50,557 nt of DNA from Candidatus Woesearchaeota archaeon (GTDB lineage: Archaea > Nanobdellota > Nanobdellia > Woesearchaeales > GW2011-AR9). The notes under the pieces were generated by a model. That model was not told the DNA's origin, did not search any database, and was given only the letters and a program-made list of their open reading frames with translations. Of the stretch, positions 1-50,557 are shown piece after piece. A program made the position numbers and the translations under genes. How positions within the stretch are numbered: the stretch's first letter is position 1; every line of letters starts with the position of its first letter. The stretch is from positions 1 to 50,557 of the forward strand of contig JAGVYN010000012.1 of assembly GCA_018303265.1 (NCBI GenBank). Reading direction: 5' to 3'.

Positions 1-134
1 GATTCGCTTGTTGTTTTTTCCAGCTTTGCTTTATGTTTTTCTGCTTTCTTGCTCAGGCTTGGCAGTTGTTTTTCTAGAGTGTTTAACTTTTTGGAATAAA
101 TGTACAAGTGCGCCGCTTCCCGTACGATGCTCAT
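1..134 (-). CDS. hypothetical protein, N-terminal part only (runs off window start)
   Basis: An ATG at 134 on the minus strand (MSIVREAAHLYIYSKKLNTLEKQLPSLSKK...) stays open to position 1. A TTTATAAA box lies 22 nt upstream. No family recognised. Confidence 0.3.
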   Translation of the reverse strand, partial: MSIVREAAHLYIYSKKLNTLEKQLPSLSKKAEKHKAKLEKTTSE

Positions 135-155
135 AATGGAAAGATAATTTTTGGA

Positions 156-163
156 TTTATAAA
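156..163 (-). promoter_or_regulatory. archaeal TATA-box candidate for the partial minus-strand ORF
   Basis: Palindromic TTTATAAA lies 22 nt upstream of the ATG at 134. Other first-in-operon genes in this window show the same spacing. Confidence 0.35.
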
Positions 164-172
164 CCTTGAGTT

Positions 173-907
173 TTACACAACGGTGAGATTAGCAATAATT
201 CCGGGGTGATCACTGGGATAGAGAAAACTTCGTTTTCCAAAATGAGGGGTATAAGGAACAATATCCCATTCCTGGCAGCGTATTCCTTCACTTGCAAGGA
301 TGTAATCAACACCCGGCGCCTCGGGAGTACAATCCTGCAATCTTTGTGTAAGCTGTCCGTATAACGGCGTTTCCCGAGTGAAATTTAAATCCCCGACAAG
401 AACAACATTTTCTTTTTGTTGAACTCTTTGTCCTACATATTCTAACAACTGCGCAAGTTGGCTTTGCAGGTGCGGATCCTGATAATTTCCTTCGGGGGAA
501 GGGCACAGAAGATGGGTATTCACGAAAACAAAATTGCCCAGCTCTTGGTTGTATAGTTCACTTACCTGAAACCCTTTCCTTGCTACGCGGTCAAAGAACT
601 GTTCCGGATGACGCCACCAGCGCCCCTGTTTTGTATAAGTGTGCATTTCTGTTTTTGGCTCTTGTGGAAGGAAATTTTCTTCTATTACACTAACTAACGC
701 TCCTTTTGTAAAGATCATTCCGGGATGATGAAAGGCACGGTAGCCATTCGTCGTGGAAAGTTGTTCCACATCTGCGCCAAACAACACTTCTTGCAAGCCA
801 GCTACCTTCACCTTTTCTTGCAGCATACTATTGCGGATATCATCCAACCTGTCAGACCTGCCCGGCAAGAATGGAAGCCCAAAAGCGTTCCACGTCAGAA
901 TTCTCAT
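173..907 (-). CDS. endonuclease/exonuclease/phosphatase (EEP) family protein
   Basis: The N-terminus MRILTWNAFGL, then GLQEV, LVGDLNF and the C-terminal SDHPGII match the ordered EEP catalytic motifs (N/E, D-N, SDH). Confidence 0.7.
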   Translation of the reverse strand: MRILTWNAFGLPFLPGRSDRLDDIRNSMLQEKVKVAGLQEVLFGADVEQLSTTNGYRAFHHPGMIFTKGALVSVIEENFLPQEPKTEMHTYTKQGRWWRHPEQFFDRVARKGFQVSELYNQELGNFVFVNTHLLCPSPEGNYQDPHLQSQLAQLLEYVGQRVQQKENVVLVGDLNFTRETPLYGQLTQRLQDCTPEAPGVDYILASEGIRCQEWDIVPYTPHFGKRSFLYPSDHPGIIANLTVV

Positions 908-1054
908 ACGGTAGAGATATTTTTATTTTATATAAACATTATTCTGTTTAATTCGTTTCTTGCTTTTTTGGATACCACGCTGACGCTCATTTCTAAAGAC
1001 TTGGAGCTGGCACTAAAAAAGACTATTGACTTTATAGGGTGGGGTTAAGACGCG

Positions 1055-1468
1055 TTATTTTCTAAGAACTCTCTGTATAATACATTCTAATGAAAAGTCT
1101 GGATCACCATAATAATCAGGATCAAAAAATCTTACTTTATCAGCAAAATAATCTACTCCGGCTGCATTCCATTTTTCAGAATATTCTCTTGTCGGTGTAT
1201 TTGACATTCCAATAATCTTTATCCTTTGTCCCTCAGGCTGAGAACGGATTCTACGGCAGATATTATACCCATAAGAATCTGGCATTTCTGTATCTAACAG
1301 AATAATATCGGGATTTTTTTGTAAAAACATATCATATGCTTCTGAACCATCACTCGCTTCGTAAATCTCCTGAAATCCAAGTTCTTTTAGTGCATCAACA
1401 AGATCAGGTCTCGCGAGTCTTTCATCGTCATCAGCTACAAGAACTTTCATTTTTTTGTATTCTGTCAT
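1055..1468 (-). CDS. stand-alone response regulator receiver (CheY-like) protein
   Basis: KVLVADDDE acidic pocket, IILLDTEMPD phospho-acceptor Asp, IIGMS and a conserved Lys region. At 137 aa there is no output domain. Confidence 0.8.
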   Translation of the reverse strand: MTEYKKMKVLVADDDERLARPDLVDALKELGFQEIYEASDGSEAYDMFLQKNPDIILLDTEMPDSYGYNICRRIRSQPEGQRIKIIGMSNTPTREYSEKWNAAGVDYFADKVRFFDPDYYGDPDFSLECIIQRVLRK

Positions 1469-1485
1469 TTTGTTTATTCCTCATC

Positions 1486-1749
1486 TCAAAGTTTTTTGCC
1501 ACCTTGAACTAAATATTCTAAATCAACTACATACTTCCTAAATTTTGCCAACTGACGTATCTCGTCACCATCACCAAAATTGCTCCCTGTAATAATAACG
1601 CCAAGTAGAGATTCATTTCTGTTAAGAAGAAAATTCATCTCTTCGTAGAATCTTTGTCTTGATGTAACTGTCTCCCTACATACTCTTGGTGCATTTCCCG
1701 TACCGATTTCTGGTGGAACTTCGTAAATTATATGATATTTTTTTGCCAT
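1486..1749 (-). CDS. hypothetical protein (87 aa)
   Basis: The ORF lies 17 nt upstream of the receiver gene on the same strand. No recognisable motif. Confidence 0.4.
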   Translation of the reverse strand: MAKKYHIIYEVPPEIGTGNAPRVCRETVTSRQRFYEEMNFLLNRNESLLGVIITGSNFGDGDEIRQLAKFRKYVVDLEYLVQGGKKL

Positions 1750-1834
1750 TTTGTTGTTGCGCTTTTTTATTGTTAAATGGTATTATTGGAATTATATAAA
1801 ATATACCTGCAACATTATTTTACAAAACGACAAA

Positions 1835-1842
1835 TTTATAAA
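1835..1842 (+). promoter_or_regulatory. TATA-box candidate upstream of the Lrp/AsnC-like gene
   Basis: TTTATAAA ends 23 nt before the ATG at 1865, which implies a leaderless or very short 5' UTR. Confidence 0.4.
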
Positions 1843-1864
1843 TAAAAGAGTAGTTTATTTGTAA

Positions 1865-2863
1865 ATGATGATGGAAGAACTGGACATCAAGGACCGGAAG
1901 ATTTTACTAGCTTTAGATATGGGCGCAAGAATGCCGGACAGCTCCATAGCAAAAATTGTCGGATTGTCAAAGCAATTAACCAATTACAGAATTAAACGGT
2001 TGGAAAAGCAGGAAATTATCATTTCTTATTATCCAGTCATAGACCACACAAAATTAGGGTTACAACTTTATCGCATCGCTCTCAAATTAGAAAATGTAAC
2101 CAAAGAAAAAGAACAGGATATTATCAACTACCTCAAAAATCATGCTGGTTGGATAGTTTCTGTTCTGGGAAATTGGGATATTTGGATGGCTATCTATGCT
2201 AAAAACGAATTTGAGTTTATGAAATTCTGGAATAATTTTTATGAAAAATATGGGGCTTACATCGAAAATCGCTGGATTTCTTTAATGACCAAATTTCTAA
2301 ATTTTGAACGTTCATTTATTTATCCACAAAAGAAGAATAGAGATAGAAAATTGATCATAGGCGAAAATCCAAAAATTCTTCCTTTAACCACTGTTGATTT
2401 AACGATACTCAAAGAACTAACAAAAAATGCCAGGCAAACGAGTCTAGAATTATCAAAAAAAATCAATCAAACGGAGAGAGTTGTCAGATACAGACTCCAA
2501 AAATTAGAAAATCAAAAGATAATTCTCGGCTATCGTCCATTTATTAATACTGACCTATTAGGATTCAAATATTACAAACTATTTATTCAACTTAAAGACG
2601 TAACAAAACAAGATTTACAAAAAATAAAAACGTATATCACACAAAATCCTAATGTTGTTTACAACACGGAAGCACTAGGTGGATACGACTTTGAGATTGA
2701 AGTTCAATTCTCTAATTCTCAGGAACTAATACAATTTATTTCTAATTTGAGAGAAGCTTTTCCAACCAACATCAAAAACATTAATCATATGGAGTATATC
2801 AAAGAGTACAAAATAAGCTATTTTCCCAAGGTTTATAATCTAAAAGATTACGATTTAAATTAA
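1865..2863 (+). CDS. tandem Lrp/AsnC-type transcriptional regulator (two HTH plus ligand-domain units)
   Basis: There are two internal repeats of the AsnC-type HTH: DIKDRKILLALDMGARMPDSSIAKIVGLSKQLTNYRIKRLEKQEII and DLTILKELTKNARQTSLELSKKINQTERVVRYRLQKLENQKII. Each is followed by a RAM-like segment. Confidence 0.7.
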   Translation: MMMEELDIKDRKILLALDMGARMPDSSIAKIVGLSKQLTNYRIKRLEKQEIIISYYPVIDHTKLGLQLYRIALKLENVTKEKEQDIINYLKNHAGWIVSVLGNWDIWMAIYAKNEFEFMKFWNNFYEKYGAYIENRWISLMTKFLNFERSFIYPQKKNRDRKLIIGENPKILPLTTVDLTILKELTKNARQTSLELSKKINQTERVVRYRLQKLENQKIILGYRPFINTDLLGFKYYKLFIQLKDVTKQDLQKIKTYITQNPNVVYNTEALGGYDFEIEVQFSNSQELIQFISNLREAFPTNIKNINHMEYIKEYKISYFPKVYNLKDYDLN

Positions 2864-2865
2864 AC

Positions 2866-3540
2866 TTATTTCTTAATAATAATCAAGCAATGGTCTTTTT
2901 CTAAAGGGTCAAGGATACGGTAATCAATTACCGTAAATATTGCTTCCAGCTGTTTTCGTATTTCGATAAAAAGTAGTTTTGGGTTTTTGGCAATATCAAT
3001 GCTTCGCGCCTTTACCGCCAGCAGCCCATACCCACCTTTCTTGAGAAAGAGATGGCAATTTTTAATGAAAATCTCCGCCTGGTTTTTTTGGGCGATGTCC
3101 TGATAGACGATATCTGCCGCGCATACTTTGTCAAGATACTCATCAGGATGATTGGCATCAGCTAAGATGGGAACAATATTTTTTCTGTCTTCTGCAAGGA
3201 ACACTAAATCACGTATCACCCGCGGGGCAGGGTCGATGCCGAAAATTACTCCTTCCGTTCCCACCATGTCGGAAACAAATGATGCCGTGTAGCCATGGCT
3301 CACTCCTAAATAAAGAACAACATCATCTTTACGAATGCCGGCATTGGTGCATCCTTTAACAATTGCCGCCGCAAGCTTGCTTCGCATGGGATCAAATTCA
3401 CGGTATTCTTCATTGTCGTCTTTAACGATGCGTTCATCAAATGGCGCTTTCCCCGGGAGAATGCTTTTTGTAAAGATGCGTTTCCCTCGCGCTTCCTGGT
3501 AGAGTTCAAACACTTTGTGCGGTATAATTTTTCGGCTCAT
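2866..3540 (-). CDS. flpA: fibrillarin-like rRNA/tRNA 2'-O-methyltransferase
   Basis: YREFDPMRSKLAAAIVKG, VLYLGVSHGYTASFVSDMVG (SAM motif) and DIVYQDIAQKNQAEI. The gene is translationally coupled to the upstream Nop5 gene by a 4-nt overlap, the canonical archaeal pair. Confidence 0.9.
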   Translation of the reverse strand: MSRKIIPHKVFELYQEARGKRIFTKSILPGKAPFDERIVKDDNEEYREFDPMRSKLAAAIVKGCTNAGIRKDDVVLYLGVSHGYTASFVSDMVGTEGVIFGIDPAPRVIRDLVFLAEDRKNIVPILADANHPDEYLDKVCAADIVYQDIAQKNQAEIFIKNCHLFLKKGGYGLLAVKARSIDIAKNPKLLFIEIRKQLEAIFTVIDYRILDPLEKDHCLIIIKK

Positions 3541-4439
3541 CGGATTTTTTCCTCTAACATTTTCTTGTATTCCGGCGCTTTAAACTCTCCCTTGAAATAA
3601 TCCAGCCTGGCGCAGAGGGAAAGTTTATCTGCCAGCACCCGGGCCATTTTCCCCCGTTCTTGCCTTTGCGCTTTCTGGACGAAAGGGTGCTGGAACAGCA
3701 CGCCGTATTTCGGGCTTCTGCTTTTTGTTTTCAGATGCCGGAACAGCGCTTTCTCCGCTCCCAATAACTGAATCGTCGAGGCCGGAAGCATCGCCAGCCT
3801 TTTCAATCCTCTGGCGAGCTCAATCAATTTTGCGCCGATCGTCGCCCCGGCCAATTCCAGCAGGTTAGGGCAATAAGGCTTCATAATTTGTTCCAAATAC
3901 TTCTCATGTTTTTTCCGCAAGTCGTACAATGTGCGTATTTCCTTTGCCAACAACATCATTTCCTCAACATGTTCTTCTCCCAGGTCAGCGCCCATTGTGG
4001 TGTTTCGTTTTCCTTCTAATACTAAATCTATATATTTTTCATGACTGCTGACGTTTTCAGACAATTCCGGATAATACCAGCTATGCCATTCCCGCAGCCG
4101 TTTGACGAGAATGTTCGATACTTTATCCAACTCGGAGATATTGCCGATCGTCTGCAGAATTAACTGGTCTTCATTGACGGAATTTTTGATGGCCTGTTTT
4201 GTCAACTGAAGATTTTTGGTGTAAAAGTCCTGATAATATCTTTTGTCTTTGAAGAGAGAGAGAACCATTGCTATTTTTTCTTGAGGCAGGGGTTGCGTGT
4301 TATGTTTCTTTTGCAGTTTTGCTTCTGATTTTTCTTTGCGGAGATACTCATCGGCATCTTTGAATACAATGGAATCAACAATCTTTATTTTTTCATCTAG
4401 CACGAAACTGCCGAGGATATTGGTAAAGAGATAATTCAT
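3537..4439 (-). CDS. nop5: C/D box sRNP protein Nop5 (Nop56/58 homolog)
   Basis: The NOP domain reads LPASTIQLLGAEKALFRHLKTKSRSPKYGVLFQHPFVQKA. Adjacent to fibrillarin. At 300 aa it appears compact. Confidence 0.85.
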   Translation of the reverse strand: MNYLFTNILGSFVLDEKIKIVDSIVFKDADEYLRKEKSEAKLQKKHNTQPLPQEKIAMVLSLFKDKRYYQDFYTKNLQLTKQAIKNSVNEDQLILQTIGNISELDKVSNILVKRLREWHSWYYPELSENVSSHEKYIDLVLEGKRNTTMGADLGEEHVEEMMLLAKEIRTLYDLRKKHEKYLEQIMKPYCPNLLELAGATIGAKLIELARGLKRLAMLPASTIQLLGAEKALFRHLKTKSRSPKYGVLFQHPFVQKAQRQERGKMARVLADKLSLCARLDYFKGEFKAPEYKKMLEEKIR

Positions 4440-4461
4440 GCATTTTTCAAAAAGAGCAAGC

Positions 4462-4469
4462 TATATAAA
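4462..4469. promoter_or_regulatory. single shared TATA element in the 56-bp divergent nop5 / zinc-ribbon intergenic region
   Basis: TATATAAA lies 23 nt from the nop5 ATG (4439, minus strand) and 27 nt from the ATG at 4496 (plus strand). Confidence 0.4.
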
Positions 4470-4495
4470 CCTTATCACTTGTTCGGTGCGTTCGC

Positions 4496-4708
4496 ATGAA
4501 GATAGAACAGTGTTACTGCGGCCATCAATTGGATTCTCTTTGCTGCCATTCCGAATGGGGCGATCGGGAAGAACAGCATTACAAAAGTGTTGTGTGTAAT
4601 GAATGCGGACGAAAAAATTGGCTTAAAGTGGGTTTCCTTGGCTCTGGCCATGACGTTGAAAACGTAGTGTCTATAGACTCAATTGTGAAAAAAGTACATG
4701 AGAAGTAA
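4496..4708 (+). CDS. small cysteine-rich (zinc-ribbon-like) protein
   Basis: 70 aa with CYC...CC...CNEC cysteine pairs. A TATA box sits at appropriate spacing. No family recognised. Confidence 0.4.
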   Translation: MKIEQCYCGHQLDSLCCHSEWGDREEQHYKSVVCNECGRKNWLKVGFLGSGHDVENVVSIDSIVKKVHEK

Positions 4709-4773
4709 TTTTTCAAGTAAACATGTATTAATGATAATATAAAAATAGATAATATAATTAAACATAATAAAAA

Positions 4774-5244
4774 ATGGCAATGTTACGACCAAGACAAAAA
4801 GCACCTTCTTTTATTTTACTAAATCAAGAAGGTAAGAAAGTAAACCTTACTGATTTCAAAAGAAAATGGGTTGTTCTCTATTTCTATCCTAAAGATAACA
4901 CTCCTGGATGTACAATTGAAGCAATTGATTTTTCAAAACTAAAAACTGAATTTGAAAAGCATAATGTTGTTGTTCTTGGCGTCAGTCCGGATTCCGCGAA
5001 AAGCCATTGCAGTTTCATAGAGAAAAAGGATTTGACAATCATGTTATTAAGTGATGAAGAGAAGAAAGCGGCTGCGCTGTATGGCGTCTGGGGAAAGAAA
5101 AAATTCATGGGCCGTGAATTTATGGGGGTGATCAGAAGCACGTTTTTAATTGATCCTGCCGGGAAGATTGCCCATGTTTGGAGTCCTGTTTCAGTCAAAG
5201 GGCATGCGGAAGAAGTGTTGGGAATAGTGAAAGGGTTAAAATAG
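4774..5244 (+). CDS. bcp: thiol peroxidase / peroxiredoxin, Bcp type
   Basis: APSFILLNQEGKKVNLTDFKRKWVVLYFYPKDNTPGCTIEA contains the PxxxTxxC peroxidatic motif, and LGVSPDS follows. Confidence 0.85.
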   Translation: MAMLRPRQKAPSFILLNQEGKKVNLTDFKRKWVVLYFYPKDNTPGCTIEAIDFSKLKTEFEKHNVVVLGVSPDSAKSHCSFIEKKDLTIMLLSDEEKKAAALYGVWGKKKFMGREFMGVIRSTFLIDPAGKIAHVWSPVSVKGHAEEVLGIVKGLK

Positions 5245-5348
5245 GTATGGGGTCTTCCTAACGAGAATAGATTAGTTGATTTACCCTCAATTCCACCACA
5301 ATCTTTATAAATAACCTACTTTCTTGAGAATATTCAATCGTAATTACA

Positions 5349-5411
5349 CTGATGAGCGAGACTCGTTAAATAATTATGGTTAGATTAGCCTGATAAGATA
5401 ACCATCACTGA
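5349..5411 (+). ncRNA. candidate C/D box sRNA (weak)
   Basis: CUGAUGA (C box) at 5349-5355, UGAUAA (C'-like) at 5391-5396, an 11-nt spacer, then CUGA (D box) at 5408-5411. TTTATAAA at 5303-5310 lies upstream. No convincing D' box. Confidence 0.2.
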
Positions 5412-5497
5412 CCCTTTCTTTGATGGAAATCCCAAATAGGCAATTACACAAAAAAACAATAGAGAAACAAGAGATATTACTATCTCGCTAGAAAACT

Positions 5498-6460
5498 ATG
5501 CCTAAAGTAAGTCATCCGCGACGGGGAAGTATGCAGTTTTGGCCTCGAAAAAGGTCAAAACACAGTTTAGCTAGAATATCCTCCTGGTCTGCTGAGAATA
5601 AAGCAAAACCCCTTGGTTTCATTGGCTATAAAGCAGGAATGACTCATGTTATCGCCGTTGATAACCGGCCTAAATCCCTCACCAAAGGAGAAAAAATTGC
5701 TCGTCCAGCAACAATCATTGATTGCCCACCCATGACGGTGGCAGGAGTTGCTTTTTATACAACATCTTTGTTGGGAATGCGTAAAACAACCAGCGTCCTC
5801 TATGAAAAAATGGATAAATCCATTGGCAAAAAAATTCAGCTTCCCAAGAAGACGACAAAGAAACTTGCTGAGGTTACTGGTTTTGATGATTTACGTTTAT
5901 TGGTCCACACTAATCCGAAACGTACGCCGACCGGTGCAAAAAAACCAAAATTACTTGAGATCGCACTGGGTGGATCAAAAGAAGACAAATTAGCCTACGC
6001 TAAAGAAATGCTTGGAAAGGAAATTTCGCTTGGCGCTGTTTTTGAGAATGGTGTTCAGGTTGATGTTCACGGCATTACGAAAGGAAAAGGATTTCAGGGG
6101 ACAGTGAAGCGCTATGGTGTGCCTATTAGGCAGCATAAAGCAGAAAAAACGAAGCGGGGAATTGCCACGCTTGGTTCATGGACGCCAAAACGGATTGAAT
6201 TTACTGTTGCCCAGCCGGGAAAAATGGGATACCATCTACGAACAGAATATAACAAACAGATCTTCAAGCTTGGTGAGAATGGTCAGGAAGTAACACCTGA
6301 CGGCGGCCTCACTCGGTATGGAACGATCAAGAACCAGTATTGTCTGCTGGCCGGTTCCGTTGTCGGTCCTGTAAAACGTCCCGTCGTTCTTACCGCTGCT
6401 ATTCGCCCCAACAAAAAAATAATGAAAGAGGCATTTACAATTAACACAATCACAAAATAA
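5498..6460 (+). CDS. rpl3: 50S ribosomal protein uL3
   Basis: MPKVSHPRRGSMQFWPRKRS and GKGFQGTVKRYG. First gene of the conserved archaeal uL3-uL4-uL23-uL2 order. Confidence 0.95.
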   Translation: MPKVSHPRRGSMQFWPRKRSKHSLARISSWSAENKAKPLGFIGYKAGMTHVIAVDNRPKSLTKGEKIARPATIIDCPPMTVAGVAFYTTSLLGMRKTTSVLYEKMDKSIGKKIQLPKKTTKKLAEVTGFDDLRLLVHTNPKRTPTGAKKPKLLEIALGGSKEDKLAYAKEMLGKEISLGAVFENGVQVDVHGITKGKGFQGTVKRYGVPIRQHKAEKTKRGIATLGSWTPKRIEFTVAQPGKMGYHLRTEYNKQIFKLGENGQEVTPDGGLTRYGTIKNQYCLLAGSVVGPVKRPVVLTAAIRPNKKIMKEAFTINTITK

Positions 6461-6487
6461 AACAAATAAAAATATCCTGCTACCAAA

Positions 6488-7294
6488 ATGAAATTACCAA
6501 TCGTCAATGAAAAAAATGTAAAATCAGGAGAAAAAGCTTTGCCTCTTCAGTTTACTGAAGAATACCGACCTGATTTGATTAAACGGGCCGTGCATGCCTT
6601 GCAAAGCGCTGCACGTCAAGCATATGGTGCATATCCAGAAGCTGGGCAGCGGCATTCCTCCGAAACCAGCAAACGGCGGCGCAAGTATCGTGGAACGTAT
6701 GGTTTTGGGATCAGTAGGGTAAAACGAAAAATTCACACCCGACGAGGAACACGATTTTTCTGGGTAGGATCGACTACCCCGCAAACTGTCGGCGGAAGAA
6801 GAGCGCATCCACCTAAAGCAGAAAAAATTGTTGAGAAGAAAATTAACATCAAAGAAAATCGGAAGGCCATCCGTTCGGCAATGGCTGCTACGGTAAATAA
6901 AAATATTGTCATGCAGCGTGGCCATAAAGTTCCTGCAGGGTATCCTTTTATTGTTTCCTCATTTATCGAACAGTTGAACAAAACCAGCGATGTGGAAAAA
7001 GCGTTGCTGCAACTCGGTTTCAAAGATGAATTGCAACGCTCATTGATTAAGAAAATCCGCGCGGGGATAGGTAAAATGCGCGGCCGGAAATACCGGCGTA
7101 AGAAAGGGATACTTTTAGTTGTTGGTGGCGAATGTCCATTATTGAAAGCCGCAACAAACATACCTGGTATTGATGTTGTACCGGCCCAAGCGGTTAATGT
7201 AGAATTTCTTGCACCTGGAGCAATGCCGGGACGTGTCACATTATGGACTGAACATGCTCTGGAAACAATTGAAACAGAAAAATTATTTAGGTAA
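6488..7294 (+). CDS. rpl4: 50S ribosomal protein uL4
   Basis: Position after uL3. RRKYRGTYGFGISRV and GRKYRRKKG segments. Confidence 0.9.
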   Translation: MKLPIVNEKNVKSGEKALPLQFTEEYRPDLIKRAVHALQSAARQAYGAYPEAGQRHSSETSKRRRKYRGTYGFGISRVKRKIHTRRGTRFFWVGSTTPQTVGGRRAHPPKAEKIVEKKINIKENRKAIRSAMAATVNKNIVMQRGHKVPAGYPFIVSSFIEQLNKTSDVEKALLQLGFKDELQRSLIKKIRAGIGKMRGRKYRRKKGILLVVGGECPLLKAATNIPGIDVVPAQAVNVEFLAPGAMPGRVTLWTEHALETIETEKLFR

Positions 7295-7296
7295 AC

Positions 7297-7614
7297 ATGG
7301 CAGAAGAAAAGAAAGTCACGGGAAAAGAACAGCCTGTACAAAAAAGGGAACAGTTTGATCCGCACAGTATTATTAAATACCCTTTATCAACTGAAAAAAG
7401 CATCCGCCAGATTGAATTCGATAACAAATTAGTGTTTGCCGTTCATCCTCGAGCAACAAAATCAGATGTGAAGAAAGCCATAGAAAAACTGTTTAATGTG
7501 AAAGTAGCCGAGGTTAATATCCATAATTCATTTCAGGGACAGAAAAGAGCGTATGTAAAGCTAGGATCAGGACATCTCGCCTCTGATGTTAGTGCTGATT
7601 TGGGGTTGATCTAA
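7297..7614 (+). CDS. rpl23: 50S ribosomal protein uL23
   Basis: KYPLSTEKSIRQIEFDNKLVFAVHPRATKSDVKKAIEKLFNVKV, plus operon position. Confidence 0.9.
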   Translation: MAEEKKVTGKEQPVQKREQFDPHSIIKYPLSTEKSIRQIEFDNKLVFAVHPRATKSDVKKAIEKLFNVKVAEVNIHNSFQGQKRAYVKLGSGHLASDVSADLGLI

Positions 7615-7615
7615 A

Positions 7616-8320
7616 ATGGGTAAACGATTAATTCAACAACGACGAGGAAGGGGAACAAATACCTATCGTTCACCGGGGCATCGATTTCGAGGAGAAGTAA
7701 AACATACGCTCATGGAAACAAGCGGAATGGTTATGGACTTGGTTCATTGCCCGGGACACAGCGCTCCGTTGATGGAAGTTTCTTATATCACGGGAGAGAA
7801 AAGACTTGCTTTTGCTCCCGAGACCATTAAAGTAGGGGATAGTATTGTCGTTGGCCCAGGTGCTGAAGTAAAGGAAGGGAATGTTCTTTCCTTACGAGAG
7901 ATTCCCGAAGGGACACTGATTCATAATATTGAATTGCGGCCAGGTGATGGCGGCAAAATGGTCCGTGCATCAGGAACATTTGCGAAAGTAGTAGCACGGT
8001 CTGAAGAAGGTGTAAGAGTTGCTCTTCCATCAAAAAAAGAAAAACTCTTTTTACCTGCATGTCGTGCAGCCATCGGTATTCTTGCCGGTGCAGGCAGGAC
8101 AGACAAACCTTTCCTTAAAGCAGGCACAAGGCATAAAAAGATGAAAGCACGCAATAAATTGTATCCAAAAGTGTGCGGCGTTTCCATGAACGCAGTGGAT
8201 CATCCGTTCGGTGGGTCTTCATCTCACATTAAAGGAAGACCGACGCAAAGTCCGCGTAATGCACCGCCTGGACGTAAGGTAGGTAAAATAGCGCCACGAA
8301 GAACGGGAAGGAAGAAATAG
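7616..8320 (+). CDS. rpl2: 50S ribosomal protein uL2
   Basis: GRGTNTYRSPGHRFRGEVKH and SMNAVDHPFGGSS. Confidence 0.95.
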   Translation: MGKRLIQQRRGRGTNTYRSPGHRFRGEVKHTLMETSGMVMDLVHCPGHSAPLMEVSYITGEKRLAFAPETIKVGDSIVVGPGAEVKEGNVLSLREIPEGTLIHNIELRPGDGGKMVRASGTFAKVVARSEEGVRVALPSKKEKLFLPACRAAIGILAGAGRTDKPFLKAGTRHKKMKARNKLYPKVCGVSMNAVDHPFGGSSSHIKGRPTQSPRNAPPGRKVGKIAPRRTGRKK

Positions 8321-8330
8321 AGGATAAACA

Positions 8331-8711
8331 ATGGCAAAAGTATTCACGTGGAGAGGCAAAACGGAACAGGAACTCAAACAATTAGATTTGAAAATGTTTA
8401 TGGGGTTAGTTCCAGCGCGTCAACGACGATCCCTCAAAAGAGGATTTACGGAACAGCAACAAATACTCCTAAAGCGCATTGAAGTTGACGATAAAAATAT
8501 CAAAACCCATTGTCGGAACATGATCATCATTCCTCAATTCATTGGAAAAAACATTCGTATCTATAACGGGAAAGAGTTTATTCCTCTTACCATTACTGCT
8601 GAAATGCTTGGTCATTATTTAGGAGAATTTGCACATACCCGAAAATCTGTTACCCACAGTGCTGCTGGTATTGGCGCGACACGGTCCAGTAAATCAGTAT
8701 CTGCAAGATAA
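8331..8711 (+). CDS. rps19: 30S ribosomal protein uS19
   Basis: RRSLKRGF and GKEFIPLTITAEMLGHYLGEFAHTRK. Confidence 0.95.
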   Translation: MAKVFTWRGKTEQELKQLDLKMFMGLVPARQRRSLKRGFTEQQQILLKRIEVDDKNIKTHCRNMIIIPQFIGKNIRIYNGKEFIPLTITAEMLGHYLGEFAHTRKSVTHSAAGIGATRSSKSVSAR

Positions 8712-8713
8712 GC

Positions 8714-9538
8714 ATGGCAAAGTATGACAAGGCTAACACAAAAATGACAACTCAAACCAAAGTTGGAATGGAACATGCGGCTTCTGCTAGATCGTTGAAT
8801 CTTCCTATTTCCACAAAACACAGCGTTGAGATTAGCAGGTATTTACGATATAAGAATACACAGTTTGCCAAACAGTTCCTTGAAAAAGTAATCTCCTTGC
8901 AAAAACCAGTCCCTTTCAAAAAGTTCACCACAGACCTAGGCCATAAACCGGGTATAGGTCCTGGTCGTTATCCGCAGAAAGCAGCCAGGGAATTTCTGAA
9001 GCTGGTGAAATCAGTTGAAGCAAATGCGCAGGCAAATGGTTTAGACACCTCCGCACTTAAAATAACGACGTTGATTGCCAACAAAGCATCTATTCCTCTT
9101 ACTGGTGGAAGACATCAGCATGCGAAGAAAAGAACTCATTTAGAGATTGTTGTCGCAGAGGGAAAGCAGAAGCAGAAAGAAACGAAATCAGCGAAGAAAC
9201 AGGCGGTTCTTAAGGATGTTAAGAATGAACGGCTTCCCGCAAAAGAATTGGTACAGGGAGCAGAGAAAACCTTCGAAGGAAAGAACGAAGGGATTGCAGG
9301 ACAAAAGTTAGGGGGAAAAGAAGTTCCCAGATCAGCAGCGAGGGGAGTATCGCCGCAAGCTGAAACAAGACAAGCCCAAAAACCACAAGAGTTATCTTCG
9401 GAAGATTTACTTGAACGAGTGCAGGCTAATGCAGCAGAATTCAATAAAAGAGAGAAAGAGAAAAAAAACACAGAAGATGTATCTAAATTGTATGATCAAT
9501 TAAAGCAAAAAGGAACCTTGCGAGGGGAACAACAATGA
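8714..9538 (+). CDS. rpl22: 50S ribosomal protein uL22 with long charged C-terminal tail
   Basis: The core reads ISTKHSVEISRYLRYKNTQFAKQFLEKVISLQKPVPFKKF...THLEIVVAE. A K/E/Q-rich tail of roughly 120 aa follows. Confidence 0.9.
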   Translation: MAKYDKANTKMTTQTKVGMEHAASARSLNLPISTKHSVEISRYLRYKNTQFAKQFLEKVISLQKPVPFKKFTTDLGHKPGIGPGRYPQKAAREFLKLVKSVEANAQANGLDTSALKITTLIANKASIPLTGGRHQHAKKRTHLEIVVAEGKQKQKETKSAKKQAVLKDVKNERLPAKELVQGAEKTFEGKNEGIAGQKLGGKEVPRSAARGVSPQAETRQAQKPQELSSEDLLERVQANAAEFNKREKEKKNTEDVSKLYDQLKQKGTLRGEQQ

Positions 9539-10428
9539 TTGAACGCGGTTTTATTGCTCAGAAAACAAAAGAATTGTACATCAAGAAATACATCGAAGAA
9601 AAGCTTCGCGGGGTAGAAATATCCCAAATCACTCTTAAAAAGATCCCTTTAGGCGAGAAAATAATTATCCACACAAACCGCCCCAGTCTTATTGTCGGTG
9701 CCAAAGGGTCAAACATTAAAGCTTTGACTAAAACACTTAAAAAAGATTTTAATTTAGAGAATCCTCAGATAGAAATTAATGAAGTAAAAGACATTTTTCT
9801 GGATGCTCATATTGTCGCGCAGCGTATTGCCAGTTCTTTGGAACGGTTTGGTTCTGCTCGATTCAAAGGAGTAGGCCATAAAGTAATGGAAAATGTGTTG
9901 AATTCTGGCGCTCTGGGCATAGAATTGATTATCTCGGGAAAAATTCCTGGAGCAAGGGCGAAAAGCTGGCGTTTTTATCAAGGTTATATAAAGAAATGCG
10001 GCGATATTGCTTTAACAGGTGTTCGGCATGCGCAAACTACTGCCTTACTGAAAAGCGGCATTATCGGCATAAAAGTATCTATTATGCCTCCGGACTTAGT
10101 GTTGCCGGATCATGTTGAAATATTATCTGAACCTATAACAGTTCTGGAAGAAACAACTGAGAAAACTGAAGAAGAGGCAAGTGAAACAACAGTAGCCTCG
10201 ACAAAAAAGAAAAAATCGTCTCGAAAAACAGAAACAGCAGAGAAGAAAGTGGAAAAGAGTAAGCGTAAGAAGAACATGACTGAAGAGAAAAAAGAAGACG
10301 CCGTTGCTCAGGAAAAAGTGGCTGTTCCTGAAATGGAAAATAAAACAGAAGCTGCGAAAGAAGAAGGGAAAGAAGAAAGCGAAGAGCAAGTTCCTTCTTC
10401 ATCACAACAATCAGAAACAGAAGAATAA
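9535..10428 (+). CDS. rps3: 30S ribosomal protein uS3 with K/E-rich C-terminal tail
   Basis: KH-domain segment IIIHTNRPSLIVGAKGSNIKALT and GIELIISGKIPGARAK. The tail runs EETTEKTEEEASE...SETEE. Confidence 0.9.
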   Translation: MIERGFIAQKTKELYIKKYIEEKLRGVEISQITLKKIPLGEKIIIHTNRPSLIVGAKGSNIKALTKTLKKDFNLENPQIEINEVKDIFLDAHIVAQRIASSLERFGSARFKGVGHKVMENVLNSGALGIELIISGKIPGARAKSWRFYQGYIKKCGDIALTGVRHAQTTALLKSGIIGIKVSIMPPDLVLPDHVEILSEPITVLEETTEKTEEEASETTVASTKKKKSSRKTETAEKKVEKSKRKKNMTEEKKEDAVAQEKVAVPEMENKTEAAKEEGKEESEEQVPSSSQQSETEE

Positions 10429-10444
10429 CGAGAACAACTGAAAA

Positions 10445-10648
10445 ATGAAAATAACAAAACAATTACGTTCCTCTTCAGCTGAGGATCTAATGACAAGATT
10501 GGAAGAATTTAAAAAAGAACTCTCTAAACTCAACGTTCAAGTAGCGACTGGTGCCGTTGCTTCCAGTTCAGGAAAATTAAGACAGACAAAAAAAAATATC
10601 GCTCGGGTCTTAACATTGCTTAAAGAGAAGGAGGTTAAGTCGATATAA
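10445..10648 (+). CDS. rpl29: 50S ribosomal protein uL29
   Basis: 67 aa, LRSSSAEDLMTRLEEFKKELSKL. Position after uS3. Confidence 0.85.
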   Translation: MKITKQLRSSSAEDLMTRLEEFKKELSKLNVQVATGAVASSSGKLRQTKKNIARVLTLLKEKEVKSI

Positions 10649-10650
10649 CG

Positions 10651-10956
10651 ATGGTTGGCGTGTGTAATCAATGTGGTTTACCTCAAGATTTGTGCGTCTG
10701 TGAAACTATCGCCCGTGAGCAGCAAAAAATTACCGTGAAATCAGAGAAAAGAAAATTTGGAAAAATGTACACTATCGTCAGCGGCTTCAAGAAGGAAGTT
10801 AATATTAATGATATTGTTAAAAAACTGAAAAACAAATTCGCCTGCGGCGGAACGGTCAAAGGAAAGCAAATTGAATTGCAGGGCAATCACAAATCAAAGA
10901 TGAAAAGTGCCTTGACTGATCTTGGTTTCCCGGAAGAGACCATTGATGTAGGATAG
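10651..10956 (+). CDS. sui1: translation initiation factor aIF1 / SUI1
   Basis: N-terminal zinc knuckle CNQCGLPQDLCVC and the SUI1 core FACGGTVKGKQIELQGNHKSKM. Typical archaeal location after uL29. Confidence 0.85.
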   Translation: MVGVCNQCGLPQDLCVCETIAREQQKITVKSEKRKFGKMYTIVSGFKKEVNINDIVKKLKNKFACGGTVKGKQIELQGNHKSKMKSALTDLGFPEETIDVG

Positions 10957-11035
10957 AGAAAAGAGATGGGATGGAGAAAATGTCGGCAATGGCCGCATTT
11001 CATCAAAACAGTCCTGTTTTGGTTAGGAAAGATAC

Positions 11036-11290
11036 ATGGGAAAGAAAAAAATATTCCCTCACGAGCTCATCGGAGAGGAAATACGTGTTGTCAATTCCAC
11101 GAATAAAAGCCATCTGGGCATGGTGGGAAAAGTGGTTGATGAAACAAAGTCAACCCTTAGAATTGATCAGGACGGAGACACAAAAGTCCTCCTGAAGGAC
11201 AATATCACGTTCAAAATCACAAGGACCGGCGAGATCCTTGCTGGCAAAGATCTCCTCAGACGACCTGAGGACAGGATGAAAGGAAAATGA
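11036..11290 (+). CDS. rnp1: RNase P protein component 1 (Rpp29 homolog)
   Basis: ELIGEEIRVVNSTNKSHLGMVGKVVDETKSTLRI...RRPEDR. Conserved position between aIF1/uL29 and uS17. Confidence 0.8.
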   Translation: MGKKKIFPHELIGEEIRVVNSTNKSHLGMVGKVVDETKSTLRIDQDGDTKVLLKDNITFKITRTGEILAGKDLLRRPEDRMKGK

Positions 11291-11724
11291 CATCAGAACA
11301 AGAACATAAAGTAAAAAAGGAAATTTTAGGATTTCCCGCCCCGGCGCGGGCTTTTGATAGTAAATACTATGACAAGAATTGTCCATTCACTGGCGGCCTT
11401 ACCGTTAAAAAAGAATTGTTGAAAGGCAAAGTCATTCGACGCGACATCAATAAATCTGCAACTATCGAATGGCATCGTCCTTACTATATCCCTAAATACG
11501 AACGGTATGAAATGCGGCGCTCACGTCTCCGTGTCCATAATCCTCCGGCACTTGATGCTCAGGTGGGACAAACAGTCGTCGTTGCTCGAACTAGGCCATT
11601 GAGCAAAACAAAAAATTACGTGATTATTCATGTTGTTGAGGAAGCAGCAACCACGGAGGCAACTAAAACCTCCCCTGCTTCATCTGAAAAAAATAATCCC
11701 AAAAAGAAAGAAACAAGAGCGTAA
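11287..11724 (+). CDS. rps17: 30S ribosomal protein uS17
   Basis: GKVIRRDINKSATIEWHRPYYIPKYERYEMRRSRLRVHNP. 4-nt overlap with the preceding gene. Confidence 0.9.
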   Translation: MTSEQEHKVKKEILGFPAPARAFDSKYYDKNCPFTGGLTVKKELLKGKVIRRDINKSATIEWHRPYYIPKYERYEMRRSRLRVHNPPALDAQVGQTVVVARTRPLSKTKNYVIIHVVEEAATTEATKTSPASSEKNNPKKKETRA

Positions 11725-11733
11725 AAAAAGAAA

Positions 11734-12135
11734 ATGAAAGCATTAAAAAGTAGAATTACCCGATCCTTGCCCACTGAGGCCTTTGTTGCTACATGCGATA
11801 ATTCCGGCGCTAAAGTCCTGAAGATCTTTTCCGTGAAGGGACATAAAACCGTGCGAGGACGTATTCCGGCAGCAGGCATTGGAGATATGGTTCTGGCTTC
11901 CGTTAAGAAAGGAAAACTAGAATTGCGTAAGACCGTCGTATTGGCAGTTATTGTACGTCAAAGAAAAGAATACCGCCGAGCTGATGGAATGAGAGTTAAA
12001 TTCGAAGACAATGCCGCTGTTGTCTTAAAAGATGAAAAAGGAAATCCCAAAGGGACGATATTTAAAGGCCCCATCGCCAAAGAAGTTGCCGAACGCTGGC
12101 CGGCAGTAGCGAAAGTCGCGCATATGGTAGTGTAG
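11734..12135 (+). CDS. rpl14: 50S ribosomal protein uL14
   Basis: ATCDNSGAKVLKIFSVKG and GPIAKEVAERWPAVAKVA. Confidence 0.95.
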   Translation: MKALKSRITRSLPTEAFVATCDNSGAKVLKIFSVKGHKTVRGRIPAAGIGDMVLASVKKGKLELRKTVVLAVIVRQRKEYRRADGMRVKFEDNAAVVLKDEKGNPKGTIFKGPIAKEVAERWPAVAKVAHMVV

Positions 12136-12144
12136 GATCAAATA

Positions 12145-12606
12145 ATGGCAAAAAATACATTTTCAACAACATGGAACAGAAGCATCCAACCACGCAAACA
12201 ACGTAAATACAGGTACAACGCTCCATTGCATGTTCAGAAAAATATGATGCATGTTCATCTTGCTTCCCCATTACGTGAGAAGTATGGTCTTCGCAGAATC
12301 CAGGCAAGAAAAGGAGACAAAGTAAGGGTTGTTCGCGGCCAGTTTAAGAAAAAAGAAGGGGCAATCGAACGTGTTAACATCAAGCGGCAGAAAGTGTTTG
12401 TTTCCGGTATTGGTTTTATAAAAAAAGATGGAACCAAATCGGCAGCGCCCATTAACCCTTCCAATTTATTGGTCCTGGAAGCCGATCTTAGCGATAAAAA
12501 ACGCAACAAAATTATTGAACGCGTGAAATCCAACAAATTAAACAAATCCAAAGCATCAACTCCTCAAAATCCAAAAATACAACAGAAAGAGAAAAGTCAA
12601 AAATGA
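12145..12606 (+). CDS. rpl24: 50S ribosomal protein uL24
   Basis: KOW motif KGDKVRVVRGQFKKKEGAIERV, plus operon position. Confidence 0.9.
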   Translation: MAKNTFSTTWNRSIQPRKQRKYRYNAPLHVQKNMMHVHLASPLREKYGLRRIQARKGDKVRVVRGQFKKKEGAIERVNIKRQKVFVSGIGFIKKDGTKSAAPINPSNLLVLEADLSDKKRNKIIERVKSNKLNKSKASTPQNPKIQQKEKSQK

Positions 12607-13292
12607 AAAATCACTTAAAACGAATTGCCGCACCACGGACGTGGGTGCTGAATAGAAAACAGAACACCTTTATCGTTAGACCCAACGCAGGAGGTCATCC
12701 TTTAAGCTATGGTCTGCCTTTAGGTCTTGTTGTTCGTGATATTCTGCAATTGGCAACAACAATGAGTGAGACAAAAAAGCTTCTCCACAATAAAACTATT
12801 CTTGTTGATGGAAGACAGCGGAAGGATCCTCGTTTTATTGTCGGCTTGTTTGATGTTCTTTCCCTTCCTGATATTCACAAACAATATCGAATTACGCTTG
12901 ATAAAAAAGGAAAGCTTTGTCTTATTGAAATCACGAAAGAAGAAAGTATCTTTAAATTGGGCAAAGTAGTTGGTAAAACGATGATTTCCAAAGGTAAAAC
13001 ACAGTTACATTTTCATGATGGGAAGAATCTCCTTGTTGAGAAAACAGCAAAAGTGGGTGATACTCTCGTGTTGAGTTTACCTGACTTGCAAGTTAAAGAA
13101 ATCATGCCTCTCAAAGAAGGTTCAGCTGTCTTTTTAATAAAAGGGAAGCATAGCGGGGATGTAGGAACATTAAAAGAAATTAAAGGGAAACAAGCGGTTT
13201 ACACCGTTGGAAATGCCTCTATTGAAACAGCGACGGACTACTTGTTCATTATCGGCAAAGATAAACCATTTATGAAAGTAGAAAAAATATGA
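12603..13292 (+). CDS. rps4e: 30S ribosomal protein eS4
   Basis: MKNHLKRIAAPRTWVLNRKQNTFIVRPNAGGHPL. Archaea/eukaryote-specific protein. Confidence 0.95.
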   Translation: MKNHLKRIAAPRTWVLNRKQNTFIVRPNAGGHPLSYGLPLGLVVRDILQLATTMSETKKLLHNKTILVDGRQRKDPRFIVGLFDVLSLPDIHKQYRITLDKKGKLCLIEITKEESIFKLGKVVGKTMISKGKTQLHFHDGKNLLVEKTAKVGDTLVLSLPDLQVKEIMPLKEGSAVFLIKGKHSGDVGTLKEIKGKQAVYTVGNASIETATDYLFIIGKDKPFMKVEKI

Positions 13293-13816
13293 ACATGGCA
13301 AAAGCACAAAAAGATAATCCTATGAAAAGCATTCGCATTGCAAAAGTCACACTTAATATAGGTGCGGGAAAAGATGAAGATCTGCTTAAAAAAGGTCTTA
13401 AGCTGTTGCGAAAGCTTTCTCCGCTCACTCCCGTGAAAACTGTTGCAAAAAAAAGAATTCCAGCCTGGGGATTACGTCCTGGATTAGCCATAGGCTGTAA
13501 AGTCACTATCAGAAAAAACACAGATCTTTTACTAAAACAACTTATGGCAGCGAAAGAAAACACCTTATCTGAGAATAACTTTGATGAAAACGGCAATTTT
13601 TCATTTGGTGTTCCTGAATATATTGATATTGCTGGCTTGGAATATGATCCGGAATTAAAAATTATGGGTTTGGAAGTAGCGGTGACTTTGGAACGGTCAG
13701 GATACAGGATCAAAAACAGGAAAATAAAACCCTGTAAAATTGGCCAAGCGCACGTTATTACCAAAGAAGAAGCAATTACCTTTGTTCAACAAAATTTGAA
13801 AGTGGAGGTCCACTAA
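13289..13816 (+). CDS. rpl5: 50S ribosomal protein uL5
   Basis: [18 protein letters not shown] and [28 protein letters not shown]. Confidence 0.95.
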
Positions 13817-13838
13817 TCTAAGTGAGCAATTTCGTAAA

Positions 13839-14069
13839 ATGACAACAAGCGACTGGAAAAAGATGTTTACGCAATTGGACGCGAAACCGATTAAAAAAGC
13901 AAAATATATCAAATTCAACTCCCCTGAGAAAAGATCTTGTGGCATTGCGTTGCGCAAATGTAAAAATTGCGGTCGCATGCGCGGCCATATTAACAAATAC
14001 GGTCTCCATATATGTCGTCAATGTTTTAGGGAGATGGCGACGGGGTTGGGATTTAAGAAATTTAGCTAG
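13839..14069 (+). CDS. rps14: 30S ribosomal protein uS14 (zinc-binding type)
   Basis: [25 protein letters not shown]. The start could instead be the internal Met at 13863. Confidence 0.85.
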
Positions 14070-14080
14070 GTGAATTAAAA

Positions 14081-14470
14081 ATGTTAAATGATCCATTGGC
14101 AGCTGCCTTAACAAAAATCTTGAACGCGGAACGCGTTGGAAAACGCGAAGTAGTGATTAAACCGGCTTCCAATACTCTCAAGAAAATACTTTCAATTATG
14201 AATGAACACCAATTCATCGGCTCTTTTGAAGAAATTGACGCTCGGCAAGGCGGTTTCTTGAAAGTCCATTTGTTGGGAAGTATAAATCGCTGTGGGGTTA
14301 TTAAGCCTCGCTTTTCCACAAAGATGAAAGAATTTGAAAAGTGGGAAAAGCGGTATTTGCCAGCAAGAGATTTCGGGATTATCTTAATCTCGACACCACA
14401 AGGCATTATGACTCACTCTCAGGCAAAAAATATCAATATTGGAGGAAAACTTATCGCGTACTGTTATTAA
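14081..14470 (+). CDS. rps8: 30S ribosomal protein uS8
   Basis: MLNDPLAAALTKILNAERVGKREV and the C-terminal GGKLIAYCY. Confidence 0.95.
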   Translation: MLNDPLAAALTKILNAERVGKREVVIKPASNTLKKILSIMNEHQFIGSFEEIDARQGGFLKVHLLGSINRCGVIKPRFSTKMKEFEKWEKRYLPARDFGIILISTPQGIMTHSQAKNINIGGKLIAYCY

Positions 14471-14548
14471 ACCGGCTCGCTATAAATATCAATCACCATA
14501 CGCTCAACAATCAATATCAATTTAATGTAGGCTATAAACTAACTAACA

Positions 14549-15091
14549 ATGAAAGCAGATTTACATTTGGAAATTGAACTTACTGGCGGCGTAACAGCTA
14601 CAAAGAACGGTTTCATGTTAGTTATTAAAGGACAGAAAGGCGAAACAAAGAGAGAATATACACATCCTCATATCTCTTTTGAGGTGAAAGGAAATAAAAT
14701 AATTTTAGCTGCCGTAAAAGCAACCAAACGAGAAAAAAAAATCATGAATTCATTTGAAGCTCATATTAAAAATATGATTAAAGGTGTGCAGGAACCGCAT
14801 ATTTACAAACTTAGAATCTGTTCAGGACACTTCCCCATGAACGTCAGTATTTCCGGACAGGAATTAATTATTAAAAACTTCCTGGGAGAATCTGTTCCTC
14901 GCAAAGTCACGATACTTCCCGGTGCTGATGTGAAAGTGAACGGTACTGAAATAATTGTGAGTGGTTCCGATAAAGAAGTAGCGGGCCAAACTGCCGCTCG
15001 GATAGAAAATCTTTGCCGGATCACGAATCGTGATCGCAGGATTTTCCAGGATGGATGTTATATTATTGAAAAAGCAGGCAAGAGTATCTAG
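14549..15091 (+). CDS. rpl6: 50S ribosomal protein uL6
   Basis: Position after uS8. Two-repeat uL6 architecture, with GHFPMNVSISGQELIIKNFLGE. Confidence 0.9.
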   Translation: MKADLHLEIELTGGVTATKNGFMLVIKGQKGETKREYTHPHISFEVKGNKIILAAVKATKREKKIMNSFEAHIKNMIKGVQEPHIYKLRICSGHFPMNVSISGQELIIKNFLGESVPRKVTILPGADVKVNGTEIIVSGSDKEVAGQTAARIENLCRITNRDRRIFQDGCYIIEKAGKSI

Positions 15092-15094
15092 AAT

Positions 15095-15706
15095 ATGAAA
15101 TCAGAAGCCCTTCAGAAAAGAAAGAAAAAACCAGATTTTGTGGTAAAAGAATCAAAATTTGTAGCGAGAGTTAAGAAACGCTGGCGATTTCCTCGCGGCA
15201 TGCATTCTGCCGTACGACAGTATAATAGGGGAAGACCAGCATTGCCTACTCCCGGCTACGGCTCGCCTCGAAAAGTATACGGTCTTGATCCATCCGGTCT
15301 ACGGCCTGTTCTTGTTTTTACAGAAGAACAGCTGCTATCCCTCACTCCGAAAGAAGGTGCTGTCATCCCTTCAACTGTTGGCAATAAAAAAAAGGTTTCG
15401 CTTCTGACAAAAGCCCAGGAGAAGAAAATACGCGTCTTGAATGTGAAAGATGTTGCGGCGTCCTTGGAAAAAATCAATAAAGCGTTTGAAGAACGGAAAA
15501 GAGTGAAACGTGAAAAAAAGAAAGTAAAGGAAACAAAAGAAGAAGAGAAGAAAAAGAAAGCGAAAGAAAAAGCGAAAGAAGAAACGACAGCTGCGGCAAA
15601 GAAAAGTGAAGAGAAGAGCGGAGAAGAAATAAGCAAGGATGAACAACAGATGAAGAAAGAAGAACAGCAGAAAGAAGCTGAAAAAACAATAATCAAAAAG
15701 CAATAA
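15095..15706 (+). CDS. rpl32e: 50S ribosomal protein eL32 with K/E-rich C-terminal tail
   Basis: FPRGMHSAVRQYNRGRPALPTPGYGSPRKVYGLDPSGL. The tail runs KREKKKVKETKEEEKKKKAKEKAKEE... Confidence 0.9.
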   Translation: MKSEALQKRKKKPDFVVKESKFVARVKKRWRFPRGMHSAVRQYNRGRPALPTPGYGSPRKVYGLDPSGLRPVLVFTEEQLLSLTPKEGAVIPSTVGNKKKVSLLTKAQEKKIRVLNVKDVAASLEKINKAFEERKRVKREKKKVKETKEEEKKKKAKEKAKEETTAAAKKSEEKSGEEISKDEQQMKKEEQQKEAEKTIIKKQ

Positions 15707-15764
15707 CCAAAATAACAATAATCAAAAAGCAATAACCAAAATAACAACAATCAAAAAGCAATAA
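15685..15764. repeat. 29-bp tandem repeat, about 2.7 copies, spanning the eL32 stop codon
   Basis: The unit AATCAAAAAGCAATAACCAAAATAACAAT starts at 15691, 15720 and 15749 (the last copy partial). Copies 1 and 2 differ by one base. Confidence 0.8.
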
Positions 15765-15792
15765 AAAACAGCAGTAAAAAAAAGAATTTACC

Positions 15793-16266
15793 ATGAAACA
15801 AAAGAAAAAATTAGCAGCCAAGATCCTGAAAACATCGTATAAGAAAATCAAATTTAATACTGATGCTCTTGACGACATCAAAAAGGCTATTACAAGATCA
15901 GATCTACGAGGGTTAATTGCAGTAGGTAAAATTACAAGGAGTAATAAAAACAGCCAATCTCATGTTCGTGCGCGAAAGATGGCGGCGCAGAAGAGAAAAG
16001 GTCGACGTAAGAATAAGGGCAGTAAAAAAGGAAGCAAACACGCCACCGTAAGCAGGAAAGAAACATGGATGTCGCGAATTCGGACCCAGCGAGCATTTCT
16101 TCACGAGTTGCGTGATAAAAGTTTGCTCTCCAGAGAAAATTACAAAGGGCTTTATCTCAAATGTAAAGGCGGTTATTTTCGGAATAAACGTCATATTAAG
16201 ATGTATATCACCGAGCACCACTTAGTTGAGAAACAGAATGCCGATAAAAATGAGAAGGAGAAATAA
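15793..16266 (+). CDS. rpl19e: 50S ribosomal protein eL19
   Basis: KKLAAKILKTSYKKIKFN and RKGRRKNKGSKKG, plus operon position. Confidence 0.9.
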   Translation: MKQKKKLAAKILKTSYKKIKFNTDALDDIKKAITRSDLRGLIAVGKITRSNKNSQSHVRARKMAAQKRKGRRKNKGSKKGSKHATVSRKETWMSRIRTQRAFLHELRDKSLLSRENYKGLYLKCKGGYFRNKRHIKMYITEHHLVEKQNADKNEKEK

Positions 16267-16385
16267 GATAAATAAATGAGAGATAAAAAGATATATACCA
16301 ATACCATCTCAAACTACATACAAATAAAGATCAAAACAGAAATAAAGTCAAAAAACATACTGTCTAAAAACAAAGGATAAAAACA

Positions 16386-16964
16386 ATGGTGCAGAAAAAA
16401 CCTAAAAAAGTATTGTACCGCAGAAAACGTGGGAATCATACCGATTACGCAAAGCGTCTGAAATTGCTTATTTCTGGTAAACCGCGTGTTGTGGTGCGCT
16501 TTACCAATCAGCGGATAATCGCTCAGCTGGCGCATTTTACTGTTGGTGGGGACAAGGTTGATTTAACCGTAGATTCTTCTCTCTTACGTAAGTTAGGATG
16601 GTCTTATTCATATAAGAATATTCCTGCAGCGTATCTCACTGGTTTGCTCTTTGGCAAGAAAGTATTGGAAAAAAAACAATCAGAAGCAATTCTTGATACT
16701 GGATTTAAGACTCCTTTAAAGCAAGGAAAAGTCTTTGCTTTTTTGAAAGGTGTTCTTGATGCAGGAGTAGAGATCCCGCATAAAGAAGAAATCTTTCCTT
16801 CTGAAGAGCGCCTGAGCGGTAAACATATCCAAGATTACGCACAATCTTGCAAGAATAAAGCGGGCTTGTATGAAACAAGATTTGCGCAATATTTAAAAAA
16901 TAAATCTTTGCCTGAGGATATAACAAAGCAATTTACTAAAGTTAAACAAAATATCATTAAATAA
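16386..16964 (+). CDS. rpl18: 50S ribosomal protein uL18
   Basis: YRRKRGNHTDYAKRLKLLISGKPRVVVRFTNQRIIAQL. Confidence 0.9.
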   Translation: MVQKKPKKVLYRRKRGNHTDYAKRLKLLISGKPRVVVRFTNQRIIAQLAHFTVGGDKVDLTVDSSLLRKLGWSYSYKNIPAAYLTGLLFGKKVLEKKQSEAILDTGFKTPLKQGKVFAFLKGVLDAGVEIPHKEEIFPSEERLSGKHIQDYAQSCKNKAGLYETRFAQYLKNKSLPEDITKQFTKVKQNIIK

Positions 16965-17031
16965 AACATAATTAAATAAAACTAAAGAGATATAAAGAGA
17001 TATTTAAATAAAACTAAAGGGATATTTCAAA

Positions 17032-17847
17032 ATGGTTCAAGAAACGGGAGATAAAAAGGAAATAGTCGTTATGAAAGAAGTTCCATTGAAGGAAGTAGAC
17101 TGGAAACCAGTGACTGCTCTGGGAAAACTTGTCAAAGAAGGAAAGATATCTAGCATAGAAGAGGTTTTTGCTTTGGGACATCTAATCCTAGAACCAAAAA
17201 TTGTTGATATTCTTCTTCCTAATCTGCAAGAAGATTTGCTTCTTATTGGTCAAGCTAAGGGTAAGTTTGGAGGAGGAAAACGCCGAATCTTCCGTCAGAC
17301 GCAGAAAAAAACATCTGAAGGAAATAAAATGAAGTTCACAACCTGTGCGGTGGTTGGAAATCGCGATGGGTATGTCGGAGTTGCTGTTGGAAAAAGCAAG
17401 GAAACAGTTCCATCGAGAGATAAAGCAAAACAAAAGGCCCGTCTTAATTTGATACGTGTTCGACGTGGCTGTGGAAGTTGGGAGTCAGATGCAGCAGAAC
17501 CTAATTCTATTCCTTTTGCAGTAGAAGGAAGATGCGGTTCTGTACGTATTACGTTAATGCCCGCTCCCCGCGGTAAAGGGTTGTGTGTTGAAAAAGAATG
17601 CGCTAAAATATTGGAATTAGCTGGAATCAAAGATATTTGGAGCAAAACAAAAGGACAGACCAAAACGAAATTAAATCTCATTTATGCTTTAGTTGATGCG
17701 CTCAAAAAATTATCCGAAGTAAAAGTAAAACCTGTAGATATCACCAAGTTATGTATAATTGAAGGGAAGCTTAAATCAGAAGAAATCATTCCTGATTCTG
17801 TTTCTACGAAGACGAGTGTGCAGCAACAGGAAGCAATAGAGGCATAA
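17032..17847 (+). CDS. rps5: 30S ribosomal protein uS5
   Basis: FTTCAVVGNRDGYVGVAVGKSKETVPSRDKA and RITLMPAPRGKGL. Confidence 0.9.
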   Translation: MVQETGDKKEIVVMKEVPLKEVDWKPVTALGKLVKEGKISSIEEVFALGHLILEPKIVDILLPNLQEDLLLIGQAKGKFGGGKRRIFRQTQKKTSEGNKMKFTTCAVVGNRDGYVGVAVGKSKETVPSRDKAKQKARLNLIRVRRGCGSWESDAAEPNSIPFAVEGRCGSVRITLMPAPRGKGLCVEKECAKILELAGIKDIWSKTKGQTKTKLNLIYALVDALKKLSEVKVKPVDITKLCIIEGKLKSEEIIPDSVSTKTSVQQQEAIEA

Positions 17848-18401
17848 TGGCAGAAAAAGGTACAATGGCAGAAAAAAAAGAAATTGCAGGAGGGTTCCCA
17901 GGTTCTTCAAAAGGCACCTCTAGTCCAGCTCCCTCTAGTTCAGCGTCATCCAATCCATCCAAAGAGAGGACTGCTCCGGGAAAAATTGCCGTTGTTCTCG
18001 TTCGCGGTCTTGCCGATGTTACCACGTCCATAAAAGATACACTTTTGCTCCTTCGATTAACACGGAAAAACAAATGTATTGTTGTTGCTGACACGAAAGT
18101 AGCACGAGGCATGCTAAAGAAAGTTAAAGATTATGTTACTTGGGGCACGATTTCTGAAGAAACATTCAATGAACTTCTCTTGAAGAGGGGCCAAGAATAT
18201 AAAGGACCTCTGACTGACAGAAAAGAGAAGTATTCTTATAAAACTCTTGATATACGAGGTAAGAGGTATAAACCTTATTTTACTCTAAACCCGCCGCGTA
18301 AAGGGTTTGGACGGAAAGGCATAAAAATCCCTTTTCATGTAGGTGGTGCATTGGGCGATAGAAAAGAAAAAATGAATGATCTAATTATAAGAATGCTGTA
18401 A
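17847..18401 (+). CDS. rpl30: 50S ribosomal protein uL30 with S/P-rich N-terminal extension
   Basis: IAVVLVRGLADVTTSIKDTLLLLRLTRKNKCIVV. About 45 aa of low-complexity sequence (SSKGTSSPAPSSSASSNPS) precede it. Confidence 0.85.
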   Translation: MAEKGTMAEKKEIAGGFPGSSKGTSSPAPSSSASSNPSKERTAPGKIAVVLVRGLADVTTSIKDTLLLLRLTRKNKCIVVADTKVARGMLKKVKDYVTWGTISEETFNELLLKRGQEYKGPLTDRKEKYSYKTLDIRGKRYKPYFTLNPPRKGFGRKGIKIPFHVGGALGDRKEKMNDLIIRML

Positions 18402-18436
18402 AATAAGAAGCTGCAAAATAAGAATGATGCTATAAA

Positions 18437-18892
18437 ATGGTAACATACAAGCGCAAGAAGGTAACCAAGTACCGTGCTCACACTACCCATGGTGGTGGAC
18501 ACCGTAAAAAAAGACGCGGCGCTGGAAGTCGTGGCGGTCGAGGAAGAGCTGGATCTGGAAAACGCGCTGGTCATAAAAAATATGGTATCACCCTAGGTAG
18601 ACATGGATTTGTTCCCCGACGAACGGTAGGGATGCTAAACACGCTTAATGTTGGTTATTTTACAAATGAGAAAATAGCACAGTTGCTTGCTTCTGGTCAA
18701 GCGCACAAAGAAGGACAATATATTTCTATTAACTTGGCACAATTAGGATACTCTAAATTGTTAGGTGCTGGTAACACCGCTGCAAAATTAAAATTACTTG
18801 TTCCACAATGCACGCCACGTGCAGCAGAGAAAGTAAAAGCAGCTGGAGGAGAAGTTACTGTTTCGGAAGCTGGAGAAAAAACTTCTGAATAA
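18437..18892 (+). CDS. rpl15: 50S ribosomal protein uL15
   Basis: HTTHGGGHRKKRRGAGSRGGRGRAGSGKRAGHKK. Confidence 0.9.
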   Translation: MVTYKRKKVTKYRAHTTHGGGHRKKRRGAGSRGGRGRAGSGKRAGHKKYGITLGRHGFVPRRTVGMLNTLNVGYFTNEKIAQLLASGQAHKEGQYISINLAQLGYSKLLGAGNTAAKLKLLVPQCTPRAAEKVKAAGGEVTVSEAGEKTSE

Positions 18893-18894
18893 AA

Positions 18895-20283
18895 ATGGCC
18901 TTCCTCGACAAACTGTTGGGTGTTCTTCCGGAAGTTAAAGGTCCTCAACAAAAAAAACTTCCTTTTAAAGAAAAATTAAAATGGACACTTATTACTCTTG
19001 TTCTTTTTTACATAATGGGTCTTGTTCCTTTATTTGGGCTTGGAGAAAATGCCCTGCAGCAATTTGAATTTCTGTCAATCATTTTAGGAGCGTCTTTTGG
19101 CTCAATTATCAGTTTAGGAATAGGCCCTCTTGTTACGGCATCCATCGTCCTGCAATTGTTGTCAGGAACGGGGATCTTAAAAATGAATTTAACAACAACT
19201 GAAGGGCGTCAGCGATTTCAGGGGCTCCAAAAACTATTGGCCATTTTCTTCATTATCTTTGAAGGATCTATCTACGTATTCATGGGCGGATTAGCTCCCA
19301 GCGCGTCCCTTGCCGGGACACCAATGTATGTGCAATTGGAAATGTTATTAGTTTTCCAGTTAATTCTTGGTGGGATTGTGATTATGTTCATGGACGAAGT
19401 TGTCAGTAAATGGGGGTTTGGTTCTGGGATCAGTTTGTTTATTGCCGCTGGAGTTGCCCAGCAAATCTTTATCAGAGCTTTCAACTTTTTACCATCTCCG
19501 ACAAATCCGGACATTGCTGCAGGCGCTGTACCGGCACTATTTCAATCGTTATCCATAGGTGATATTACCACGGCGGGCTTGCAGTTAGCTGCGCTTATCT
19601 CTACTGTTCTCGTTTTTGCAATCTGTGTTTATGGCCAGGCATTAAAAGTAGAAATTCCTTTATCGTTTGGGAAAGTGCGCGGTTACGGCATGCGCTGGCC
19701 GTTGAATTTCTTTTACACATCAAACATACCAGTAATCTTAGTTGCCGCGTTGATGGCCAATATTCAACTTTTTGCAGGTTTATTAGCTCGCTGGGGGCAT
19801 CCTATTTTGGGGACATTTTCAGGTAATTCGCCTGTGAGTGGTATTGTCTACTGGATCAGTCCGCCAAACATTGTGCAAAGTGTTATTACTGGAAGTTTTA
19901 CCGGTACGATGATCATTCAGGCGCTTCTATACATATTCTTGTTTATTGTTGGTTCCGTAATCTTTAGCATCTTTTGGATGCAGACGGCAAATATGGACGC
20001 AGGAAGTCAAGCCAGGCAGATTATGGCTTCCGGTCTGCAGATTCCCGGGTTTCGAAGGGATGAACGGGTGCTAGAGAAAATTTTAGGAAGGTATATCTGG
20101 CCGTTGACAATTGTGGGTGGCGCTTCTGTAGGATTGTTAGCTGCGGTTGCGGATTTGACGGGTGCGCTTTCCAATGGCACGAGCATCTTGTTGACAGTTA
20201 TGATTGTCTACAAATTGTATGAAGAAATTGCCAAGCAGCATATGATGGACATGCATCCGGCAATGCGTAAGTTTATGGAATAA
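18895..20283 (+). CDS. secY: preprotein translocase subunit SecY
   Basis: 462 aa and polytopic (about 10 hydrophobic segments). Conserved position after uL15. GIGPLVTASIVLQLL and NIPVILVAALMAN segments. Confidence 0.9.
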   Translation: MAFLDKLLGVLPEVKGPQQKKLPFKEKLKWTLITLVLFYIMGLVPLFGLGENALQQFEFLSIILGASFGSIISLGIGPLVTASIVLQLLSGTGILKMNLTTTEGRQRFQGLQKLLAIFFIIFEGSIYVFMGGLAPSASLAGTPMYVQLEMLLVFQLILGGIVIMFMDEVVSKWGFGSGISLFIAAGVAQQIFIRAFNFLPSPTNPDIAAGAVPALFQSLSIGDITTAGLQLAALISTVLVFAICVYGQALKVEIPLSFGKVRGYGMRWPLNFFYTSNIPVILVAALMANIQLFAGLLARWGHPILGTFSGNSPVSGIVYWISPPNIVQSVITGSFTGTMIIQALLYIFLFIVGSVIFSIFWMQTANMDAGSQARQIMASGLQIPGFRRDERVLEKILGRYIWPLTIVGGASVGLLAAVADLTGALSNGTSILLTVMIVYKLYEEIAKQHMMDMHPAMRKFME

Positions 20284-20297
20284 AATTGAGACCAAAA

Positions 20298-20306
20298 TTT
20301 TATAAA
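20298..20306 (+). promoter_or_regulatory. TATA-box candidate upstream of the DUF106 gene
   Basis: TTTTATAAA ends 25 nt before the ATG at 20331. Confidence 0.35.
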
Positions 20307-20330
20307 TGGTTCATTTAAACTAAGTATACA

Positions 20331-21095
20331 ATGGCTTTTTTAGATCCGGCATTAAATCCAGTACTGCAACCTTTGCTAAATTGGAGTCCGTTCTTGGGAA
20401 TTCTTGTTCTCGCTCTTATCCTTTCGTTTTTGGTTACCATTATTTACAAATATTTTACAAACCAAGAAGAAATGAAAAGACTGAAGGAACAGCAGAAAGA
20501 GTATCAGAAGCAAATAAAGTCTTTGAAAGATAAGCCTGATGAAATGATGAAAGTGCAGAAAGAAGCGATGAAAATAAGCGGCACATTAATGAAACAATCG
20601 TTTAAACCTACGTTAATTACCATGTTGCCGATGTTACTTATCTTTGGCTGGATGTCTTCTCACTTAACCTATGAACCCATTTACCCTAGCGAAACGTATG
20701 GCATTACCGCTGTTTTTGAAAAAGGTGTTACAGGAGATGCAGAATTAGTTGTGAGCGAGGGAACAGAATTACTCAGCGATGCGATCCAAATGATTAATAG
20801 CGAAGAAGTGACATGGCGTTTGAAAAGTTCTGCGGGAGACCATTTTTTGACGATTAAAACAGCGAATGACGAACAAACAAAAAAAGTGAGGATTACAGAA
20901 GATTTGCAATATGAAGAGCCTCTGGGAGTATATCCTAAAGGTGGGGATATTACTCGAATTCAGATTAATTATAATAAACTAAAGCCGCTTGGGAACACCT
21001 CTCTTCTGGGCTGGCAGCCGGGATGGTTAGGATTATATATTATATTCTCAATTCTATTTAGTATGATCTTGCGAAAAGCAATGAAGGTGTATTAG
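20331..21095 (+). CDS. DUF106/EMC3-TMCO1-like membrane protein (archaeal YidC/Oxa1-like insertase candidate) with extra C-terminal domain
   Basis: An N-terminal TM segment, then the coiled charged stretch EEMKRLKEQQKEYQKQIKSLKDKPDEMMKVQKEAMK, then a TM segment (LITMLPMLLIFGWM). This matches the DUF106 layout and the usual position downstream of secY. Confidence 0.6.
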   Translation: MAFLDPALNPVLQPLLNWSPFLGILVLALILSFLVTIIYKYFTNQEEMKRLKEQQKEYQKQIKSLKDKPDEMMKVQKEAMKISGTLMKQSFKPTLITMLPMLLIFGWMSSHLTYEPIYPSETYGITAVFEKGVTGDAELVVSEGTELLSDAIQMINSEEVTWRLKSSAGDHFLTIKTANDEQTKKVRITEDLQYEEPLGVYPKGGDITRIQINYNKLKPLGNTSLLGWQPGWLGLYIIFSILFSMILRKAMKVY

Positions 21096-21353
21096 TTATT
21101 AAATAGAGAAATGTATTAAATAGAGAATAAATGAACAGAGAAGGGAGAGATATAACAAAACACTTAAAAAATCCAAAACATTTATAAAAAAACTATCTCG
21201 TTATGCTAATATCCTTCATGGAAGGAGAGATCTTGGAGGCAACTCAGATCAGCTTATTTCTGAGTGTGCTTCATTGATGATATATTAAAAATATATTCAA
21301 AAATCAAATTGAAAGATAAGATCAAATAAAGATAAAGAGATTAAAAGATAACC

Positions 21354-21626
21354 ATGCCAGCAGGAAGATTAAAGTCCGGACGCTTACGAAAAGTGTTTGT
21401 AAAAACACCAGGGGGAAGAACAACTCTCCATTATAGACAGCGCAAGCCTTCGAAAGCGATATGTGCGTCATGCAAAAAACAATTGGCCGGCGTGCCAAGG
21501 GAACTTCCTTCGATAATGAGGAATTTGCCCAAAACCAAGAAACGGCCGGAACGGCCATACGGCGGCGTGTTGTGTTCAGCGTGCATGCGCTTGCTAATTC
21601 AGCAACAGGCGAGGGAAGATCAATGA
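21354..21626 (+). CDS. rpl34e: 50S ribosomal protein eL34
   Basis: GRLRKVFVKTPGGRTTLHYRQRKPSKAICASCKKQLAGVPR. Confidence 0.9.
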   Translation: MPAGRLKSGRLRKVFVKTPGGRTTLHYRQRKPSKAICASCKKQLAGVPRELPSIMRNLPKTKKRPERPYGGVLCSACMRLLIQQQAREDQ

Positions 21627-22018
21627 GCATATTTTCTGTTGGTCGGATGTGCGTCAAACTTGCCGGAAGGGACGCGGGACGGAAATGTGTTGTCGTAGAG
21701 AAAATAGATGGCCAGTTTGTTGTTGTTGATGGTCATGTCCGAAGGAGAAAAGTAAATGTGAAGCATCTTGAGCCTCTCAATCAAATTCTCAATCTTAAGG
21801 AAAAAGCCACTTCTGCAGAAGTGAAAGCTGCTTTTGAGAAGATGGGATTAGCAGTGTGGGAAACAAAACAAAAAAAAACAGCACCACGCCCGTCAAAGCA
21901 AAAGAAAGGAAAAAAGGAAACAGAAAGAATACCTGAAAAAGCAATATCTGGGAAAACAGAAACGAAGGAAACGAAAAAGAAAGCTCCTCAGAAAACAAAA
22001 GAAGAAAAGAACGACTAA
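21623..22018 (+). CDS. rpl14e: 50S ribosomal protein eL14 (KOW) with K/E-rich tail
   Basis: MSIFSVGRMCVKLAGRDAGRKCVVVEKIDGQFVVVDG. The ATG at 21623 overlaps the eL34 stop (ATGA). The part of the track ORF upstream of this ATG is out-of-frame eL34 sequence. Confidence 0.85.
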   Translation: MSIFSVGRMCVKLAGRDAGRKCVVVEKIDGQFVVVDGHVRRRKVNVKHLEPLNQILNLKEKATSAEVKAAFEKMGLAVWETKQKKTAPRPSKQKKGKKETERIPEKAISGKTETKETKKKAPQKTKEEKND

Positions 22019-22065
22019 TTTATTACATTCAAATTTATGATGTTATTTCAATAAGATTTCTTATG

Positions 22066-23703
22066 TCAGTTCATTAATTTTTCTACATCTACTTCCATCC
22101 CCACAACCGGCATGGTAATGCCCCACTTCTCCAGAATCTGCGGATGGATCTCTCCGATAACGCCAATCTCTTTACTTTCTACGATGATCTTTCCAACCCT
22201 TCCAGCCAGGAAACTGGGATCACTTGATTCTTTTACGGAACATATCAACCCCAGAGAACGCATAAAACCATCCAGAATTTGTCGTATCTCGGTAAAATCT
22301 GTTTTCTCATGGCATAATATAACTCCCAGATGTTCTTTTTCTTCAATACCCGTTTCCATTTTTACATTCTTATGGAAAATCCGGCCAAGTTCAAAGATGT
22401 TCTGCGGATATTCATTATGCTGGTTCTCGGAAACAGTTTTTAATAAGCTTGGGAGGAGAGAATTGCGTAAATGGTCATGATCCCCCACTGAATTTTTGAG
22501 AGAGACTGGTTCCTCATTTTTATTCATCTTATCTACTAAACATTCTCTCATCAATAAATGATAATTCTGTACTTCTAGCAACGTAAACCCCACTAGGATC
22601 TCACGAATTTTTCGAGAGAATATCTCCAGGGGAGCTTCCTGCCCAATCGTTGCCACTTCTGGAATTTCTTCAGGGAAATGTTCATACCCGTAGGCAATGG
22701 CAATATCTTCAACAAGATCGGTCTGGTGAAGAATATCTGCGCGATAGGCTGGTATAAGAACAATTCCTTGCTCGTATCCAAAACCCATTTTTTGTAACAA
22801 ACTTGCAATCTCTTTTTCAGATAACATTAACCCTAGCATTTTGTTGACGTACTTAGGATCTAATCTCATTGAAGAGGGGGTTAAATTTGGTGTTTTTTTG
22901 GTTTCTTTCCCATAGCTTAATTCAACAGCATAGATGTTGCCCCCCATGTCCGCTAAGGCAGTAACAATGATGTTCAAACAGGTGCTTAATGTTGGAAAAT
23001 CAAACCCAGAGCATTCGATGAACAAATCTTTTGTCTGCGCTGTTACTCTCCCGACATTCTCTGAATTAATGATGGGCGGCATGCTCAGGATTTCTTTTTG
23101 TGCATCAATGAAGAAAGGGTATTTCTCATAACTTTGCAATAAGTGAGCGAATTCTTTTCCCGTTTTATGACTGGTAAGAATTTCCTTTCCAGTCATCTTT
23201 TTCTCTCCATCTAAAGGTTGGAAAACAATTTTCTCTGGCAAATCCGCTTTGTAGGTGATGGGAAACGTAATTTTTTCCAGTGGATACACGCCAATCGCAC
23301 ATTTTTTTCTATTGCGGCCGTATGTGCCGTGCAGCTTTTCCTGGATTTGGATAATTTCTCTGATCCGTTCTTCATCTAATTCCACATTTTTAACAACCGC
23401 ACAGGCCGTGTAAGGACGAACTTGTTGTACAGAAGCATCGATAAGAACTTTGTATTGGCTGGCTTGGATATTATATTTACGCAGCCCTGTGTTCACACCA
23501 ATAAATGAGCTGAATGCTCTGGCAAAACCTTGCTCTGATAACATATCGGGGCGATTGGGAAAAATTTCCACGTGAATTTCGTTTCCTTCAATCTTTTCCA
23601 AATCCGTGCCCAGCATACTGATGCGGTCTTTCAACTGTTCGAAAGAAAGTTTTTTTCCTACTAATCTTTCAAAAATATCTTTGTTTAGGGTTACCGTTGG
23701 CAT
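22066..23703 (-). CDS. pheT: phenylalanine--tRNA ligase beta subunit (archaeal type)
   Basis: 545 aa. MPTVTLNKDIFERLVGKKLSFEQLKDRISMLGTDLE (B3/4-type N-terminus) and IFPNRPDMLSEQG. Lies in an operon with pheS. Confidence 0.9.
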   Translation of the reverse strand: MPTVTLNKDIFERLVGKKLSFEQLKDRISMLGTDLEKIEGNEIHVEIFPNRPDMLSEQGFARAFSSFIGVNTGLRKYNIQASQYKVLIDASVQQVRPYTACAVVKNVELDEERIREIIQIQEKLHGTYGRNRKKCAIGVYPLEKITFPITYKADLPEKIVFQPLDGEKKMTGKEILTSHKTGKEFAHLLQSYEKYPFFIDAQKEILSMPPIINSENVGRVTAQTKDLFIECSGFDFPTLSTCLNIIVTALADMGGNIYAVELSYGKETKKTPNLTPSSMRLDPKYVNKMLGLMLSEKEIASLLQKMGFGYEQGIVLIPAYRADILHQTDLVEDIAIAYGYEHFPEEIPEVATIGQEAPLEIFSRKIREILVGFTLLEVQNYHLLMRECLVDKMNKNEEPVSLKNSVGDHDHLRNSLLPSLLKTVSENQHNEYPQNIFELGRIFHKNVKMETGIEEKEHLGVILCHEKTDFTEIRQILDGFMRSLGLICSVKESSDPSFLAGRVGKIIVESKEIGVIGEIHPQILEKWGITMPVVGMEVDVEKLMN

Positions 23704-23704
23704 T

Positions 23705-24376
23705 TCAAATCCCCGCTCCTGAAAATAGAGTGAAAAAGAAGAGTAAAAAGAAGATGAATGCCAGCGAACCGAAAATTACGATCGGCAGCAGTACCACAGC
23801 CACACTTTTCCCTATTTCTAATTTTTGTCTTTTATGAATGCCAATAATCTGCAGGACCATAATATAAATGAAAACCAGCCAGCCCACGATAGGAATGACT
23901 GAAAAGAGAATAGGAGCATTGGCGTAACTCGCAGCTTTGAACGTTTCTACATATTTTTGTTTTCCGCCAAAGAAGAGAACAAAGAGATGGAGCATTCCTG
24001 TTCCCAGGAAAAGCATCCCGAAAGAGAATAATAATACCAAAGGAAACAGTAACAACAGTAAGATGAAAATCATTCCAGCTCCAATACTTCCGAAAAGTGC
24101 CGTGAACGGTCCGCCTCCCAAGAGGCTTAAAAAAGAAAGGAAAGATCCCAGAACAATAAAAAGGAAAAAAAATACGATAATCTGCGTTACGGCCTGAATT
24201 TTGATGAAAAAGAGCGACGGTTCTTTGTATCTCATCTGATCTGAAAGTTTTGCATAAAACTGCATCGGGCTAAACATGACTTCTTTCCATGTTTTGAATA
24301 ATCCTCTTCCGGGAACATCGTCATGTTTTTGGTCTGTATTTTTTTTCGTAAGTTGTTTCATAATTTGTTTTTTCAT
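23705..24376 (-). CDS. Yip1-domain-like polytopic membrane protein
   Basis: A cytoplasmic N-terminus (WKEVMFSPMQFYAKL...EPSLFF) is followed by about 5 TM segments. The gene is wedged between pheS and pheT, 1 nt before the pheT start. Confidence 0.5.
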   Translation of the reverse strand: MKKQIMKQLTKKNTDQKHDDVPGRGLFKTWKEVMFSPMQFYAKLSDQMRYKEPSLFFIKIQAVTQIIVFFFLFIVLGSFLSFLSLLGGGPFTALFGSIGAGMIFILLLLLFPLVLLFSFGMLFLGTGMLHLFVLFFGGKQKYVETFKAASYANAPILFSVIPIVGWLVFIYIMVLQIIGIHKRQKLEIGKSVAVVLLPIVIFGSLAFIFFLLFFFTLFSGAGI

Positions 24377-24454
24377 TTGTTTAATACCCCTCCGCTTGCG
24401 GGATTGGTTTTTTCGTTTGTTTTATCATGTATCTTGTGTTTTATGAAGAGTAGT

Positions 24455-25987
24455 TTACTTCAACCACGCTTTCATTTCTCGAATCTGTTTTAGATCGTTT
24501 TTATACAAGTCACGGATATCTGTAATTTTCCAATATTCAGTGATAATACGGGCCATTCCTTGTCCCCAGGCAAGCACAGGGCAATCAAACCCCAACAAGG
24601 GCTGGACGACTTCCGGTCGAAAAATACCAGCTCCCCCTAATTCCACCCATTCTTTTTTGACGGGATGAAAGACATCTACTTCCAGTGACGGGGAAGTATA
24701 CGGAAAATATCCCGGGCGCATCCTCACATCAGGAAACCCCATCTTTTTATAAAATTCACGAAGGTAGCCTTTCAAATGCTGCAAATTTGCCTGTGGGTCA
24801 ATGACAATTCCTTCCACTTGGTAAAACTCAAAAAGGTGCTTCCAATCCAATGCTTCATTGCGGAACACCTTACCTACAGCAAAAAACTTTGCCGGCAAAT
24901 CTTCTTTCTTTAGTTTGGCAATAGTCTGCGCAGAAAGAACAGTGGTATGTGTGCGTAATAAAATTTGTTCCGCTTCTTTTTGAGAAAAAACATATCCCCA
25001 CCCTTTACTTCCCGTGGTTCCACCTGCCTCGTGCACTTCTTTCACTTTTTTCCATACGTCAGGAAGCTTTGCCTTTCCGTCGAGATAAAACGTATCCTGC
25101 ATTTCCCGTGCAGGATGATCTTGTGGGACAAAGAGCGCATCTAAATCCCAGAACGCGGATTGCACAAAATTACCTGTCATTTCTTGGAAACCCATATCCA
25201 GCCATATCCGTTTAATGTATTCTACAGCTTCATTCGTGAAATGTTTTTTCCCGCCATACGTTTTAGGCACGTTTATTTCCACGTCATACGCCCTAAATTG
25301 TTTCTCTTTCCATGAACCACTTTTAAGCATGCCGGCAGTAATTCTATTAACTACCTCACCTCCAAGATCCATGGCCGCAAACTTTTTTCCTCCTTCAGTG
25401 AGTGTAACTGTTACTGTTTTCTGTTCTTCAATATTGAGAAGATTTTTCCTTTTTTGTAATTCTTCAAAAGCAAGTTTTATTTTTACATCTTTAATCTCAT
25501 CAAGAAGGAGAGGGAAAGAGAGATTAAGGAATTGTTCTTCCGGTGTTTGTTCTGCCAATGACTTTTTTCCTTTCTCGGTTATTTTTACAGAAACCCCTTC
25601 TTCTTTCTTGATTTCAATAGACCCTTTGCTTTTCAATAAACCAAGACAGGCATTTACTTCTTCCCGGGAAAGTTTCGCTTTCTTGGTGATAATATTAAGA
25701 CCTTTAAAACTGTCAGTGAGAGCTTTCAAGAATTTTTTTTCCGGCAGTCCTTCTTTTTGATAACGGCTGCCATTTTGATCTAAAGAAATTACTTTTTTCT
25801 TTTCTGTGTTGATAGTAATAATTCCTTTATTCTCAAGCCATTGCAAGGCTCGCATCACCTCAATCTCTTGCATCTTGGCAGTTTTGCTGATGGCCGAAAG
25901 TTCATTTTGTTGTTTTAAGAGGGGAAGAACGATCCGTTCATACGGATGAAGTTTGGTCGCAATAGCCGCAACGTTTTGGAGATCCAT
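24455..25987 (-). CDS. pheS: phenylalanine--tRNA ligase alpha subunit (archaeal type)
   Basis: Class II core: HPAREMQDTFYL, LLRTHTTVLSAQ, FRNEALDWKHLFEFYQVEG and ELGGAGIFRPEV. The N-terminus carries winged-helix repeats. Confidence 0.9.
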   Translation of the reverse strand: MDLQNVAAIATKLHPYERIVLPLLKQQNELSAISKTAKMQEIEVMRALQWLENKGIITINTEKKKVISLDQNGSRYQKEGLPEKKFLKALTDSFKGLNIITKKAKLSREEVNACLGLLKSKGSIEIKKEEGVSVKITEKGKKSLAEQTPEEQFLNLSFPLLLDEIKDVKIKLAFEELQKRKNLLNIEEQKTVTVTLTEGGKKFAAMDLGGEVVNRITAGMLKSGSWKEKQFRAYDVEINVPKTYGGKKHFTNEAVEYIKRIWLDMGFQEMTGNFVQSAFWDLDALFVPQDHPAREMQDTFYLDGKAKLPDVWKKVKEVHEAGGTTGSKGWGYVFSQKEAEQILLRTHTTVLSAQTIAKLKKEDLPAKFFAVGKVFRNEALDWKHLFEFYQVEGIVIDPQANLQHLKGYLREFYKKMGFPDVRMRPGYFPYTSPSLEVDVFHPVKKEWVELGGAGIFRPEVVQPLLGFDCPVLAWGQGMARIITEYWKITDIRDLYKNDLKQIREMKAWLK

Positions 25988-26009
25988 CTGTTTTCAGAAT
26001 GGGATGATA

Positions 26010-26017
26010 TTTATAAA
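26010..26017 (-). promoter_or_regulatory. TATA-box candidate for the pheS operon
   Basis: TTTATAAA lies 23 nt upstream of the pheS ATG (25987, minus strand). Confidence 0.4.
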
Positions 26018-26172
26018 AGTAACCTTATGAAGAAGAGAAATATCAACCTTCCTCAAAACTCAACAATTATTAACCTCAAAATAAAAAACATAAAACAAAT
26101 TAGAATATCCTCAATTAACATAAAAAAAATATAAGAAAAAGAAGATATAAACTAAATACTTAAATTACTTAC

Positions 26173-26967
26173 CTACTTCTCTTTCCACATTGAATCAAAA
26201 AGGTAATCCATTGCTTTGGTGAAATAAGGTGTTTTCACCCAAACACCAAGATCATAGGAAGGATGCACCTCTTTGTCGTCAAGAGTCATAAACATCATGT
26301 CTTTATTGTCTACGGTCATAAACCGAGACTTTAACTTTTCGTGATGCTTAATTTCTGCAATGGCTTTGAGGCTGTCAGCAACGATCTTGTTTTCTTTGGT
26401 AAGCGGCGCTGCAATCCGTATGCGCACTCCTCTCTTTTTGGCGTTTTCCAAGCTTTGTCGCAGTCCTTCTGCTTTTCGCATGAATCCTTTATCGGAAGTT
26501 ACGATATTAATATTTTTCTTAGCATCTTTAATAAGCAAGTCCATATGGTTGTATAGATTATTTCTTCCACGAAGACATCCGCTCATCTCTGAAGGATCAA
26601 CAAGGGTAATCCCTTGCGTATGCAGGGTTTCTAATTCGATAAGAAGAGGAGAACCTTTAACTCCCTCTAATCTTTTTATTTTTTCTTGCGCAGTTACATG
26701 CATATTTTTCTTAACCCTGTCTACGACTTCATTGGGCGGGATGGCGATGTATTTGATTGGTTTTCCCAATTTCATGATTACGAACCCTTTCTTTTCCAAA
26801 GATTCGAGAACATCATAACTTCGAGAACGAGGGACATCAGCAATGTCTGACAATTCGCCAGCAGTGGAAACACCTCTGCTTAGAAGCGCTGTCCATAACT
26901 TAACTTCGTATAAATTTAAATCAAAATACCGGCGCAATTTGCTTAATAATTCATCTTTCACAATCAT
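26173..26967 (-). CDS. TrmB-family transcriptional regulator
   Basis: The N-terminal wHTH reads LYEVKLWTALLSRGVSTAGELSDIADVPRSRSYDVLESLEKKGFV. A TrmB-type C-terminal domain follows. Confidence 0.75.
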   Translation of the reverse strand: MIVKDELLSKLRRYFDLNLYEVKLWTALLSRGVSTAGELSDIADVPRSRSYDVLESLEKKGFVIMKLGKPIKYIAIPPNEVVDRVKKNMHVTAQEKIKRLEGVKGSPLLIELETLHTQGITLVDPSEMSGCLRGRNNLYNHMDLLIKDAKKNINIVTSDKGFMRKAEGLRQSLENAKKRGVRIRIAAPLTKENKIVADSLKAIAEIKHHEKLKSRFMTVDNKDMMFMTLDDKEVHPSYDLGVWVKTPYFTKAMDYLFDSMWKEK

Positions 26968-27147
26968 TTTTCAAAACCCCCTCTTTTTAATTTTTGGAAA
27001 AAAACATCTTTTTGTTACTACGTCATCAGTAAATGGAACTACTATTAAAAGGTTATGGTTTTGCAAAATATACACGGTTGTTATCGACGCACGTCATTAA
27101 CTTCATACTGTTGCATAAACCTTCGCGCTTTGATGCAATATCATTTC

Positions 27148-28200
27148 TCATTCAATCTTATATCTCACAACAGCTGCTATCCCGCCTAACCCGTCAACTA
27201 TTTTTCCGCTTTCCAGAGCAGAGTTCAGTATATGGATCTCTCCTTGCAAATGATCGACTTTTTTCATGGCTTCGTCTATTGCTTGATAGTTCCCTTTTTC
27301 TCTCTGTTGTTGGATGTATTTATCTGTAATTAAAAGGATCCTTACGGCGCCAGCGGTGATAGATTTCATAACTTGTTCTTTGCCGTACACCGCAAGCTGA
27401 TTTTTGTTAATTTCTTGCAGCAGATCGTCAACGAACAATTGTTCTTCCCTGGCCCGGCTGGTTTTAAGCACGTGCGCCAATTCCGGCCTTTTGAACACTT
27501 CGTCGATGGCGCGTTCATCGACACTGGAGCTGGTCGCGAGAACAATCTTCTTCTTGATATCCCCGCTGGTTATTTTTTTGACAAGATCTTCTTTATAGAA
27601 AGCCGGGGAAGCAATGATGATGCGCTCCGGGTTATATCGTCCGTTATAAATATCGATTGCTTTAATAATCTCTTGATAAAAATCTTTAAGCACGTCTACA
27701 TTTCGGAATTTTTTGGCAACCTCTCCTGTAATTTTTACAAGTATTTCATACCCGAACTTTTTCGTGAGGGCAAAGATCGCTTCCTCGCGATCGCATAAAC
27801 ACAAAAGGTAGTTATATTTTTTTTCTGCTGCTTCTTCCAATTTTTTTTTTTGATATGCTAACCACTGCACTTTCTCCAGTGCAAATTCACTTCCTTCTTC
27901 CAGCGTGATCGTATGATAACTTCCTTTTGGAACATCTTCTGGTCCTTCTTTTACTTTTCCATTGACACGTAACGTAGTTCCTGCAGAGCCCAATTCAATT
28001 GTTTCTGCTTCTATGCTAAGAGTCAACGTTTTTTTTGTGACTGTGGCATTATCTCCTTCCCCTATCTTTATTTTTCTCGTTGTCTTTCCTCGTACCAAAT
28101 CTCCAGGATCAATAAGATGGCTGAGATACCACAGATCATCAAGATCGTTAATTTTGAGTTTAACAAATCCCTTTTTGAAATCTCGAGTAAGAATGTCCAT
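27148..28200 (-). CDS. pelA: Pelota (mRNA surveillance / ribosome rescue factor)
   Basis: MDILTRDFKKGFVKLKINDLDDLWYLSHLIDPGDLV... and an eRF1-like C-terminus (GGIAAVVRY). I take the ATG at 28200 rather than the GTG at 28218. A TATA box lies 22 nt upstream. Confidence 0.9.
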   Translation of the reverse strand: MDILTRDFKKGFVKLKINDLDDLWYLSHLIDPGDLVRGKTTRKIKIGEGDNATVTKKTLTLSIEAETIELGSAGTTLRVNGKVKEGPEDVPKGSYHTITLEEGSEFALEKVQWLAYQKKKLEEAAEKKYNYLLCLCDREEAIFALTKKFGYEILVKITGEVAKKFRNVDVLKDFYQEIIKAIDIYNGRYNPERIIIASPAFYKEDLVKKITSGDIKKKIVLATSSSVDERAIDEVFKRPELAHVLKTSRAREEQLFVDDLLQEINKNQLAVYGKEQVMKSITAGAVRILLITDKYIQQQREKGNYQAIDEAMKKVDHLQGEIHILNSALESGKIVDGLGGIAAVVRYKIE

Positions 28201-28221
28201 TCCTGATATAAAATACACTCG

Positions 28222-28231
28222 TTTTATAAAA
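28222..28231 (-). promoter_or_regulatory. TATA-box candidate for pelota
   Basis: TTTTATAAAA lies 22 nt upstream of the ATG at 28200 (minus strand). Confidence 0.4.
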
Positions 28232-28276
28232 AGTTTGTTTTGTTCAAGAGAAATGATTAAATACTAGAAGAGAATC

Positions 28277-28285
28277 TTTTAAATA
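28277..28285 (+). promoter_or_regulatory. TATA-box candidate for the surface-protein operon
   Basis: TTTTAAATA ends 24 nt before the ATG at 28309. Confidence 0.4.
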
Positions 28286-28308
28286 CGATCTAATCAGAGG
28301 TATCAAAG

Positions 28309-29502
28309 ATGGAATGTTCAAAAAGAGGACAGGCAGCTGCTGGTGCAGCAGTCTTGATTGCAATCATCGCCGCATTACTCATCATGTTTGTTATTCTTAT
28401 CCCGCCTCAGGAACGGGCAAAGCTTCTGGGTGATGAAGAAGTCACAGCACCAGGAAAAAAAGTGGACACTGCAAAAATAGAAAAAACACTCTTGACGGAA
28501 AAGCCTGGCAGAATAGATTACCTAGCGCAAAAGGAAATTGAGCATCCTTTGCCGGTTGTGAATATTTATACCCGAACGGAGAGCAAAATTCTCGCGGAGA
28601 AAAATATTGCTTCTGCAAAAAAAGGGATTTTTTCTGAAGATGTCAGCGAGTTTCCTTTTGTTATTGCTGATCTCAAGAATACGGAGAATATGCTGCTTAG
28701 TTTTACCGTTAAGAGGGCAACGGGAAAGATGATTATTTCGTTAAATGGAGAAGAAATTTACAATAACATTGTATCTGTGGGGGCGGTGCAGCCTATCACG
28801 TTACCAAAGAATCTGCTGCAGGATCAAAACACTCTTACATTTTCCGTATCCTCTCCCGGCTTTGCTTTCTGGAGAACAAATGATCTTTCCTTAGAAAGTA
28901 TCAAAATAGTTGCTGATGTACAGAATGTTGAGGCGCAGTTCTCAAAAAATGTTTTCATTGTTTCTGAAACAGAACAGAAAAATGTGGAGAAAACGTCTTT
29001 AAAATTCCAGCCGGAATGCATGTATAGCGAAGTGGGAAAATTAACCATAACTATCAATGGGAATGAGATGTATAATGCCGTACCTGATTGTGAAGTAAAG
29101 ATGGTGCCTTTGGAGTTTTCTCCGTTGCTGCTACAGCTGGGTGAGAACGAACTGGTGTTCTCCACGGAAAAGGGAACCTATGTGTTATCGAGTGTTGTCG
29201 TAGAATCTGCCTTGCGGGAAGTAGATTTTCCTACGTATTATTTTGACCTTTCATTTGAACAGCATCAAGATATCAAGGATGGGAAATTCCGCGTTCGTGT
29301 AACGATGGACTTTGTGGATGTTGTTACGGCGAAAACGGGCGAAATTGTCTTTAACGGAAAAGTGAAGCATTTTGATACCAAGGAAGTTTCTTTTACAATT
29401 GATGTAAGTGATGATATTGTTCAGGGAAATAACGCTTTAAAAATCAAACCAAAGAAGACCATTGAAATTCGCGAGTTGCGTGTGGAATTGGTTAAAAAAT
29501 GA
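28309..29502 (+). CDS. secreted/surface protein with class III (type IV pilin-like) signal-peptide-like N-terminus
   Basis: In MECSKRGQAAAGAAVLIAIIAALLIMFVILIPP, basic residues and Gly are followed by Gln and a long hydrophobic helix. The remaining 360 aa or so match no family I recognise. Confidence 0.45.
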   Translation: MECSKRGQAAAGAAVLIAIIAALLIMFVILIPPQERAKLLGDEEVTAPGKKVDTAKIEKTLLTEKPGRIDYLAQKEIEHPLPVVNIYTRTESKILAEKNIASAKKGIFSEDVSEFPFVIADLKNTENMLLSFTVKRATGKMIISLNGEEIYNNIVSVGAVQPITLPKNLLQDQNTLTFSVSSPGFAFWRTNDLSLESIKIVADVQNVEAQFSKNVFIVSETEQKNVEKTSLKFQPECMYSEVGKLTITINGNEMYNAVPDCEVKMVPLEFSPLLLQLGENELVFSTEKGTYVLSSVVVESALREVDFPTYYFDLSFEQHQDIKDGKFRVRVTMDFVDVVTAKTGEIVFNGKVKHFDTKEVSFTIDVSDDIVQGNNALKIKPKKTIEIRELRVELVKK

Positions 29503-30089
29503 AATCTAAAAAATCAATTATGGACCCATTTATGGGTGTTGAAATTAGGAACGTTAAAGAATCAGATATGGCTCAAATCCTGCGTGATGCAGAAATAAGA
29601 AGACAGCAAGAAATTGCTGATTGGGAATCGCGTTCAAAACCACTTTATGAGCTTGTATTTTCTGAGTATTTCACTGTTGGTGATATCATTGCCAAATCGT
29701 ATGCTACATCTTTTACGCCTCATTCGGAAATGCGATGTGGTGGAGAATCTTCAAATTATAGAGGTGGTTTCATTTCAAGACTTGTTTTGAAAGTTGTTCC
29801 AGACAATAATGATGTTCCTGTGAGAAAGCTTACCTTTGACGGTGTTTCTATCGTACGAGCAGGGGATTATATCTCTGCCCAGATTCCACGATTCGAAGAG
29901 AAAAAAGTAGAGAGTGGCTTCATTTGTGGCCATGAACATTATAACAGCTTGTACTTGGGCAGGGATTTTAAACCAGAAGAATCGGCAATTGAATTAGCTC
30001 TCTTTTCTGCAGATGGGAAGGTATCTGCTGATGGAAAAGTATTACGAAGAGACCGATCGATTGATTACGATCGTTTTATGAAAAAATAA
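29499..30089 (+). CDS. hypothetical protein (196 aa)
   Basis: ATGA overlap with the upstream gene. No signal peptide or motif recognised. Contains a tandem SADGKV-SADGKV. Confidence 0.45.
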   Translation: MKSKKSIMDPFMGVEIRNVKESDMAQILRDAEIRRQQEIADWESRSKPLYELVFSEYFTVGDIIAKSYATSFTPHSEMRCGGESSNYRGGFISRLVLKVVPDNNDVPVRKLTFDGVSIVRAGDYISAQIPRFEEKKVESGFICGHEHYNSLYLGRDFKPEESAIELALFSADGKVSADGKVLRRDRSIDYDRFMKK

Positions 30090-30220
30090 ACTGTTTCTAA
30101 GGACTTTAACAGCACTTCCGCAAATCCAACGCACTATTATTTTTTAGGGTGTTTTATTTTTAAATGGGGGTAAGTTTTTTATAGGCCACGAAATTAGTAC
30201 TAGTAAAAAAGAGTTGAACG

Positions 30221-32035
30221 ATGGTAGCTTCTCCGGAACGTGTAACGCTTGAAAAAGAACCAGTTAAAAGAGAACAGGCTACTGAAAAATATTTCCCTCC
30301 TTTTAGCAAGGCTGGCGGAGCGGTAAAAGGAGCAGTTGTGGGAGCAGCAGCAACGGCCGGTTCAAGCGCGGTCGATGCCGTCAAAGATCCTGGGTTCATT
30401 TTATTTATTGTTGGGCTGTTAACTTTTATCTTTAATGAATACCTGAATAATACGGCGATCGCCGTTCTTATAGGAACAGTCTTCATGTTCTTTTCTGCTT
30501 TTTTCATCTTCAAAGGAAAAGGAATGGCCGTCACCGTAATCTTTTGGGTATGGTATGTTTTTTTTGGCGGAGTTACAGACATTGAAGGGATAAAGTATGT
30601 TATTATCCCCATAGTGCTTGTGGGAATGGTGGTTCATGGACTTACAAAGTCTATTTCCAAGCAAGGAACGTTTGGCGAAGGGGCCATGGGAGAATTATTG
30701 TATGGAGCTATTCCCATCATGGTGTTCTTTTTAGATCTCGGTTTATTAAACTGGCTGGCGCAAGAGTTTAATGTAACGTTGAGTACATCATCACAAAACA
30801 TCCTCTTATTTACTCCATGGTGGGCGTTGTTGGGGTTGTTCACAACTCAACGCGAGAATACGTTCATCACCATCGCTCGAATGGTGGGGGTGGTGTACAT
30901 CTTTTCAATCGTCCTTCTAGGAGTGGTCCCGGAAGCGTATGGAACTTATAAGTCAGCAATTCCAACTCCGGAAGAATTTCTGGCGGCAAAACAAGAAATC
31001 AGCGAACAGCTTCCGGCAAGGGAAAATCCCCTCATTTCTCAAATAGCTTGTATTGGCGACGCGGATTATGAGAGCTGCATTCAGCAACGGCAGGAAGAAT
31101 CCGAATTGCGTTCCCTCTGCAAGAAAAATGAAGAAGTACAAAAAGGAGTTCTTACCTTTGACGATTGCCTTACAGAAGAAAAGAAGAAAAAAGAAGAAGC
31201 GAAATACTTGGTAGGGGGGGTCATTGATCCTACGATCAAGCTGCCCACGAAATTTAAACTAGAAATTGATCGGGAATTTTTTCCATTTAAAACTTATCTG
31301 GAATTCAGCTCTCCGGAGTATCCGATTACCCTCAAGTATGAAAACACACGAGCGCCGGTGAAGGTTGATCTTTCCTGCGCTTTTGTAAAAGGTTCAGAGG
31401 AACTGCCGGGAAAAATAACCAGCGGAGAAAATATAACTTTGCCTGTTGGCAGCGGCACGGAAGGCATCACCTGTGTGCCGGAAGGAACCTTGAAAGGGAA
31501 ATATGAACTGCGTGTCACTGCTTTCTTTAAAGATCTGGAAACAGCGACGCATCTTACGCGTTTCTTCGTCGGCGAGAAGGATTCTCAGGAAGTGGTAGAA
31601 ATTCAAAAAGCTATTGAGAAGACGGAAAGCCGTGATCTTGCGTATTTCAGCACGTCGCAATTTCCCGCCGATCTGGCCAGGTTCAATTTTGGGTTTGGAA
31701 GCCCGCCCAAGAATCCTCTTATCGTGGGAGGGAAACCCGTGCAGTTAGGGATGTCCATTTTGAACAGCGGGGAAGGAAAACTGTGGGAAATAAAGTCTTA
31801 TGGAGTAATTTTGGAAGGTTTCAATGCTCCCTGTTTAAGCAAGAGCAATATCAAAATTCCGTCAGACGAACAAAGTAATAAACAAATAATTATTCCCGGC
31901 TGTCAAATCATGGATTACCCAGGAGAATTAAAGAATCCAGAGGAATATCTGAAAAGAACCTTTGAAGCGCGGATGGTATATGATTACCAGCTTGAAAACA
32001 AATTTGCGGTTGAAATTGTAGGGAAAACAGGATGA
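30221..32035 (+). CDS. polytopic membrane protein with large C-terminal extracytoplasmic domain
   Basis: Residues 60-250 or so hold about 7 hydrophobic segments. A soluble region of about 350 aa follows, with paired Cys residues. No family recognised. Confidence 0.5.
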   Translation: MVASPERVTLEKEPVKREQATEKYFPPFSKAGGAVKGAVVGAAATAGSSAVDAVKDPGFILFIVGLLTFIFNEYLNNTAIAVLIGTVFMFFSAFFIFKGKGMAVTVIFWVWYVFFGGVTDIEGIKYVIIPIVLVGMVVHGLTKSISKQGTFGEGAMGELLYGAIPIMVFFLDLGLLNWLAQEFNVTLSTSSQNILLFTPWWALLGLFTTQRENTFITIARMVGVVYIFSIVLLGVVPEAYGTYKSAIPTPEEFLAAKQEISEQLPARENPLISQIACIGDADYESCIQQRQEESELRSLCKKNEEVQKGVLTFDDCLTEEKKKKEEAKYLVGGVIDPTIKLPTKFKLEIDREFFPFKTYLEFSSPEYPITLKYENTRAPVKVDLSCAFVKGSEELPGKITSGENITLPVGSGTEGITCVPEGTLKGKYELRVTAFFKDLETATHLTRFFVGEKDSQEVVEIQKAIEKTESRDLAYFSTSQFPADLARFNFGFGSPPKNPLIVGGKPVQLGMSILNSGEGKLWEIKSYGVILEGFNAPCLSKSNIKIPSDEQSNKQIIIPGCQIMDYPGELKNPEEYLKRTFEARMVYDYQLENKFAVEIVGKTG

Positions 32036-32916
32036 TAGAGAAAAGCCAAAAGAAAAGAGTTCAGAAAAAAATCTTCTGCCTAGTCCTATTAGCTATGGCA
32101 AGCTTCGTTCTTGCCGGCTGCGGCGCCGGCGGGCCGCAGGATATTTCCTATAATTTTAAGCAAGGAATTAAAGAGGTTACATTTAGTTTTTTGGAGAATG
32201 CTCCCCCCAAACAAGTGTATCCCAGCTCTAATTTTAAAATGATTGCCGCTGTTGATAACCAGGCAGCATACGATGTTACTAATGGCGTTGTCAAAATTGT
32301 CGGATTGGATGCACGATATTTTTATGTAACCCCGGAGGAACAAGAATTCGGTCCCCTGCTCGGTAAGAGTATCCTCAGCCCTGCCGGCGATAAGGTGTTC
32401 CTGGAATTTGACGGTTTTTCTCAGGCACTGTTTGAAAATGCTGAAGAGTACGTCGGCAACTTTCTGTTAAAAGCAACCTATCACTCGACAATGGACTTTG
32501 CGGACACGGTGTGCATCAATCCTACCCTCTATGATGTTTATTCAGCAGGCTGCAAAGTTCAAGCGTCAAAAGCTTATTCCGGGCAAGGCGCTCCTGTAGC
32601 GGTAACCAAGCTGGAAGAAGTGGTTTCCCCTGACGCAGCCGTTGAATTTAGGATTTTCCTGCGCAACAGCGGCCGGGGGAAGGTAAGCACTCTTACGTTA
32701 AACAATGCCCGGCTCGGTGGGAAGGAATTGGAGTGCGAGTTTCAAAGGGCTGTGGAGAATAAGAAGAGTCTTATACTAAATCAAAAGATGCAGGAAGCAG
32801 CATTGATCTGCAAAACGCTGCTGGACAGCCAGAATTCGTATGAAACAACGTTATCTTTAGGGTTTAGTTATAAGTATGAAGTTGAACAGCGCCATAGTCT
32901 TCGTTTGGTTAAATAA
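32032..32916 (+). CDS. putative lipoprotein
   Basis: ATGA overlap with the upstream gene. The signal peptide carries the lipobox LAGC (VLLAMASFVLAGCGAGG). Confidence 0.5.
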   Translation: MIEKSQKKRVQKKIFCLVLLAMASFVLAGCGAGGPQDISYNFKQGIKEVTFSFLENAPPKQVYPSSNFKMIAAVDNQAAYDVTNGVVKIVGLDARYFYVTPEEQEFGPLLGKSILSPAGDKVFLEFDGFSQALFENAEEYVGNFLLKATYHSTMDFADTVCINPTLYDVYSAGCKVQASKAYSGQGAPVAVTKLEEVVSPDAAVEFRIFLRNSGRGKVSTLTLNNARLGGKELECEFQRAVENKKSLILNQKMQEAALICKTLLDSQNSYETTLSLGFSYKYEVEQRHSLRLVK

Positions 32917-32984
32917 CAAATTAAATAATATAATAAATTAAATATAGATAAGTAATAAATAATAAAATATAACAAAGAGGAAAC

Positions 32985-33624
32985 ATGAGGAGAAAGGGCA
33001 TCTTATTCATTCTGCTGCTTTTTGTACTCTTGAGTTGTCATTTTGTTATTGCAGATGGTTCTGCACTTCTTTTCTCACCGCTTACTCCAATGGTGATAAA
33101 ATCTCAATCAAATATTCTTGTACAAACAATATTTCCTTCAGCGTGGTACCTAGGTGATAAAATCTCAATCAAATATTCTTGTACAAACAATATTTCCTTC
33201 AGCGTGGTACCTACGCGGACAAGAAATGATGGTATCAGAAATTATAGGGGGTGGTAGTTTTCAATTGCGAGTGGAAACAGGAGAAACAATAAATCCTCCC
33301 TCTCAAAAAAAAGATCTTTTCCAATCTGAAGAAGAGGAAGAGAGGCCACCGGTTGAGATTCTCATCACCAAAAAAGGTTTTGTGCCAAAGAATGTAACCG
33401 TCATGGTAAATCAAACGGTCATTTGGAAAAATACCCAAGAAAAATTGGATACGTTAGTGTTAGGCACCCGTGAGATTTATGATATGAAGAGCGGTTATCT
33501 TAAACCTGGCGATACTTTTTCCTGGAGTTTTCCTCAGGCAGGGAAATTTTTTTATGTTGATGGCGTGGTTATTGGACGGGCAGGAACGATAGAAGTGAAA
33601 AAAGACTATAAAAGACGATCTTAA
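32985..33624 (+). pseudogene. secreted cupredoxin-like protein disrupted by a 61-bp tandem duplication (frameshift)
   Basis: Track ORFs 32985..33257 and 33154..33624 share the peptide IKSQSNILVQTIFPSAWYL. Removing one 61-bp copy fuses them in frame into a 192-aa protein with a signal peptide and a beta-sandwich-like C-terminus (VEILITKKGFVPKNVTVMVNQTVIWKN...FSWSFPQAGKFFYVDG...GTIEV). No Cys/His/Met copper ligands are evident. Confidence 0.6.
33092..33213. repeat. perfect 61-bp direct tandem duplication (2 copies)
   Basis: GGTGATAAAATCTCAATCAAATATTCTTGTACAAACAATATTTCCTTCAGCGTGGTACCTA occurs at 33092-33152 and again at 33153-33213. The copies are identical base for base. Confidence 0.95.
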
Positions 33625-33657
33625 GTGAAGATGCCTTTCTTTGCAAGTTTCGCAAGT

Positions 33658-33666
33658 AATTTATAT
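33658..33666 (+). promoter_or_regulatory. TATA-box candidate for gpsA
   Basis: AATTTATAT ends 24 nt before the ATG at 33690. Confidence 0.35.
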
Positions 33667-33689
33667 CAGTTATTTCATTACGAGAAATT

Positions 33690-34634
33690 ATGAACATCAC
33701 CATCCTTGGCGGGGGAAGCTGGGGCAGTGCGCTGGCTATTCATCTCGCAAAAAAGAAACATTCTGTTAAAATATGGGAATTTTTTCCAGAACAAGCACAG
33801 CATATGCAGGAAAAAAGGGAATGCCCGCTTCTGCCTGGTGTCAAGCTTTCTGATAAGATTTTTGTTTCTTCGGACATGAAAACCACGTTAACAAATGCTG
33901 ATGTAATCTTCATTGTTGTTCCTTCCGATAAAGTAGAAGCGGCGATAGAAAAGGCAGCTCCATTCCTGAAAAAAGAACCAATCATACTTTGTTCAAAGGG
34001 ATTTGCTTCAAAGATGCGCTTATTAAGCGACGTCGTTAAGGAACACAGTTCCGGCCCGGTGTATTGCTTGTATGGCCCGACTCATGCGGAAGAAGTTTCG
34101 CGGGGAGTTTTCAGCGGCCTCGTGCTAGCCGGCGGGGAGGGAAAAGAGAAATTAAAGAAGGCCATTGAAAGTTCACTGCTTCGTGTTGATCTAAGCGACG
34201 ATATTGTTGGCGTTCAGGTTGCCGCGGGATTGAAGAATGTTTTAGCGATTTTTATTGGAATTTTGAGCGGTGCAGGTTTCGGGGACAATACTTCTGCGTA
34301 TGTCCTTACGCGAGGCTTGCAGGAAATAAAGACCGTGGGAGTTAAATGGGGGGGGAAAACTGACACTTTTTACGGACTGGCAGGTATTGGAGATATCATT
34401 GTCACCTGTGAAAGCAAGCATTCACGCAACAGACATATCGGGGAACAGGTTGGAAAAGGCCGGAAGCTTGCAGACGTCCTTGCGGAGATGAAGATGGTTG
34501 CGGAAGGCGTCACCACCGTAAAGATGGTTCCGTCATTGCAAGAGAAATTTCATCTGCCATTACCGGTGATGATGTCTGTGTATGCTATCATGTTTGAAGG
34601 GTTGTCTGTACAGAAGGCGCTGGAAAGGATTTAA
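33690..34634 (+). CDS. gpsA: NAD(P)H-dependent sn-glycerol-3-phosphate dehydrogenase (bacterial GpsA type)
   Basis: ITILGGGSWGSALAIHLA (Rossmann), GPTHAEEV, DIVGVQVAAGLKNVLAIFIGI and GLAGIGDIIVTCESKHSRNRHIGEQVGKG align motif for motif with E. coli GpsA. Confidence 0.85.
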   Translation: MNITILGGGSWGSALAIHLAKKKHSVKIWEFFPEQAQHMQEKRECPLLPGVKLSDKIFVSSDMKTTLTNADVIFIVVPSDKVEAAIEKAAPFLKKEPIILCSKGFASKMRLLSDVVKEHSSGPVYCLYGPTHAEEVSRGVFSGLVLAGGEGKEKLKKAIESSLLRVDLSDDIVGVQVAAGLKNVLAIFIGILSGAGFGDNTSAYVLTRGLQEIKTVGVKWGGKTDTFYGLAGIGDIIVTCESKHSRNRHIGEQVGKGRKLADVLAEMKMVAEGVTTVKMVPSLQEKFHLPLPVMMSVYAIMFEGLSVQKALERI

Positions 34635-34671
34635 TGTGCGGAAAGATGTATGATAATTATGAGAAGCACTT

Positions 34672-34908
34672 CTATTTCGACTTCGCGATAGCTTCTTCTA
34701 TTTTCTGTTCATGAAAGCCAACGATGATCTTGCCGTCAATATCGATGACAGGAACAGCCAGCTGTCCTGATTTGGCAAGCATTTCATCACTATACTCATC
34801 TTCTTCAGTTACATCCAGCTCCTGAAAGGCATACTTTTTTTTCTTAAGCCATTCTTTCAGTTTCACGCACCATGAACACGTTGGCGTGGTATAAATCTTA
34901 ATTTCCAT
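34672..34908 (-). CDS. glutaredoxin-like (NrdH/YruB-type) small redox protein
   Basis: MEIKIYTTPTCSWCVKLKEWLKKKKYAFQELDV has a CxxC motif in a thioredoxin-fold context, and VPVIDIDGKIIVGF follows. I take the ATG at 34908, which has GAGG 8 nt upstream, over the GTG at 34920. Confidence 0.75.
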   Translation of the reverse strand: MEIKIYTTPTCSWCVKLKEWLKKKKYAFQELDVTEEDEYSDEMLAKSGQLAVPVIDIDGKIIVGFHEQKIEEAIAKSK

Positions 34909-34957
34909 GATATGCCTCACAATTATTATTTTTTAAATACCCCGTCGCTTGGGTTTT

Positions 34958-35701
34958 TTATTTTATTCTATTTTTCGTTACGGATAAATCATCGTGGTTA
35001 ATTGTCACAATCTCTCCTTGCTCAATCGGTTCCCAGAGAGCGCCGGGAACTGTCGGCAGCACTTCCGAACTAATGATCACTTGGTCCGTTGTTCTTCCGA
35101 TCTGCATCTGGTAATATTGGGGGAAAAGATTTTTCCTCACGGCAACAAAAGAACGATGCGGCGTGGAGAGGATAACATTTGTTCCTCGTAATTTGTGATA
35201 CCTTTTGAAATTTGTCTGAATTGCCTGTACAGCGTCATCTCTCTTCAAATCGGTAAGAATAGAGTAGAATAACTTTTCTGAATCTGTCTTTCCTTGCGGT
35301 GTGAACTTGGACGAATATTTAATTTCATCTTCAATAAATCCGTTATGGCAGAACACACAGCTCCCTACCCCTTCTTTTTCTGCAATAAATGGATGTGTGT
35401 TCGGGAGGGAAGTCTTGCTGCCAATTTTTTTCCGTGCATGAAGAATGGCTATGTTCGTTTTAATGTTTCGGAAGGAGTCTACTTTTGGATCTTCATAGAT
35501 AGCCATGGTTGATTTTTCAATAACCCATTTATCAGCAGAGTTTCGATAGGCAATGCCCCAGCCATCAGCATGCGACCAACTTCCTTTCCCTTTTTCTTTA
35601 TTTAATTCGTGACGGCTGTTTTGATCACTTGCCATAAGTATAATTCCATCTAGTAATTTATTGATATTTACATTTCCTACAGCGATAAGCATTCGACACA
35701 T
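34958..35701 (-). CDS. class II (Ntn) glutamine amidotransferase-like amidohydrolase, EgtC/YafJ type (paralog A)
   Basis: Cys2 nucleophile (MCRMLIAVG), DGWGIAY, ILHARKK...NTHPF, CHNGFI, KTDSEKLF and IISSEVL. Confidence 0.75.
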   Translation of the reverse strand: MCRMLIAVGNVNINKLLDGIILMASDQNSRHELNKEKGKGSWSHADGWGIAYRNSADKWVIEKSTMAIYEDPKVDSFRNIKTNIAILHARKKIGSKTSLPNTHPFIAEKEGVGSCVFCHNGFIEDEIKYSSKFTPQGKTDSEKLFYSILTDLKRDDAVQAIQTNFKRYHKLRGTNVILSTPHRSFVAVRKNLFPQYYQMQIGRTTDQVIISSEVLPTVPGALWEPIEQGEIVTINHDDLSVTKNRIK

Positions 35702-35767
35702 GGAAACAACCTTTGCTAGGTAATATTTAATAGTTGCGTCTTTCTTTAAATAATATCTCTTTAGAAA

Positions 35768-36982
35768 CTAGGCAGCATGGCGAAGCCGTTCCACTGCCTC
35801 TTGTTGTTTATATCTGATAAAGCGATTTGCTGTTTTCAACGCTTCTGGCTTATAGCGGCCTTCTTCTTTGGCAGAGCAACCCTGCATCTGCAAATGCGCG
35901 GTAAGCTGCGTGGAAGTATTCTCTCCCGAATCGATCATAGCCTCCAATGGTTTTAAGTAGTGTGCATCTTGGCGGTCAAGTTGGCAGCCGGCAAATTCTA
36001 CAATCTGGCCTAAATAATCTCGTATCCTTTCGTCTTCAAGACCGGACTTTATTTGTAGTTCTGATAAAGACTGCAGTGTCTTCCAATTAGGGAGCACTAC
36101 AATTCGACCATGAAAGAGATAATCATCATCTTTTCGTGCAATTGTTACAGGGATGTTCTGATCTAGTATCCTGTCATTAAATCCTTGGATCAATGCTGCT
36201 ATGCCCATGAGTATATCCGCTGGGGCAGAGTCATACACACGCAATTCAAACGTGCCGCTGCCGATTTCCGGCCGATGGCGGATGTCAGCATAGCCCGTAT
36301 TGTCTAGTTTAAACTTATGAGCGAATTCCGCAGCTTCAAGTCCTGCGTCAACATACGCATTTTTCCAGTTCTCCCAGCGTCGTACATCCCTCGCAACAAG
36401 TTCATCTTTGGATCCGATATATCCCCGCTCTTCAGGGATTTTAGCAAAAACGTCCTTCTGAAGAGCTTTTTGACGCTGGCAGTTGATGCCATTTTTTCCT
36501 TCGTAATTAATTGTTGACGTAGAACTGAAGGCGGCGCTTACTAACGCCAAAGCTGTCAGAGCGTTAAATTGCTCGACAAGTCGCGGTTGATTAGCGTCAA
36601 TGTGGCAATGAATCCCTGCCCATGGAAAGAGTTTCTCCGGTGTTCCCTCGCCAAAGATCGCCCTATAAGCGCTGGCGCGGGATTTTTCGTGAAGATTAAT
36701 TCTTCCCCGTTCTCCTGCGCCATTTTCACTCGCAGGAAGACCAAATACACCGTACTCCGCACATAAGTCAGCAAGAGCATCTTCCTGTCGTAAATACTCA
36801 TCTGTCAAATCTTTAATTCTGCGGTGTGGTTGTGAATTCCATTCAAATTGCGCTTGTGATCCTTCATCAACATATTTAGCTTCTTTGTAGGGATGTTTTA
36901 CAAGAAGAACGCCTTCGTTGGTGATTGATCCGTCTGGCTTGCACGTCAAACGTTCGTATTCAACACCTATTTTAGATCCCAT
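35768..36982 (-). CDS. carboxylate-amine ligase, glutamate-cysteine ligase family 2 (YbdK/EgtA-like) (ligase A)
   Basis: IGVEYERL, QAQFEWNSQP, AGIHCHID and YADIRHRPEIGSGTFELRVYDS match the ordered GCS2 motifs. I take the ATG at 36982 (GAGGGG 5 nt upstream). The track ORF extends to 37027. Confidence 0.7.
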   Translation of the reverse strand: MGSKIGVEYERLTCKPDGSITNEGVLLVKHPYKEAKYVDEGSQAQFEWNSQPHRRIKDLTDEYLRQEDALADLCAEYGVFGLPASENGAGERGRINLHEKSRASAYRAIFGEGTPEKLFPWAGIHCHIDANQPRLVEQFNALTALALVSAAFSSTSTINYEGKNGINCQRQKALQKDVFAKIPEERGYIGSKDELVARDVRRWENWKNAYVDAGLEAAEFAHKFKLDNTGYADIRHRPEIGSGTFELRVYDSAPADILMGIAALIQGFNDRILDQNIPVTIARKDDDYLFHGRIVVLPNWKTLQSLSELQIKSGLEDERIRDYLGQIVEFAGCQLDRQDAHYLKPLEAMIDSGENTSTQLTAHLQMQGCSAKEEGRYKPEALKTANRFIRYKQQEAVERLRHAA

Positions 36983-37228
36983 CTTTCCCCTCTTTTTTTT
37001 CGTGGATAAAATAATAATTCTCCACATTTGGATACTAGGTGGGATTCAAGCAAGATATATAAATGTTTTCTTTTTTATCGCTTTTTATCAGGAAAATATA
37101 CTCTAATGGTTTAAAATAACCTAAAAATAGCACATAGCATAGCTTTTTCTGAGATTTTTTCACAGTAAATTTCAAAAATAAGTAAAAAATTAGCTTTTAA
37201 TAAAAAAATAAACTAAAAATGTGGCCAT

Positions 37229-37879
37229 TTACAAGTTATTTTTGGGAAAAAGAATCATCTTATGATTTCGATACTTTTTGGTTTCCAATGATTCGAACGC
37301 TTCTTTTAATACCGGTTCGGCAACGGAAATGTTTCCTTGAAGGGGATCGATGAGCTGAAAGTGCCCTTGCCTTTCGGAATATTCATACACTACCAGGTAA
37401 TTTGAGGTGTTCCGTTTCTCGTTGCGGAGGGGTTTGGCGTTTAACCGCAGGAGAAGAATGTTTTTTTTAAGTTCATTATGTATGTCGCGGAAGGAAACGT
37501 CTTTTTCCTGAATATCTATATTTTTTTCCTGCGCTTCCGCTAAATACATATCGGAAGAGAAACCAGCATTATCGATGTCTTCCTTGGTATAGCGGTAAAA
37601 TCGGTAATCCGGAAAATCGTACTCTTTTTTCTCGACGATAACCTGCGGTTTGAGACCGCAGCGTTGCGCATAGAGAGCAAGAGCGTAAATGGAAGATCCT
37701 CTGGTTGGAAGTGTGGCCGTCTTTTTCCAAATGTCAAATTCGTTCTCTCTCGTTAAATTGATTTCTGGTTTGGAATGATGAAGAATAGCGAGCAATGACG
37801 AAGCTGCGGTCGTGAATGATGTTGTTTGCAAGTAAGGGATCATGTAATCACGCATGTATCTTTGTTTCAACTGGAACAA
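37229..37879 (-). CDS. peptidase C39-like (papain-fold) domain protein, catalytic Cys and His apparently substituted
   Basis: YLQTTSFTTAASSLLAILHH aligns by eye to the C39 motif Q-x5-C-G-A-A-x-L-A-M-I-L with Thr in place of Cys. NYLVVYEY...FQLIDP aligns to H-Y-x-V-V...DP with Asn in place of His. Alternative starts lie at 37855 and 37843. Confidence 0.45.
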   Translation of the reverse strand: MFQLKQRYMRDYMIPYLQTTSFTTAASSLLAILHHSKPEINLTRENEFDIWKKTATLPTRGSSIYALALYAQRCGLKPQVIVEKKEYDFPDYRFYRYTKEDIDNAGFSSDMYLAEAQEKNIDIQEKDVSFRDIHNELKKNILLLRLNAKPLRNEKRNTSNYLVVYEYSERQGHFQLIDPLQGNISVAEPVLKEAFESLETKKYRNHKMILFPKNNL

Positions 37880-38606
37880 GTTGTTGTGGTTTCATAATTG
37901 AAACACTCCGCTCTTTGTTGTTTATTACCGCAACTTCCCCTTGCGAGAGCGGTTTCCATCTCATTTTTTTCATCGCCGGAATTTTTTCTGAACTGATGAT
38001 GATGGCGTCTTTGCTTTTGCCGATGTGCATCGTGAAATAGAGGGGGTAGTTGTTCTCTCGCACGGCGACGATCGTTTGTTGAGGCGAGGCGAGAATGATA
38101 TTTGTTCCGGTGAGTTTGGTAAATTGCAGAAGAGTATTTCTCACGCTTTTTGCGGGATTTTTTGTATCCAGGTGAGTAAGAATGTTATAGAACAGCCGTT
38201 CTGAATCGGTCTCTCCTTTTGGCTTATATTTTCGGTCATAGTTAATTTTTTCGCTGATAAGCCCATTGTGGGAAAAGACAAATCTTCCTTCATGAAAAGG
38301 GTGGGTATTGCGCAGGGAAACACCACCGCTGTCCATCCCTCTGGCATGGATGAGTATGACGGAAGAAGTCACCTTGCGCAGAGAATTTATTTTTCGATCA
38401 TCATAGATTGCTTTCGTTGATTTGACAATTTTCCATGAACTTTTTTGCAAATAGGCAACTCCCCACCCATCCGAATGTTTCCAGCTGCCGAGCCCTTTCT
38501 TCTGATTAAGTTCATGGTGGGTTGTTTGGTCTTGCGCCATGAGTATCATGCTGTCAAGAAGAGTATTGGGATCAATATCCCCTAGAGCAATAAGCATTCG
38601 ACACAT
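37848..38606 (-). CDS. class II (Ntn) glutamine amidotransferase-like amidohydrolase, EgtC/YafJ type (paralog B)
   Basis: MCRMLIALG (start placed at 38606 so that Cys is residue 2), DGWGVAY, LIHARG...NTHPF, SHNGLI, ETDSERLF and IISSEKI. 34 of the first 53 residues are identical to paralog A by hand alignment. Confidence 0.75.
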   Translation of the reverse strand: MCRMLIALGDIDPNTLLDSMILMAQDQTTHHELNQKKGLGSWKHSDGWGVAYLQKSSWKIVKSTKAIYDDRKINSLRKVTSSVILIHARGMDSGGVSLRNTHPFHEGRFVFSHNGLISEKINYDRKYKPKGETDSERLFYNILTHLDTKNPAKSVRNTLLQFTKLTGTNIILASPQQTIVAVRENNYPLYFTMHIGKSKDAIIISSEKIPAMKKMRWKPLSQGEVAVINNKERSVSIMKPQQLVPVETKIHA

Positions 38607-38675
38607 TTGTAGTACCTTCAATTTTGCGCACTTTTCGCCTTGGAATATCTCTTGACTATTTTCTGTTGCGCCGGT

Positions 38676-40226
38676 TTAAGGTTTATAAGTAAATGGCTCT
38701 AACACAGCATGCAATGTTGCCGGTAAGATTTTTTCTCCTTTTTCCATGTTCGGCTGTTCCGTGTACGCAATCTTTCTCATGAGTTGGGCAGGCGTCGGCT
38801 CAGGTTGAATATTCTTAAAATAACCTTTTCCCTGGTACAACACGCCAGCTTTAGTTAGAACGGGATTGATAATTTCCTTTATATCTGTTTCGGTATGCCC
38901 GTATCTTTTAAGAACATCCACGGAAAGTTTTCCTAAGTATTCAAACAAGTCGGGAAACGATTTAATGGCGACAGGAGTTCCATTACGATATGGCCAAATG
39001 CATTTTTTATAAGAATGAGAATTATGAAGAGAACTTTCAGTCATGTTTCTCTCAACATATTGCGATGCTAATGGTTGAAGTGAATCTTTTTGCATTTCTT
39101 CAACTATTCCCTGGAGCATTGCCATCTGTGTCAAATTAAAAGCGGCCATTTCTTCCGCATTGCGCGGCATTTCATTCATTCGCAATTCAATGCCTATTCC
39201 TTTTGCATCCATGACATCTTTATATTTCAACTTGACGAACGGCCAACTATTTACTTCAGGAAAATCTTTTTCTTGACCAGCGACATCTTCCTCAGTGATA
39301 ACAATGTGCCCGTCGGCGGCGATGGTACCAAAATATTGAGCAATGGGAGAAGGAACACGAATTTTTATCAAAGCTTCATACATCTCTTGGTTAAACCATT
39401 GCGGGTTTTCGGTGTTTTCAATCATGGGTTCCAATGCTCGCCAACGGTTGGGTCGTCCTCGTTCAAAATCCTCTTGGGTAAATCCATACGTGGCAGGAGG
39501 ATTTAGATGTATTCTCGCGCTATCGTACATGGTTAGCTTTCCTTCGACTAATGGCGAGGAGGCGCTTACAGCAAACAGCAATGGTCCAAGTACGTACGCT
39601 GCATTATAATAAAGCTGCGTTGCGGAATGGGGAACTTTGATTGTCGTTTGGGTATTGGTAGCAAAACCAGCCCAGATATTGTTACGATAGGTTTGCGCGC
39701 TTCCATCAACAAAAGGGATTATTGCGTCTTGCGCTAAAGGAGAAAGCATCTCGCCGAAGGCATCAAATCGAGGACTCTTAAATAAGAATTTTGTTGCTTC
39801 TTCATTGTAAAGAGGATAACCTCCCATAAGAAGAGCAGTGGCGCCAAATTCCTGCGCGGCGTAGTGCAAAGGATTCAAGATATCTTTAATTCCACAGATA
39901 ACTTCGTCCAAAGAATCGTGTAGTCCAAATAATTTTTTTGGATTTGTTTTGACCTCGGCCTGGAAATTTACTTTCTCCCCGGTGATTACTCCTTTCCCTA
40001 GCACTTTTTCTAATTCTTCAAATATCGGAGCGGGGTTATTATGAGCATCAACTAATGTCGTTTCTATTTCTATACCTGCGTCTAAAATTTTTGGATCTTC
40101 ATGTTCTATTGGATAAATTTTTTGAAATCTATCGACAACAGATTGAATATATCGCTGGTTTATTTCGGAGGCAAACGCAAGTAGTTCAGAACGGTTCAGA
40201 ATCCTCCCTCGAATTTGTTCACCCAT
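38676..40226 (-). CDS. divergent glutamate-cysteine-ligase-superfamily carboxylate-amine ligase (ligase B)
   Basis: AGIEIETTLVD (E-x-E), NFQAEVKTNP and GIGIELRMNEMP follow the GCS/GS-like order. NTQTTIKVP sits where ligase A has HCH. 516 aa. Confidence 0.5.
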   Translation of the reverse strand: MGEQIRGRILNRSELLAFASEINQRYIQSVVDRFQKIYPIEHEDPKILDAGIEIETTLVDAHNNPAPIFEELEKVLGKGVITGEKVNFQAEVKTNPKKLFGLHDSLDEVICGIKDILNPLHYAAQEFGATALLMGGYPLYNEEATKFLFKSPRFDAFGEMLSPLAQDAIIPFVDGSAQTYRNNIWAGFATNTQTTIKVPHSATQLYYNAAYVLGPLLFAVSASSPLVEGKLTMYDSARIHLNPPATYGFTQEDFERGRPNRWRALEPMIENTENPQWFNQEMYEALIKIRVPSPIAQYFGTIAADGHIVITEEDVAGQEKDFPEVNSWPFVKLKYKDVMDAKGIGIELRMNEMPRNAEEMAAFNLTQMAMLQGIVEEMQKDSLQPLASQYVERNMTESSLHNSHSYKKCIWPYRNGTPVAIKSFPDLFEYLGKLSVDVLKRYGHTETDIKEIINPVLTKAGVLYQGKGYFKNIQPEPTPAQLMRKIAYTEQPNMEKGEKILPATLHAVLEPFTYKP

Positions 40227-40253
40227 CTTTTCTTATTTTGCCGATGAGGAGAA

Positions 40254-40262
40254 TTATTTAAA
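40254..40262 (-). promoter_or_regulatory. TATA-box candidate for ligase B operon
   Basis: TTTAAATAA (minus-strand sense) lies about 28 nt upstream of the ATG at 40226. Confidence 0.35.
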
Positions 40263-40526
40263 CCTTTCTTTTATATTAAAAAATTACCCTAAAATAGAAA
40301 AAGGTGCCATATTTTAATCTCTTTTAAAAAAAGAGCGTTATTTTTGTATGTGTTTTTATATGTGTTTAATATATTTTTATGAAAATTATGATTTTTCTGG
40401 TGATGGCTTGGAAAAATTAAATCTACAAAAAAAGTATGTGCTACGTATGAAAAACCAACAACTTTTTAAATAAACTCTTGTCTTAAGCACAAAATAAAGA
40501 ATAAATACGGTAATTCCTACATCAAA

Positions 40527-41231
40527 ATGTCTAAATCAACTACGAAAAAAGTAAGCAGGATCAAAACCAGGAAGAAAGTATGGTTTAAGATTTTTGCTCC
40601 ACAGGTTTTTGGGAACAAAGAAATTGGTGAAACATATCTTCCGGCAGCAGAAAATGCTCTGGGAAGATTGCTGAAGATTAGTTTGAAAGATATCACTGGC
40701 AATGTTAAAGACCAGAACGCGTATATTGGTTTTAAAATTGCAAAAGCGGAGGGTTCTGCTTTGCGAACTGAAGTGATAAGTTACCAGCTGACTCCTGCAT
40801 CCGTCAAAAGACTGGTTCGAAAAAATACGGCGCGCTTAGATGATTATTTTACATTTACAACAAAAGACAAAAAAAACGTTATCGTAAAAACCCTTCTTAT
40901 CACCTTAAACATAAGCAAGCGTTCCACAGAAGCCCGCTTGCGTAAAACATTGCAAGACTTACTTAGAGCAGAGATAAATACGGAAGATTTCACTACATTT
41001 TTAAGCAATGTTGTTACCAACAAAGTACAAGCTATTCTTAGAAAGAAACTTAATAAGATATATCCTCTTAAAGAATTGGCCATTCGTGTTGCTGTGCTAC
41101 AGCAGGGTACGGGAACGTCTAAAGAAGATGTTCTTGAAACGGCTCCTCAAGAAGAGCCTCGTGCAGAAGCAGTGCCCTTGGTTGAAGAAGCAAGCGTTGA
41201 AGAAACTGACGTTGAGGAAGCAGCACTTTAA
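40527..41231 (+). CDS. rps3ae: 30S ribosomal protein eS1 (S3Ae)
   Basis: KVWFKIFAPQVFGNKEIGETYLPAAENALGRLLKISLKDITGN. Acidic C-terminal tail. Confidence 0.9.
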   Translation: MSKSTTKKVSRIKTRKKVWFKIFAPQVFGNKEIGETYLPAAENALGRLLKISLKDITGNVKDQNAYIGFKIAKAEGSALRTEVISYQLTPASVKRLVRKNTARLDDYFTFTTKDKKNVIVKTLLITLNISKRSTEARLRKTLQDLLRAEINTEDFTTFLSNVVTNKVQAILRKKLNKIYPLKELAIRVAVLQQGTGTSKEDVLETAPQEEPRAEAVPLVEEASVEETDVEEAAL

Positions 41232-41250
41232 GCTTTTTTGTTCTATTTCC

Positions 41251-41850
41251 ATGAGATTTTTAACATTTACAGACTTGCACGAAGATAAAAGTACTCTGCA
41301 AGAGTTAGTCACGAGAGCAACAAAAGAAGATGTTGATTTTATTGTATGCTGCGGCGATATTTCTACATTGGGAAGAGGATTGCGAAACGTCCTCACCAAA
41401 TTTGCTGCCACGGGAAAACGATTTTATGTTATACCTGGGAATCATGAAGAAGCGGGAACGATGCTTGATGATGCCGTTGCCGATTTTCCCGGATGCATCA
41501 ATTTTCATACCAAGGCAATTAAAGTTGGTGATTATATTTTTCTGGGATATGGCGGCGGCGGGTTTTCTTTTGAAGATCCTGCCTTCCGTAAGATAGCGCG
41601 GGAGTGGTACGGCAAATACAAAGAAAAAAAGATCGTGCTGGTAACCCATCAGCCTCCATTCGGCACCAAACTTGATCTGCTGGGAGAGCGGCATGTAGGA
41701 AATAAAGATTTCCGAAAATTTATCGAAAGGGTTAAGCCTAAATTAGCGATTTCCGGCCATTTGCATGAAACAGTAGGAAGTGTTGATGCCATCGGCGAAA
41801 CAAAACTTGTAAATCCCGGCTGGGATGGAATGATTATTGAGTTGAACTGA
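41251..41850 (+). CDS. calcineurin-like metallophosphoesterase
   Basis: FTDLHED (DxH), CCGDIS (GD), PGNHEE (GNHE), VTHQPP and SGHLHE (GHxH). The ATG at 41251 is used because the upstream part of the track ORF overlaps eS1 out of frame. Confidence 0.8.
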   Translation: MRFLTFTDLHEDKSTLQELVTRATKEDVDFIVCCGDISTLGRGLRNVLTKFAATGKRFYVIPGNHEEAGTMLDDAVADFPGCINFHTKAIKVGDYIFLGYGGGGFSFEDPAFRKIAREWYGKYKEKKIVLVTHQPPFGTKLDLLGERHVGNKDFRKFIERVKPKLAISGHLHETVGSVDAIGETKLVNPGWDGMIIELN

Positions 41851-41920
41851 TTCGTCGTGCTGGTACTTTTAATTCCCATTTTTTTTCAATTTTAACACAT
41901 TTCAATTTTAACACCAATAC

Positions 41921-41929
41921 TTTTAAATA
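41921..41929 (+). promoter_or_regulatory. TATA-box candidate
   Basis: TTTTAAATA ends 24 nt before the ATG at 41953. Confidence 0.35.
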
Positions 41930-41952
41930 TAATTTTGATTTCCACAAAGAAC

Positions 41953-42750
41953 ATGAAACTTGCAACAAGACTCTTTTTTCTTTTCATGGTGCTTTTCATT
42001 GTGTCCTGTTCTTTTCCATCAGAAGAAAAAATAGAAACTAAACCTCAAGAGACTGTTCTTCCATCGTCAGAAATTGCGGAGAGTATTGCCGAGAGCAATG
42101 CGTCGGAAACCACTGAAATCCCGCTTCAAGAGACTCTGCCAGAACAGCAGCTGGATCCTGAAATAGAGGAACTTATTGCGAAAGGGCGAAATGCTGCAAA
42201 TTATAACTACTTTTTTTCCTCTCTTGTTCGAGATAATTATGGAATTTATACTGAAACATCGTATACTGTTTTTGTTAAAGAGGAAAAAACAAAAAAAGTA
42301 TATCTGAATCCTAAAAAATTACGGGGAGATATTTTTTATAATGAGATTTACTTGGATAATACGAAAAAGACAGCCATCGGTATTTGCACGAAAATAGGAA
42401 TTCTCTGTGAAAAGATTTTTGACAAAGCGTATGCTGTGGACTATCTTTCTGAGAAAATTGATGTGACTCCGGCGGAACTCCTTAAGGGTGTCGGTCTTAA
42501 TGCTGCGAAAGTTGGCGAAGAAGTTATTGACAATAGAAAAACCACCATCATTGAGTATACCAACGCAAAAGGACAGAAAGAAAGATTATCTCTCGACAAT
42601 CATTTTGGCTTGCCTCTGAAACAGATTATCTATGAAACTTCTGATGATCAGGAAATTATCTTGGAAACGAATAGATTTAGCAAATTTTCTGTGGGTAATG
42701 TTCTCACAAAAGAAGTCACCTTGCCCGAAAAATATCAAATTGTTGAGTAG
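41953..42750 (+). CDS. putative secreted lipoprotein
   Basis: MKLATRLFFLFMVLFIVSCSF is a signal peptide with a lipobox-like IVSC. An acidic linker follows. I prefer the ATG at 41953 to the TTG at 41935 because of the TATA spacing. Confidence 0.5.
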   Translation: MKLATRLFFLFMVLFIVSCSFPSEEKIETKPQETVLPSSEIAESIAESNASETTEIPLQETLPEQQLDPEIEELIAKGRNAANYNYFFSSLVRDNYGIYTETSYTVFVKEEKTKKVYLNPKKLRGDIFYNEIYLDNTKKTAIGICTKIGILCEKIFDKAYAVDYLSEKIDVTPAELLKGVGLNAAKVGEEVIDNRKTTIIEYTNAKGQKERLSLDNHFGLPLKQIIYETSDDQEIILETNRFSKFSVGNVLTKEVTLPEKYQIVE

Positions 42751-43084
42751 TTCTTGAATAAAAAAGTGGCCTATTTATTCTAAAATCCTTCCTAAAATTC
42801 CAGTTTTAGCTGACTGTTTTAACTGTGGGATACAGGCATAGCATTTTAAGGCTCATTAAGAAAAAGCTAACACTTTTTCTTCAACTCCGTTTCTCGTAGG
42901 GTTGCATAGTGAATTTGATGCGAGTATGAGCTCATATACCTTTTTCGCTAGAAAACGCATATTAGGGGTAAAATGGAGAGTGTGAGCTCTGAGATAAAAA
43001 GATTTTTCCATAGCATTGGTAGTGTTAGTGCAGAGATAGTAAGACACTACATAGATGTCTCAACCAGTTGGGAGAGAACAAAAC

Positions 43085-43111
43085 AAAAGAAGCTCCAATA
43101 GAGCTTCTTTT
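43085..43111. terminator. perfect 11-bp stem / 5-nt loop hairpin flanked by A/T runs (bidirectional terminator-like)
   Basis: AAAAGAAGCTC-CAATA-GAGCTTCTTTT lies immediately 3' of the minus-strand gene that ends at 43121. T-runs follow on both strands. Confidence 0.45.
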
Positions 43112-43120
43112 TCTAAAAAC

Positions 43121-44356
43121 TTATTCACCAAAATACATATTTCTTAATAATTTCAATGTATTATATTCATCAATTGATAATTTATCATCTTTAACCATCT
43201 TCCAACTTTTAGTTGCATATTTATTCATACAACTAAAAGCATTTGGAAGATTGAACTTGACCACAGATTGATTAAATCTTACCAATTCTTGGTTAAGTTC
43301 ATCTCTAATTCCTGTTTTACTTAAATCAACATTTCTTTCTTCAAGAGTTCTTCCCATTTGAACATATAATCTTGTAAGACCTTTTGTTTGTTGAAATAGT
43401 TGAGAGGGGTCAATAATCAAATCTCCTTGAATATTATGTTTAAGGAAGTATGCTCTTAATACTTTATTATGAACTCCATTAAACATTTCAGATTGATTTC
43501 CATCATCATTTTGCCATCTTAATTTCTTTTTATCAGAACCAACTAAAATACTATGAGTTACAATTCTTGTTGGTACGTCTTCTTGATTTAAGTAACACAA
43601 TGTGTAGTAGTTGAATTTTTTAACAACATCTCCACTTATTGAAGTTCTAATATCATATTCTCTATCCTTATTAATCAATGCGGGAAACATCATTGTAACA
43701 AATCTTGGGTCTAATTTAAAACCATAAATGCTCGTTGTAAATTCTCTATTCTTTTCTAATATTAAATCATATTCACTAGGAAGATTATCAATAAAATCTT
43801 CAAGTCTTTTCTTTGCACCAGATGGGAAAAATTCAATTCCTGCAATTTTTCTTTCAATATCTTCCCTATTAATATTTTTAAACATAGTTTCTCTTTGATG
43901 ATAGGTGGTATCTCTACCACAACTTCTACAAGATGAAATAGATGGGTCAGAACCAAATATATTGCCACAAGTAATACATTCATTAATATTTGTATTACCA
44001 ATATTAAATGTTTCTTGATATGATGTTCTCGCCAACTTTTCTAATTGTTCTTGAATTTGGTCATCTCTTAAACTACAATCAAAATCAAGATAATGTTGTT
44101 TCATCACTTCTTCTGCTCTTTTTATCTTTTCTGAAGTATATTGTGCAACATTTTCAGGATTTAATTCAAAACCATACTCTCTCATTTGTTTAACAAGTGG
44201 TTCTCCATTAATATTCCACAAAAATGGTGTATGAACATTAATTCCTGCAAATTTTCTTGCTTTTGAATAAAAATCTACAAGTGTAAGGTCATATACATTT
44301 CCCACACTCAAATTTCTTTTAATTTGAGTTGGAGCAATCAACACTAATTCTTTCAT
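43121..44356 (-). CDS. methionyl-tRNA-synthetase-like class I aaRS paralog lacking HIGH and KMSKS signatures
   Basis: Collinear with the MetRS catalytic core. PTQIKRNLSVGNVYDLTLVDFYSKARKFAGINV sits where PYANGxxHLGHxxxxxxADVxxRYxRxxGxxV would be. Zinc knuckle CITCGNIFGSDPSISSCRSCG. FVTMMFPALI sits where FHxxxWPAML would be. VTHSILVGSDKKKLRWQNDDGN sits where VHGxxxxxGxKMSKSxGN would be. LRAYFL sits where LRYYL would be. Confidence 0.5.
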   Translation of the reverse strand: MKELVLIAPTQIKRNLSVGNVYDLTLVDFYSKARKFAGINVHTPFLWNINGEPLVKQMREYGFELNPENVAQYTSEKIKRAEEVMKQHYLDFDCSLRDDQIQEQLEKLARTSYQETFNIGNTNINECITCGNIFGSDPSISSCRSCGRDTTYHQRETMFKNINREDIERKIAGIEFFPSGAKKRLEDFIDNLPSEYDLILEKNREFTTSIYGFKLDPRFVTMMFPALINKDREYDIRTSISGDVVKKFNYYTLCYLNQEDVPTRIVTHSILVGSDKKKLRWQNDDGNQSEMFNGVHNKVLRAYFLKHNIQGDLIIDPSQLFQQTKGLTRLYVQMGRTLEERNVDLSKTGIRDELNQELVRFNQSVVKFNLPNAFSCMNKYATKSWKMVKDDKLSIDEYNTLKLLRNMYFGE

Positions 44357-44360
44357 TTAT

Positions 44361-44609
44361 CTATTCTTCATAATTTATATAATCTAAAAATATCTTTTTA
44401 TCAAGATATGTCAAAAACTCATAAGCAACTTCAACATCTTCTAATGTAATATTTTCAGTTCTTTCCACTTTTATATGTAAAAAAATTTTAGGATTAATTG
44501 GTGGTTCAAATACATCATAAAATGTTTGCAATGCTGCCCTTTTATCTTTTGGATAAATTCCTCTTGATGCAAGTGCATATAAAGAACCATAGATACACCA
44601 TTTCATCAT
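44361..44609 (-). CDS. hypothetical protein (82 aa), co-oriented with and 4 nt upstream of the MetRS-like gene
   Basis: It shares the very AT-rich composition of its neighbour. No motif recognised. Confidence 0.4.
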   Translation of the reverse strand: MMKWCIYGSLYALASRGIYPKDKRAALQTFYDVFEPPINPKIFLHIKVERTENITLEDVEVAYEFLTYLDKKIFLDYINYEE

Positions 44610-44921
44610 AAGTATTTTATTTTCCTTATCATTAATATACTGCTAAAGTTTTAGGATTTACAATATTCTTGAAGAAATGGAGAAGAGATGTTAGATAGAA
44701 TCAATAAATATTTGGAGCGTTTGTTAAAAGTAACTTTTGTTACGACTGCCGAAGCTTCTCAATTGTCTGCTACCACCGTGGAAGAATGGAGCGCTTTGGG
44801 GGACTACCTGGATTTGACTCCTGAAGGAACCAAAAAATTATGAATCTGCGCAAACAAAATTTATTTAACGGGGTGAAAAATAAAGCCATAAAAAAGGAAT
44901 ACGAACGGTCGAGGCCGGAAT

Positions 44922-45713
44922 ATGAAGTATTGGAAAAAAAAGCATTCCACTTTGAATCGCATTATATTTAGGATTAATCTTTTGAAAAATAGCATAAAAG
45001 ATTTTTCGGTTTTTAAGAAAGTTCCAGCTTTTATAATAAGACAGTTTGGCCCAAATTTAGAAAGAGAATATGGAAAACTGACTATTTTACCGGATTTTTC
45101 AAAAAAGTTTGTATATGTGCCGCTTGGTTTTCAGCCGGAGCGCACTACCAGTCCGCAAGGGGATATGTTTGTTGATCAGATCTTAATGATTGAAACTATT
45201 TCCGCGTCTTTGCCTAAAGATTGGATTATTTATGTAAAAGAACATCCTTCTCAGTGGTGGTTAAGAAGTGGTATTCGTTATTCTTGCGCTCGTTATAAGG
45301 GGTATTATCGCCGAATTGCCAAAATAAAAAATGTTAAATTAGTTCCTATCACTACTAACACTTATAACTTAATTGATAAAGCGCAGGCAGTGGCTGTGGC
45401 GACGGGTACCGCTGGTTGGGAAGCGCTTCTCCGTTCAAAACCAACTTTAGCTTTCGGTTATCCATGGTACCGAGATTGCCCGGAATTGTTTAGGATAAAT
45501 AGCGTTGAATTATGTAAGTCCGCCCTTGATAAAATTAATAATGGTTGGAAAGTAAATCAACAAAAAATGATTTATTATTTGAAGTGTTTTGATAATGTTG
45601 CTTTACACGGCTCCCCGGAAGTTTTTGTCGCCAAGAAATCAAAGGTCAGTGAACAAGAAACTAGAGATAATATGTTCAAGGCCTTCGTGACAGAAGTGGA
45701 GAATTTACCTTAA
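44922..45713 (+). CDS. capsule/polysaccharide biosynthesis protein-like (KpsS/KpsC-type domain), possibly N-terminally truncated
   Basis: FVYVPLGFQPERTTSPQGDMFVDQ...YVKEHPSQW...VATGTAGWEALL resembles the C-terminal half of Capsule_synth-type enzymes. The reading frame is closed by a stop 30 nt upstream of the ATG. Confidence 0.4.
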   Translation: MKYWKKKHSTLNRIIFRINLLKNSIKDFSVFKKVPAFIIRQFGPNLEREYGKLTILPDFSKKFVYVPLGFQPERTTSPQGDMFVDQILMIETISASLPKDWIIYVKEHPSQWWLRSGIRYSCARYKGYYRRIAKIKNVKLVPITTNTYNLIDKAQAVAVATGTAGWEALLRSKPTLAFGYPWYRDCPELFRINSVELCKSALDKINNGWKVNQQKMIYYLKCFDNVALHGSPEVFVAKKSKVSEQETRDNMFKAFVTEVENLP

Positions 45714-45722
45714 AGATATATT

Positions 45723-46100
45723 ATGATTGCGAATAAAATTGATGAGAGTGTCGGGGTTGATATTGAGGATATCGGCAGGTTTAGGAAACTTGACCAAAAA
45801 AATAGTGGGGTTTTTTTGAAAAAGGTTTACACCAAAAACGAATTGGACTATTGTTTCTGGAAGGCCGTTCCGGCTCAGCATCTGGCTGTTAGGTTTGCTG
45901 GCAAAGAAGCTGTTTTAAAGGCGTTAAGCGGTTTAGGTTTGTCTCCTGTTGATTATAATACGATAGAAATTTTTAATAATGACAGAGGGGCGCCGCAAGT
46001 TAGATTTTGTGGGCATAAAAATTTTAAGAAGTTGGGTGTAAAGATAAGTTTGTCCCATTGTCGAGACAAGGCATTAGCTTTCGTTGTTATAAAAAAGTAA
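45723..46100 (+). CDS. acpS: holo-ACP synthase (AcpS-type 4'-phosphopantetheinyl transferase)
   Basis: VGVDIEDIGRF, FAGKEAVLKAL and KISLSH, in 125 aa. Confidence 0.8.
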   Translation: MIANKIDESVGVDIEDIGRFRKLDQKNSGVFLKKVYTKNELDYCFWKAVPAQHLAVRFAGKEAVLKALSGLGLSPVDYNTIEIFNNDRGAPQVRFCGHKNFKKLGVKISLSHCRDKALAFVVIKK

Positions 46101-46102
46101 TT

Positions 46103-46300
46103 ATGATAAGTAAAAAAGAAATAAAAAAAGAAATAAAAAAATTCTTCGCTACCGATTTAGATTCTTTCGCTTATCTACAATTGGTCTCTGACTTGGAAAA
46201 AAAATTTGAGGTAGAATTGACTATGGCGGAAGCGTTGACGGCCGATAGTGTGGAAAAATTCGCTAAAATTATCTGTCGCAAATTAAAGAAAAAATCATGA
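46103..46300 (+). CDS. acyl carrier protein
   Basis: 65 aa with DLDSFAYLQLVSDLEKKFEVEL (DSx phosphopantetheine-attachment motif). The ATG at 46103 lies 3 nt after the acpS stop. Confidence 0.7.
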   Translation: MISKKEIKKEIKKFFATDLDSFAYLQLVSDLEKKFEVELTMAEALTADSVEKFAKIICRKLKKKS

Positions 46301-47793
46301 AACTGGATTTTAAGAATTTTTCTCAGATTTTGAATTACTGGGCAGTTGAAACACCCGAAAAGATTTTTGTTACTGACATTCTGTCGGGTAAGAGCTGTTC
46401 TTACGCAGATTTTAACAAACTGGTAAATTCCACCACCAGATTTCTTAAGAAACATGGGGTTGGGCGAGGTGATATAGTTTCGCTTTGTTTGAGAAACTCT
46501 TTGGAATTTCTCGTCGCTTATTTTGCCACTATTCGTTTGGGCGCGATTATCAATCCAATTCCAATTTCAGTGGCAGATAAAGAACTGGCCGCCAATTTAG
46601 ATTTTTCGAAACCTAAACTATCGCTGTTGGAAGTTCCATCAACTAAAATTGCCAAGCGACACAAAATTTTTAGCGTTAAATTCCAAGGCAAAGGAGCATT
46701 TCTCAAGATTCTGAAAAATTTTTCCGACAAAAAACTCTCTATCAGTTTGGATGAAGATAAACCTGTCTGTTTGTATTACTCTTCTGGGACAACAGCCAAG
46801 CCGAAAGGTATAATTTTCTCGCACCGTGGTATCATTAATATCATTTCAGCAACTTGCCGGTGGTTTGGACACAATTCAAATAGCCGGCATTTGGCGATTT
46901 TGCCAATGGCCCACACTTCAGTAATGCATTATTCTGTGCTACCAGTTTTGTATGTCGGCGGTAGTTTTGTCTTTGCCGAGAATTTTATTAAGATTAGAAA
47001 GGATTTCTGGCGGATTATCAGAGATTACAAAGTGAACTATGTTCAAACTGTTCCAACGATTATTTTGATGATTTTAAGTATTACTTATTCTAATTATCAT
47101 CGTTCAAGATTGATTTTACCTTACATTGCTTGCGGTTCCGCTCCTTTGCCGGAGAAAAACAAAAAATTATTTGAGAATAGATTTGGTCTACGGTTAGCGA
47201 ATTTGTATGGTTTGTCCGAAGCCGGACACTTGGCTTCCGATTATCCTTTTGAAAAGGGGCAAAAGCCGGGCAGTATTGGTCGGCCATTGGACATTGTTGA
47301 CTTGAAAGTTTTTGATGACCAAGGGCGAGAAGCGCCAGTTGGTCAAACCGGCGAAATTGCGGTAAAGACCCCCGGTTTCTTTTTGGGTTATCACAAAGAC
47401 AAAAAACTTTATGAGTCCAGTTTTAAAAACGGTTATTTTTGTACTGGTGATTTAGCATGGAAAGACAATTCCAGTATTCTTTATTATGTTGGCCGCAAGA
47501 AAGATTTGATCATAAAAGGCGGAGTGAATATTTCTCCAAATTTAATTGATGAGGTATTGGTTAAACATCCGGCGGTGGCAGAGGCGGCCTCGGTTGGTAA
47601 ACCCGACGAATTATTCGGCGAAGTCGCAAAAAGCTTTGTGGTTTTGAAATTTGGTCGATTGGTTTCGCAAAAAGAACTTTTTGATTATTGCCGGAGAGAG
47701 CTGGGTGAATTTAAGTCGCCTAGCGAGATTGAATTTATCAAAGAAATTCCTAAAACCGCTTCGGGAAAGATTTTGAGGCGAAAATTAAAATGA
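46297..47793 (+). CDS. AMP-dependent acyl-CoA/acyl-ACP ligase (adenylate-forming enzyme)
   Basis: YYSSGTTAKPKG (AMP-binding signature), YGLSEAG, TGDLAWKD, GRKKDLIIKGGVNISP and PKTASGKILRRKL. Confidence 0.85.
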   Translation: MKLDFKNFSQILNYWAVETPEKIFVTDILSGKSCSYADFNKLVNSTTRFLKKHGVGRGDIVSLCLRNSLEFLVAYFATIRLGAIINPIPISVADKELAANLDFSKPKLSLLEVPSTKIAKRHKIFSVKFQGKGAFLKILKNFSDKKLSISLDEDKPVCLYYSSGTTAKPKGIIFSHRGIINIISATCRWFGHNSNSRHLAILPMAHTSVMHYSVLPVLYVGGSFVFAENFIKIRKDFWRIIRDYKVNYVQTVPTIILMILSITYSNYHRSRLILPYIACGSAPLPEKNKKLFENRFGLRLANLYGLSEAGHLASDYPFEKGQKPGSIGRPLDIVDLKVFDDQGREAPVGQTGEIAVKTPGFFLGYHKDKKLYESSFKNGYFCTGDLAWKDNSSILYYVGRKKDLIIKGGVNISPNLIDEVLVKHPAVAEAASVGKPDELFGEVAKSFVVLKFGRLVSQKELFDYCRRELGEFKSPSEIEFIKEIPKTASGKILRRKLK

Positions 47794-48780
47794 GGTCAAT
47801 TTATATTCAAAAACCAGGAACAATCAAGATCGTTGATGGTTTGAAGTTGCCGTCATTGCGGCGAGGCGAGGCCTTACTCAAGGTAAATTATATTGGTATC
47901 TGTGGTTCGGATGTCAGTATTTACTTGGGTGAAATGCCGATGGTTGTAGAGTTTCCAAGAATTATCGGGCATGAAATATCGGCAGAAATAATGAAAATAG
48001 GAAAGAACAAACAAGGATTCAGGGTGGGGAATTTAGTAACCGTTCTGCCTTATTTTAATTGTAAAAATTTTGGTCAGCGGCTTTGTCCGGCTTGCGCCGA
48101 AGGCCGCGGCTAGCGATTATATTGCGGTGCCCATTGAAAACCTAGTTTCTGGTGGCGATCTTTCCGCCAAGATGCTTACTTTAGCAGAGCCGTTCGCTGT
48201 CAGTTATCACGCTGTTAAGAAAGCTCGGCCGCGTGTTGGCGACAATGTTTTGATAATAGGTGCTGGGCCGATTGGTGTGGCGGCGATGACTGTCGTTAAA
48301 TTTTTTGGAGCTAAAGTTTATATTATTGATGTCAATAGACGACGATTGAAGTTAGCAAAACAACTTGGCGCAGACGGCGTTTTTAATCCCAACACCGATG
48401 ATTTTGAAAAGTTTGTTAAAAAAGCTACCTTTGGTAAGGGAATGGATTTATGCGTGGAGGCCTCAGGCAATTCGTTGGCAGCTATCAATTGTGTCAAAGC
48501 TCTTCGCCAGCCCAATCGGACGGTGGTGGCCATTGCTCATTCTAAAAAGCCACTCAATAATTTTTTCCAATCGGAATTGGTCAAACGCGAAGGTGTCTAT
48601 CGGGGCTCAAGAAACAGCGTTTTGTCCGATTTTCTGGAAGTAGTGAAAATTCTATCAAGGCGACCGGACATTGAAAAAATGATAACCAAGGTATATTCTG
48701 TTGCCGAAGCGCCGCAGGCATTCAAAGATTTAACAAATAGTGATGGCAAATTACATTTGAAATCACTATTAAAATTTTAA
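47790..48780 (+). pseudogene. zinc-dependent medium-chain dehydrogenase (Tdh/sorbitol-DH-like), internally deleted and frameshifted
   Basis: The N-terminal ORF carries GICGSDVSIYLG...PRIIGHEISAEI and CPACAEGRG, then a TAG at 48111. The +1-frame ORF resumes at DYIAVP...LAEPFAVSYHAV...LIIGAGPIGV. The expected 15-20 residues between these (fourth structural-zinc Cys to GGFA) are absent. Confidence 0.6.
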
Positions 48781-48785
48781 AGATT

Positions 48786-49598
48786 ATGATTTCATCATTT
48801 CAACCACTATATAAAGCGAATGGCAAAGAGATTTTTTCCAGCGATATCATTGCCGCCTTGGGAAAAGTCGGAATAAAAAATGGCGACACGATTTTTGTCC
48901 ATTCTGATGTTTCCGTTTTTGGAAAATTGGCGTTTCCTCTTGGCCGTGAATTGTTGCTCGGCGCATTAGTCGAAGTTTTAAAAAGAGCTGTTGGAAGAGA
49001 GGGAACTCTAATTATGCCGACTTTTACCTATAGTTTTTGCAAAGGTGAAATTTATGATATTGATAAAAGCCGGTCAACGGTAGGCGCGTTGACGGAATTC
49101 TTCAGGAATCAGCCCGGGGTCAAAAGAAATTTTCAACCGATTTTTTCGGTGGCGGCTTGGGGCAAGAATAAGGCGAATTATTTGAAGACAGGCAAAGATT
49201 CTTCCGGTAAGGATTCAATCTTTGATAAATTATTGAAAGGCAAAGGAAAAATCGTTTTTTTTGGCGCCTCGTTTCAGTCGTGCACCTTTCTTCATTTTGT
49301 GGAACAAACTCAGGGGGTGCCCTATCGTCACCTAAAAACTTTCAGGGGTTGGATTAAAAATAAACAAGAAAAATATCGGGACGAGTGTGTTTTTCTGGTT
49401 CGCAATCTAAATCAAGAGATAATCAAAGACACTTCAAAGTTAGAGAAACATCTCAACCGAAAAAAGTTAATCAAAAGGGTTGGCTTGGGGACGGGAGAAA
49501 TTTTGGCGGTTAATGTGACGGATTTGTTTCGTGAAGCGACAAGAATGCTCAAACGGAACGCTTACTATTTTCTTAAAGGTAAACCTAATGAGAAATAA
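48786..49598 (+). CDS. AAC(3)-family (aminoglycoside 3-N-acetyltransferase-like) N-acyltransferase
   Basis: GDTIFVHSDVSVFGKL, GTLIMPTFTYSF and STVGALTEFFR. Confidence 0.7.
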   Translation: MISSFQPLYKANGKEIFSSDIIAALGKVGIKNGDTIFVHSDVSVFGKLAFPLGRELLLGALVEVLKRAVGREGTLIMPTFTYSFCKGEIYDIDKSRSTVGALTEFFRNQPGVKRNFQPIFSVAAWGKNKANYLKTGKDSSGKDSIFDKLLKGKGKIVFFGASFQSCTFLHFVEQTQGVPYRHLKTFRGWIKNKQEKYRDECVFLVRNLNQEIIKDTSKLEKHLNRKKLIKRVGLGTGEILAVNVTDLFREATRMLKRNAYYFLKGKPNEK

Positions 49599-50256
49599 TT
49601 TAATAAATTCATATCACTCTAAACTGGTTGCGGACCAAGAAAAAACCAACAAGGTATTTTTGAGTCAAAGAGTTTTTATGACCGTGAACCGATTCTTGGA
49701 ACTTTTCACTGGCCAGACACTCAGTGGGAGAATTTTGGATTTAGGTTGCGGTGATGGCAGTTTTGTTGATTATTGCAATAATCATAACTTAGACGCTAAA
49801 GGCGTTGATATCGCTGACGGGATTGATTTTGAATCTGACAAGTTGCCTTATAGAGACAATCAGTTTAGTTTTGTTTTTATGGGTTCGGTTTTGGAACACC
49901 TTAACAATCCGTCAAACATTTTGAATGAAGTGAAAAGAGTTTTGGTAAAAGGAGGTGTGTTGATTGTTATCACTCCTAATATTGACCGAGTCAAGTTTCA
50001 TTTCTATGACGACCCGACCCATGTTCGGCCTTACAATCCGACAAACATCTCTCGGTTGATGGAAATGTTTGGTTTAAAAAGAATAGCCATCGGTTTGTGG
50101 ACAGTGGGTAAATCTTCTTTTGTTTGGAAATGGCCATTGGAGTTGCAGTTTCTCTGTGGTCGATTGTTGCCTTTTGCCGGCTTGAACAAACAAGCGCCAA
50201 GTTTTTTGAGAGGTAAATCAAAAACGATGCTTTGCGTTTTTAGGAAAGAAAAATAA
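49588..50256 (+). CDS. class I SAM-dependent methyltransferase
   Basis: ILDLGCGDGSF (motif I), FVFMGSVLEHL and GGVLIVITPN. I take the ATG at 49588, which overlaps the AAC(3) gene by 11 nt. Confidence 0.75.
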   Translation: MRNNLINSYHSKLVADQEKTNKVFLSQRVFMTVNRFLELFTGQTLSGRILDLGCGDGSFVDYCNNHNLDAKGVDIADGIDFESDKLPYRDNQFSFVFMGSVLEHLNNPSNILNEVKRVLVKGGVLIVITPNIDRVKFHFYDDPTHVRPYNPTNISRLMEMFGLKRIAIGLWTVGKSSFVWKWPLELQFLCGRLLPFAGLNKQAPSFLRGKSKTMLCVFRKEK

Positions 50257-50263
50257 AATTGAG

Positions 50264-50557
50264 ATGAAAAATGAGACAATAAAAAAAGGGATGATTACTT
50301 TGTCCAAGAAATTATTTCCAATTTGCCGGAGCATTACCGGAAATGGCTTGAGACAGACACTGAATATTATTCAAGAACATATTCCGATTAAAATTTTTGA
50401 AGTGCCATCGGGAACCAAGGTTTTTGACTGGTCCATTCCAAGAGAGTGGAATATCCACGATGCCTATATTAAGGATTCAAAAGGAAAAAAAATTATTGAT
50501 TTCAAAAAATCCAATCTTCATGTGGTCGGCTATAGTGTTCCGGTCAAAAAGAAAATG
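50264..50557 (+). CDS. DUF4910/aminopeptidase-like-domain protein (N-terminal part, runs off window end)
   Basis: The ATG at 50264 is open to the window end. LFPICRSITGNGLRQTLNIIQEHIPIKIFEVPSGTKVFDWSIPREWNIHDAYIKDSKGKKIIDF...NLHVVGYSVP is the characteristic N-terminus of this family, which is common in glycan clusters. Not in the supplied ORF track. Confidence 0.6.
   Translation, partial: MKNETIKKGMITLSKKLFPICRSITGNGLRQTLNIIQEHIPIKIFEVPSGTKVFDWSIPREWNIHDAYIKDSKGKKIIDFKKSNLHVVGYSVPVKKKM

Follow-up and report, generated by a model that had tools for sequence, protein, structure and literature searches.

Gene content and organization of the locus

The window analyzed here is a stretch of 50,557 nucleotides from Candidatus Woesearchaeota archaeon (contig JAGVYN010000012.1). 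A first-pass annotation, made from the sequence alone, had claimed six minus-strand open reading frames (ORFs) at positions 34672-40226, and the ORF listing confirmed all of them at these coordinates (Table 1).

Table 1. Features of the ligase-Ntn locus and its flanking intergenic regions
Feature	Positions	Strand	Description
Divergent intergenic region	40227-40526	.	between LigB and the S3Ae ribosomal protein gene
LigB	38676-40226	-	516 aa; GCS-superfamily carboxylate-amine ligase, Gln (QxT) metal-site variant
NtnB	37848-38606	-	252 aa; class II GATase-like (GATase_4, YafJ/EgtC-type) N-terminal-Cys amidohydrolase
C39-like / DUF3335 pseudo-peptidase	37229 to 37855 or 37879	-	~204-216 aa
Intergenic region	36983-37228	-	246 nt, AT-rich, between the C39-like gene and LigA
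LigA	35768-36982	-	404 aa; divergent GCS2/YbdK-like carboxylate-amine ligase
NtnA	34958-35701	-	247 aa; class II GATase-like Ntn amidohydrolase
Glutaredoxin-like protein	34672 to 34908 or 34920	-	78 aa from ATG; CSWC motif; YruB/NrdH-like

The ORF of NtnB spans 37848-38621, with the real start at Met6 (38606, MCRMLIALG), and the gap of 69 nt between LigB and NtnB follows from taking this start. LigA begins at Met16 of its ORF, in agreement with the 404-aa cluster representative P0004, and is separated from NtnA by 66 nt. The start of the C39-like gene is ambiguous (37843, 37855 or 37879), and the gene overlaps or abuts the NtnB stop.

In the intergenic region upstream of LigA, the C39-like gene is followed by runs of oligo-T; a TATA-like box is also present, and an SD-like GAGGGG precedes the LigA start. 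This region probably separates two transcription units. Another TATA-like element lies ~30 nt upstream of the LigB ATG, in the divergent region, which also forms the left boundary of the conserved slot described below. Region 36983-37228 had no Rfam match, and none of its small ORFs was conserved outside the same species; no conserved small ORF was found in 40227-40526 either. This agrees with the earlier failure to find a convincing small precursor ORF in the 37028-37228 or 40227-40526 gaps.

LigA and LigB belong to the GCS superfamily

Evidence from Pfam, Foldseek, profile-versus-PDB and profile-profile comparisons bore out the assignment of both large proteins to the GCS superfamily of carboxylate-amine ligases. 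LigB scored above the Pfam cut-offs for GCS2 (37.5 bits, cut-off 21) and GCS (34.1 bits, cut-off 25), and LigA, as a single sequence, scored 18.3 bits for GCS2, below the cut-off of 21. The AF2 model of LigA (pLDDT 75, pTM 0.81) had YbdK 1r8g (5.9e-8), 1tt4, plant GCL, GshF and E. coli GshA as its best Foldseek matches; E values for the YbdK, plant, GshF and E. coli GCLs ranged from 6e-8 to 1e-5, as compared to at least 1.6e-3 for GS, Dop and PafA (2.5e-3 to 4.6e-3 for Dop/PafA). A profile of 24 LigA sequences searched against the PDB matched 1tt4 (1.4e-7), YbdK (6.5e-7) and plant GCL (2.8e-6), and E values of the family profile ranged from 1e-7 to 2e-5 for chains of YbdK-like proteins and plant GCL. 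LigA is thus predicted to be YbdK/GCS2-like by fold. The AF2 model of LigB (pLDDT 33) gave no usable fold. The LigB profile could be aligned with GCL from yeast and plants and with YbdK over the motif TQTTxKVP..SASSP.

It was noted previously that LigB lacks the HxH of LigA. The HxH is indeed absent; however, this is not a defect, as the profile alignment places LigB in the Gln state of the metal site that it shares with plant and yeast GCL. Residues invariant among five LigB homologs were E53/E55, E91, R153, Q193/T195, S224 and R238; those invariant in LigA were E8, E10, E40, E47, R102, S156, R170, R235, E246 and R248, with H125/H127 near-invariant. The catalytic residue sets of both ligases, and of both Ntn enzymes, are intact. 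NCBIfam equivalog models gave LigA and LigB only 13-25 bits, against cut-offs of 176-437, and both are distant from every characterised GCL. The two ligases had been called deeply divergent, and no pairwise similarity was detected between them. Alignment of their family profiles covered 169 columns (hhalign probability 68%, E 4.7e-5) and spanned ExE, E, R, HxH/QxT and S..R; the ligases are two different families with only a remote relationship.

Ntn amidohydrolases, C39-like protein and glutaredoxin

Both Ntn proteins matched Pfam GATase_4 (NtnB, 1.9e-21; NtnA, 2.5e-18) and carry the complete Cys1/Arg/Asn-Gly/Asp set, which upholds their identification as class II, EgtC/YafJ-like amidohydrolases with a Cys nucleophile. 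NtnB retains MCR.., HAR, HNG and TDSE, and matched the EgtC model at 3.5e-16, yet far under its cut-off. In class II amidotransferases (PurF/GlmS), the same residues bind a gamma-glutamyl moiety whose alpha-amino and alpha-carboxylate groups are free, and EgtC takes gamma-Glu off a gamma-Glu-Cys adduct. Yeast Dug3 is termed a class II amidotransferase in the title of one report (PMC12653102), and works in a Dug2-Dug3 complex on glutathione, transferring its gamma-glutamyl group (PMC6508711). NtnA has 248 homolog clusters at E<=1e-10, and all those with a source name are labelled Woesearchaeota, Nanoarchaeota or Nanoarchaeia. Ntn homologs also occur in KSB1 and Cytophagia bacteria, beside unrelated genes.

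The C39-like protein is a member of DUF3335 (Pfam 1e-13, 51.7 bits against a cut-off of 25). Its description as degenerate was accurate, as both catalytic residues are lost (Cys to Thr, His to Asn); distant family members retain C..H. The last gene encodes a glutaredoxin-family protein with CSWC (Pfam Glutaredoxin, 1.9e-17), again as annotated, and it scored 84.8 bits against TIGR02196 (YruB family; cut-off 88.55). Monothiol CxxS forms make up 10 of 41 glutaredoxin orthologs, and in two relatives the protein has lost all Cys. CxxS monothiol glutaredoxins require a small-thiol co-substrate.

The two ligase-Ntn units did not arise by recent duplication

The first-pass annotation described a duplicated module of ligase, spacer and Ntn. 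The gene order and the 66- and 69-nt spacers were correct, but "duplicated module" overstated the case, the ligases being of different families that interchange in one position elsewhere. The spacers have no sequence in common beyond the Ntn start codons, and their length is not family-wide: in 17 of 22 relatives' pairs, ligase and Ntn genes lie within 6 nt of each other or overlap. The only repeat at the DNA level between the two modules is 43 nt with a 77% match, inside the Ntn genes. With no more than this short repeat, a recent duplication was ruled out, and the cluster is not a tandem duplication. NtnA and NtnB share 34 of their first 53 residues, exactly as counted by hand, and 47% identity overall; NtnA is closer (55-60%) to Ntn from other species. 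A rough NJ tree places it with their glutaredoxin-adjacent Ntn, and it is the ortholog of this Ntn, which is seen throughout the lineage.

Colinearity of positions 33583-44638 of the window with a separately obtained metagenome contig (L082), at 97.6% identity, ruled out an assembly artefact. Region 36983-37228 is 98.8% identical in this contig and had no other match. Between the two strains, NtnA has four synonymous and no nonsynonymous differences, and LigB has four and three, respectively; pN/pS was 0.06 for LigA, 0.16 for the C39-like protein and 0-0.21 overall, for the five genes (out of six) that entered this comparison. Codons 69-224 of NtnB form a recombinant mosaic between strains (dS 1.3, dN/dS 0.15). 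From these ratios, the cluster genes appear to be under purifying selection.

A conserved slot with variable contents in related genomes

Among 49 Woesearchaeota/Nanoarchaeota loci, gathered with Ntn as the search query, the cluster lies in one fixed slot, flanked by the genes for ribosomal protein S3Ae and GpsA. Glutaredoxin is present in 40 of the 49, a GCS-type ligase in 28 (with Ntn as its immediate downstream neighbour in 22 of 29 cases) and the dead C39 in 21; both ligase types occur together only in this organism. Neither ligase nor C39 was found in 11 of the 36 loci with a visible left boundary. Thus, it is Ntn and glutaredoxin, rather than a ligase and Ntn, that form the conserved core. 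Neighbourhood look-ups showed the ligase-Ntn pairing to be conserved in related genomes, and the outcomes that would have refuted the first-pass proposal (large proteins outside the ligase superfamily, genes only scattered) did not occur. In every ligase-anchored look-up with downstream sequence, Ntn lay immediately downstream. The protein folds and families, the operon-like coupling of ligase and Ntn, and the conservation of the cluster across the lineage are direct results of these computations.

The slots of relatives contain five kinds of ATP-grasp ligase, and Ntn is always the last biosynthetic-looking gene. A glutathione-synthase-like ATP-grasp directly follows LigA in L040 (8.9e-37), and a GshF/cyanophycin-type ATP-grasp follows it in L056 (about 1e-52). 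GSP_synth-like proteins are present in L018 and L044, a BshA equivalog above the NCBIfam cut-off in L017 (306.8 vs 273.7), and a TauE sulfite exporter in L045, which also has a DsbA-like protein right after Ntn. Other slots hold KamA-family 2,3-aminomutase and AlaDh_N proteins (L016), octopine dehydrogenase and amidohydrolases (L045, L046), a D-aminoacylase-like amidohydrolase (L046), M55 D-aminopeptidase and Asp/Glu-type racemases (L021, L022, L046), or a glutamate racemase above the NCBIfam cut-off with a Ddl-like ATP-grasp and a class I GATase (L052). In ~10 loci, a divergently oriented pair of GH3 (NagZ-like) genes separates Ntn from glutaredoxin.

A possible gamma-glutamyl thiol pathway

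The best explanation, which we consider to have about an even chance of being correct, is that two operons of this small DPANN archaeon attach a gamma-glutamyl group to cysteine or a similar thiol and take it off again, in a glutathione- or gamma-Glu-Cys-like low-molecular-weight thiol pathway. It draws on the enzyme classes, the known biochemistry of the Ntn family, the operon coupling, the thiol and sulfur genes of relatives' slots and the signs of purifying selection. LigA and LigB, as non-orthologous GCS-type ligases, would each use ATP to activate the gamma-carboxylate of glutamate and couple it to an amine, the preferred acceptor being cysteine or one of its derivatives. The YafJ/EgtC/Dug3-type Ntn behind each ligase would use its N-terminal Cys to hydrolyse the gamma-glutamyl amide again, either for cysteine/glutamate turnover and salvage or for deprotection once the cysteine moiety has been used. 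The latter is the add-then-remove logic of EgtA/EgtC in mycobacterial ergothioneine synthesis. The glutaredoxin-like protein may be the thiol-disulfide partner, and the DUF3335 protein may be a non-catalytic subunit with a role in binding or regulation. What we infer here is which substrates are used (Glu, Cys or another thiol), in which direction flux runs and whether the proteins form any physical complex. Of the three readings offered in the first-pass annotation (thiol metabolism, protecting-group chemistry and Pup-like tagging), the first has gained the most, because the relatives' slot holds thiol- and sulfur-related genes.

Several observations count against the thiol pathway. A YruB/NrdH-like glutaredoxin may depend on thioredoxin reductase, not glutathione; its Cys-free forms, its separation from Ntn by GH3 genes in some relatives and the distance of both ligases from characterised GCLs weigh against the pathway as well. 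The whole region is syntenic across the lineage, and therefore adjacency alone is weak evidence of functional linkage; moreover, 11 of 36 loci lack a local ligase and bacterial Ntn genes have unrelated neighbors, so that the ligase-Ntn partnership is facultative. If a synthetase were co-transcribed with an enzyme that hydrolyses its product, the two would run a futile cycle in the absence of regulation or an intermediate step; no tailoring enzyme that could act between the two reactions is encoded in the window. Finally, the Glu racemase, Ddl-like ligase, M55 D-aminopeptidase, GH3, KamA aminomutase and opine dehydrogenase of relatives point to D-amino-acid, muropeptide or beta-amino-acid chemistry instead.

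It is rather doubtful, although precedents exist in EgtA/EgtC and butirosin BtrJ/BtrG, that the gamma-glutamyl (or another acyl) group serves as a carrier or protecting group on a non-thiol amine or small peptide. The slot would then be a hypervariable biosynthetic island for lineage-specific amide-linked metabolites (osmolytes, beta-amino acids, opines, D-amino-acid peptides), with the ligases adding Glu and Ntn taking it off at the end. Its species-dependent contents, with their common amide-bond theme (ATP-grasps, KamA, octopine dehydrogenase, Asp/Glu racemases), and the terminal position of Ntn fit such an island. However, the cluster in the window consists of ligases, Ntn, dead C39 and glutaredoxin only, the commonest Ntn partner is a thioredoxin-fold protein, and several accessory genes are specifically thiol- or sulfur-related. 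The relatives' glutamate racemase, Ddl-like ATP-grasp, M55 D-aminopeptidase, D-aminoacylase-like protein and GH3 would also suit the salvage of gamma-D-glutamyl or other D-amino-acid peptides, such as bacterial muropeptides scavenged by a symbiont, in which Ntn cuts the gamma-glutamyl bond and the ligases rebuild a useful peptide. We find this very improbable: the window holds none of these genes, the glutaredoxin, BshA equivalog and GshB-like genes are left unexplained, and to our knowledge GCS-type ligases have no role in muropeptide recycling.

The ligase and Ntn genes of relatives, overlapping or closely spaced, are often translationally coupled, which is typical of subunits of one enzyme, and Ntn retains every glutamine-binding and -hydrolysing residue of class II amidotransferases. 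Ntn might therefore be a glutaminase that gives ammonia (or glutamate) to a GCS-type ligase amidating a carboxylate, akin to a split asparagine-synthetase- or GS-like amidotransferase. This arrangement is improbable, as Ntn stands without a local ligase in 11 of 36 loci and beside unrelated genes in bacteria, two unrelated-looking ligase families and several ATP-grasps would have to dock the same glutaminase, and the characterised stand-alone GATase_4 members (EgtC, Dug3) hydrolyse gamma-glutamyl-X and are not ammonia donors. Reversible Pup-like tagging of proteins or peptides, with PafA-like ligases, Ntn removers and the dead C39 as recognition module, is extremely unlikely and went unsupported. 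HlyB offers a precedent for an inactive C39-like domain that binds its substrate but leaves it uncut. PafA and Dop do belong to the same carboxylate-amine ligase superfamily (PMC2588565) and match LigA weakly in structure. However, the matches of LigA to GCS enzymes are better by four to five orders of magnitude, neither gap holds a conserved Pup-like or other small ORF, proteasome and AAA genes are absent nearby, and the accessory genes in relatives encode small-molecule enzymes. The glutamine pocket of Ntn likewise implies a gamma-glutamyl group with free alpha-amino and alpha-carboxylate, not a protein C-terminus.

Comparative genomics has already noted carboxylate-amine ligases beside gamma-glutamyl-removing enzymes (PMC2588565). 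The logic of a ligase plus a remover is already known, and the cluster is most likely an uncharacterised variant of this logic rather than a new kind of system.

Organization of the cluster

All six open reading frames described in the first-pass annotation were found on the minus strand. Homologs and upstream signals place the start of NtnB at Met6 (MCRMLIALG). LigA starts at Met16, which is preceded by GAGGGG and agrees with a 404-residue public representative, and the glutaredoxin (Grx) gene probably starts at the ATG listed in the table of coordinates. The C39-like gene abuts or overlaps the stop codon of NtnB. Because the 246-nt gap before LigA contains oligo-T runs and, after them, a TATA-like box, the genes probably form two predicted transcription units, LigB-NtnB-C39 and LigA-NtnA-Grx. 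No Rfam match was found between positions 34000 and 41000 of the window, and none of the six proteins matched a PADLOC model at E ≤ 0.01. The earlier remark that neither intergenic gap holds a convincing small precursor ORF agrees with our finding that no small ORF in either gap was conserved outside the same species.

An independent JGI contig from a near-identical strain, L082, is colinear with positions 33583-44638 of the window at 97.6% identity, and the arrangement of the cluster is therefore not a chimera. For the five of six genes that were comparable, differences between the two contigs were few and mostly synonymous (pN/pS 0-0.21).

Elsewhere in the window, GC content falls to 0.33-0.34 at 42-46 kb, and a run of genes encodes capsule-synthesis-like, AMP-binding, zinc ADH-like and aminoglycoside 3-N-acetyltransferase-like proteins. 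An island of surface-polysaccharide or accessory genes may lie here. A 411-residue ORF in the same part of the window has no Pfam match.

LigA and LigB belong to divergent GCS-type families

The AF2 model of LigA (pLDDT 75, pTM 0.81) was compared with the PDB using Foldseek. The top 24 matches were all chains of the GCS family (E 5.9e-8 to 2.5e-4), among them YbdK (1r8g at 5.9e-8, and 1tt4), plant GCL, GshF and E. coli GshA, while glutamine synthetase, Dop and PafA matched at 1.6e-3 or worse. The model thereby predicts that LigA has the GS-like saddle fold of GCS enzymes. As a single sequence, LigA scored 18.3 bits against Pfam GCS2 (PF04107), below the gathering threshold of 21, and a profile of its 24-sequence family found chains of YbdK-like proteins (1.4e-7 and 6.5e-7) and of plant GCL, with E values from 1.4e-7 to 2.2e-5 overall. 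The initial assignment of LigA to the GCS family is thus upheld by fold and family profile, with a sub-threshold single-sequence Pfam match. Residues E8, E10, E40, E47, R102, R170, R235, E246 and R248 are invariant in the 24 homologs, H125 and H127 are conserved in at least 90% of them, and the ExE motif reads IGVEYE. LigA carries the residues predicted to form the metal and ATP sites, namely GhExE, a downstream Glu, HxH and the Arg/Glu/Arg set.

LigB exceeded both Pfam thresholds (GCS2, 37.5 bits against 21; GCS, 34.1 against 25). Its motif reads GIEIE, and E53, E55, E91, R153, Q193, T195 and R238 are invariant in five homologs. Over the TQTTxKVP...SASSP segment, LigB can be aligned with the GCL of yeast and plants, and Gln193 lies opposite Gln268 of yeast GCL, a position that we take to be a metal ligand. 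LigB does lack the HxH of LigA, as first noted, but given this alignment the absence is not a defect; it is the Gln state of the yeast and plant GCL classes. The AF2 model of LigB, built on a 3-sequence alignment, reached a pLDDT of 33, too low to be of use.

The two ligases are as deeply divergent as originally proposed. They have no pairwise similarity, and their family profiles (24 and 5 sequences) align remotely over the catalytic half (probability 68%, E 4.7e-5); an earlier hhalign comparison with small alignments gave a non-significant probability of 1.6%. PDB sequence searches with single LigA and LigB found no match, and their scores against NCBIfam GCL and EgtA equivalog models were 13-25 bits, against cut-offs of 176-437. 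Homolog clusters among 5.8 billion numbered three for LigB and seven for LigA, and named public copies are labelled hypothetical. The matches from a metagenome scan with the 3-sequence LigB alignment all belonged to the same species or to the CG10 relative already known.

NtnA and NtnB are class II amidotransferase-like proteins

NtnA and NtnB are 47% identical to each other, and the two scored 76.6 and 66.4 bits against Pfam GATase_4 (threshold 23). Both begin with MCRM and contain HAR, HNG and TDSE, so that Cys1 and the Arg, Asn-Gly and Asp of the glutamine/gamma-glutamyl pocket are intact; an alignment of 19 sequences shows no change at R90, N120, G121 or D140. They are class II (Ntn) glutamine amidotransferase-like GATase_4 proteins. 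Their nearest PDB chains are YafJ-like (1te5, 3mdn), and EgtC is the best NCBIfam model for both, although they score 59.3 and 39.1 bits where the cut-off is 218.65. The closest non-archaeal relatives, at 35-38% identity, occur in MAGs of candidate division KSB1 and Cytophagia (L060-L065), where the neighbors are unrelated T9SS-secreted enzymes and no ligase lies nearby. These bacterial neighborhoods were considered as a functional clue and set aside as uninformative.

NtnB is alone among the cluster genes in its divergence from L082 (84% identity, versus 98-100% for LigB, C39, LigA, NtnA and Grx). At codons 1-68 and 225-252 the two strains have the same protein sequence, with one synonymous difference. 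The core between them, codons 69-224, contains the substrate-pocket residues and differs by 24% in DNA (dS 1.3, dN/dS 0.15). Both alleles recur in other assemblies, L006 having that of L082 and L007 that of the window. Gene conversion from NtnA was ruled out as the source by an identity of only 72%. Most likely, the core was acquired by recombination from a divergent lineage.

The C39-like protein is catalytically dead and the last gene encodes a glutaredoxin

The C39-like protein matched Pfam DUF3335 (51.7 bits, threshold 25), and only 60 relatives at E ≤ 1e-3 turned up when 1.84 billion representatives were searched exhaustively. Its early description as degenerate proved apt, as Thr occupies the catalytic Cys position and Asn the His position. 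All 21 cluster-linked copies lack the His and 17 of them lack the Cys, and the TSNY motif, oxyanion Gln and DP motif are retained; Q...C and H...D are kept in distant DUF3335 relatives and in the C39 protein of locus L059. This 159-residue C39 peptidase, with intact Cys and His, stands at the usual position of the dead protein. A PDB sequence search gave one insignificant match (E 0.42). Dead, substrate-binding C39-like domains have a precedent in HlyB, and the conservation of a dead papain-like protein here suggests a binding or regulatory role. DUF3335 is, according to one report, often fused to GNAT-type domains, which might be peptide ligases or acetylases (PMC10318531). The window protein, although a catalytically dead DUF3335 member, is stand-alone, and it is paired with a GCS-type ligase, not with a GNAT domain or an ABC transporter.

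The last gene, noted initially for its CSWC motif, scored 63.6 bits against Pfam Glutaredoxin (threshold 22.9), carries CSWC and VPV, and came just under the cut-off of the YruB-family model (84.8 versus 88.55). It is a YruB/NrdH-like glutaredoxin, a subgroup that may use thioredoxin reductase instead of a gamma-glutamyl thiol. The active sites of 41 orthologs are mostly CxxC, with CxxS in 10, DPWS without any Cys in two and GQWC in one. The CxxS sequences hint at a monothiol mechanism.

The cluster occupies a conserved, variable slot

In Woesearchaeota and Nanoarchaeota MAGs, the cluster lies between divergent S3Ae/metallophosphoesterase genes and a convergent GpsA gene. Ligase- and Ntn-anchored look-ups, together with a scan of species-representative genomes using an Ntn alignment, gave loci (L numbers) that were all in this one slot, and their neighbors were assigned by custom HMMs and clustering.

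Gene content of 49 non-redundant slot loci; most were found via Ntn, so that the frequencies are conditional on its presence
Feature	Loci	Remark
Grx	40/49
Any GCS-type ligase	28/49
LigA type	25/49
LigB type	4/49
Both ligase types	1/49	window only; near-identical strain L082 outside the count
Dead C39	21/49
Two Ntn genes	3/49	window, L018, L037

The left boundary is visible in 36 loci, 11 of which have neither ligase nor C39, and 10 consist essentially of Ntn and Grx alone. Ntn directly follows a ligase in 22 of 29 cases, so the pairing seen in the window is conserved in relatives; in 17 of these 22 the genes are separated by 6 nt or less or overlap. The 66- and 69-nt ligase-Ntn spacers of the window, whose similar length had been taken as part of a repeated unit, share no sequence similarity. 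We rejected them as a common element and regard the resemblance as coincidental. Synteny extends across the entire region, so that a neighboring position taken alone is weak evidence of function.

The first-pass annotation had read the window as a duplicated ligase-Ntn module. We find instead that it is a composite of two modules, because NtnA is closer to the Ntn proteins of other species (55-60% identity) than to NtnB, NtnB branches deeply, and the ligases are interchangeable in position. In a rough NJ tree, NtnA grouped with Grx-adjacent orthologs, and NtnB, like the first Ntn of L018, fell deep in a separate part. LigA and LigB hold the same slot position in different genomes, and their exchange looks like in-situ non-orthologous displacement.

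Other genes also enter the slot (see the table of coordinates). Besides those with listed positions, GSP_synth-like proteins occur in L018 and L044, octopine dehydrogenase is found among the slot genes of relatives, and a NagZ-like GH3 gene lies between Ntn and Grx in about 10 loci. L021 and L022 contain a racemase, an M55 D-aminopeptidase and an unclassified 337/341-residue protein with weak ATP-grasp matches only. The glutathione-synthase-like, GshF-type, GSP_synth-like, BshA, CuyB-like, TauE and DsbA-like genes have a link to thiols or sulfur. The glutamate racemase, Ddl-like, class I GATase, M55, amidohydrolase, KamA and GH3 genes point to D-amino-acid, muropeptide or beta-amino-acid chemistry, and the octopine dehydrogenase likewise falls outside the thiol group. 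The common theme of the slot is the making and breaking of small-molecule amide bonds, with a recurring thiol flavor.

Several recurrent slot proteins, of about 135, 162/182 and 404 residues, had no Pfam or NCBIfam match. The two smaller kinds were considered as ligase remnants and rejected. Many loci from ENA 'binchicken' MAGs titled 'uncultured Methanosarcinales archaeon' (L017, L019, L023, L025, L027, L028 and others) show Woesearchaeota/Nanoarchaeota synteny at the slot, and these titles look like placeholder or wrong taxonomy.

Coordinates of features in the window and in related loci
Feature	Locus	Coordinates	Remark
NtnB start	window	38606	minus strand
NtnB core, codons 69-224	window	37927-38402	minus strand
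NtnB core, codons 69-224	L082	8824-9291
Gap before LigA	window	36983-37228
LigA start	window	36982	minus strand
Grx start	window	34908	probable; minus strand
Region colinear with L082	window	33583-44638
Possible island	window	42001-49598
Capsule-synthesis-like and other genes	window	44922-49598
411-residue ORF	window	43121-44356
Glutathione-synthase-like ATP-grasp	L040	8456-9331	directly after LigA; 8.9e-37
GshF/cyanophycin-type ATP-grasp	L056	4326-5345	after LigA; about 1e-52
BshA equivalog	L017	3752-4924	306.8 versus curated cut-off 273.7
CuyB-like racemase	L021	349-1092
TauE sulfite exporter; DsbA-like Thioredoxin_4 protein	L045	8204-8953, 10934-12616	Thioredoxin_4 protein right after Ntn
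Glutamate racemase, Ddl-like ligase, class I GATase	L052	6897-9385
D-aminoacylase-like amidohydrolases	L046	5272-9003
KamA-family aminomutase, two AlaDh_N proteins	L016	4288-7362
C39 peptidase	L059	5121-5600
About 135-residue proteins	L028	6869-7285	directly upstream of Ntn, ligase-less loci; also L036, L038, L039
162/182-residue protein	L001	216-764	upstream of C39, CG10 genome
404-residue protein	L015	2747-3961	head of cluster
Grx active-site variant	L013	8112-8360
Grx active-site variant	L053	5101-5349
Grx active-site variants	L010, L017, L030, L035, L037, L041, L042, L050, L066

Relation to known ligase-remover systems

EgtC is a gamma-glutamyl-removing enzyme, and the EgtA/EgtC pair of mycobacterial ergothioneine synthesis resembles the cluster in joining a GCS2-type ligase to a stand-alone GATase_4 protein, here a predicted gamma-glutamyl remover. 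The ligase-remover logic of this previously drawn analogy stands, but membership in the pathway does not: the ligase score was 14.8 bits against the EgtA cut-off of 370.8, the Ntn proteins also widely missed theirs, and the window has two different ligase families and adds a dead C39-like protein and Grx. As had been pointed out, EgtB, EgtD and EgtE are missing: a scan of the cluster and of 10 ORFs on its flanks found no such domains.

Glutathione metabolism (GshA/GshB or GshF; Dug2-Dug3) likewise combines a GCS-fold ligase, a class II amidotransferase-type enzyme and a Grx partner, and relatives place a glutathione-synthase-like or GshF-type ATP-grasp protein directly after LigA. In contrast, neither a second ligase of the ATP-grasp type nor a Dug2 or M20 partner is encoded in the window, neither of its ligases is orthologous to a class of GshA, and the genes for synthesis and removal are, to judge from their layout, co-transcribed. 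The yeast Dug2-Dug3 complex carries out glutathione breakdown and gamma-glutamyl transfer (PMC6508711), and Dug3 is called a class II amidotransferase in a further report (PMC12653102). By analogy, the cluster would work in the manner of EgtA/EgtC and in that of glutathione metabolism, with its arms for synthesis and for breakdown. It belongs to neither system, because the equivalog cut-offs are widely missed, EgtB, EgtD and EgtE are absent, and there is no ATP-grasp second ligase.

In both structure and profile comparisons LigA comes closest to YbdK (1r8g, 1tt4), and it has the GhExE, HxH and R..E.R set of E. coli YbdK and the halobacterial GCS2-type gamma-Glu-Cys ligase. However, LigA is only 12-16% identical to its best structural matches and below the Pfam threshold, and we know of no linkage between a YbdK gene and an Ntn gene. 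An uncharacterized carboxylate-amine ligase family that includes C. perfringens CJD_1902 is GCS2-sized, adjoins a gamma-glutamyl remover and lacks a Pup-like ORF, and Iyer, Burroughs and Aravind predicted in 2008 that it makes glutathione-like peptide metabolites and does not tag proteins (PMC2588565). The cluster shares the adjoining remover and the lack of a Pup-like ORF with this family. By published description rather than by sequence, the family differs in being bacterial, not from DPANN archaea, and in using a class I GATase-like thiol peptidase or an AIG2 cyclotransferase where the window has a class II Ntn protein.

Proposed function and alternatives

The reading best supported, with about an even chance of being right, is that the cluster makes a gamma-glutamyl thiol and removes the gamma-glutamyl group again; it draws its support from the enzyme classes, EgtC/Dug3 biochemistry and the slot context. 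The GCS-type ligases would form a gamma-glutamyl amide whose acceptor is most likely cysteine or an amine that contains it, and the Ntn enzymes would then remove the gamma-glutamyl group, either for turnover and cysteine salvage or for deprotection. Grx would perform thiol-disulfide exchange, and the dead C39-like protein would bind or regulate. The same enzymes could instead serve protecting-group or metabolite chemistry on a non-thiol, which we consider unlikely, as the window has no tailoring enzyme. It is improbable that ligase and Ntn protein are halves of a split glutamine-dependent amidoligase, as 11 of the 36 loci have Ntn but no ligase and the Ntn genes of bacteria lie beside unrelated neighbors. 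Salvage of D-amino-acid peptides or muropeptides is a very improbable function.

Pup-like tagging, one of the options first raised, shares with the cluster a ligase superfamily and a ligate/de-ligate pair. Nevertheless, we hold it to be the least probable explanation, with hardly any chance of being right: there is no Pup and no conserved small tag ORF in either gap, no proteasome genes occur among the ORFs scanned, the gene context is one of small molecules, the remover is an Ntn hydrolase and not a Dop paralog of the ligase, and Dop and PafA match LigA at 2.5e-3 or worse, compared with 5.9e-8 for YbdK. An archaeal system, made up of the two ligase-Ntn pairs and the pseudo-peptidase, for reversible gamma-glutamylation of a peptide or protein, not of a free metabolite, and independent of Pup, in which the dead C39-like protein would recognize the target, the Ntn proteins would act as erasers and the NtnB core would set specificity, is very unlikely.

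Implications

Literature searches found no description of these proteins or of the cluster. The logic of adding and then removing a gamma-glutamyl group is already known, and the placement of a ligase beside a gamma-glutamyl remover was noted before by Iyer, Burroughs and Aravind (PMC2588565). New here are the class II Ntn partner, two very small ligase families, a conserved pseudo-peptidase and a lineage-wide variable DPANN slot. At this fixed site, genes are replaced by non-orthologous ones: two GCS ligases that look unrelated, several ligases of the ATP-grasp type and further enzymes alternate immediately upstream of a single conserved hydrolase.

We know of only two characterized members of the YafJ-type Ntn group, EgtC and Dug3, and the gamma-glutamyl thiol reading, if true, would assign a role to its lineage-wide member in these archaea. 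To our knowledge, the small-molecule thiol of reduced-genome DPANN archaea has not been identified. The cluster provides a concrete candidate thiol pathway in DPANN archaea, together with two previously unannotated GCS-type ligase families.

What the first reader, a model, noticed from the sequence alone, without database searches (positions are those of the whole stretch)
42751..44921. AT-rich island carrying a MetRS-like class I aaRS paralog with degraded HIGH/KMSKS motifs
The 43121-44609 gene pair is visibly far more AT-rich than its surroundings. I hand-counted 10/60 G+C for 43121-43180 and 17/60 for 43321-43380, against 26/60 for 36301-36360 in ligase A.

The 411-aa protein is collinear with the MetRS catalytic core. 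It has the Rossmann first half, the CxxC...CxxC zinc knuckle, an FPAL segment, an LRAYFL segment and the start of the helical domain. HIGH is replaced by LSVGN and KMSKS by DKKKLRW. It is also too short to carry a full anticodon-binding domain. Canonical methionine activation is therefore unlikely, and a repurposed function (ligand or tRNA binding, or new chemistry) is plausible.

The gene is preceded by a co-transcribed 82-aa gene and followed by a perfect hairpin. It sits exactly at the junction between the archaeal core genes and a bacterial-style glycan cluster whose first gene looks truncated. That is the kind of position where mobile or defence-type cargo inserts. I recognise no integrase, tRNA or convincing flanking repeat.
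Basis: partly seen in the sequence, partly recalled or inferred. Interest (0 to 1): 0.7.

Follow-up and report, generated by a model that had tools for sequence, protein, structure and literature searches.

The report
Cut-off mobile cassette with MetRS-like enzyme
The AT-rich patch is real and encodes a conserved, uncharacterised methionyl-tRNA-synthetase-shaped protein, but it is only the tail of a four-gene mobile cassette, cut off here because this contig wrongly joins an archaeal genome to DNA of an unrelated bacterium.

Summary
Observation confirmed. Window 43121-44638 has 27.5% G+C against 39.8% for the rest, and it is the lowest 1.5-kb stretch in the window. The 411-aa protein has a MetRS-type class Ia fold (AF2 pLDDT 91; Foldseek E 1e-17). 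HIGH is replaced by [S/G]-V-G-N and KMSKS by x-K-L-R-W. These replacements are invariant in a small family under purifying selection, so they are not decay. They also do not prove loss of ATP use, because bacterial TrpRS uses TIGN.

The context was misread. The "82-aa gene" is the C-terminal third of a 250-aa ANT/kanamycin-nucleotidyltransferase-like partner. In 15 other contigs that carry the identical 411-aa protein, the NTase is complete. There it forms a 3.9-kb AT-rich cassette (alpha/beta-hydrolase, class II aldolase, NTase, aaRS-like) between cbf5/truB and a 265-aa gene, flanked by 69-bp direct repeats.

The window breaks at 44638/44639. After 283 orphan bases comes DNA 94-99.6% identical (protein level) to Candidatus Buchananbacteria, a CPR bacterium. 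The missing NTase residues 1-160 end another Woesearchaeota contig. The "junction" is therefore most likely an assembly chimera.

The cassette occurs at different sites in bacterial (probably CPR) contigs and DPANN archaea. Its function is unknown. My best guess is a non-translational, MshC-like small-molecule ligase that works with the NTase.

The parts
43121..44356 (-). 411-aa class Ia aaRS-like protein with a MetRS fold. HIGH is replaced by L-S-V-G-N (residues 16-20). The Zn knuckle is C127/C130/C143/C146. KMSKS is replaced by K277-K278-L279-R280-W281. The helical C-terminal domain is short (residues 317-409).
   Evidence: ORF. Family alignment A1. AF2 pLDDT 91.2. Foldseek top hit in PDB is MetRS 7wpi (E 1.4e-17, TMq 0.68); top hit in BFVD is a giant-virus MetRS (E 4.4e-17). 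hhalign against MetRS gives probability 98.4%.
44361..44638 (-). 3' fragment of the ANT/KNTase-like nucleotidyltransferase partner gene, codons 159-250 of 250. The annotated 82-aa ORF 44361..44609 starts at an internal Met. The catalytic Pol-beta domain is absent.
   Evidence: Alignment to full-length partners. blastn homology to L005, L007 and L008 ends exactly at 44638. Codon mapping.
44638..44639 (.). Breakpoint. Left of it the sequence is 99.95% identical to the sister contig L008. Right of it the sequence is unrelated.
   Evidence: P0162 (NTase residues 1-160, partial) lies at the end of another NCBI Woesearchaeota contig.
44639..44921 (.). Orphan 283-bp filler between the two genomes' DNA. 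Its 51-aa ORF (44688..44843) is a singleton in the protein collection.
   Evidence: No homology to the NTase or to the Buchananbacteria capsule gene. Singleton cluster. No Pfam hit.
44922..45713 (+). 5'-truncated capsule-polysaccharide (KpsS/KpsC-like) gene. It corresponds to residues 217-479 of a 479-aa Ca. Buchananbacteria protein and is not part of the archaeal locus.
   Evidence: 98.9-99.6% aa identity to P0251, P0252 and P0254. Cluster names and contig counts. Pfam PF05159.
43085..43111 (-). 12-bp stem / 3-nt loop hairpin followed by a T-rich run, immediately after the aaRS-like stop codon. It lies in host-like G+C DNA and may be the original cbf5/truB terminator displaced by the insertion.
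   Evidence: G+C 0.367 for 42843-43120. The 20-nt string TAAGTTTTTAGAAAAAGAAG is shared with the sequence after the truB stop codon in L008.
43104..43118 (-). 15-mer TTTTAGAAAAAGAAG, a cassette-junction motif. It occurs once in the window and three times in every complete sister contig: after truB, in the spacer between the aldolase and NTase genes, and after the aaRS-like gene.
42774..42842 (.). Surviving copy of the 69-bp direct repeat that flanks the complete cassette in sister contigs. The second copy lies just upstream of the hydrolase gene, 3973 bp away.

Best explanation
SHOWN.
- Window 43121-44638 is the last 1.5 kb of a roughly 3.9-kb, AT-rich, horizontally acquired four-gene cassette.
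- The genes are an alpha/beta-hydrolase (235 aa), a class II aldolase/epimerase (213 aa), an ANT/kanamycin-nucleotidyltransferase-like Pol-beta NTase (250 aa) and a MetRS-fold class Ia aaRS-like protein (411 aa).
- In the natural Woesearchaeota population the cassette sits between cbf5/truB and a 265-aa gene. It is bracketed by 69-bp direct repeats and a recurring 15-mer.
- In this contig the cassette is cut inside the NTase gene at 44638. There it abuts 283 orphan bases and then Ca. Buchananbacteria (CPR bacterium) DNA.
- This is most likely an assembly chimera (about 85%), not biology. So the '82-aa gene', the truncated glycan gene and the 'junction' are artefacts.
- The 411-aa protein itself is intact. 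It belongs to a small family (about 30-40 clusters at 50% identity among 1.8 billion representatives) found in bacterial (probably CPR) contigs and DPANN archaea. The family is always directly downstream of the NTase and often overlaps it. It is usually followed by the hydrolase plus an aldolase or a NUDIX gene.

INFERRED mechanism (about 35-40%).
- The protein is not a translational MetRS. It is a non-translational ligase of the MshC type.
- It keeps the nucleoside-binding elements of the class I site: G242-D243, H268-G, and a TIGN-like S-V-G-N with a basic K..R loop.
- It has lost the alpha-amino-binding Asp (now N48), the Met-pocket residues and most of the anticodon-binding domain.
- It would therefore activate or bind an acyl or amino-acid-like substrate as an adenylate and join it to a small-molecule (probably sugar-like) acceptor. 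The same metabolite would be nucleotidylylated by the ANT-like partner and further processed by the esterase and the aldolase or NUDIX enzyme.
- The window's copy, lacking the NTase catalytic domain only through misassembly, tells nothing about loss of function.
For: Composition.

Fold: AF2 pLDDT 91.2 and pTM 0.90. Foldseek gives MetRS at E 1e-17 in PDB and BFVD. hhalign gives probability 98.4-98.6% to MetRS and to mini class Ia synthetases. HMMER gives collinear weak hits to IleRS, LeuRS and ValRS.

Family conservation: invariant N20, N48, four Cys, G242, D243, H268, K278 and W281; dN/dS 0.22.

Cassette synteny in 9 independent genomic contexts.

Cassette AT-rich relative to its flanks in three bacterial contigs and in the sister contig L008.

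NTase partner: profile hit to ANT(4') at E 1e-6. AF2 pLDDT 91, with Foldseek top hits AAD(9), ANT(4') and AadA.

Truncation and chimera:
- blastn identity of 99.95% ends at 44638.
- All 15 contigs with the identical 411-aa protein carry the intact 250-aa NTase and the truB side.
- NTase residues 1-160 lie as a 'partial' protein at the end of another NCBI Woesearchaeota contig.
- The right-hand proteins are 94-99.6% identical to Ca. Buchananbacteria proteins. The capsule gene there is 479 aa on 13 or more contigs, and 263 aa only here.
- The right-hand segment has the lowest tetranucleotide correlation with the rest of the window.

Repeats.

TIGN as a functional HIGH variant: PMC10201369.

Precedent for class I paralogues acting as small-molecule or peptide ligases: PMC2922099.
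Against: - The mechanism is inference from residues and gene neighbours only. No substrate is identified.
- The alignment register at the KMSKS loop differs by one residue between HMMER/IleRS (Lys to Trp) and MetRS-spaced hhalign (Lys to Arg).
- N48 at the amino-binding Asp position and the non-canonical motifs could equally mean that adenylate formation is lost.
- The aldolase and hydrolase are not universal: each is missing in one or two loci, and a NUDIX gene replaces the aldolase in L015.
- I could not prove that the 14,123-bp contig carrying the NTase N-terminus comes from the same assembly as the window.
- A very recent inter-domain transfer that created the junction is not formally excluded without reads.
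Confidence: 0.75

Rival explanations
1. Split-ligase or transfer-only enzyme. The aaRS-like protein has lost amino-acid activation (HIGH and KMSKS changed, Asp to Asn). It only binds an adenylylated intermediate made by the tightly coupled Pol-beta NTase, or an aminoacyl-tRNA as cyclodipeptide synthases do, and it catalyses the transfer step.
For: - The signature residues that handle the PPi leaving group are replaced, while the ribose-binding G-D and H-G elements are kept.
- The NTase and aaRS-like genes are adjacent in every locus, overlapping in most (4 nt apart in the window's lineage and in L005).
- CDPSs set the precedent of class I-derived enzymes without HIGH and KMSKS that use aa-tRNA (PMC3105412; PMC2922099).
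Against: - Pol-beta NTases of the ANT type make O-nucleotidyl phosphodiesters, not acyl-adenylates.
- SVGN resembles the functional TIGN, and a basic residue is retained in the KMSKS-like loop, so ATP use may persist.
- No tRNA-related gene is conserved in the cassette.
Confidence: 0.15
2. Selfish or conflict module: a toxin-antitoxin or anti-phage system. An MNT-like NTase modifies or neutralises the aaRS-like protein, or modifies tRNA ends. The aaRS-like protein acts as a tRNA-binding effector or decoy.
For: - The cassette is AT-rich, moves between bacteria and archaea, inserts at different housekeeping loci and carries no mobility genes.
- The NTase N-domain weakly matches MntA and PADLOC candidate MNT profiles, and Foldseek also hits Hailong HalB.
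- Overlapping two-gene cores are typical of TA pairs.
Against: - The aaRS-like, hydrolase and aldolase proteins have no significant PADLOC match.
- There is no HEPN partner.
- The NTase is a two-domain, 250-aa ANT/KNTase-type enzyme rather than a minimal MNT.
- Metabolic-type accessory genes (aldolase/epimerase, esterase, NUDIX) are conserved in the operon.
- No copies were found on viral contigs.
Confidence: 0.12
3. The junction is real. A recent inter-domain transfer placed a Buchananbacteria glycan/ACP cluster into the cassette of one Woesearchaeota strain, deleting the NTase 5' half.
For: - DPANN genomes carry many bacterial genes.
- G+C of the right-hand segment (0.37-0.40) is close to that of the host.
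- The contig was deposited as continuous sequence.
Against: - Fifteen other contigs from ten or more samples show the intact arrangement, and none shows this junction.
- The Buchananbacteria genes are 94-99.6% identical to the bacterial copies, and the truncated 263-aa capsule protein exists on this contig only.
- There are two joints with a 283-bp orphan piece between them.
- The missing NTase half sits at the end of another Woesearchaeota contig.
- A simple deletion would remove cbf5 and the ribosomal protein genes seen next to the cassette.
Confidence: 0.12
4. It is a divergent but genuine translational MetRS (or other class Ia synthetase) of a reduced archaeon.
For: MetRS is the best structural match. 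One family member passes the Pfam MetRS threshold (P0007, 27.1 bits against a 20.1 cut-off).
Against: - Identity to MetRS is only 11-15%.
- The HIGH motif, the KMSKS motif, the amino-binding Asp and the Met-pocket residues are not conserved.
- Only four helices remain of the anticodon-binding domain.
- The gene is patchy: found in 2 of 185,579 species representatives.
- It lies in a foreign AT-rich cassette with non-translation genes.
Confidence: 0.02

Closest known systems
Methionyl-tRNA synthetase (class Ia aaRS; e.g. PDB 7wpi, 1pfu, 1a8h; Fadolivirus MetRS)
   Same: Same overall fold. This includes the Rossmann core, the connective-peptide Zn knuckle with CxxC...CxxC, the stem-contact region and the first helices of the anticodon-binding bundle (Foldseek E 1e-17, TMq 0.63-0.75; hhalign probability 98.4%). 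The spacing between the H-G element and the KMSKS-equivalent loop is the same.
   Different: - Identity is only 11-15%.
- HIGH is replaced by [S/G]-V-G-N and KMSKS by x-K-L-R-W.
- The Asp of GTDEHG is replaced by Asn.
- The Met-pocket Tyr and His are not conserved.
- The protein is about 100-140 residues shorter at the C-terminus.
- It is encoded in a mobile cassette with an NTase, not as a housekeeping gene.
MshC (CysRS-derived Cys:GlcN-Ins ligase) and the paralogous MetRS family of Aravind et al. 2010 (PMC2922099)
   Same: These are class I synthetase paralogues of roughly 400 aa (MshC's size is from my own knowledge). They are recruited to non-ribosomal ligation of an amino acid to a small molecule and are encoded in pathway operons. 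This is the logic I propose for the family here.
   Different: - Those families keep intact adenylation residues. For the MetRS paralogue the paper states this; for MshC it rests on my own knowledge.
- The MetRS paralogue is strictly linked to a cupin and a lysine N6-monooxygenase.
- Here the signatures are altered and the partners are an ANT-like NTase, an alpha/beta-hydrolase and a class II aldolase or NUDIX enzyme.
Cyclodipeptide synthases (CDPS)
   Same: They are class I aaRS-derived enzymes that lack canonical HIGH and KMSKS and work outside translation.
   Different: CDPSs derive from the class Ic (TyrRS/TrpRS) core, are smaller, have no Zn knuckle or helical C-domain, and use aa-tRNAs. 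The family here has class Ia MetRS-like architecture.
Aminoglycoside O-nucleotidyltransferases ANT(4')/KNTase, ANT(9), ANT(3'')(9) AadA (for the partner whose tail is the '82-aa gene')
   Same: Two-domain architecture of about 250 aa: an N-terminal Pol-beta NTase with G-S...D-x-D and a C-terminal helical domain. Profile E is 1e-6 to KNTase. The Foldseek top hits are all ANTs (TM 0.4-0.6).
   Different: - Identity is only 10-14%.
- The family has its own invariant FWHNNR motif.
- No evidence exists for an aminoglycoside substrate.
- It is always coupled to the aaRS-like gene.
- The window retains only the helical tail.

Membership tests
Canonical MetRS / class Ia aminoacyl-tRNA synthetase | Rossmann-fold catalytic core with class Ia (MetRS-like) topology and a CP Zn knuckle | tested here: met
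   AF2 and Foldseek. hhalign. Four invariant Cys.
Canonical MetRS / class Ia aminoacyl-tRNA synthetase | HIGH signature (H-x-G-H) | tested here: not met
   The aligned positions are S17-V18-G19-N20. The first position is S or G, and N20 is invariant in 19 sequences. The motif resembles TrpRS TIGN.
Canonical MetRS / class Ia aminoacyl-tRNA synthetase | KMSKS signature | tested here: not met
   The loop reads K277-K278-L279-R280-W281, with K278 and W281 invariant. The register is ambiguous by one residue.
Canonical MetRS / class Ia aminoacyl-tRNA synthetase | Asp that binds the substrate alpha-amino group (MetRS GTDEHG / IleRS GWDCHG) | tested here: not met
   Invariant N48 in W-N-I-N-G aligns to that Asp in the IleRS alignment. 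The hhalign register against MetRS is shifted by one residue there.
Canonical MetRS / class Ia aminoacyl-tRNA synthetase | Full anticodon-binding helical domain | tested here: not met
   The protein is 411 aa, with only four helices after residue 317. Foldseek TM normalised to MetRS is 0.5-0.6.
Canonical MetRS / class Ia aminoacyl-tRNA synthetase | Passes curated family thresholds (Pfam PF09334/PF00133; NCBIfam) | tested here: not met
   The window protein has no aaRS Pfam hit. Its best NCBIfam hit is ValRS at 23 bits against a 738-bit cut-off. One relative, P0007, passes PF09334 (27.1 against 20.1).
Canonical MetRS / class Ia aminoacyl-tRNA synthetase | ATP-PPi exchange with Met and charging of tRNA-Met | not testable with these tools
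   Needs biochemistry.
Non-translational class I ligase paralogues (MshC; paralogous MetRS of PMC2922099) | Class I catalytic domain with reduced or absent anticodon-binding domain, encoded in a conserved non-translation operon | tested here: met
   Operon synteny.
Non-translational class I ligase paralogues (MshC; paralogous MetRS of PMC2922099) | Intact adenylation residues (HIGH and KMSKS) | tested here: not met
   The paper states that the residues are intact in the paralogous MetRS.
Non-translational class I ligase paralogues (MshC; paralogous MetRS of PMC2922099) | Strict association with a cupin and a lysine N6-monooxygenase (paralogous MetRS system) | tested here: not met
   No such genes lie in the cassette of any of the loci examined. 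L003 has an unrelated cupin gene about 6 kb upstream. The cassette partners are the NTase, hydrolase, aldolase or NUDIX.
ANT/KNTase-like nucleotidyltransferase (the 82-aa ORF) | N-terminal Pol-beta NTase domain with G-S...D-x-D | tested here: not met
   Absent from the window, where homology starts at codon 159. Present in all sister contigs and relatives.
ANT/KNTase-like nucleotidyltransferase (the 82-aa ORF) | C-terminal helical domain of the two-domain ANT architecture | tested here: met
   The 82 aa align to residues 170-250 of the partner. These are helical in the AF2 model, whose top structural matches are ANTs.
Genomic island / horizontally acquired cassette | Compositional deviation from the host | tested here: met
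Genomic island / horizontally acquired cassette | Flanking direct repeats | tested here: met
   A 69-bp direct repeat (97% identical, 3973 bp apart) occurs in all spanning sister contigs. The window keeps one copy. A recurring 15-mer is also present.
Genomic island / horizontally acquired cassette | Integrase/recombinase or tRNA target | tested here: not met
   No tRNA gene. No recombinase in the cassette or its flanks.
Genomic island / horizontally acquired cassette | Patchy distribution and different insertion sites in different genomes | tested here: met
   Bacterial and DPANN contexts all differ. Found in only 2 of 185,579 species representatives.
Known anti-phage defence or TA systems (MNT-HEPN, PADLOC models) | Match to a defence-system protein model, or a HEPN partner | tested here: not met
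   PADLOC gives only weak generic MNT-domain hits for the NTase and nothing significant for the other three proteins.

The most novel reading that the evidence does not exclude
The ANT-like nucleotidyltransferase and the MetRS-fold protein form an obligate two-protein enzyme. A Pol-beta NTase supplies the nucleotidyl activation. The synthetase scaffold has lost its PPi-handling signatures and carries out only the transfer step, onto a small molecule or a tRNA 3' end. This would be a new way of dividing aaRS-type chemistry. It is spread as a mobile cassette between bacteria (probably CPR) and DPANN archaea.
Probability: 0.12. Interest if true: 0.85.

Novelty: new variant of a known kind. Interest (0 to 1): 0.5.

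Why it matters
There are two separate points.

First, a data-quality point. This deposited 50.5-kb 'archaeal' contig is very probably an archaeon/CPR-bacterium chimera from position 44639 onward. Any inference of inter-domain gene transfer, of a truncated partner gene or of an insertion hotspot drawn from it would be wrong.

Second, the biology. The gene belongs to an undescribed, strongly conserved family of MetRS-shaped proteins. Their class I signature motifs have been rewritten rather than lost. The family is always coupled to an aminoglycoside-nucleotidyltransferase-like enzyme, within a small AT-rich cassette that has moved between ultra-small bacteria and archaea.

Synthetase paralogues have repeatedly turned out to be new ligases (MshC, cyclodipeptide synthases). 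This family is a clean, testable candidate for another such recruitment. It may also be a trait that episymbiotic microbes exchange.

Tried and rejected
- Pfam, NCBIfam and PADLOC on the 411-aa protein gave only sub-threshold hits: zinc-finger domains, ValRS at 23 bits, Csm3 at E 0.03.
- Plain phmmer against PDB gave only a marginal LeuRS hit at the HIGH region. The profile search and structure prediction were needed.
- No tRNA gene and no Rfam family in 42600-45000. The 375-nt region downstream of the gene folds no better than shuffled sequence (z -0.78), so there is no case for an ncRNA.
- Promoter-like sites occur at the chance level.
- Short repeats within 42500-45300 look like chance matches in AT-rich DNA. 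The real flanking repeat was only found by comparison with sister contigs.
- The viral contig scan found no relative.
- The GTDB genome scan found only two loci and the metagenome scan only five.
- Exact look-ups of P0162 and of the ACPS protein as encoding contigs failed. Cluster look-ups replaced them.
- I tested whether the cassette is unusually conserved between strains (window against L007). Divergence along the host backbone is patchy, so no inference is possible.
- I considered a simple deletion as the origin of the junction. I rejected it because it would remove cbf5 and ribosomal protein genes.
- I considered the aldolase as MtnB (methionine salvage). I rejected it because the best matches are the L-ribulose-5-P 4-epimerase and fuculose-aldolase subfamilies, all below cut-off.
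- Literature searches for this family or for an NTase + aaRS-like pairing found nothing.


Full report

Yes for composition. G+C in 500-bp windows drops to 0.26-0.29 at 43001-44500, against about 0.40 elsewhere.

The 1518 bases at 43121-44638 have 27.5% G+C, against 39.8% for the rest. The lowest 1518-bp window of the whole sequence starts at 43101, about 3.8 sd below the mean. Third-position G+C is 0.15 and 0.13 for the two ORFs, against 0.32-0.43 for twelve other genes. The segment has the lowest tetranucleotide correlation with the host (0.81).

The AT-rich part is narrower than the finding's span. The flanks 42843-43120 and 44639-44921 have host-like G+C of 0.37-0.38.

The ORFs are as described: 411 aa at 43121..44356(-) and 82 aa at 44361..44609(-). 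The hairpin has a 12-bp stem and a 3-nt loop followed by a T-rich run, at 43111..43085.

The window is archaeal up to this point. It encodes fibrillarin, Nop5 and ribosomal protein S3Ae.

**2. What the 411-aa protein is**

Curated libraries do not recognise it. It does have 18 full-length relatives at 39-83% identity in the 5.8-billion-protein collection. An exhaustive profile search of 1.84 billion representatives found 88 proteins at E<=1e-3 and 29 at E<=1e-30. The family is real but rare. Only 2 of 185,579 GTDB species representatives carry it, and both are DPANN MAGs.

The alignment has 57% mean column identity and 61 invariant columns. dN/dS against the 83%-identical relative is about 0.22.

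An AlphaFold2 model from this alignment is confident (pLDDT 91.2, pTM 0.90).
- Its best matches in the PDB are MetRS structures (E 1.4e-17, TMq 0.63-0.70, 11-15% identity). The naturally CP1-less Mycoplasma LeuRS follows.
- In the viral library a giant-virus MetRS leads by five orders of magnitude (E 4.4e-17, TMq 0.75).
- Profile-profile alignment gives probability 98.4% to MetRS and 98.6% to a group of motif-intact mini class Ia synthetases.
- HMMER profile hits to IleRS, LeuRS and ValRS are weak but collinear. They cover the HIGH region, the 'P..R...W..PDWcISRQR' region and the KMSKS region.

**3. The motifs**

*HIGH.* It aligns to S17-V18-G19-N20. The first position is S or G, and N20 is invariant.

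*KMSKS.* The loop reads D-K-K-K-L-R-W.
- With the H-G-to-loop spacing of MetRS and of the 'intermediate' relatives, KMSKS corresponds to K277-K278-L279-R280-W281. The second Lys then becomes a more than 90% conserved Arg.
- With the IleRS alignment it corresponds to K278-L-R-W-Q, and the Lys becomes an invariant Trp.
- The register is therefore uncertain by one residue.

*Amino-binding Asp.* The Asp that binds the substrate's alpha-amino group in IleRS (GWDCHG) and MetRS (GTDEHG) aligns to the invariant N48 of W-N-I-N-G.

*Met-pocket positions.* The positions I take, from my own knowledge of E. coli MetRS, to be the Met-pocket Tyr and His are not conserved. The Tyr falls in a deletion and the His aligns to D/N249.

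*Retained elements.* These are G242-D243 (the G-x-D that, from established knowledge of class I enzymes, contacts the ribose), H268-G and the four Zn-knuckle cysteines.

*C-terminal domain.* After residue 317 only four helices remain.

*What follows.* The protein is not a housekeeping MetRS, and methionine is unlikely to be its ligand. However, the replacements are family-wide invariants, not decay. They also do not show that ATP chemistry is lost. Bacterial TrpRS uses TIGN in place of HIGH (PMC10201369), and a basic residue may persist in the loop.

More distant relatives of about 400 aa form a graded series. At one end are forms with intact LHIGH, KMSKS and DWSISR, which hit Pfam tRNA-synt_1 at E 1e-46 to 1e-56. 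In between are HxGN/T with K[IM]S[KR]Y. At the other end is this family.

**4. The '82-aa gene' and the real gene neighbourhood**

In every relative's locus the aaRS-like gene is immediately preceded, and often overlapped, by a gene of about 250 aa with a Pol-beta nucleotidyltransferase domain.

The window's 82 residues align to the last 82 residues of that protein, at 51% identity or more. In-frame homology continues upstream to codon 159 and then stops.

The partner family has 55 hits of about 245-258 aa. It matches kanamycin nucleotidyltransferase ANT(4') by profile at E 1e-6. Its AF2 model (pLDDT 91.0) matches AAD(9), ANT(4') and AadA best, followed by Hailong HalB and the MNT antitoxins. 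It is thus a two-domain ANT-type enzyme. The window keeps only part of the helical domain.

Downstream genes in relatives are:
- an alpha/beta-hydrolase of 224-241 aa, present in most loci;
- a class II aldolase/epimerase of 201-218 aa. It is closest to the L-ribulose-5-P 4-epimerase and fuculose-aldolase subfamilies, below cut-off, and is not MtnB;
- a fusion of the two (447-449 aa) in two bacterial contigs;
- a NUDIX gene in place of the aldolase in a 40%-identical member.

The hosts differ.
- Contigs with DNA polymerase I, RuvC, FtsK, Mur ligase, FtsA/FtsZ and HrcA-GrpE-DnaK are bacterial. That they are probably CPR is my inference.
- Others are DPANN archaea: Ainarchaeum and Nanoarchaeia by their record names, and the Woesearchaeota lineage here.

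The insertion site differs in each genome. In the three bacterial contigs with G+C-richer backbones the cassette is also an AT-rich island: 0.27-0.34 against 0.40-0.50. This is a horizontally mobile cassette shared across the two domains. It was not found on viral contigs.

**5. The native locus of this very gene**

The identical 411-aa protein occurs on 15 other contigs from at least ten samples. All show the same arrangement:

cbf5/truB - hydrolase (235 aa) - aldolase (213 aa) - 282-bp spacer - NTase (250 aa, complete) - aaRS-like - 265-aa gene (reverse) - metallophosphoesterase - S3Ae.

The window is 99.95% identical to one of them (L008) over 38657-44638 and 97.6% identical to another (L007) over 33583-44638. 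Both alignments end abruptly at 44638.

In the complete locus all four genes have 24-28% G+C, against 37-43% in the flanks.

The cassette is bracketed by 69-bp direct repeats, 97% identical and 3973 bp apart. These are present in every contig that spans both ends. The window retains one copy at 42774-42842.

A 15-mer, TTTTAGAAAAAGAAG, occurs exactly three times per complete locus: directly after the truB stop codon, in the spacer, and directly after the aaRS-like stop codon. It occurs only once in the 50-kb window. The 20 nt TAAGTTTTTAGAAAAAGAAG are identical after both stop codons.

Gene order here (hydrolase-aldolase-NTase-aaRS) is a circular permutation of the order in the other genomes (NTase-aaRS-hydrolase-aldolase). 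Together with the repeated junction motif, this suggests rearrangement through a tandem or circular intermediate. That is inference; no recombinase is present.

The hairpin after the gene lies in host-like DNA. It may be the displaced truB terminator, which is also inference.

**6. The junction at 44638 is most likely an assembly chimera**

Several lines of evidence point the same way.
- None of the 15 sister contigs has this junction.
- The truncated 81/82-aa product is recorded on one contig only, of 50,557 bp, which is this window.
- An NCBI protein, MBS3127416.1, is annotated 'nucleotidyltransferase domain-containing protein, partial [Candidatus Woesearchaeota archaeon]'. It is identical to NTase residues 1-160 and sits on a 14,123-bp contig. 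It ends within 5 nt of the window's breakpoint at codon 159. The gene is therefore split between two deposited contigs.
- To the right, the proteins encoded at 44922-49598 are 94.4-99.6% identical to proteins of Candidatus Buchananbacteria MAGs (OGY44180.1 and OGY44181.1) and of 10-17 further contigs.
- The capsule-biosynthesis protein is 479 aa in all of those. Only residues 217-479 are present here, and only on this contig.
- The intervening 283 bp (44639-44921) match neither side, and their 51-aa ORF is a singleton.
- The right-hand segment has the lowest tetranucleotide correlation with the rest of the window among host-G+C segments (0.86-0.89 against 0.92-0.97).

A genuine, very recent inter-domain transfer is not formally excluded without reads. 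I put it near 12%. A simple deletion is implausible because it would remove cbf5 and neighbouring ribosomal protein genes.

**7. How it most likely works**

Shown:
- a MetRS-fold protein with rewritten signatures;
- obligatory adjacency to an ANT-type NTase;
- frequent esterase and aldolase or NUDIX partners;
- purifying selection;
- inter-domain mobility.

Inferred, at about 35-40%: a non-translational ligase of the MshC type. It would form or bind an adenylate of a non-methionine acyl or amino-acid-like substrate. It would join this to a small, probably sugar-like acceptor that the ANT-like enzyme also modifies.

Rivals:
- a transfer-only or two-protein enzyme, or a CDPS-like aa-tRNA user (about 15%);
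- a TA or defence-like conflict module (about 12%);
- a true synthetase (about 2%).

PADLOC gave no support for a defence role. Literature searches found no description of this family or pairing. The nearest published analogue is the paralogous MetRS linked to a cupin and a lysine N6-monooxygenase, which keeps intact catalytic residues (PMC2922099).

**8. Verdict**

The protein-level interpretation is largely right but overstated on loss of activity. The context-level interpretation is wrong for this contig. The family and its cassette are a new variant of a known kind, namely class I synthetase paralogues recruited outside translation. Interest is moderate.

Noticed in passing
window 44922-50557: The whole right-hand end of the window encodes proteins 94-99.6% identical to Candidatus Buchananbacteria (CPR bacterium) proteins. 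These include the capsule-synthesis fragment, a holo-ACP synthase, an ACP, an AMP-dependent ligase and an aminoglycoside 3-N-acetyltransferase-like protein. (The split Zn-ADH and the methyltransferase in the same stretch were not compared with Buchananbacteria.) The deposited 'archaeal' contig is probably an inter-domain chimera.
   Followed up: yes
window 47790-48780: A zinc alcohol dehydrogenase is split into two overlapping ORFs: an ADH_N part (107 aa, 47790..48113) and an ADH_zinc_N part (236 aa, 48070..48780). This suggests a frameshift, either a pseudogene or a sequence error, in the bacterial segment.
   Followed up: no
proteins P0064, P0071, P0076, P0080, P0094, P0095 and P0052-P0058, P0062, P0067: The profile search also recovered proteins of roughly 375-495 aa that look like class Ia synthetases without an editing domain. 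Some have intact LHIGH, KMSKS and DWSISR (Pfam tRNA-synt_1 at E 1e-46 to 1e-56). Others have intermediate motifs (HxGN/T with K[IM]S[KR]Y). This is a graded series of mini class Ia-like proteins whose hosts and contexts I could not examine.
   Followed up: partly
L008 1118-1132, 2721-2735, 4833-4847 (and the same in L007, L011, L021-L030); window 43104-43118: The 15-mer TTTTAGAAAAAGAAG marks the three module boundaries of the complete cassette. Gene order is circularly permuted relative to other genomes. This hints at a tandem or circular intermediate, with no recombinase in sight.
   Followed up: partly
window 34958-40226: There are two consecutive sets of GCS2-type glutamate-cysteine-ligase-like and GATase_4 genes, one of them with a DUF3335/C39-like gene. 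In the sister contig a glutaredoxin gene lies nearby. This looks like a duplicated low-molecular-weight thiol or gamma-glutamyl pathway. 38083-38582 is only 81% identical to L007, while its neighbours are 99-100% identical.
   Followed up: no
window 1865-2863: This is a second low-G+C stretch (0.28-0.32 over 2001-3000). It encodes a 332-aa protein with two Lrp/AsnC-type winged-helix domains, next to the fibrillarin and Nop5 genes.
   Followed up: no
L016-L018 2569-3342 and 13524-14578: The DPANN contig that carries a 57%-identical cassette also encodes a second 257-aa Pol-beta NTase (a possible paralogue of the partner), a VapBC pair and an NTase plus 161-aa pair. NTase modules are abundant around the cassette in that genome.
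   Followed up: no
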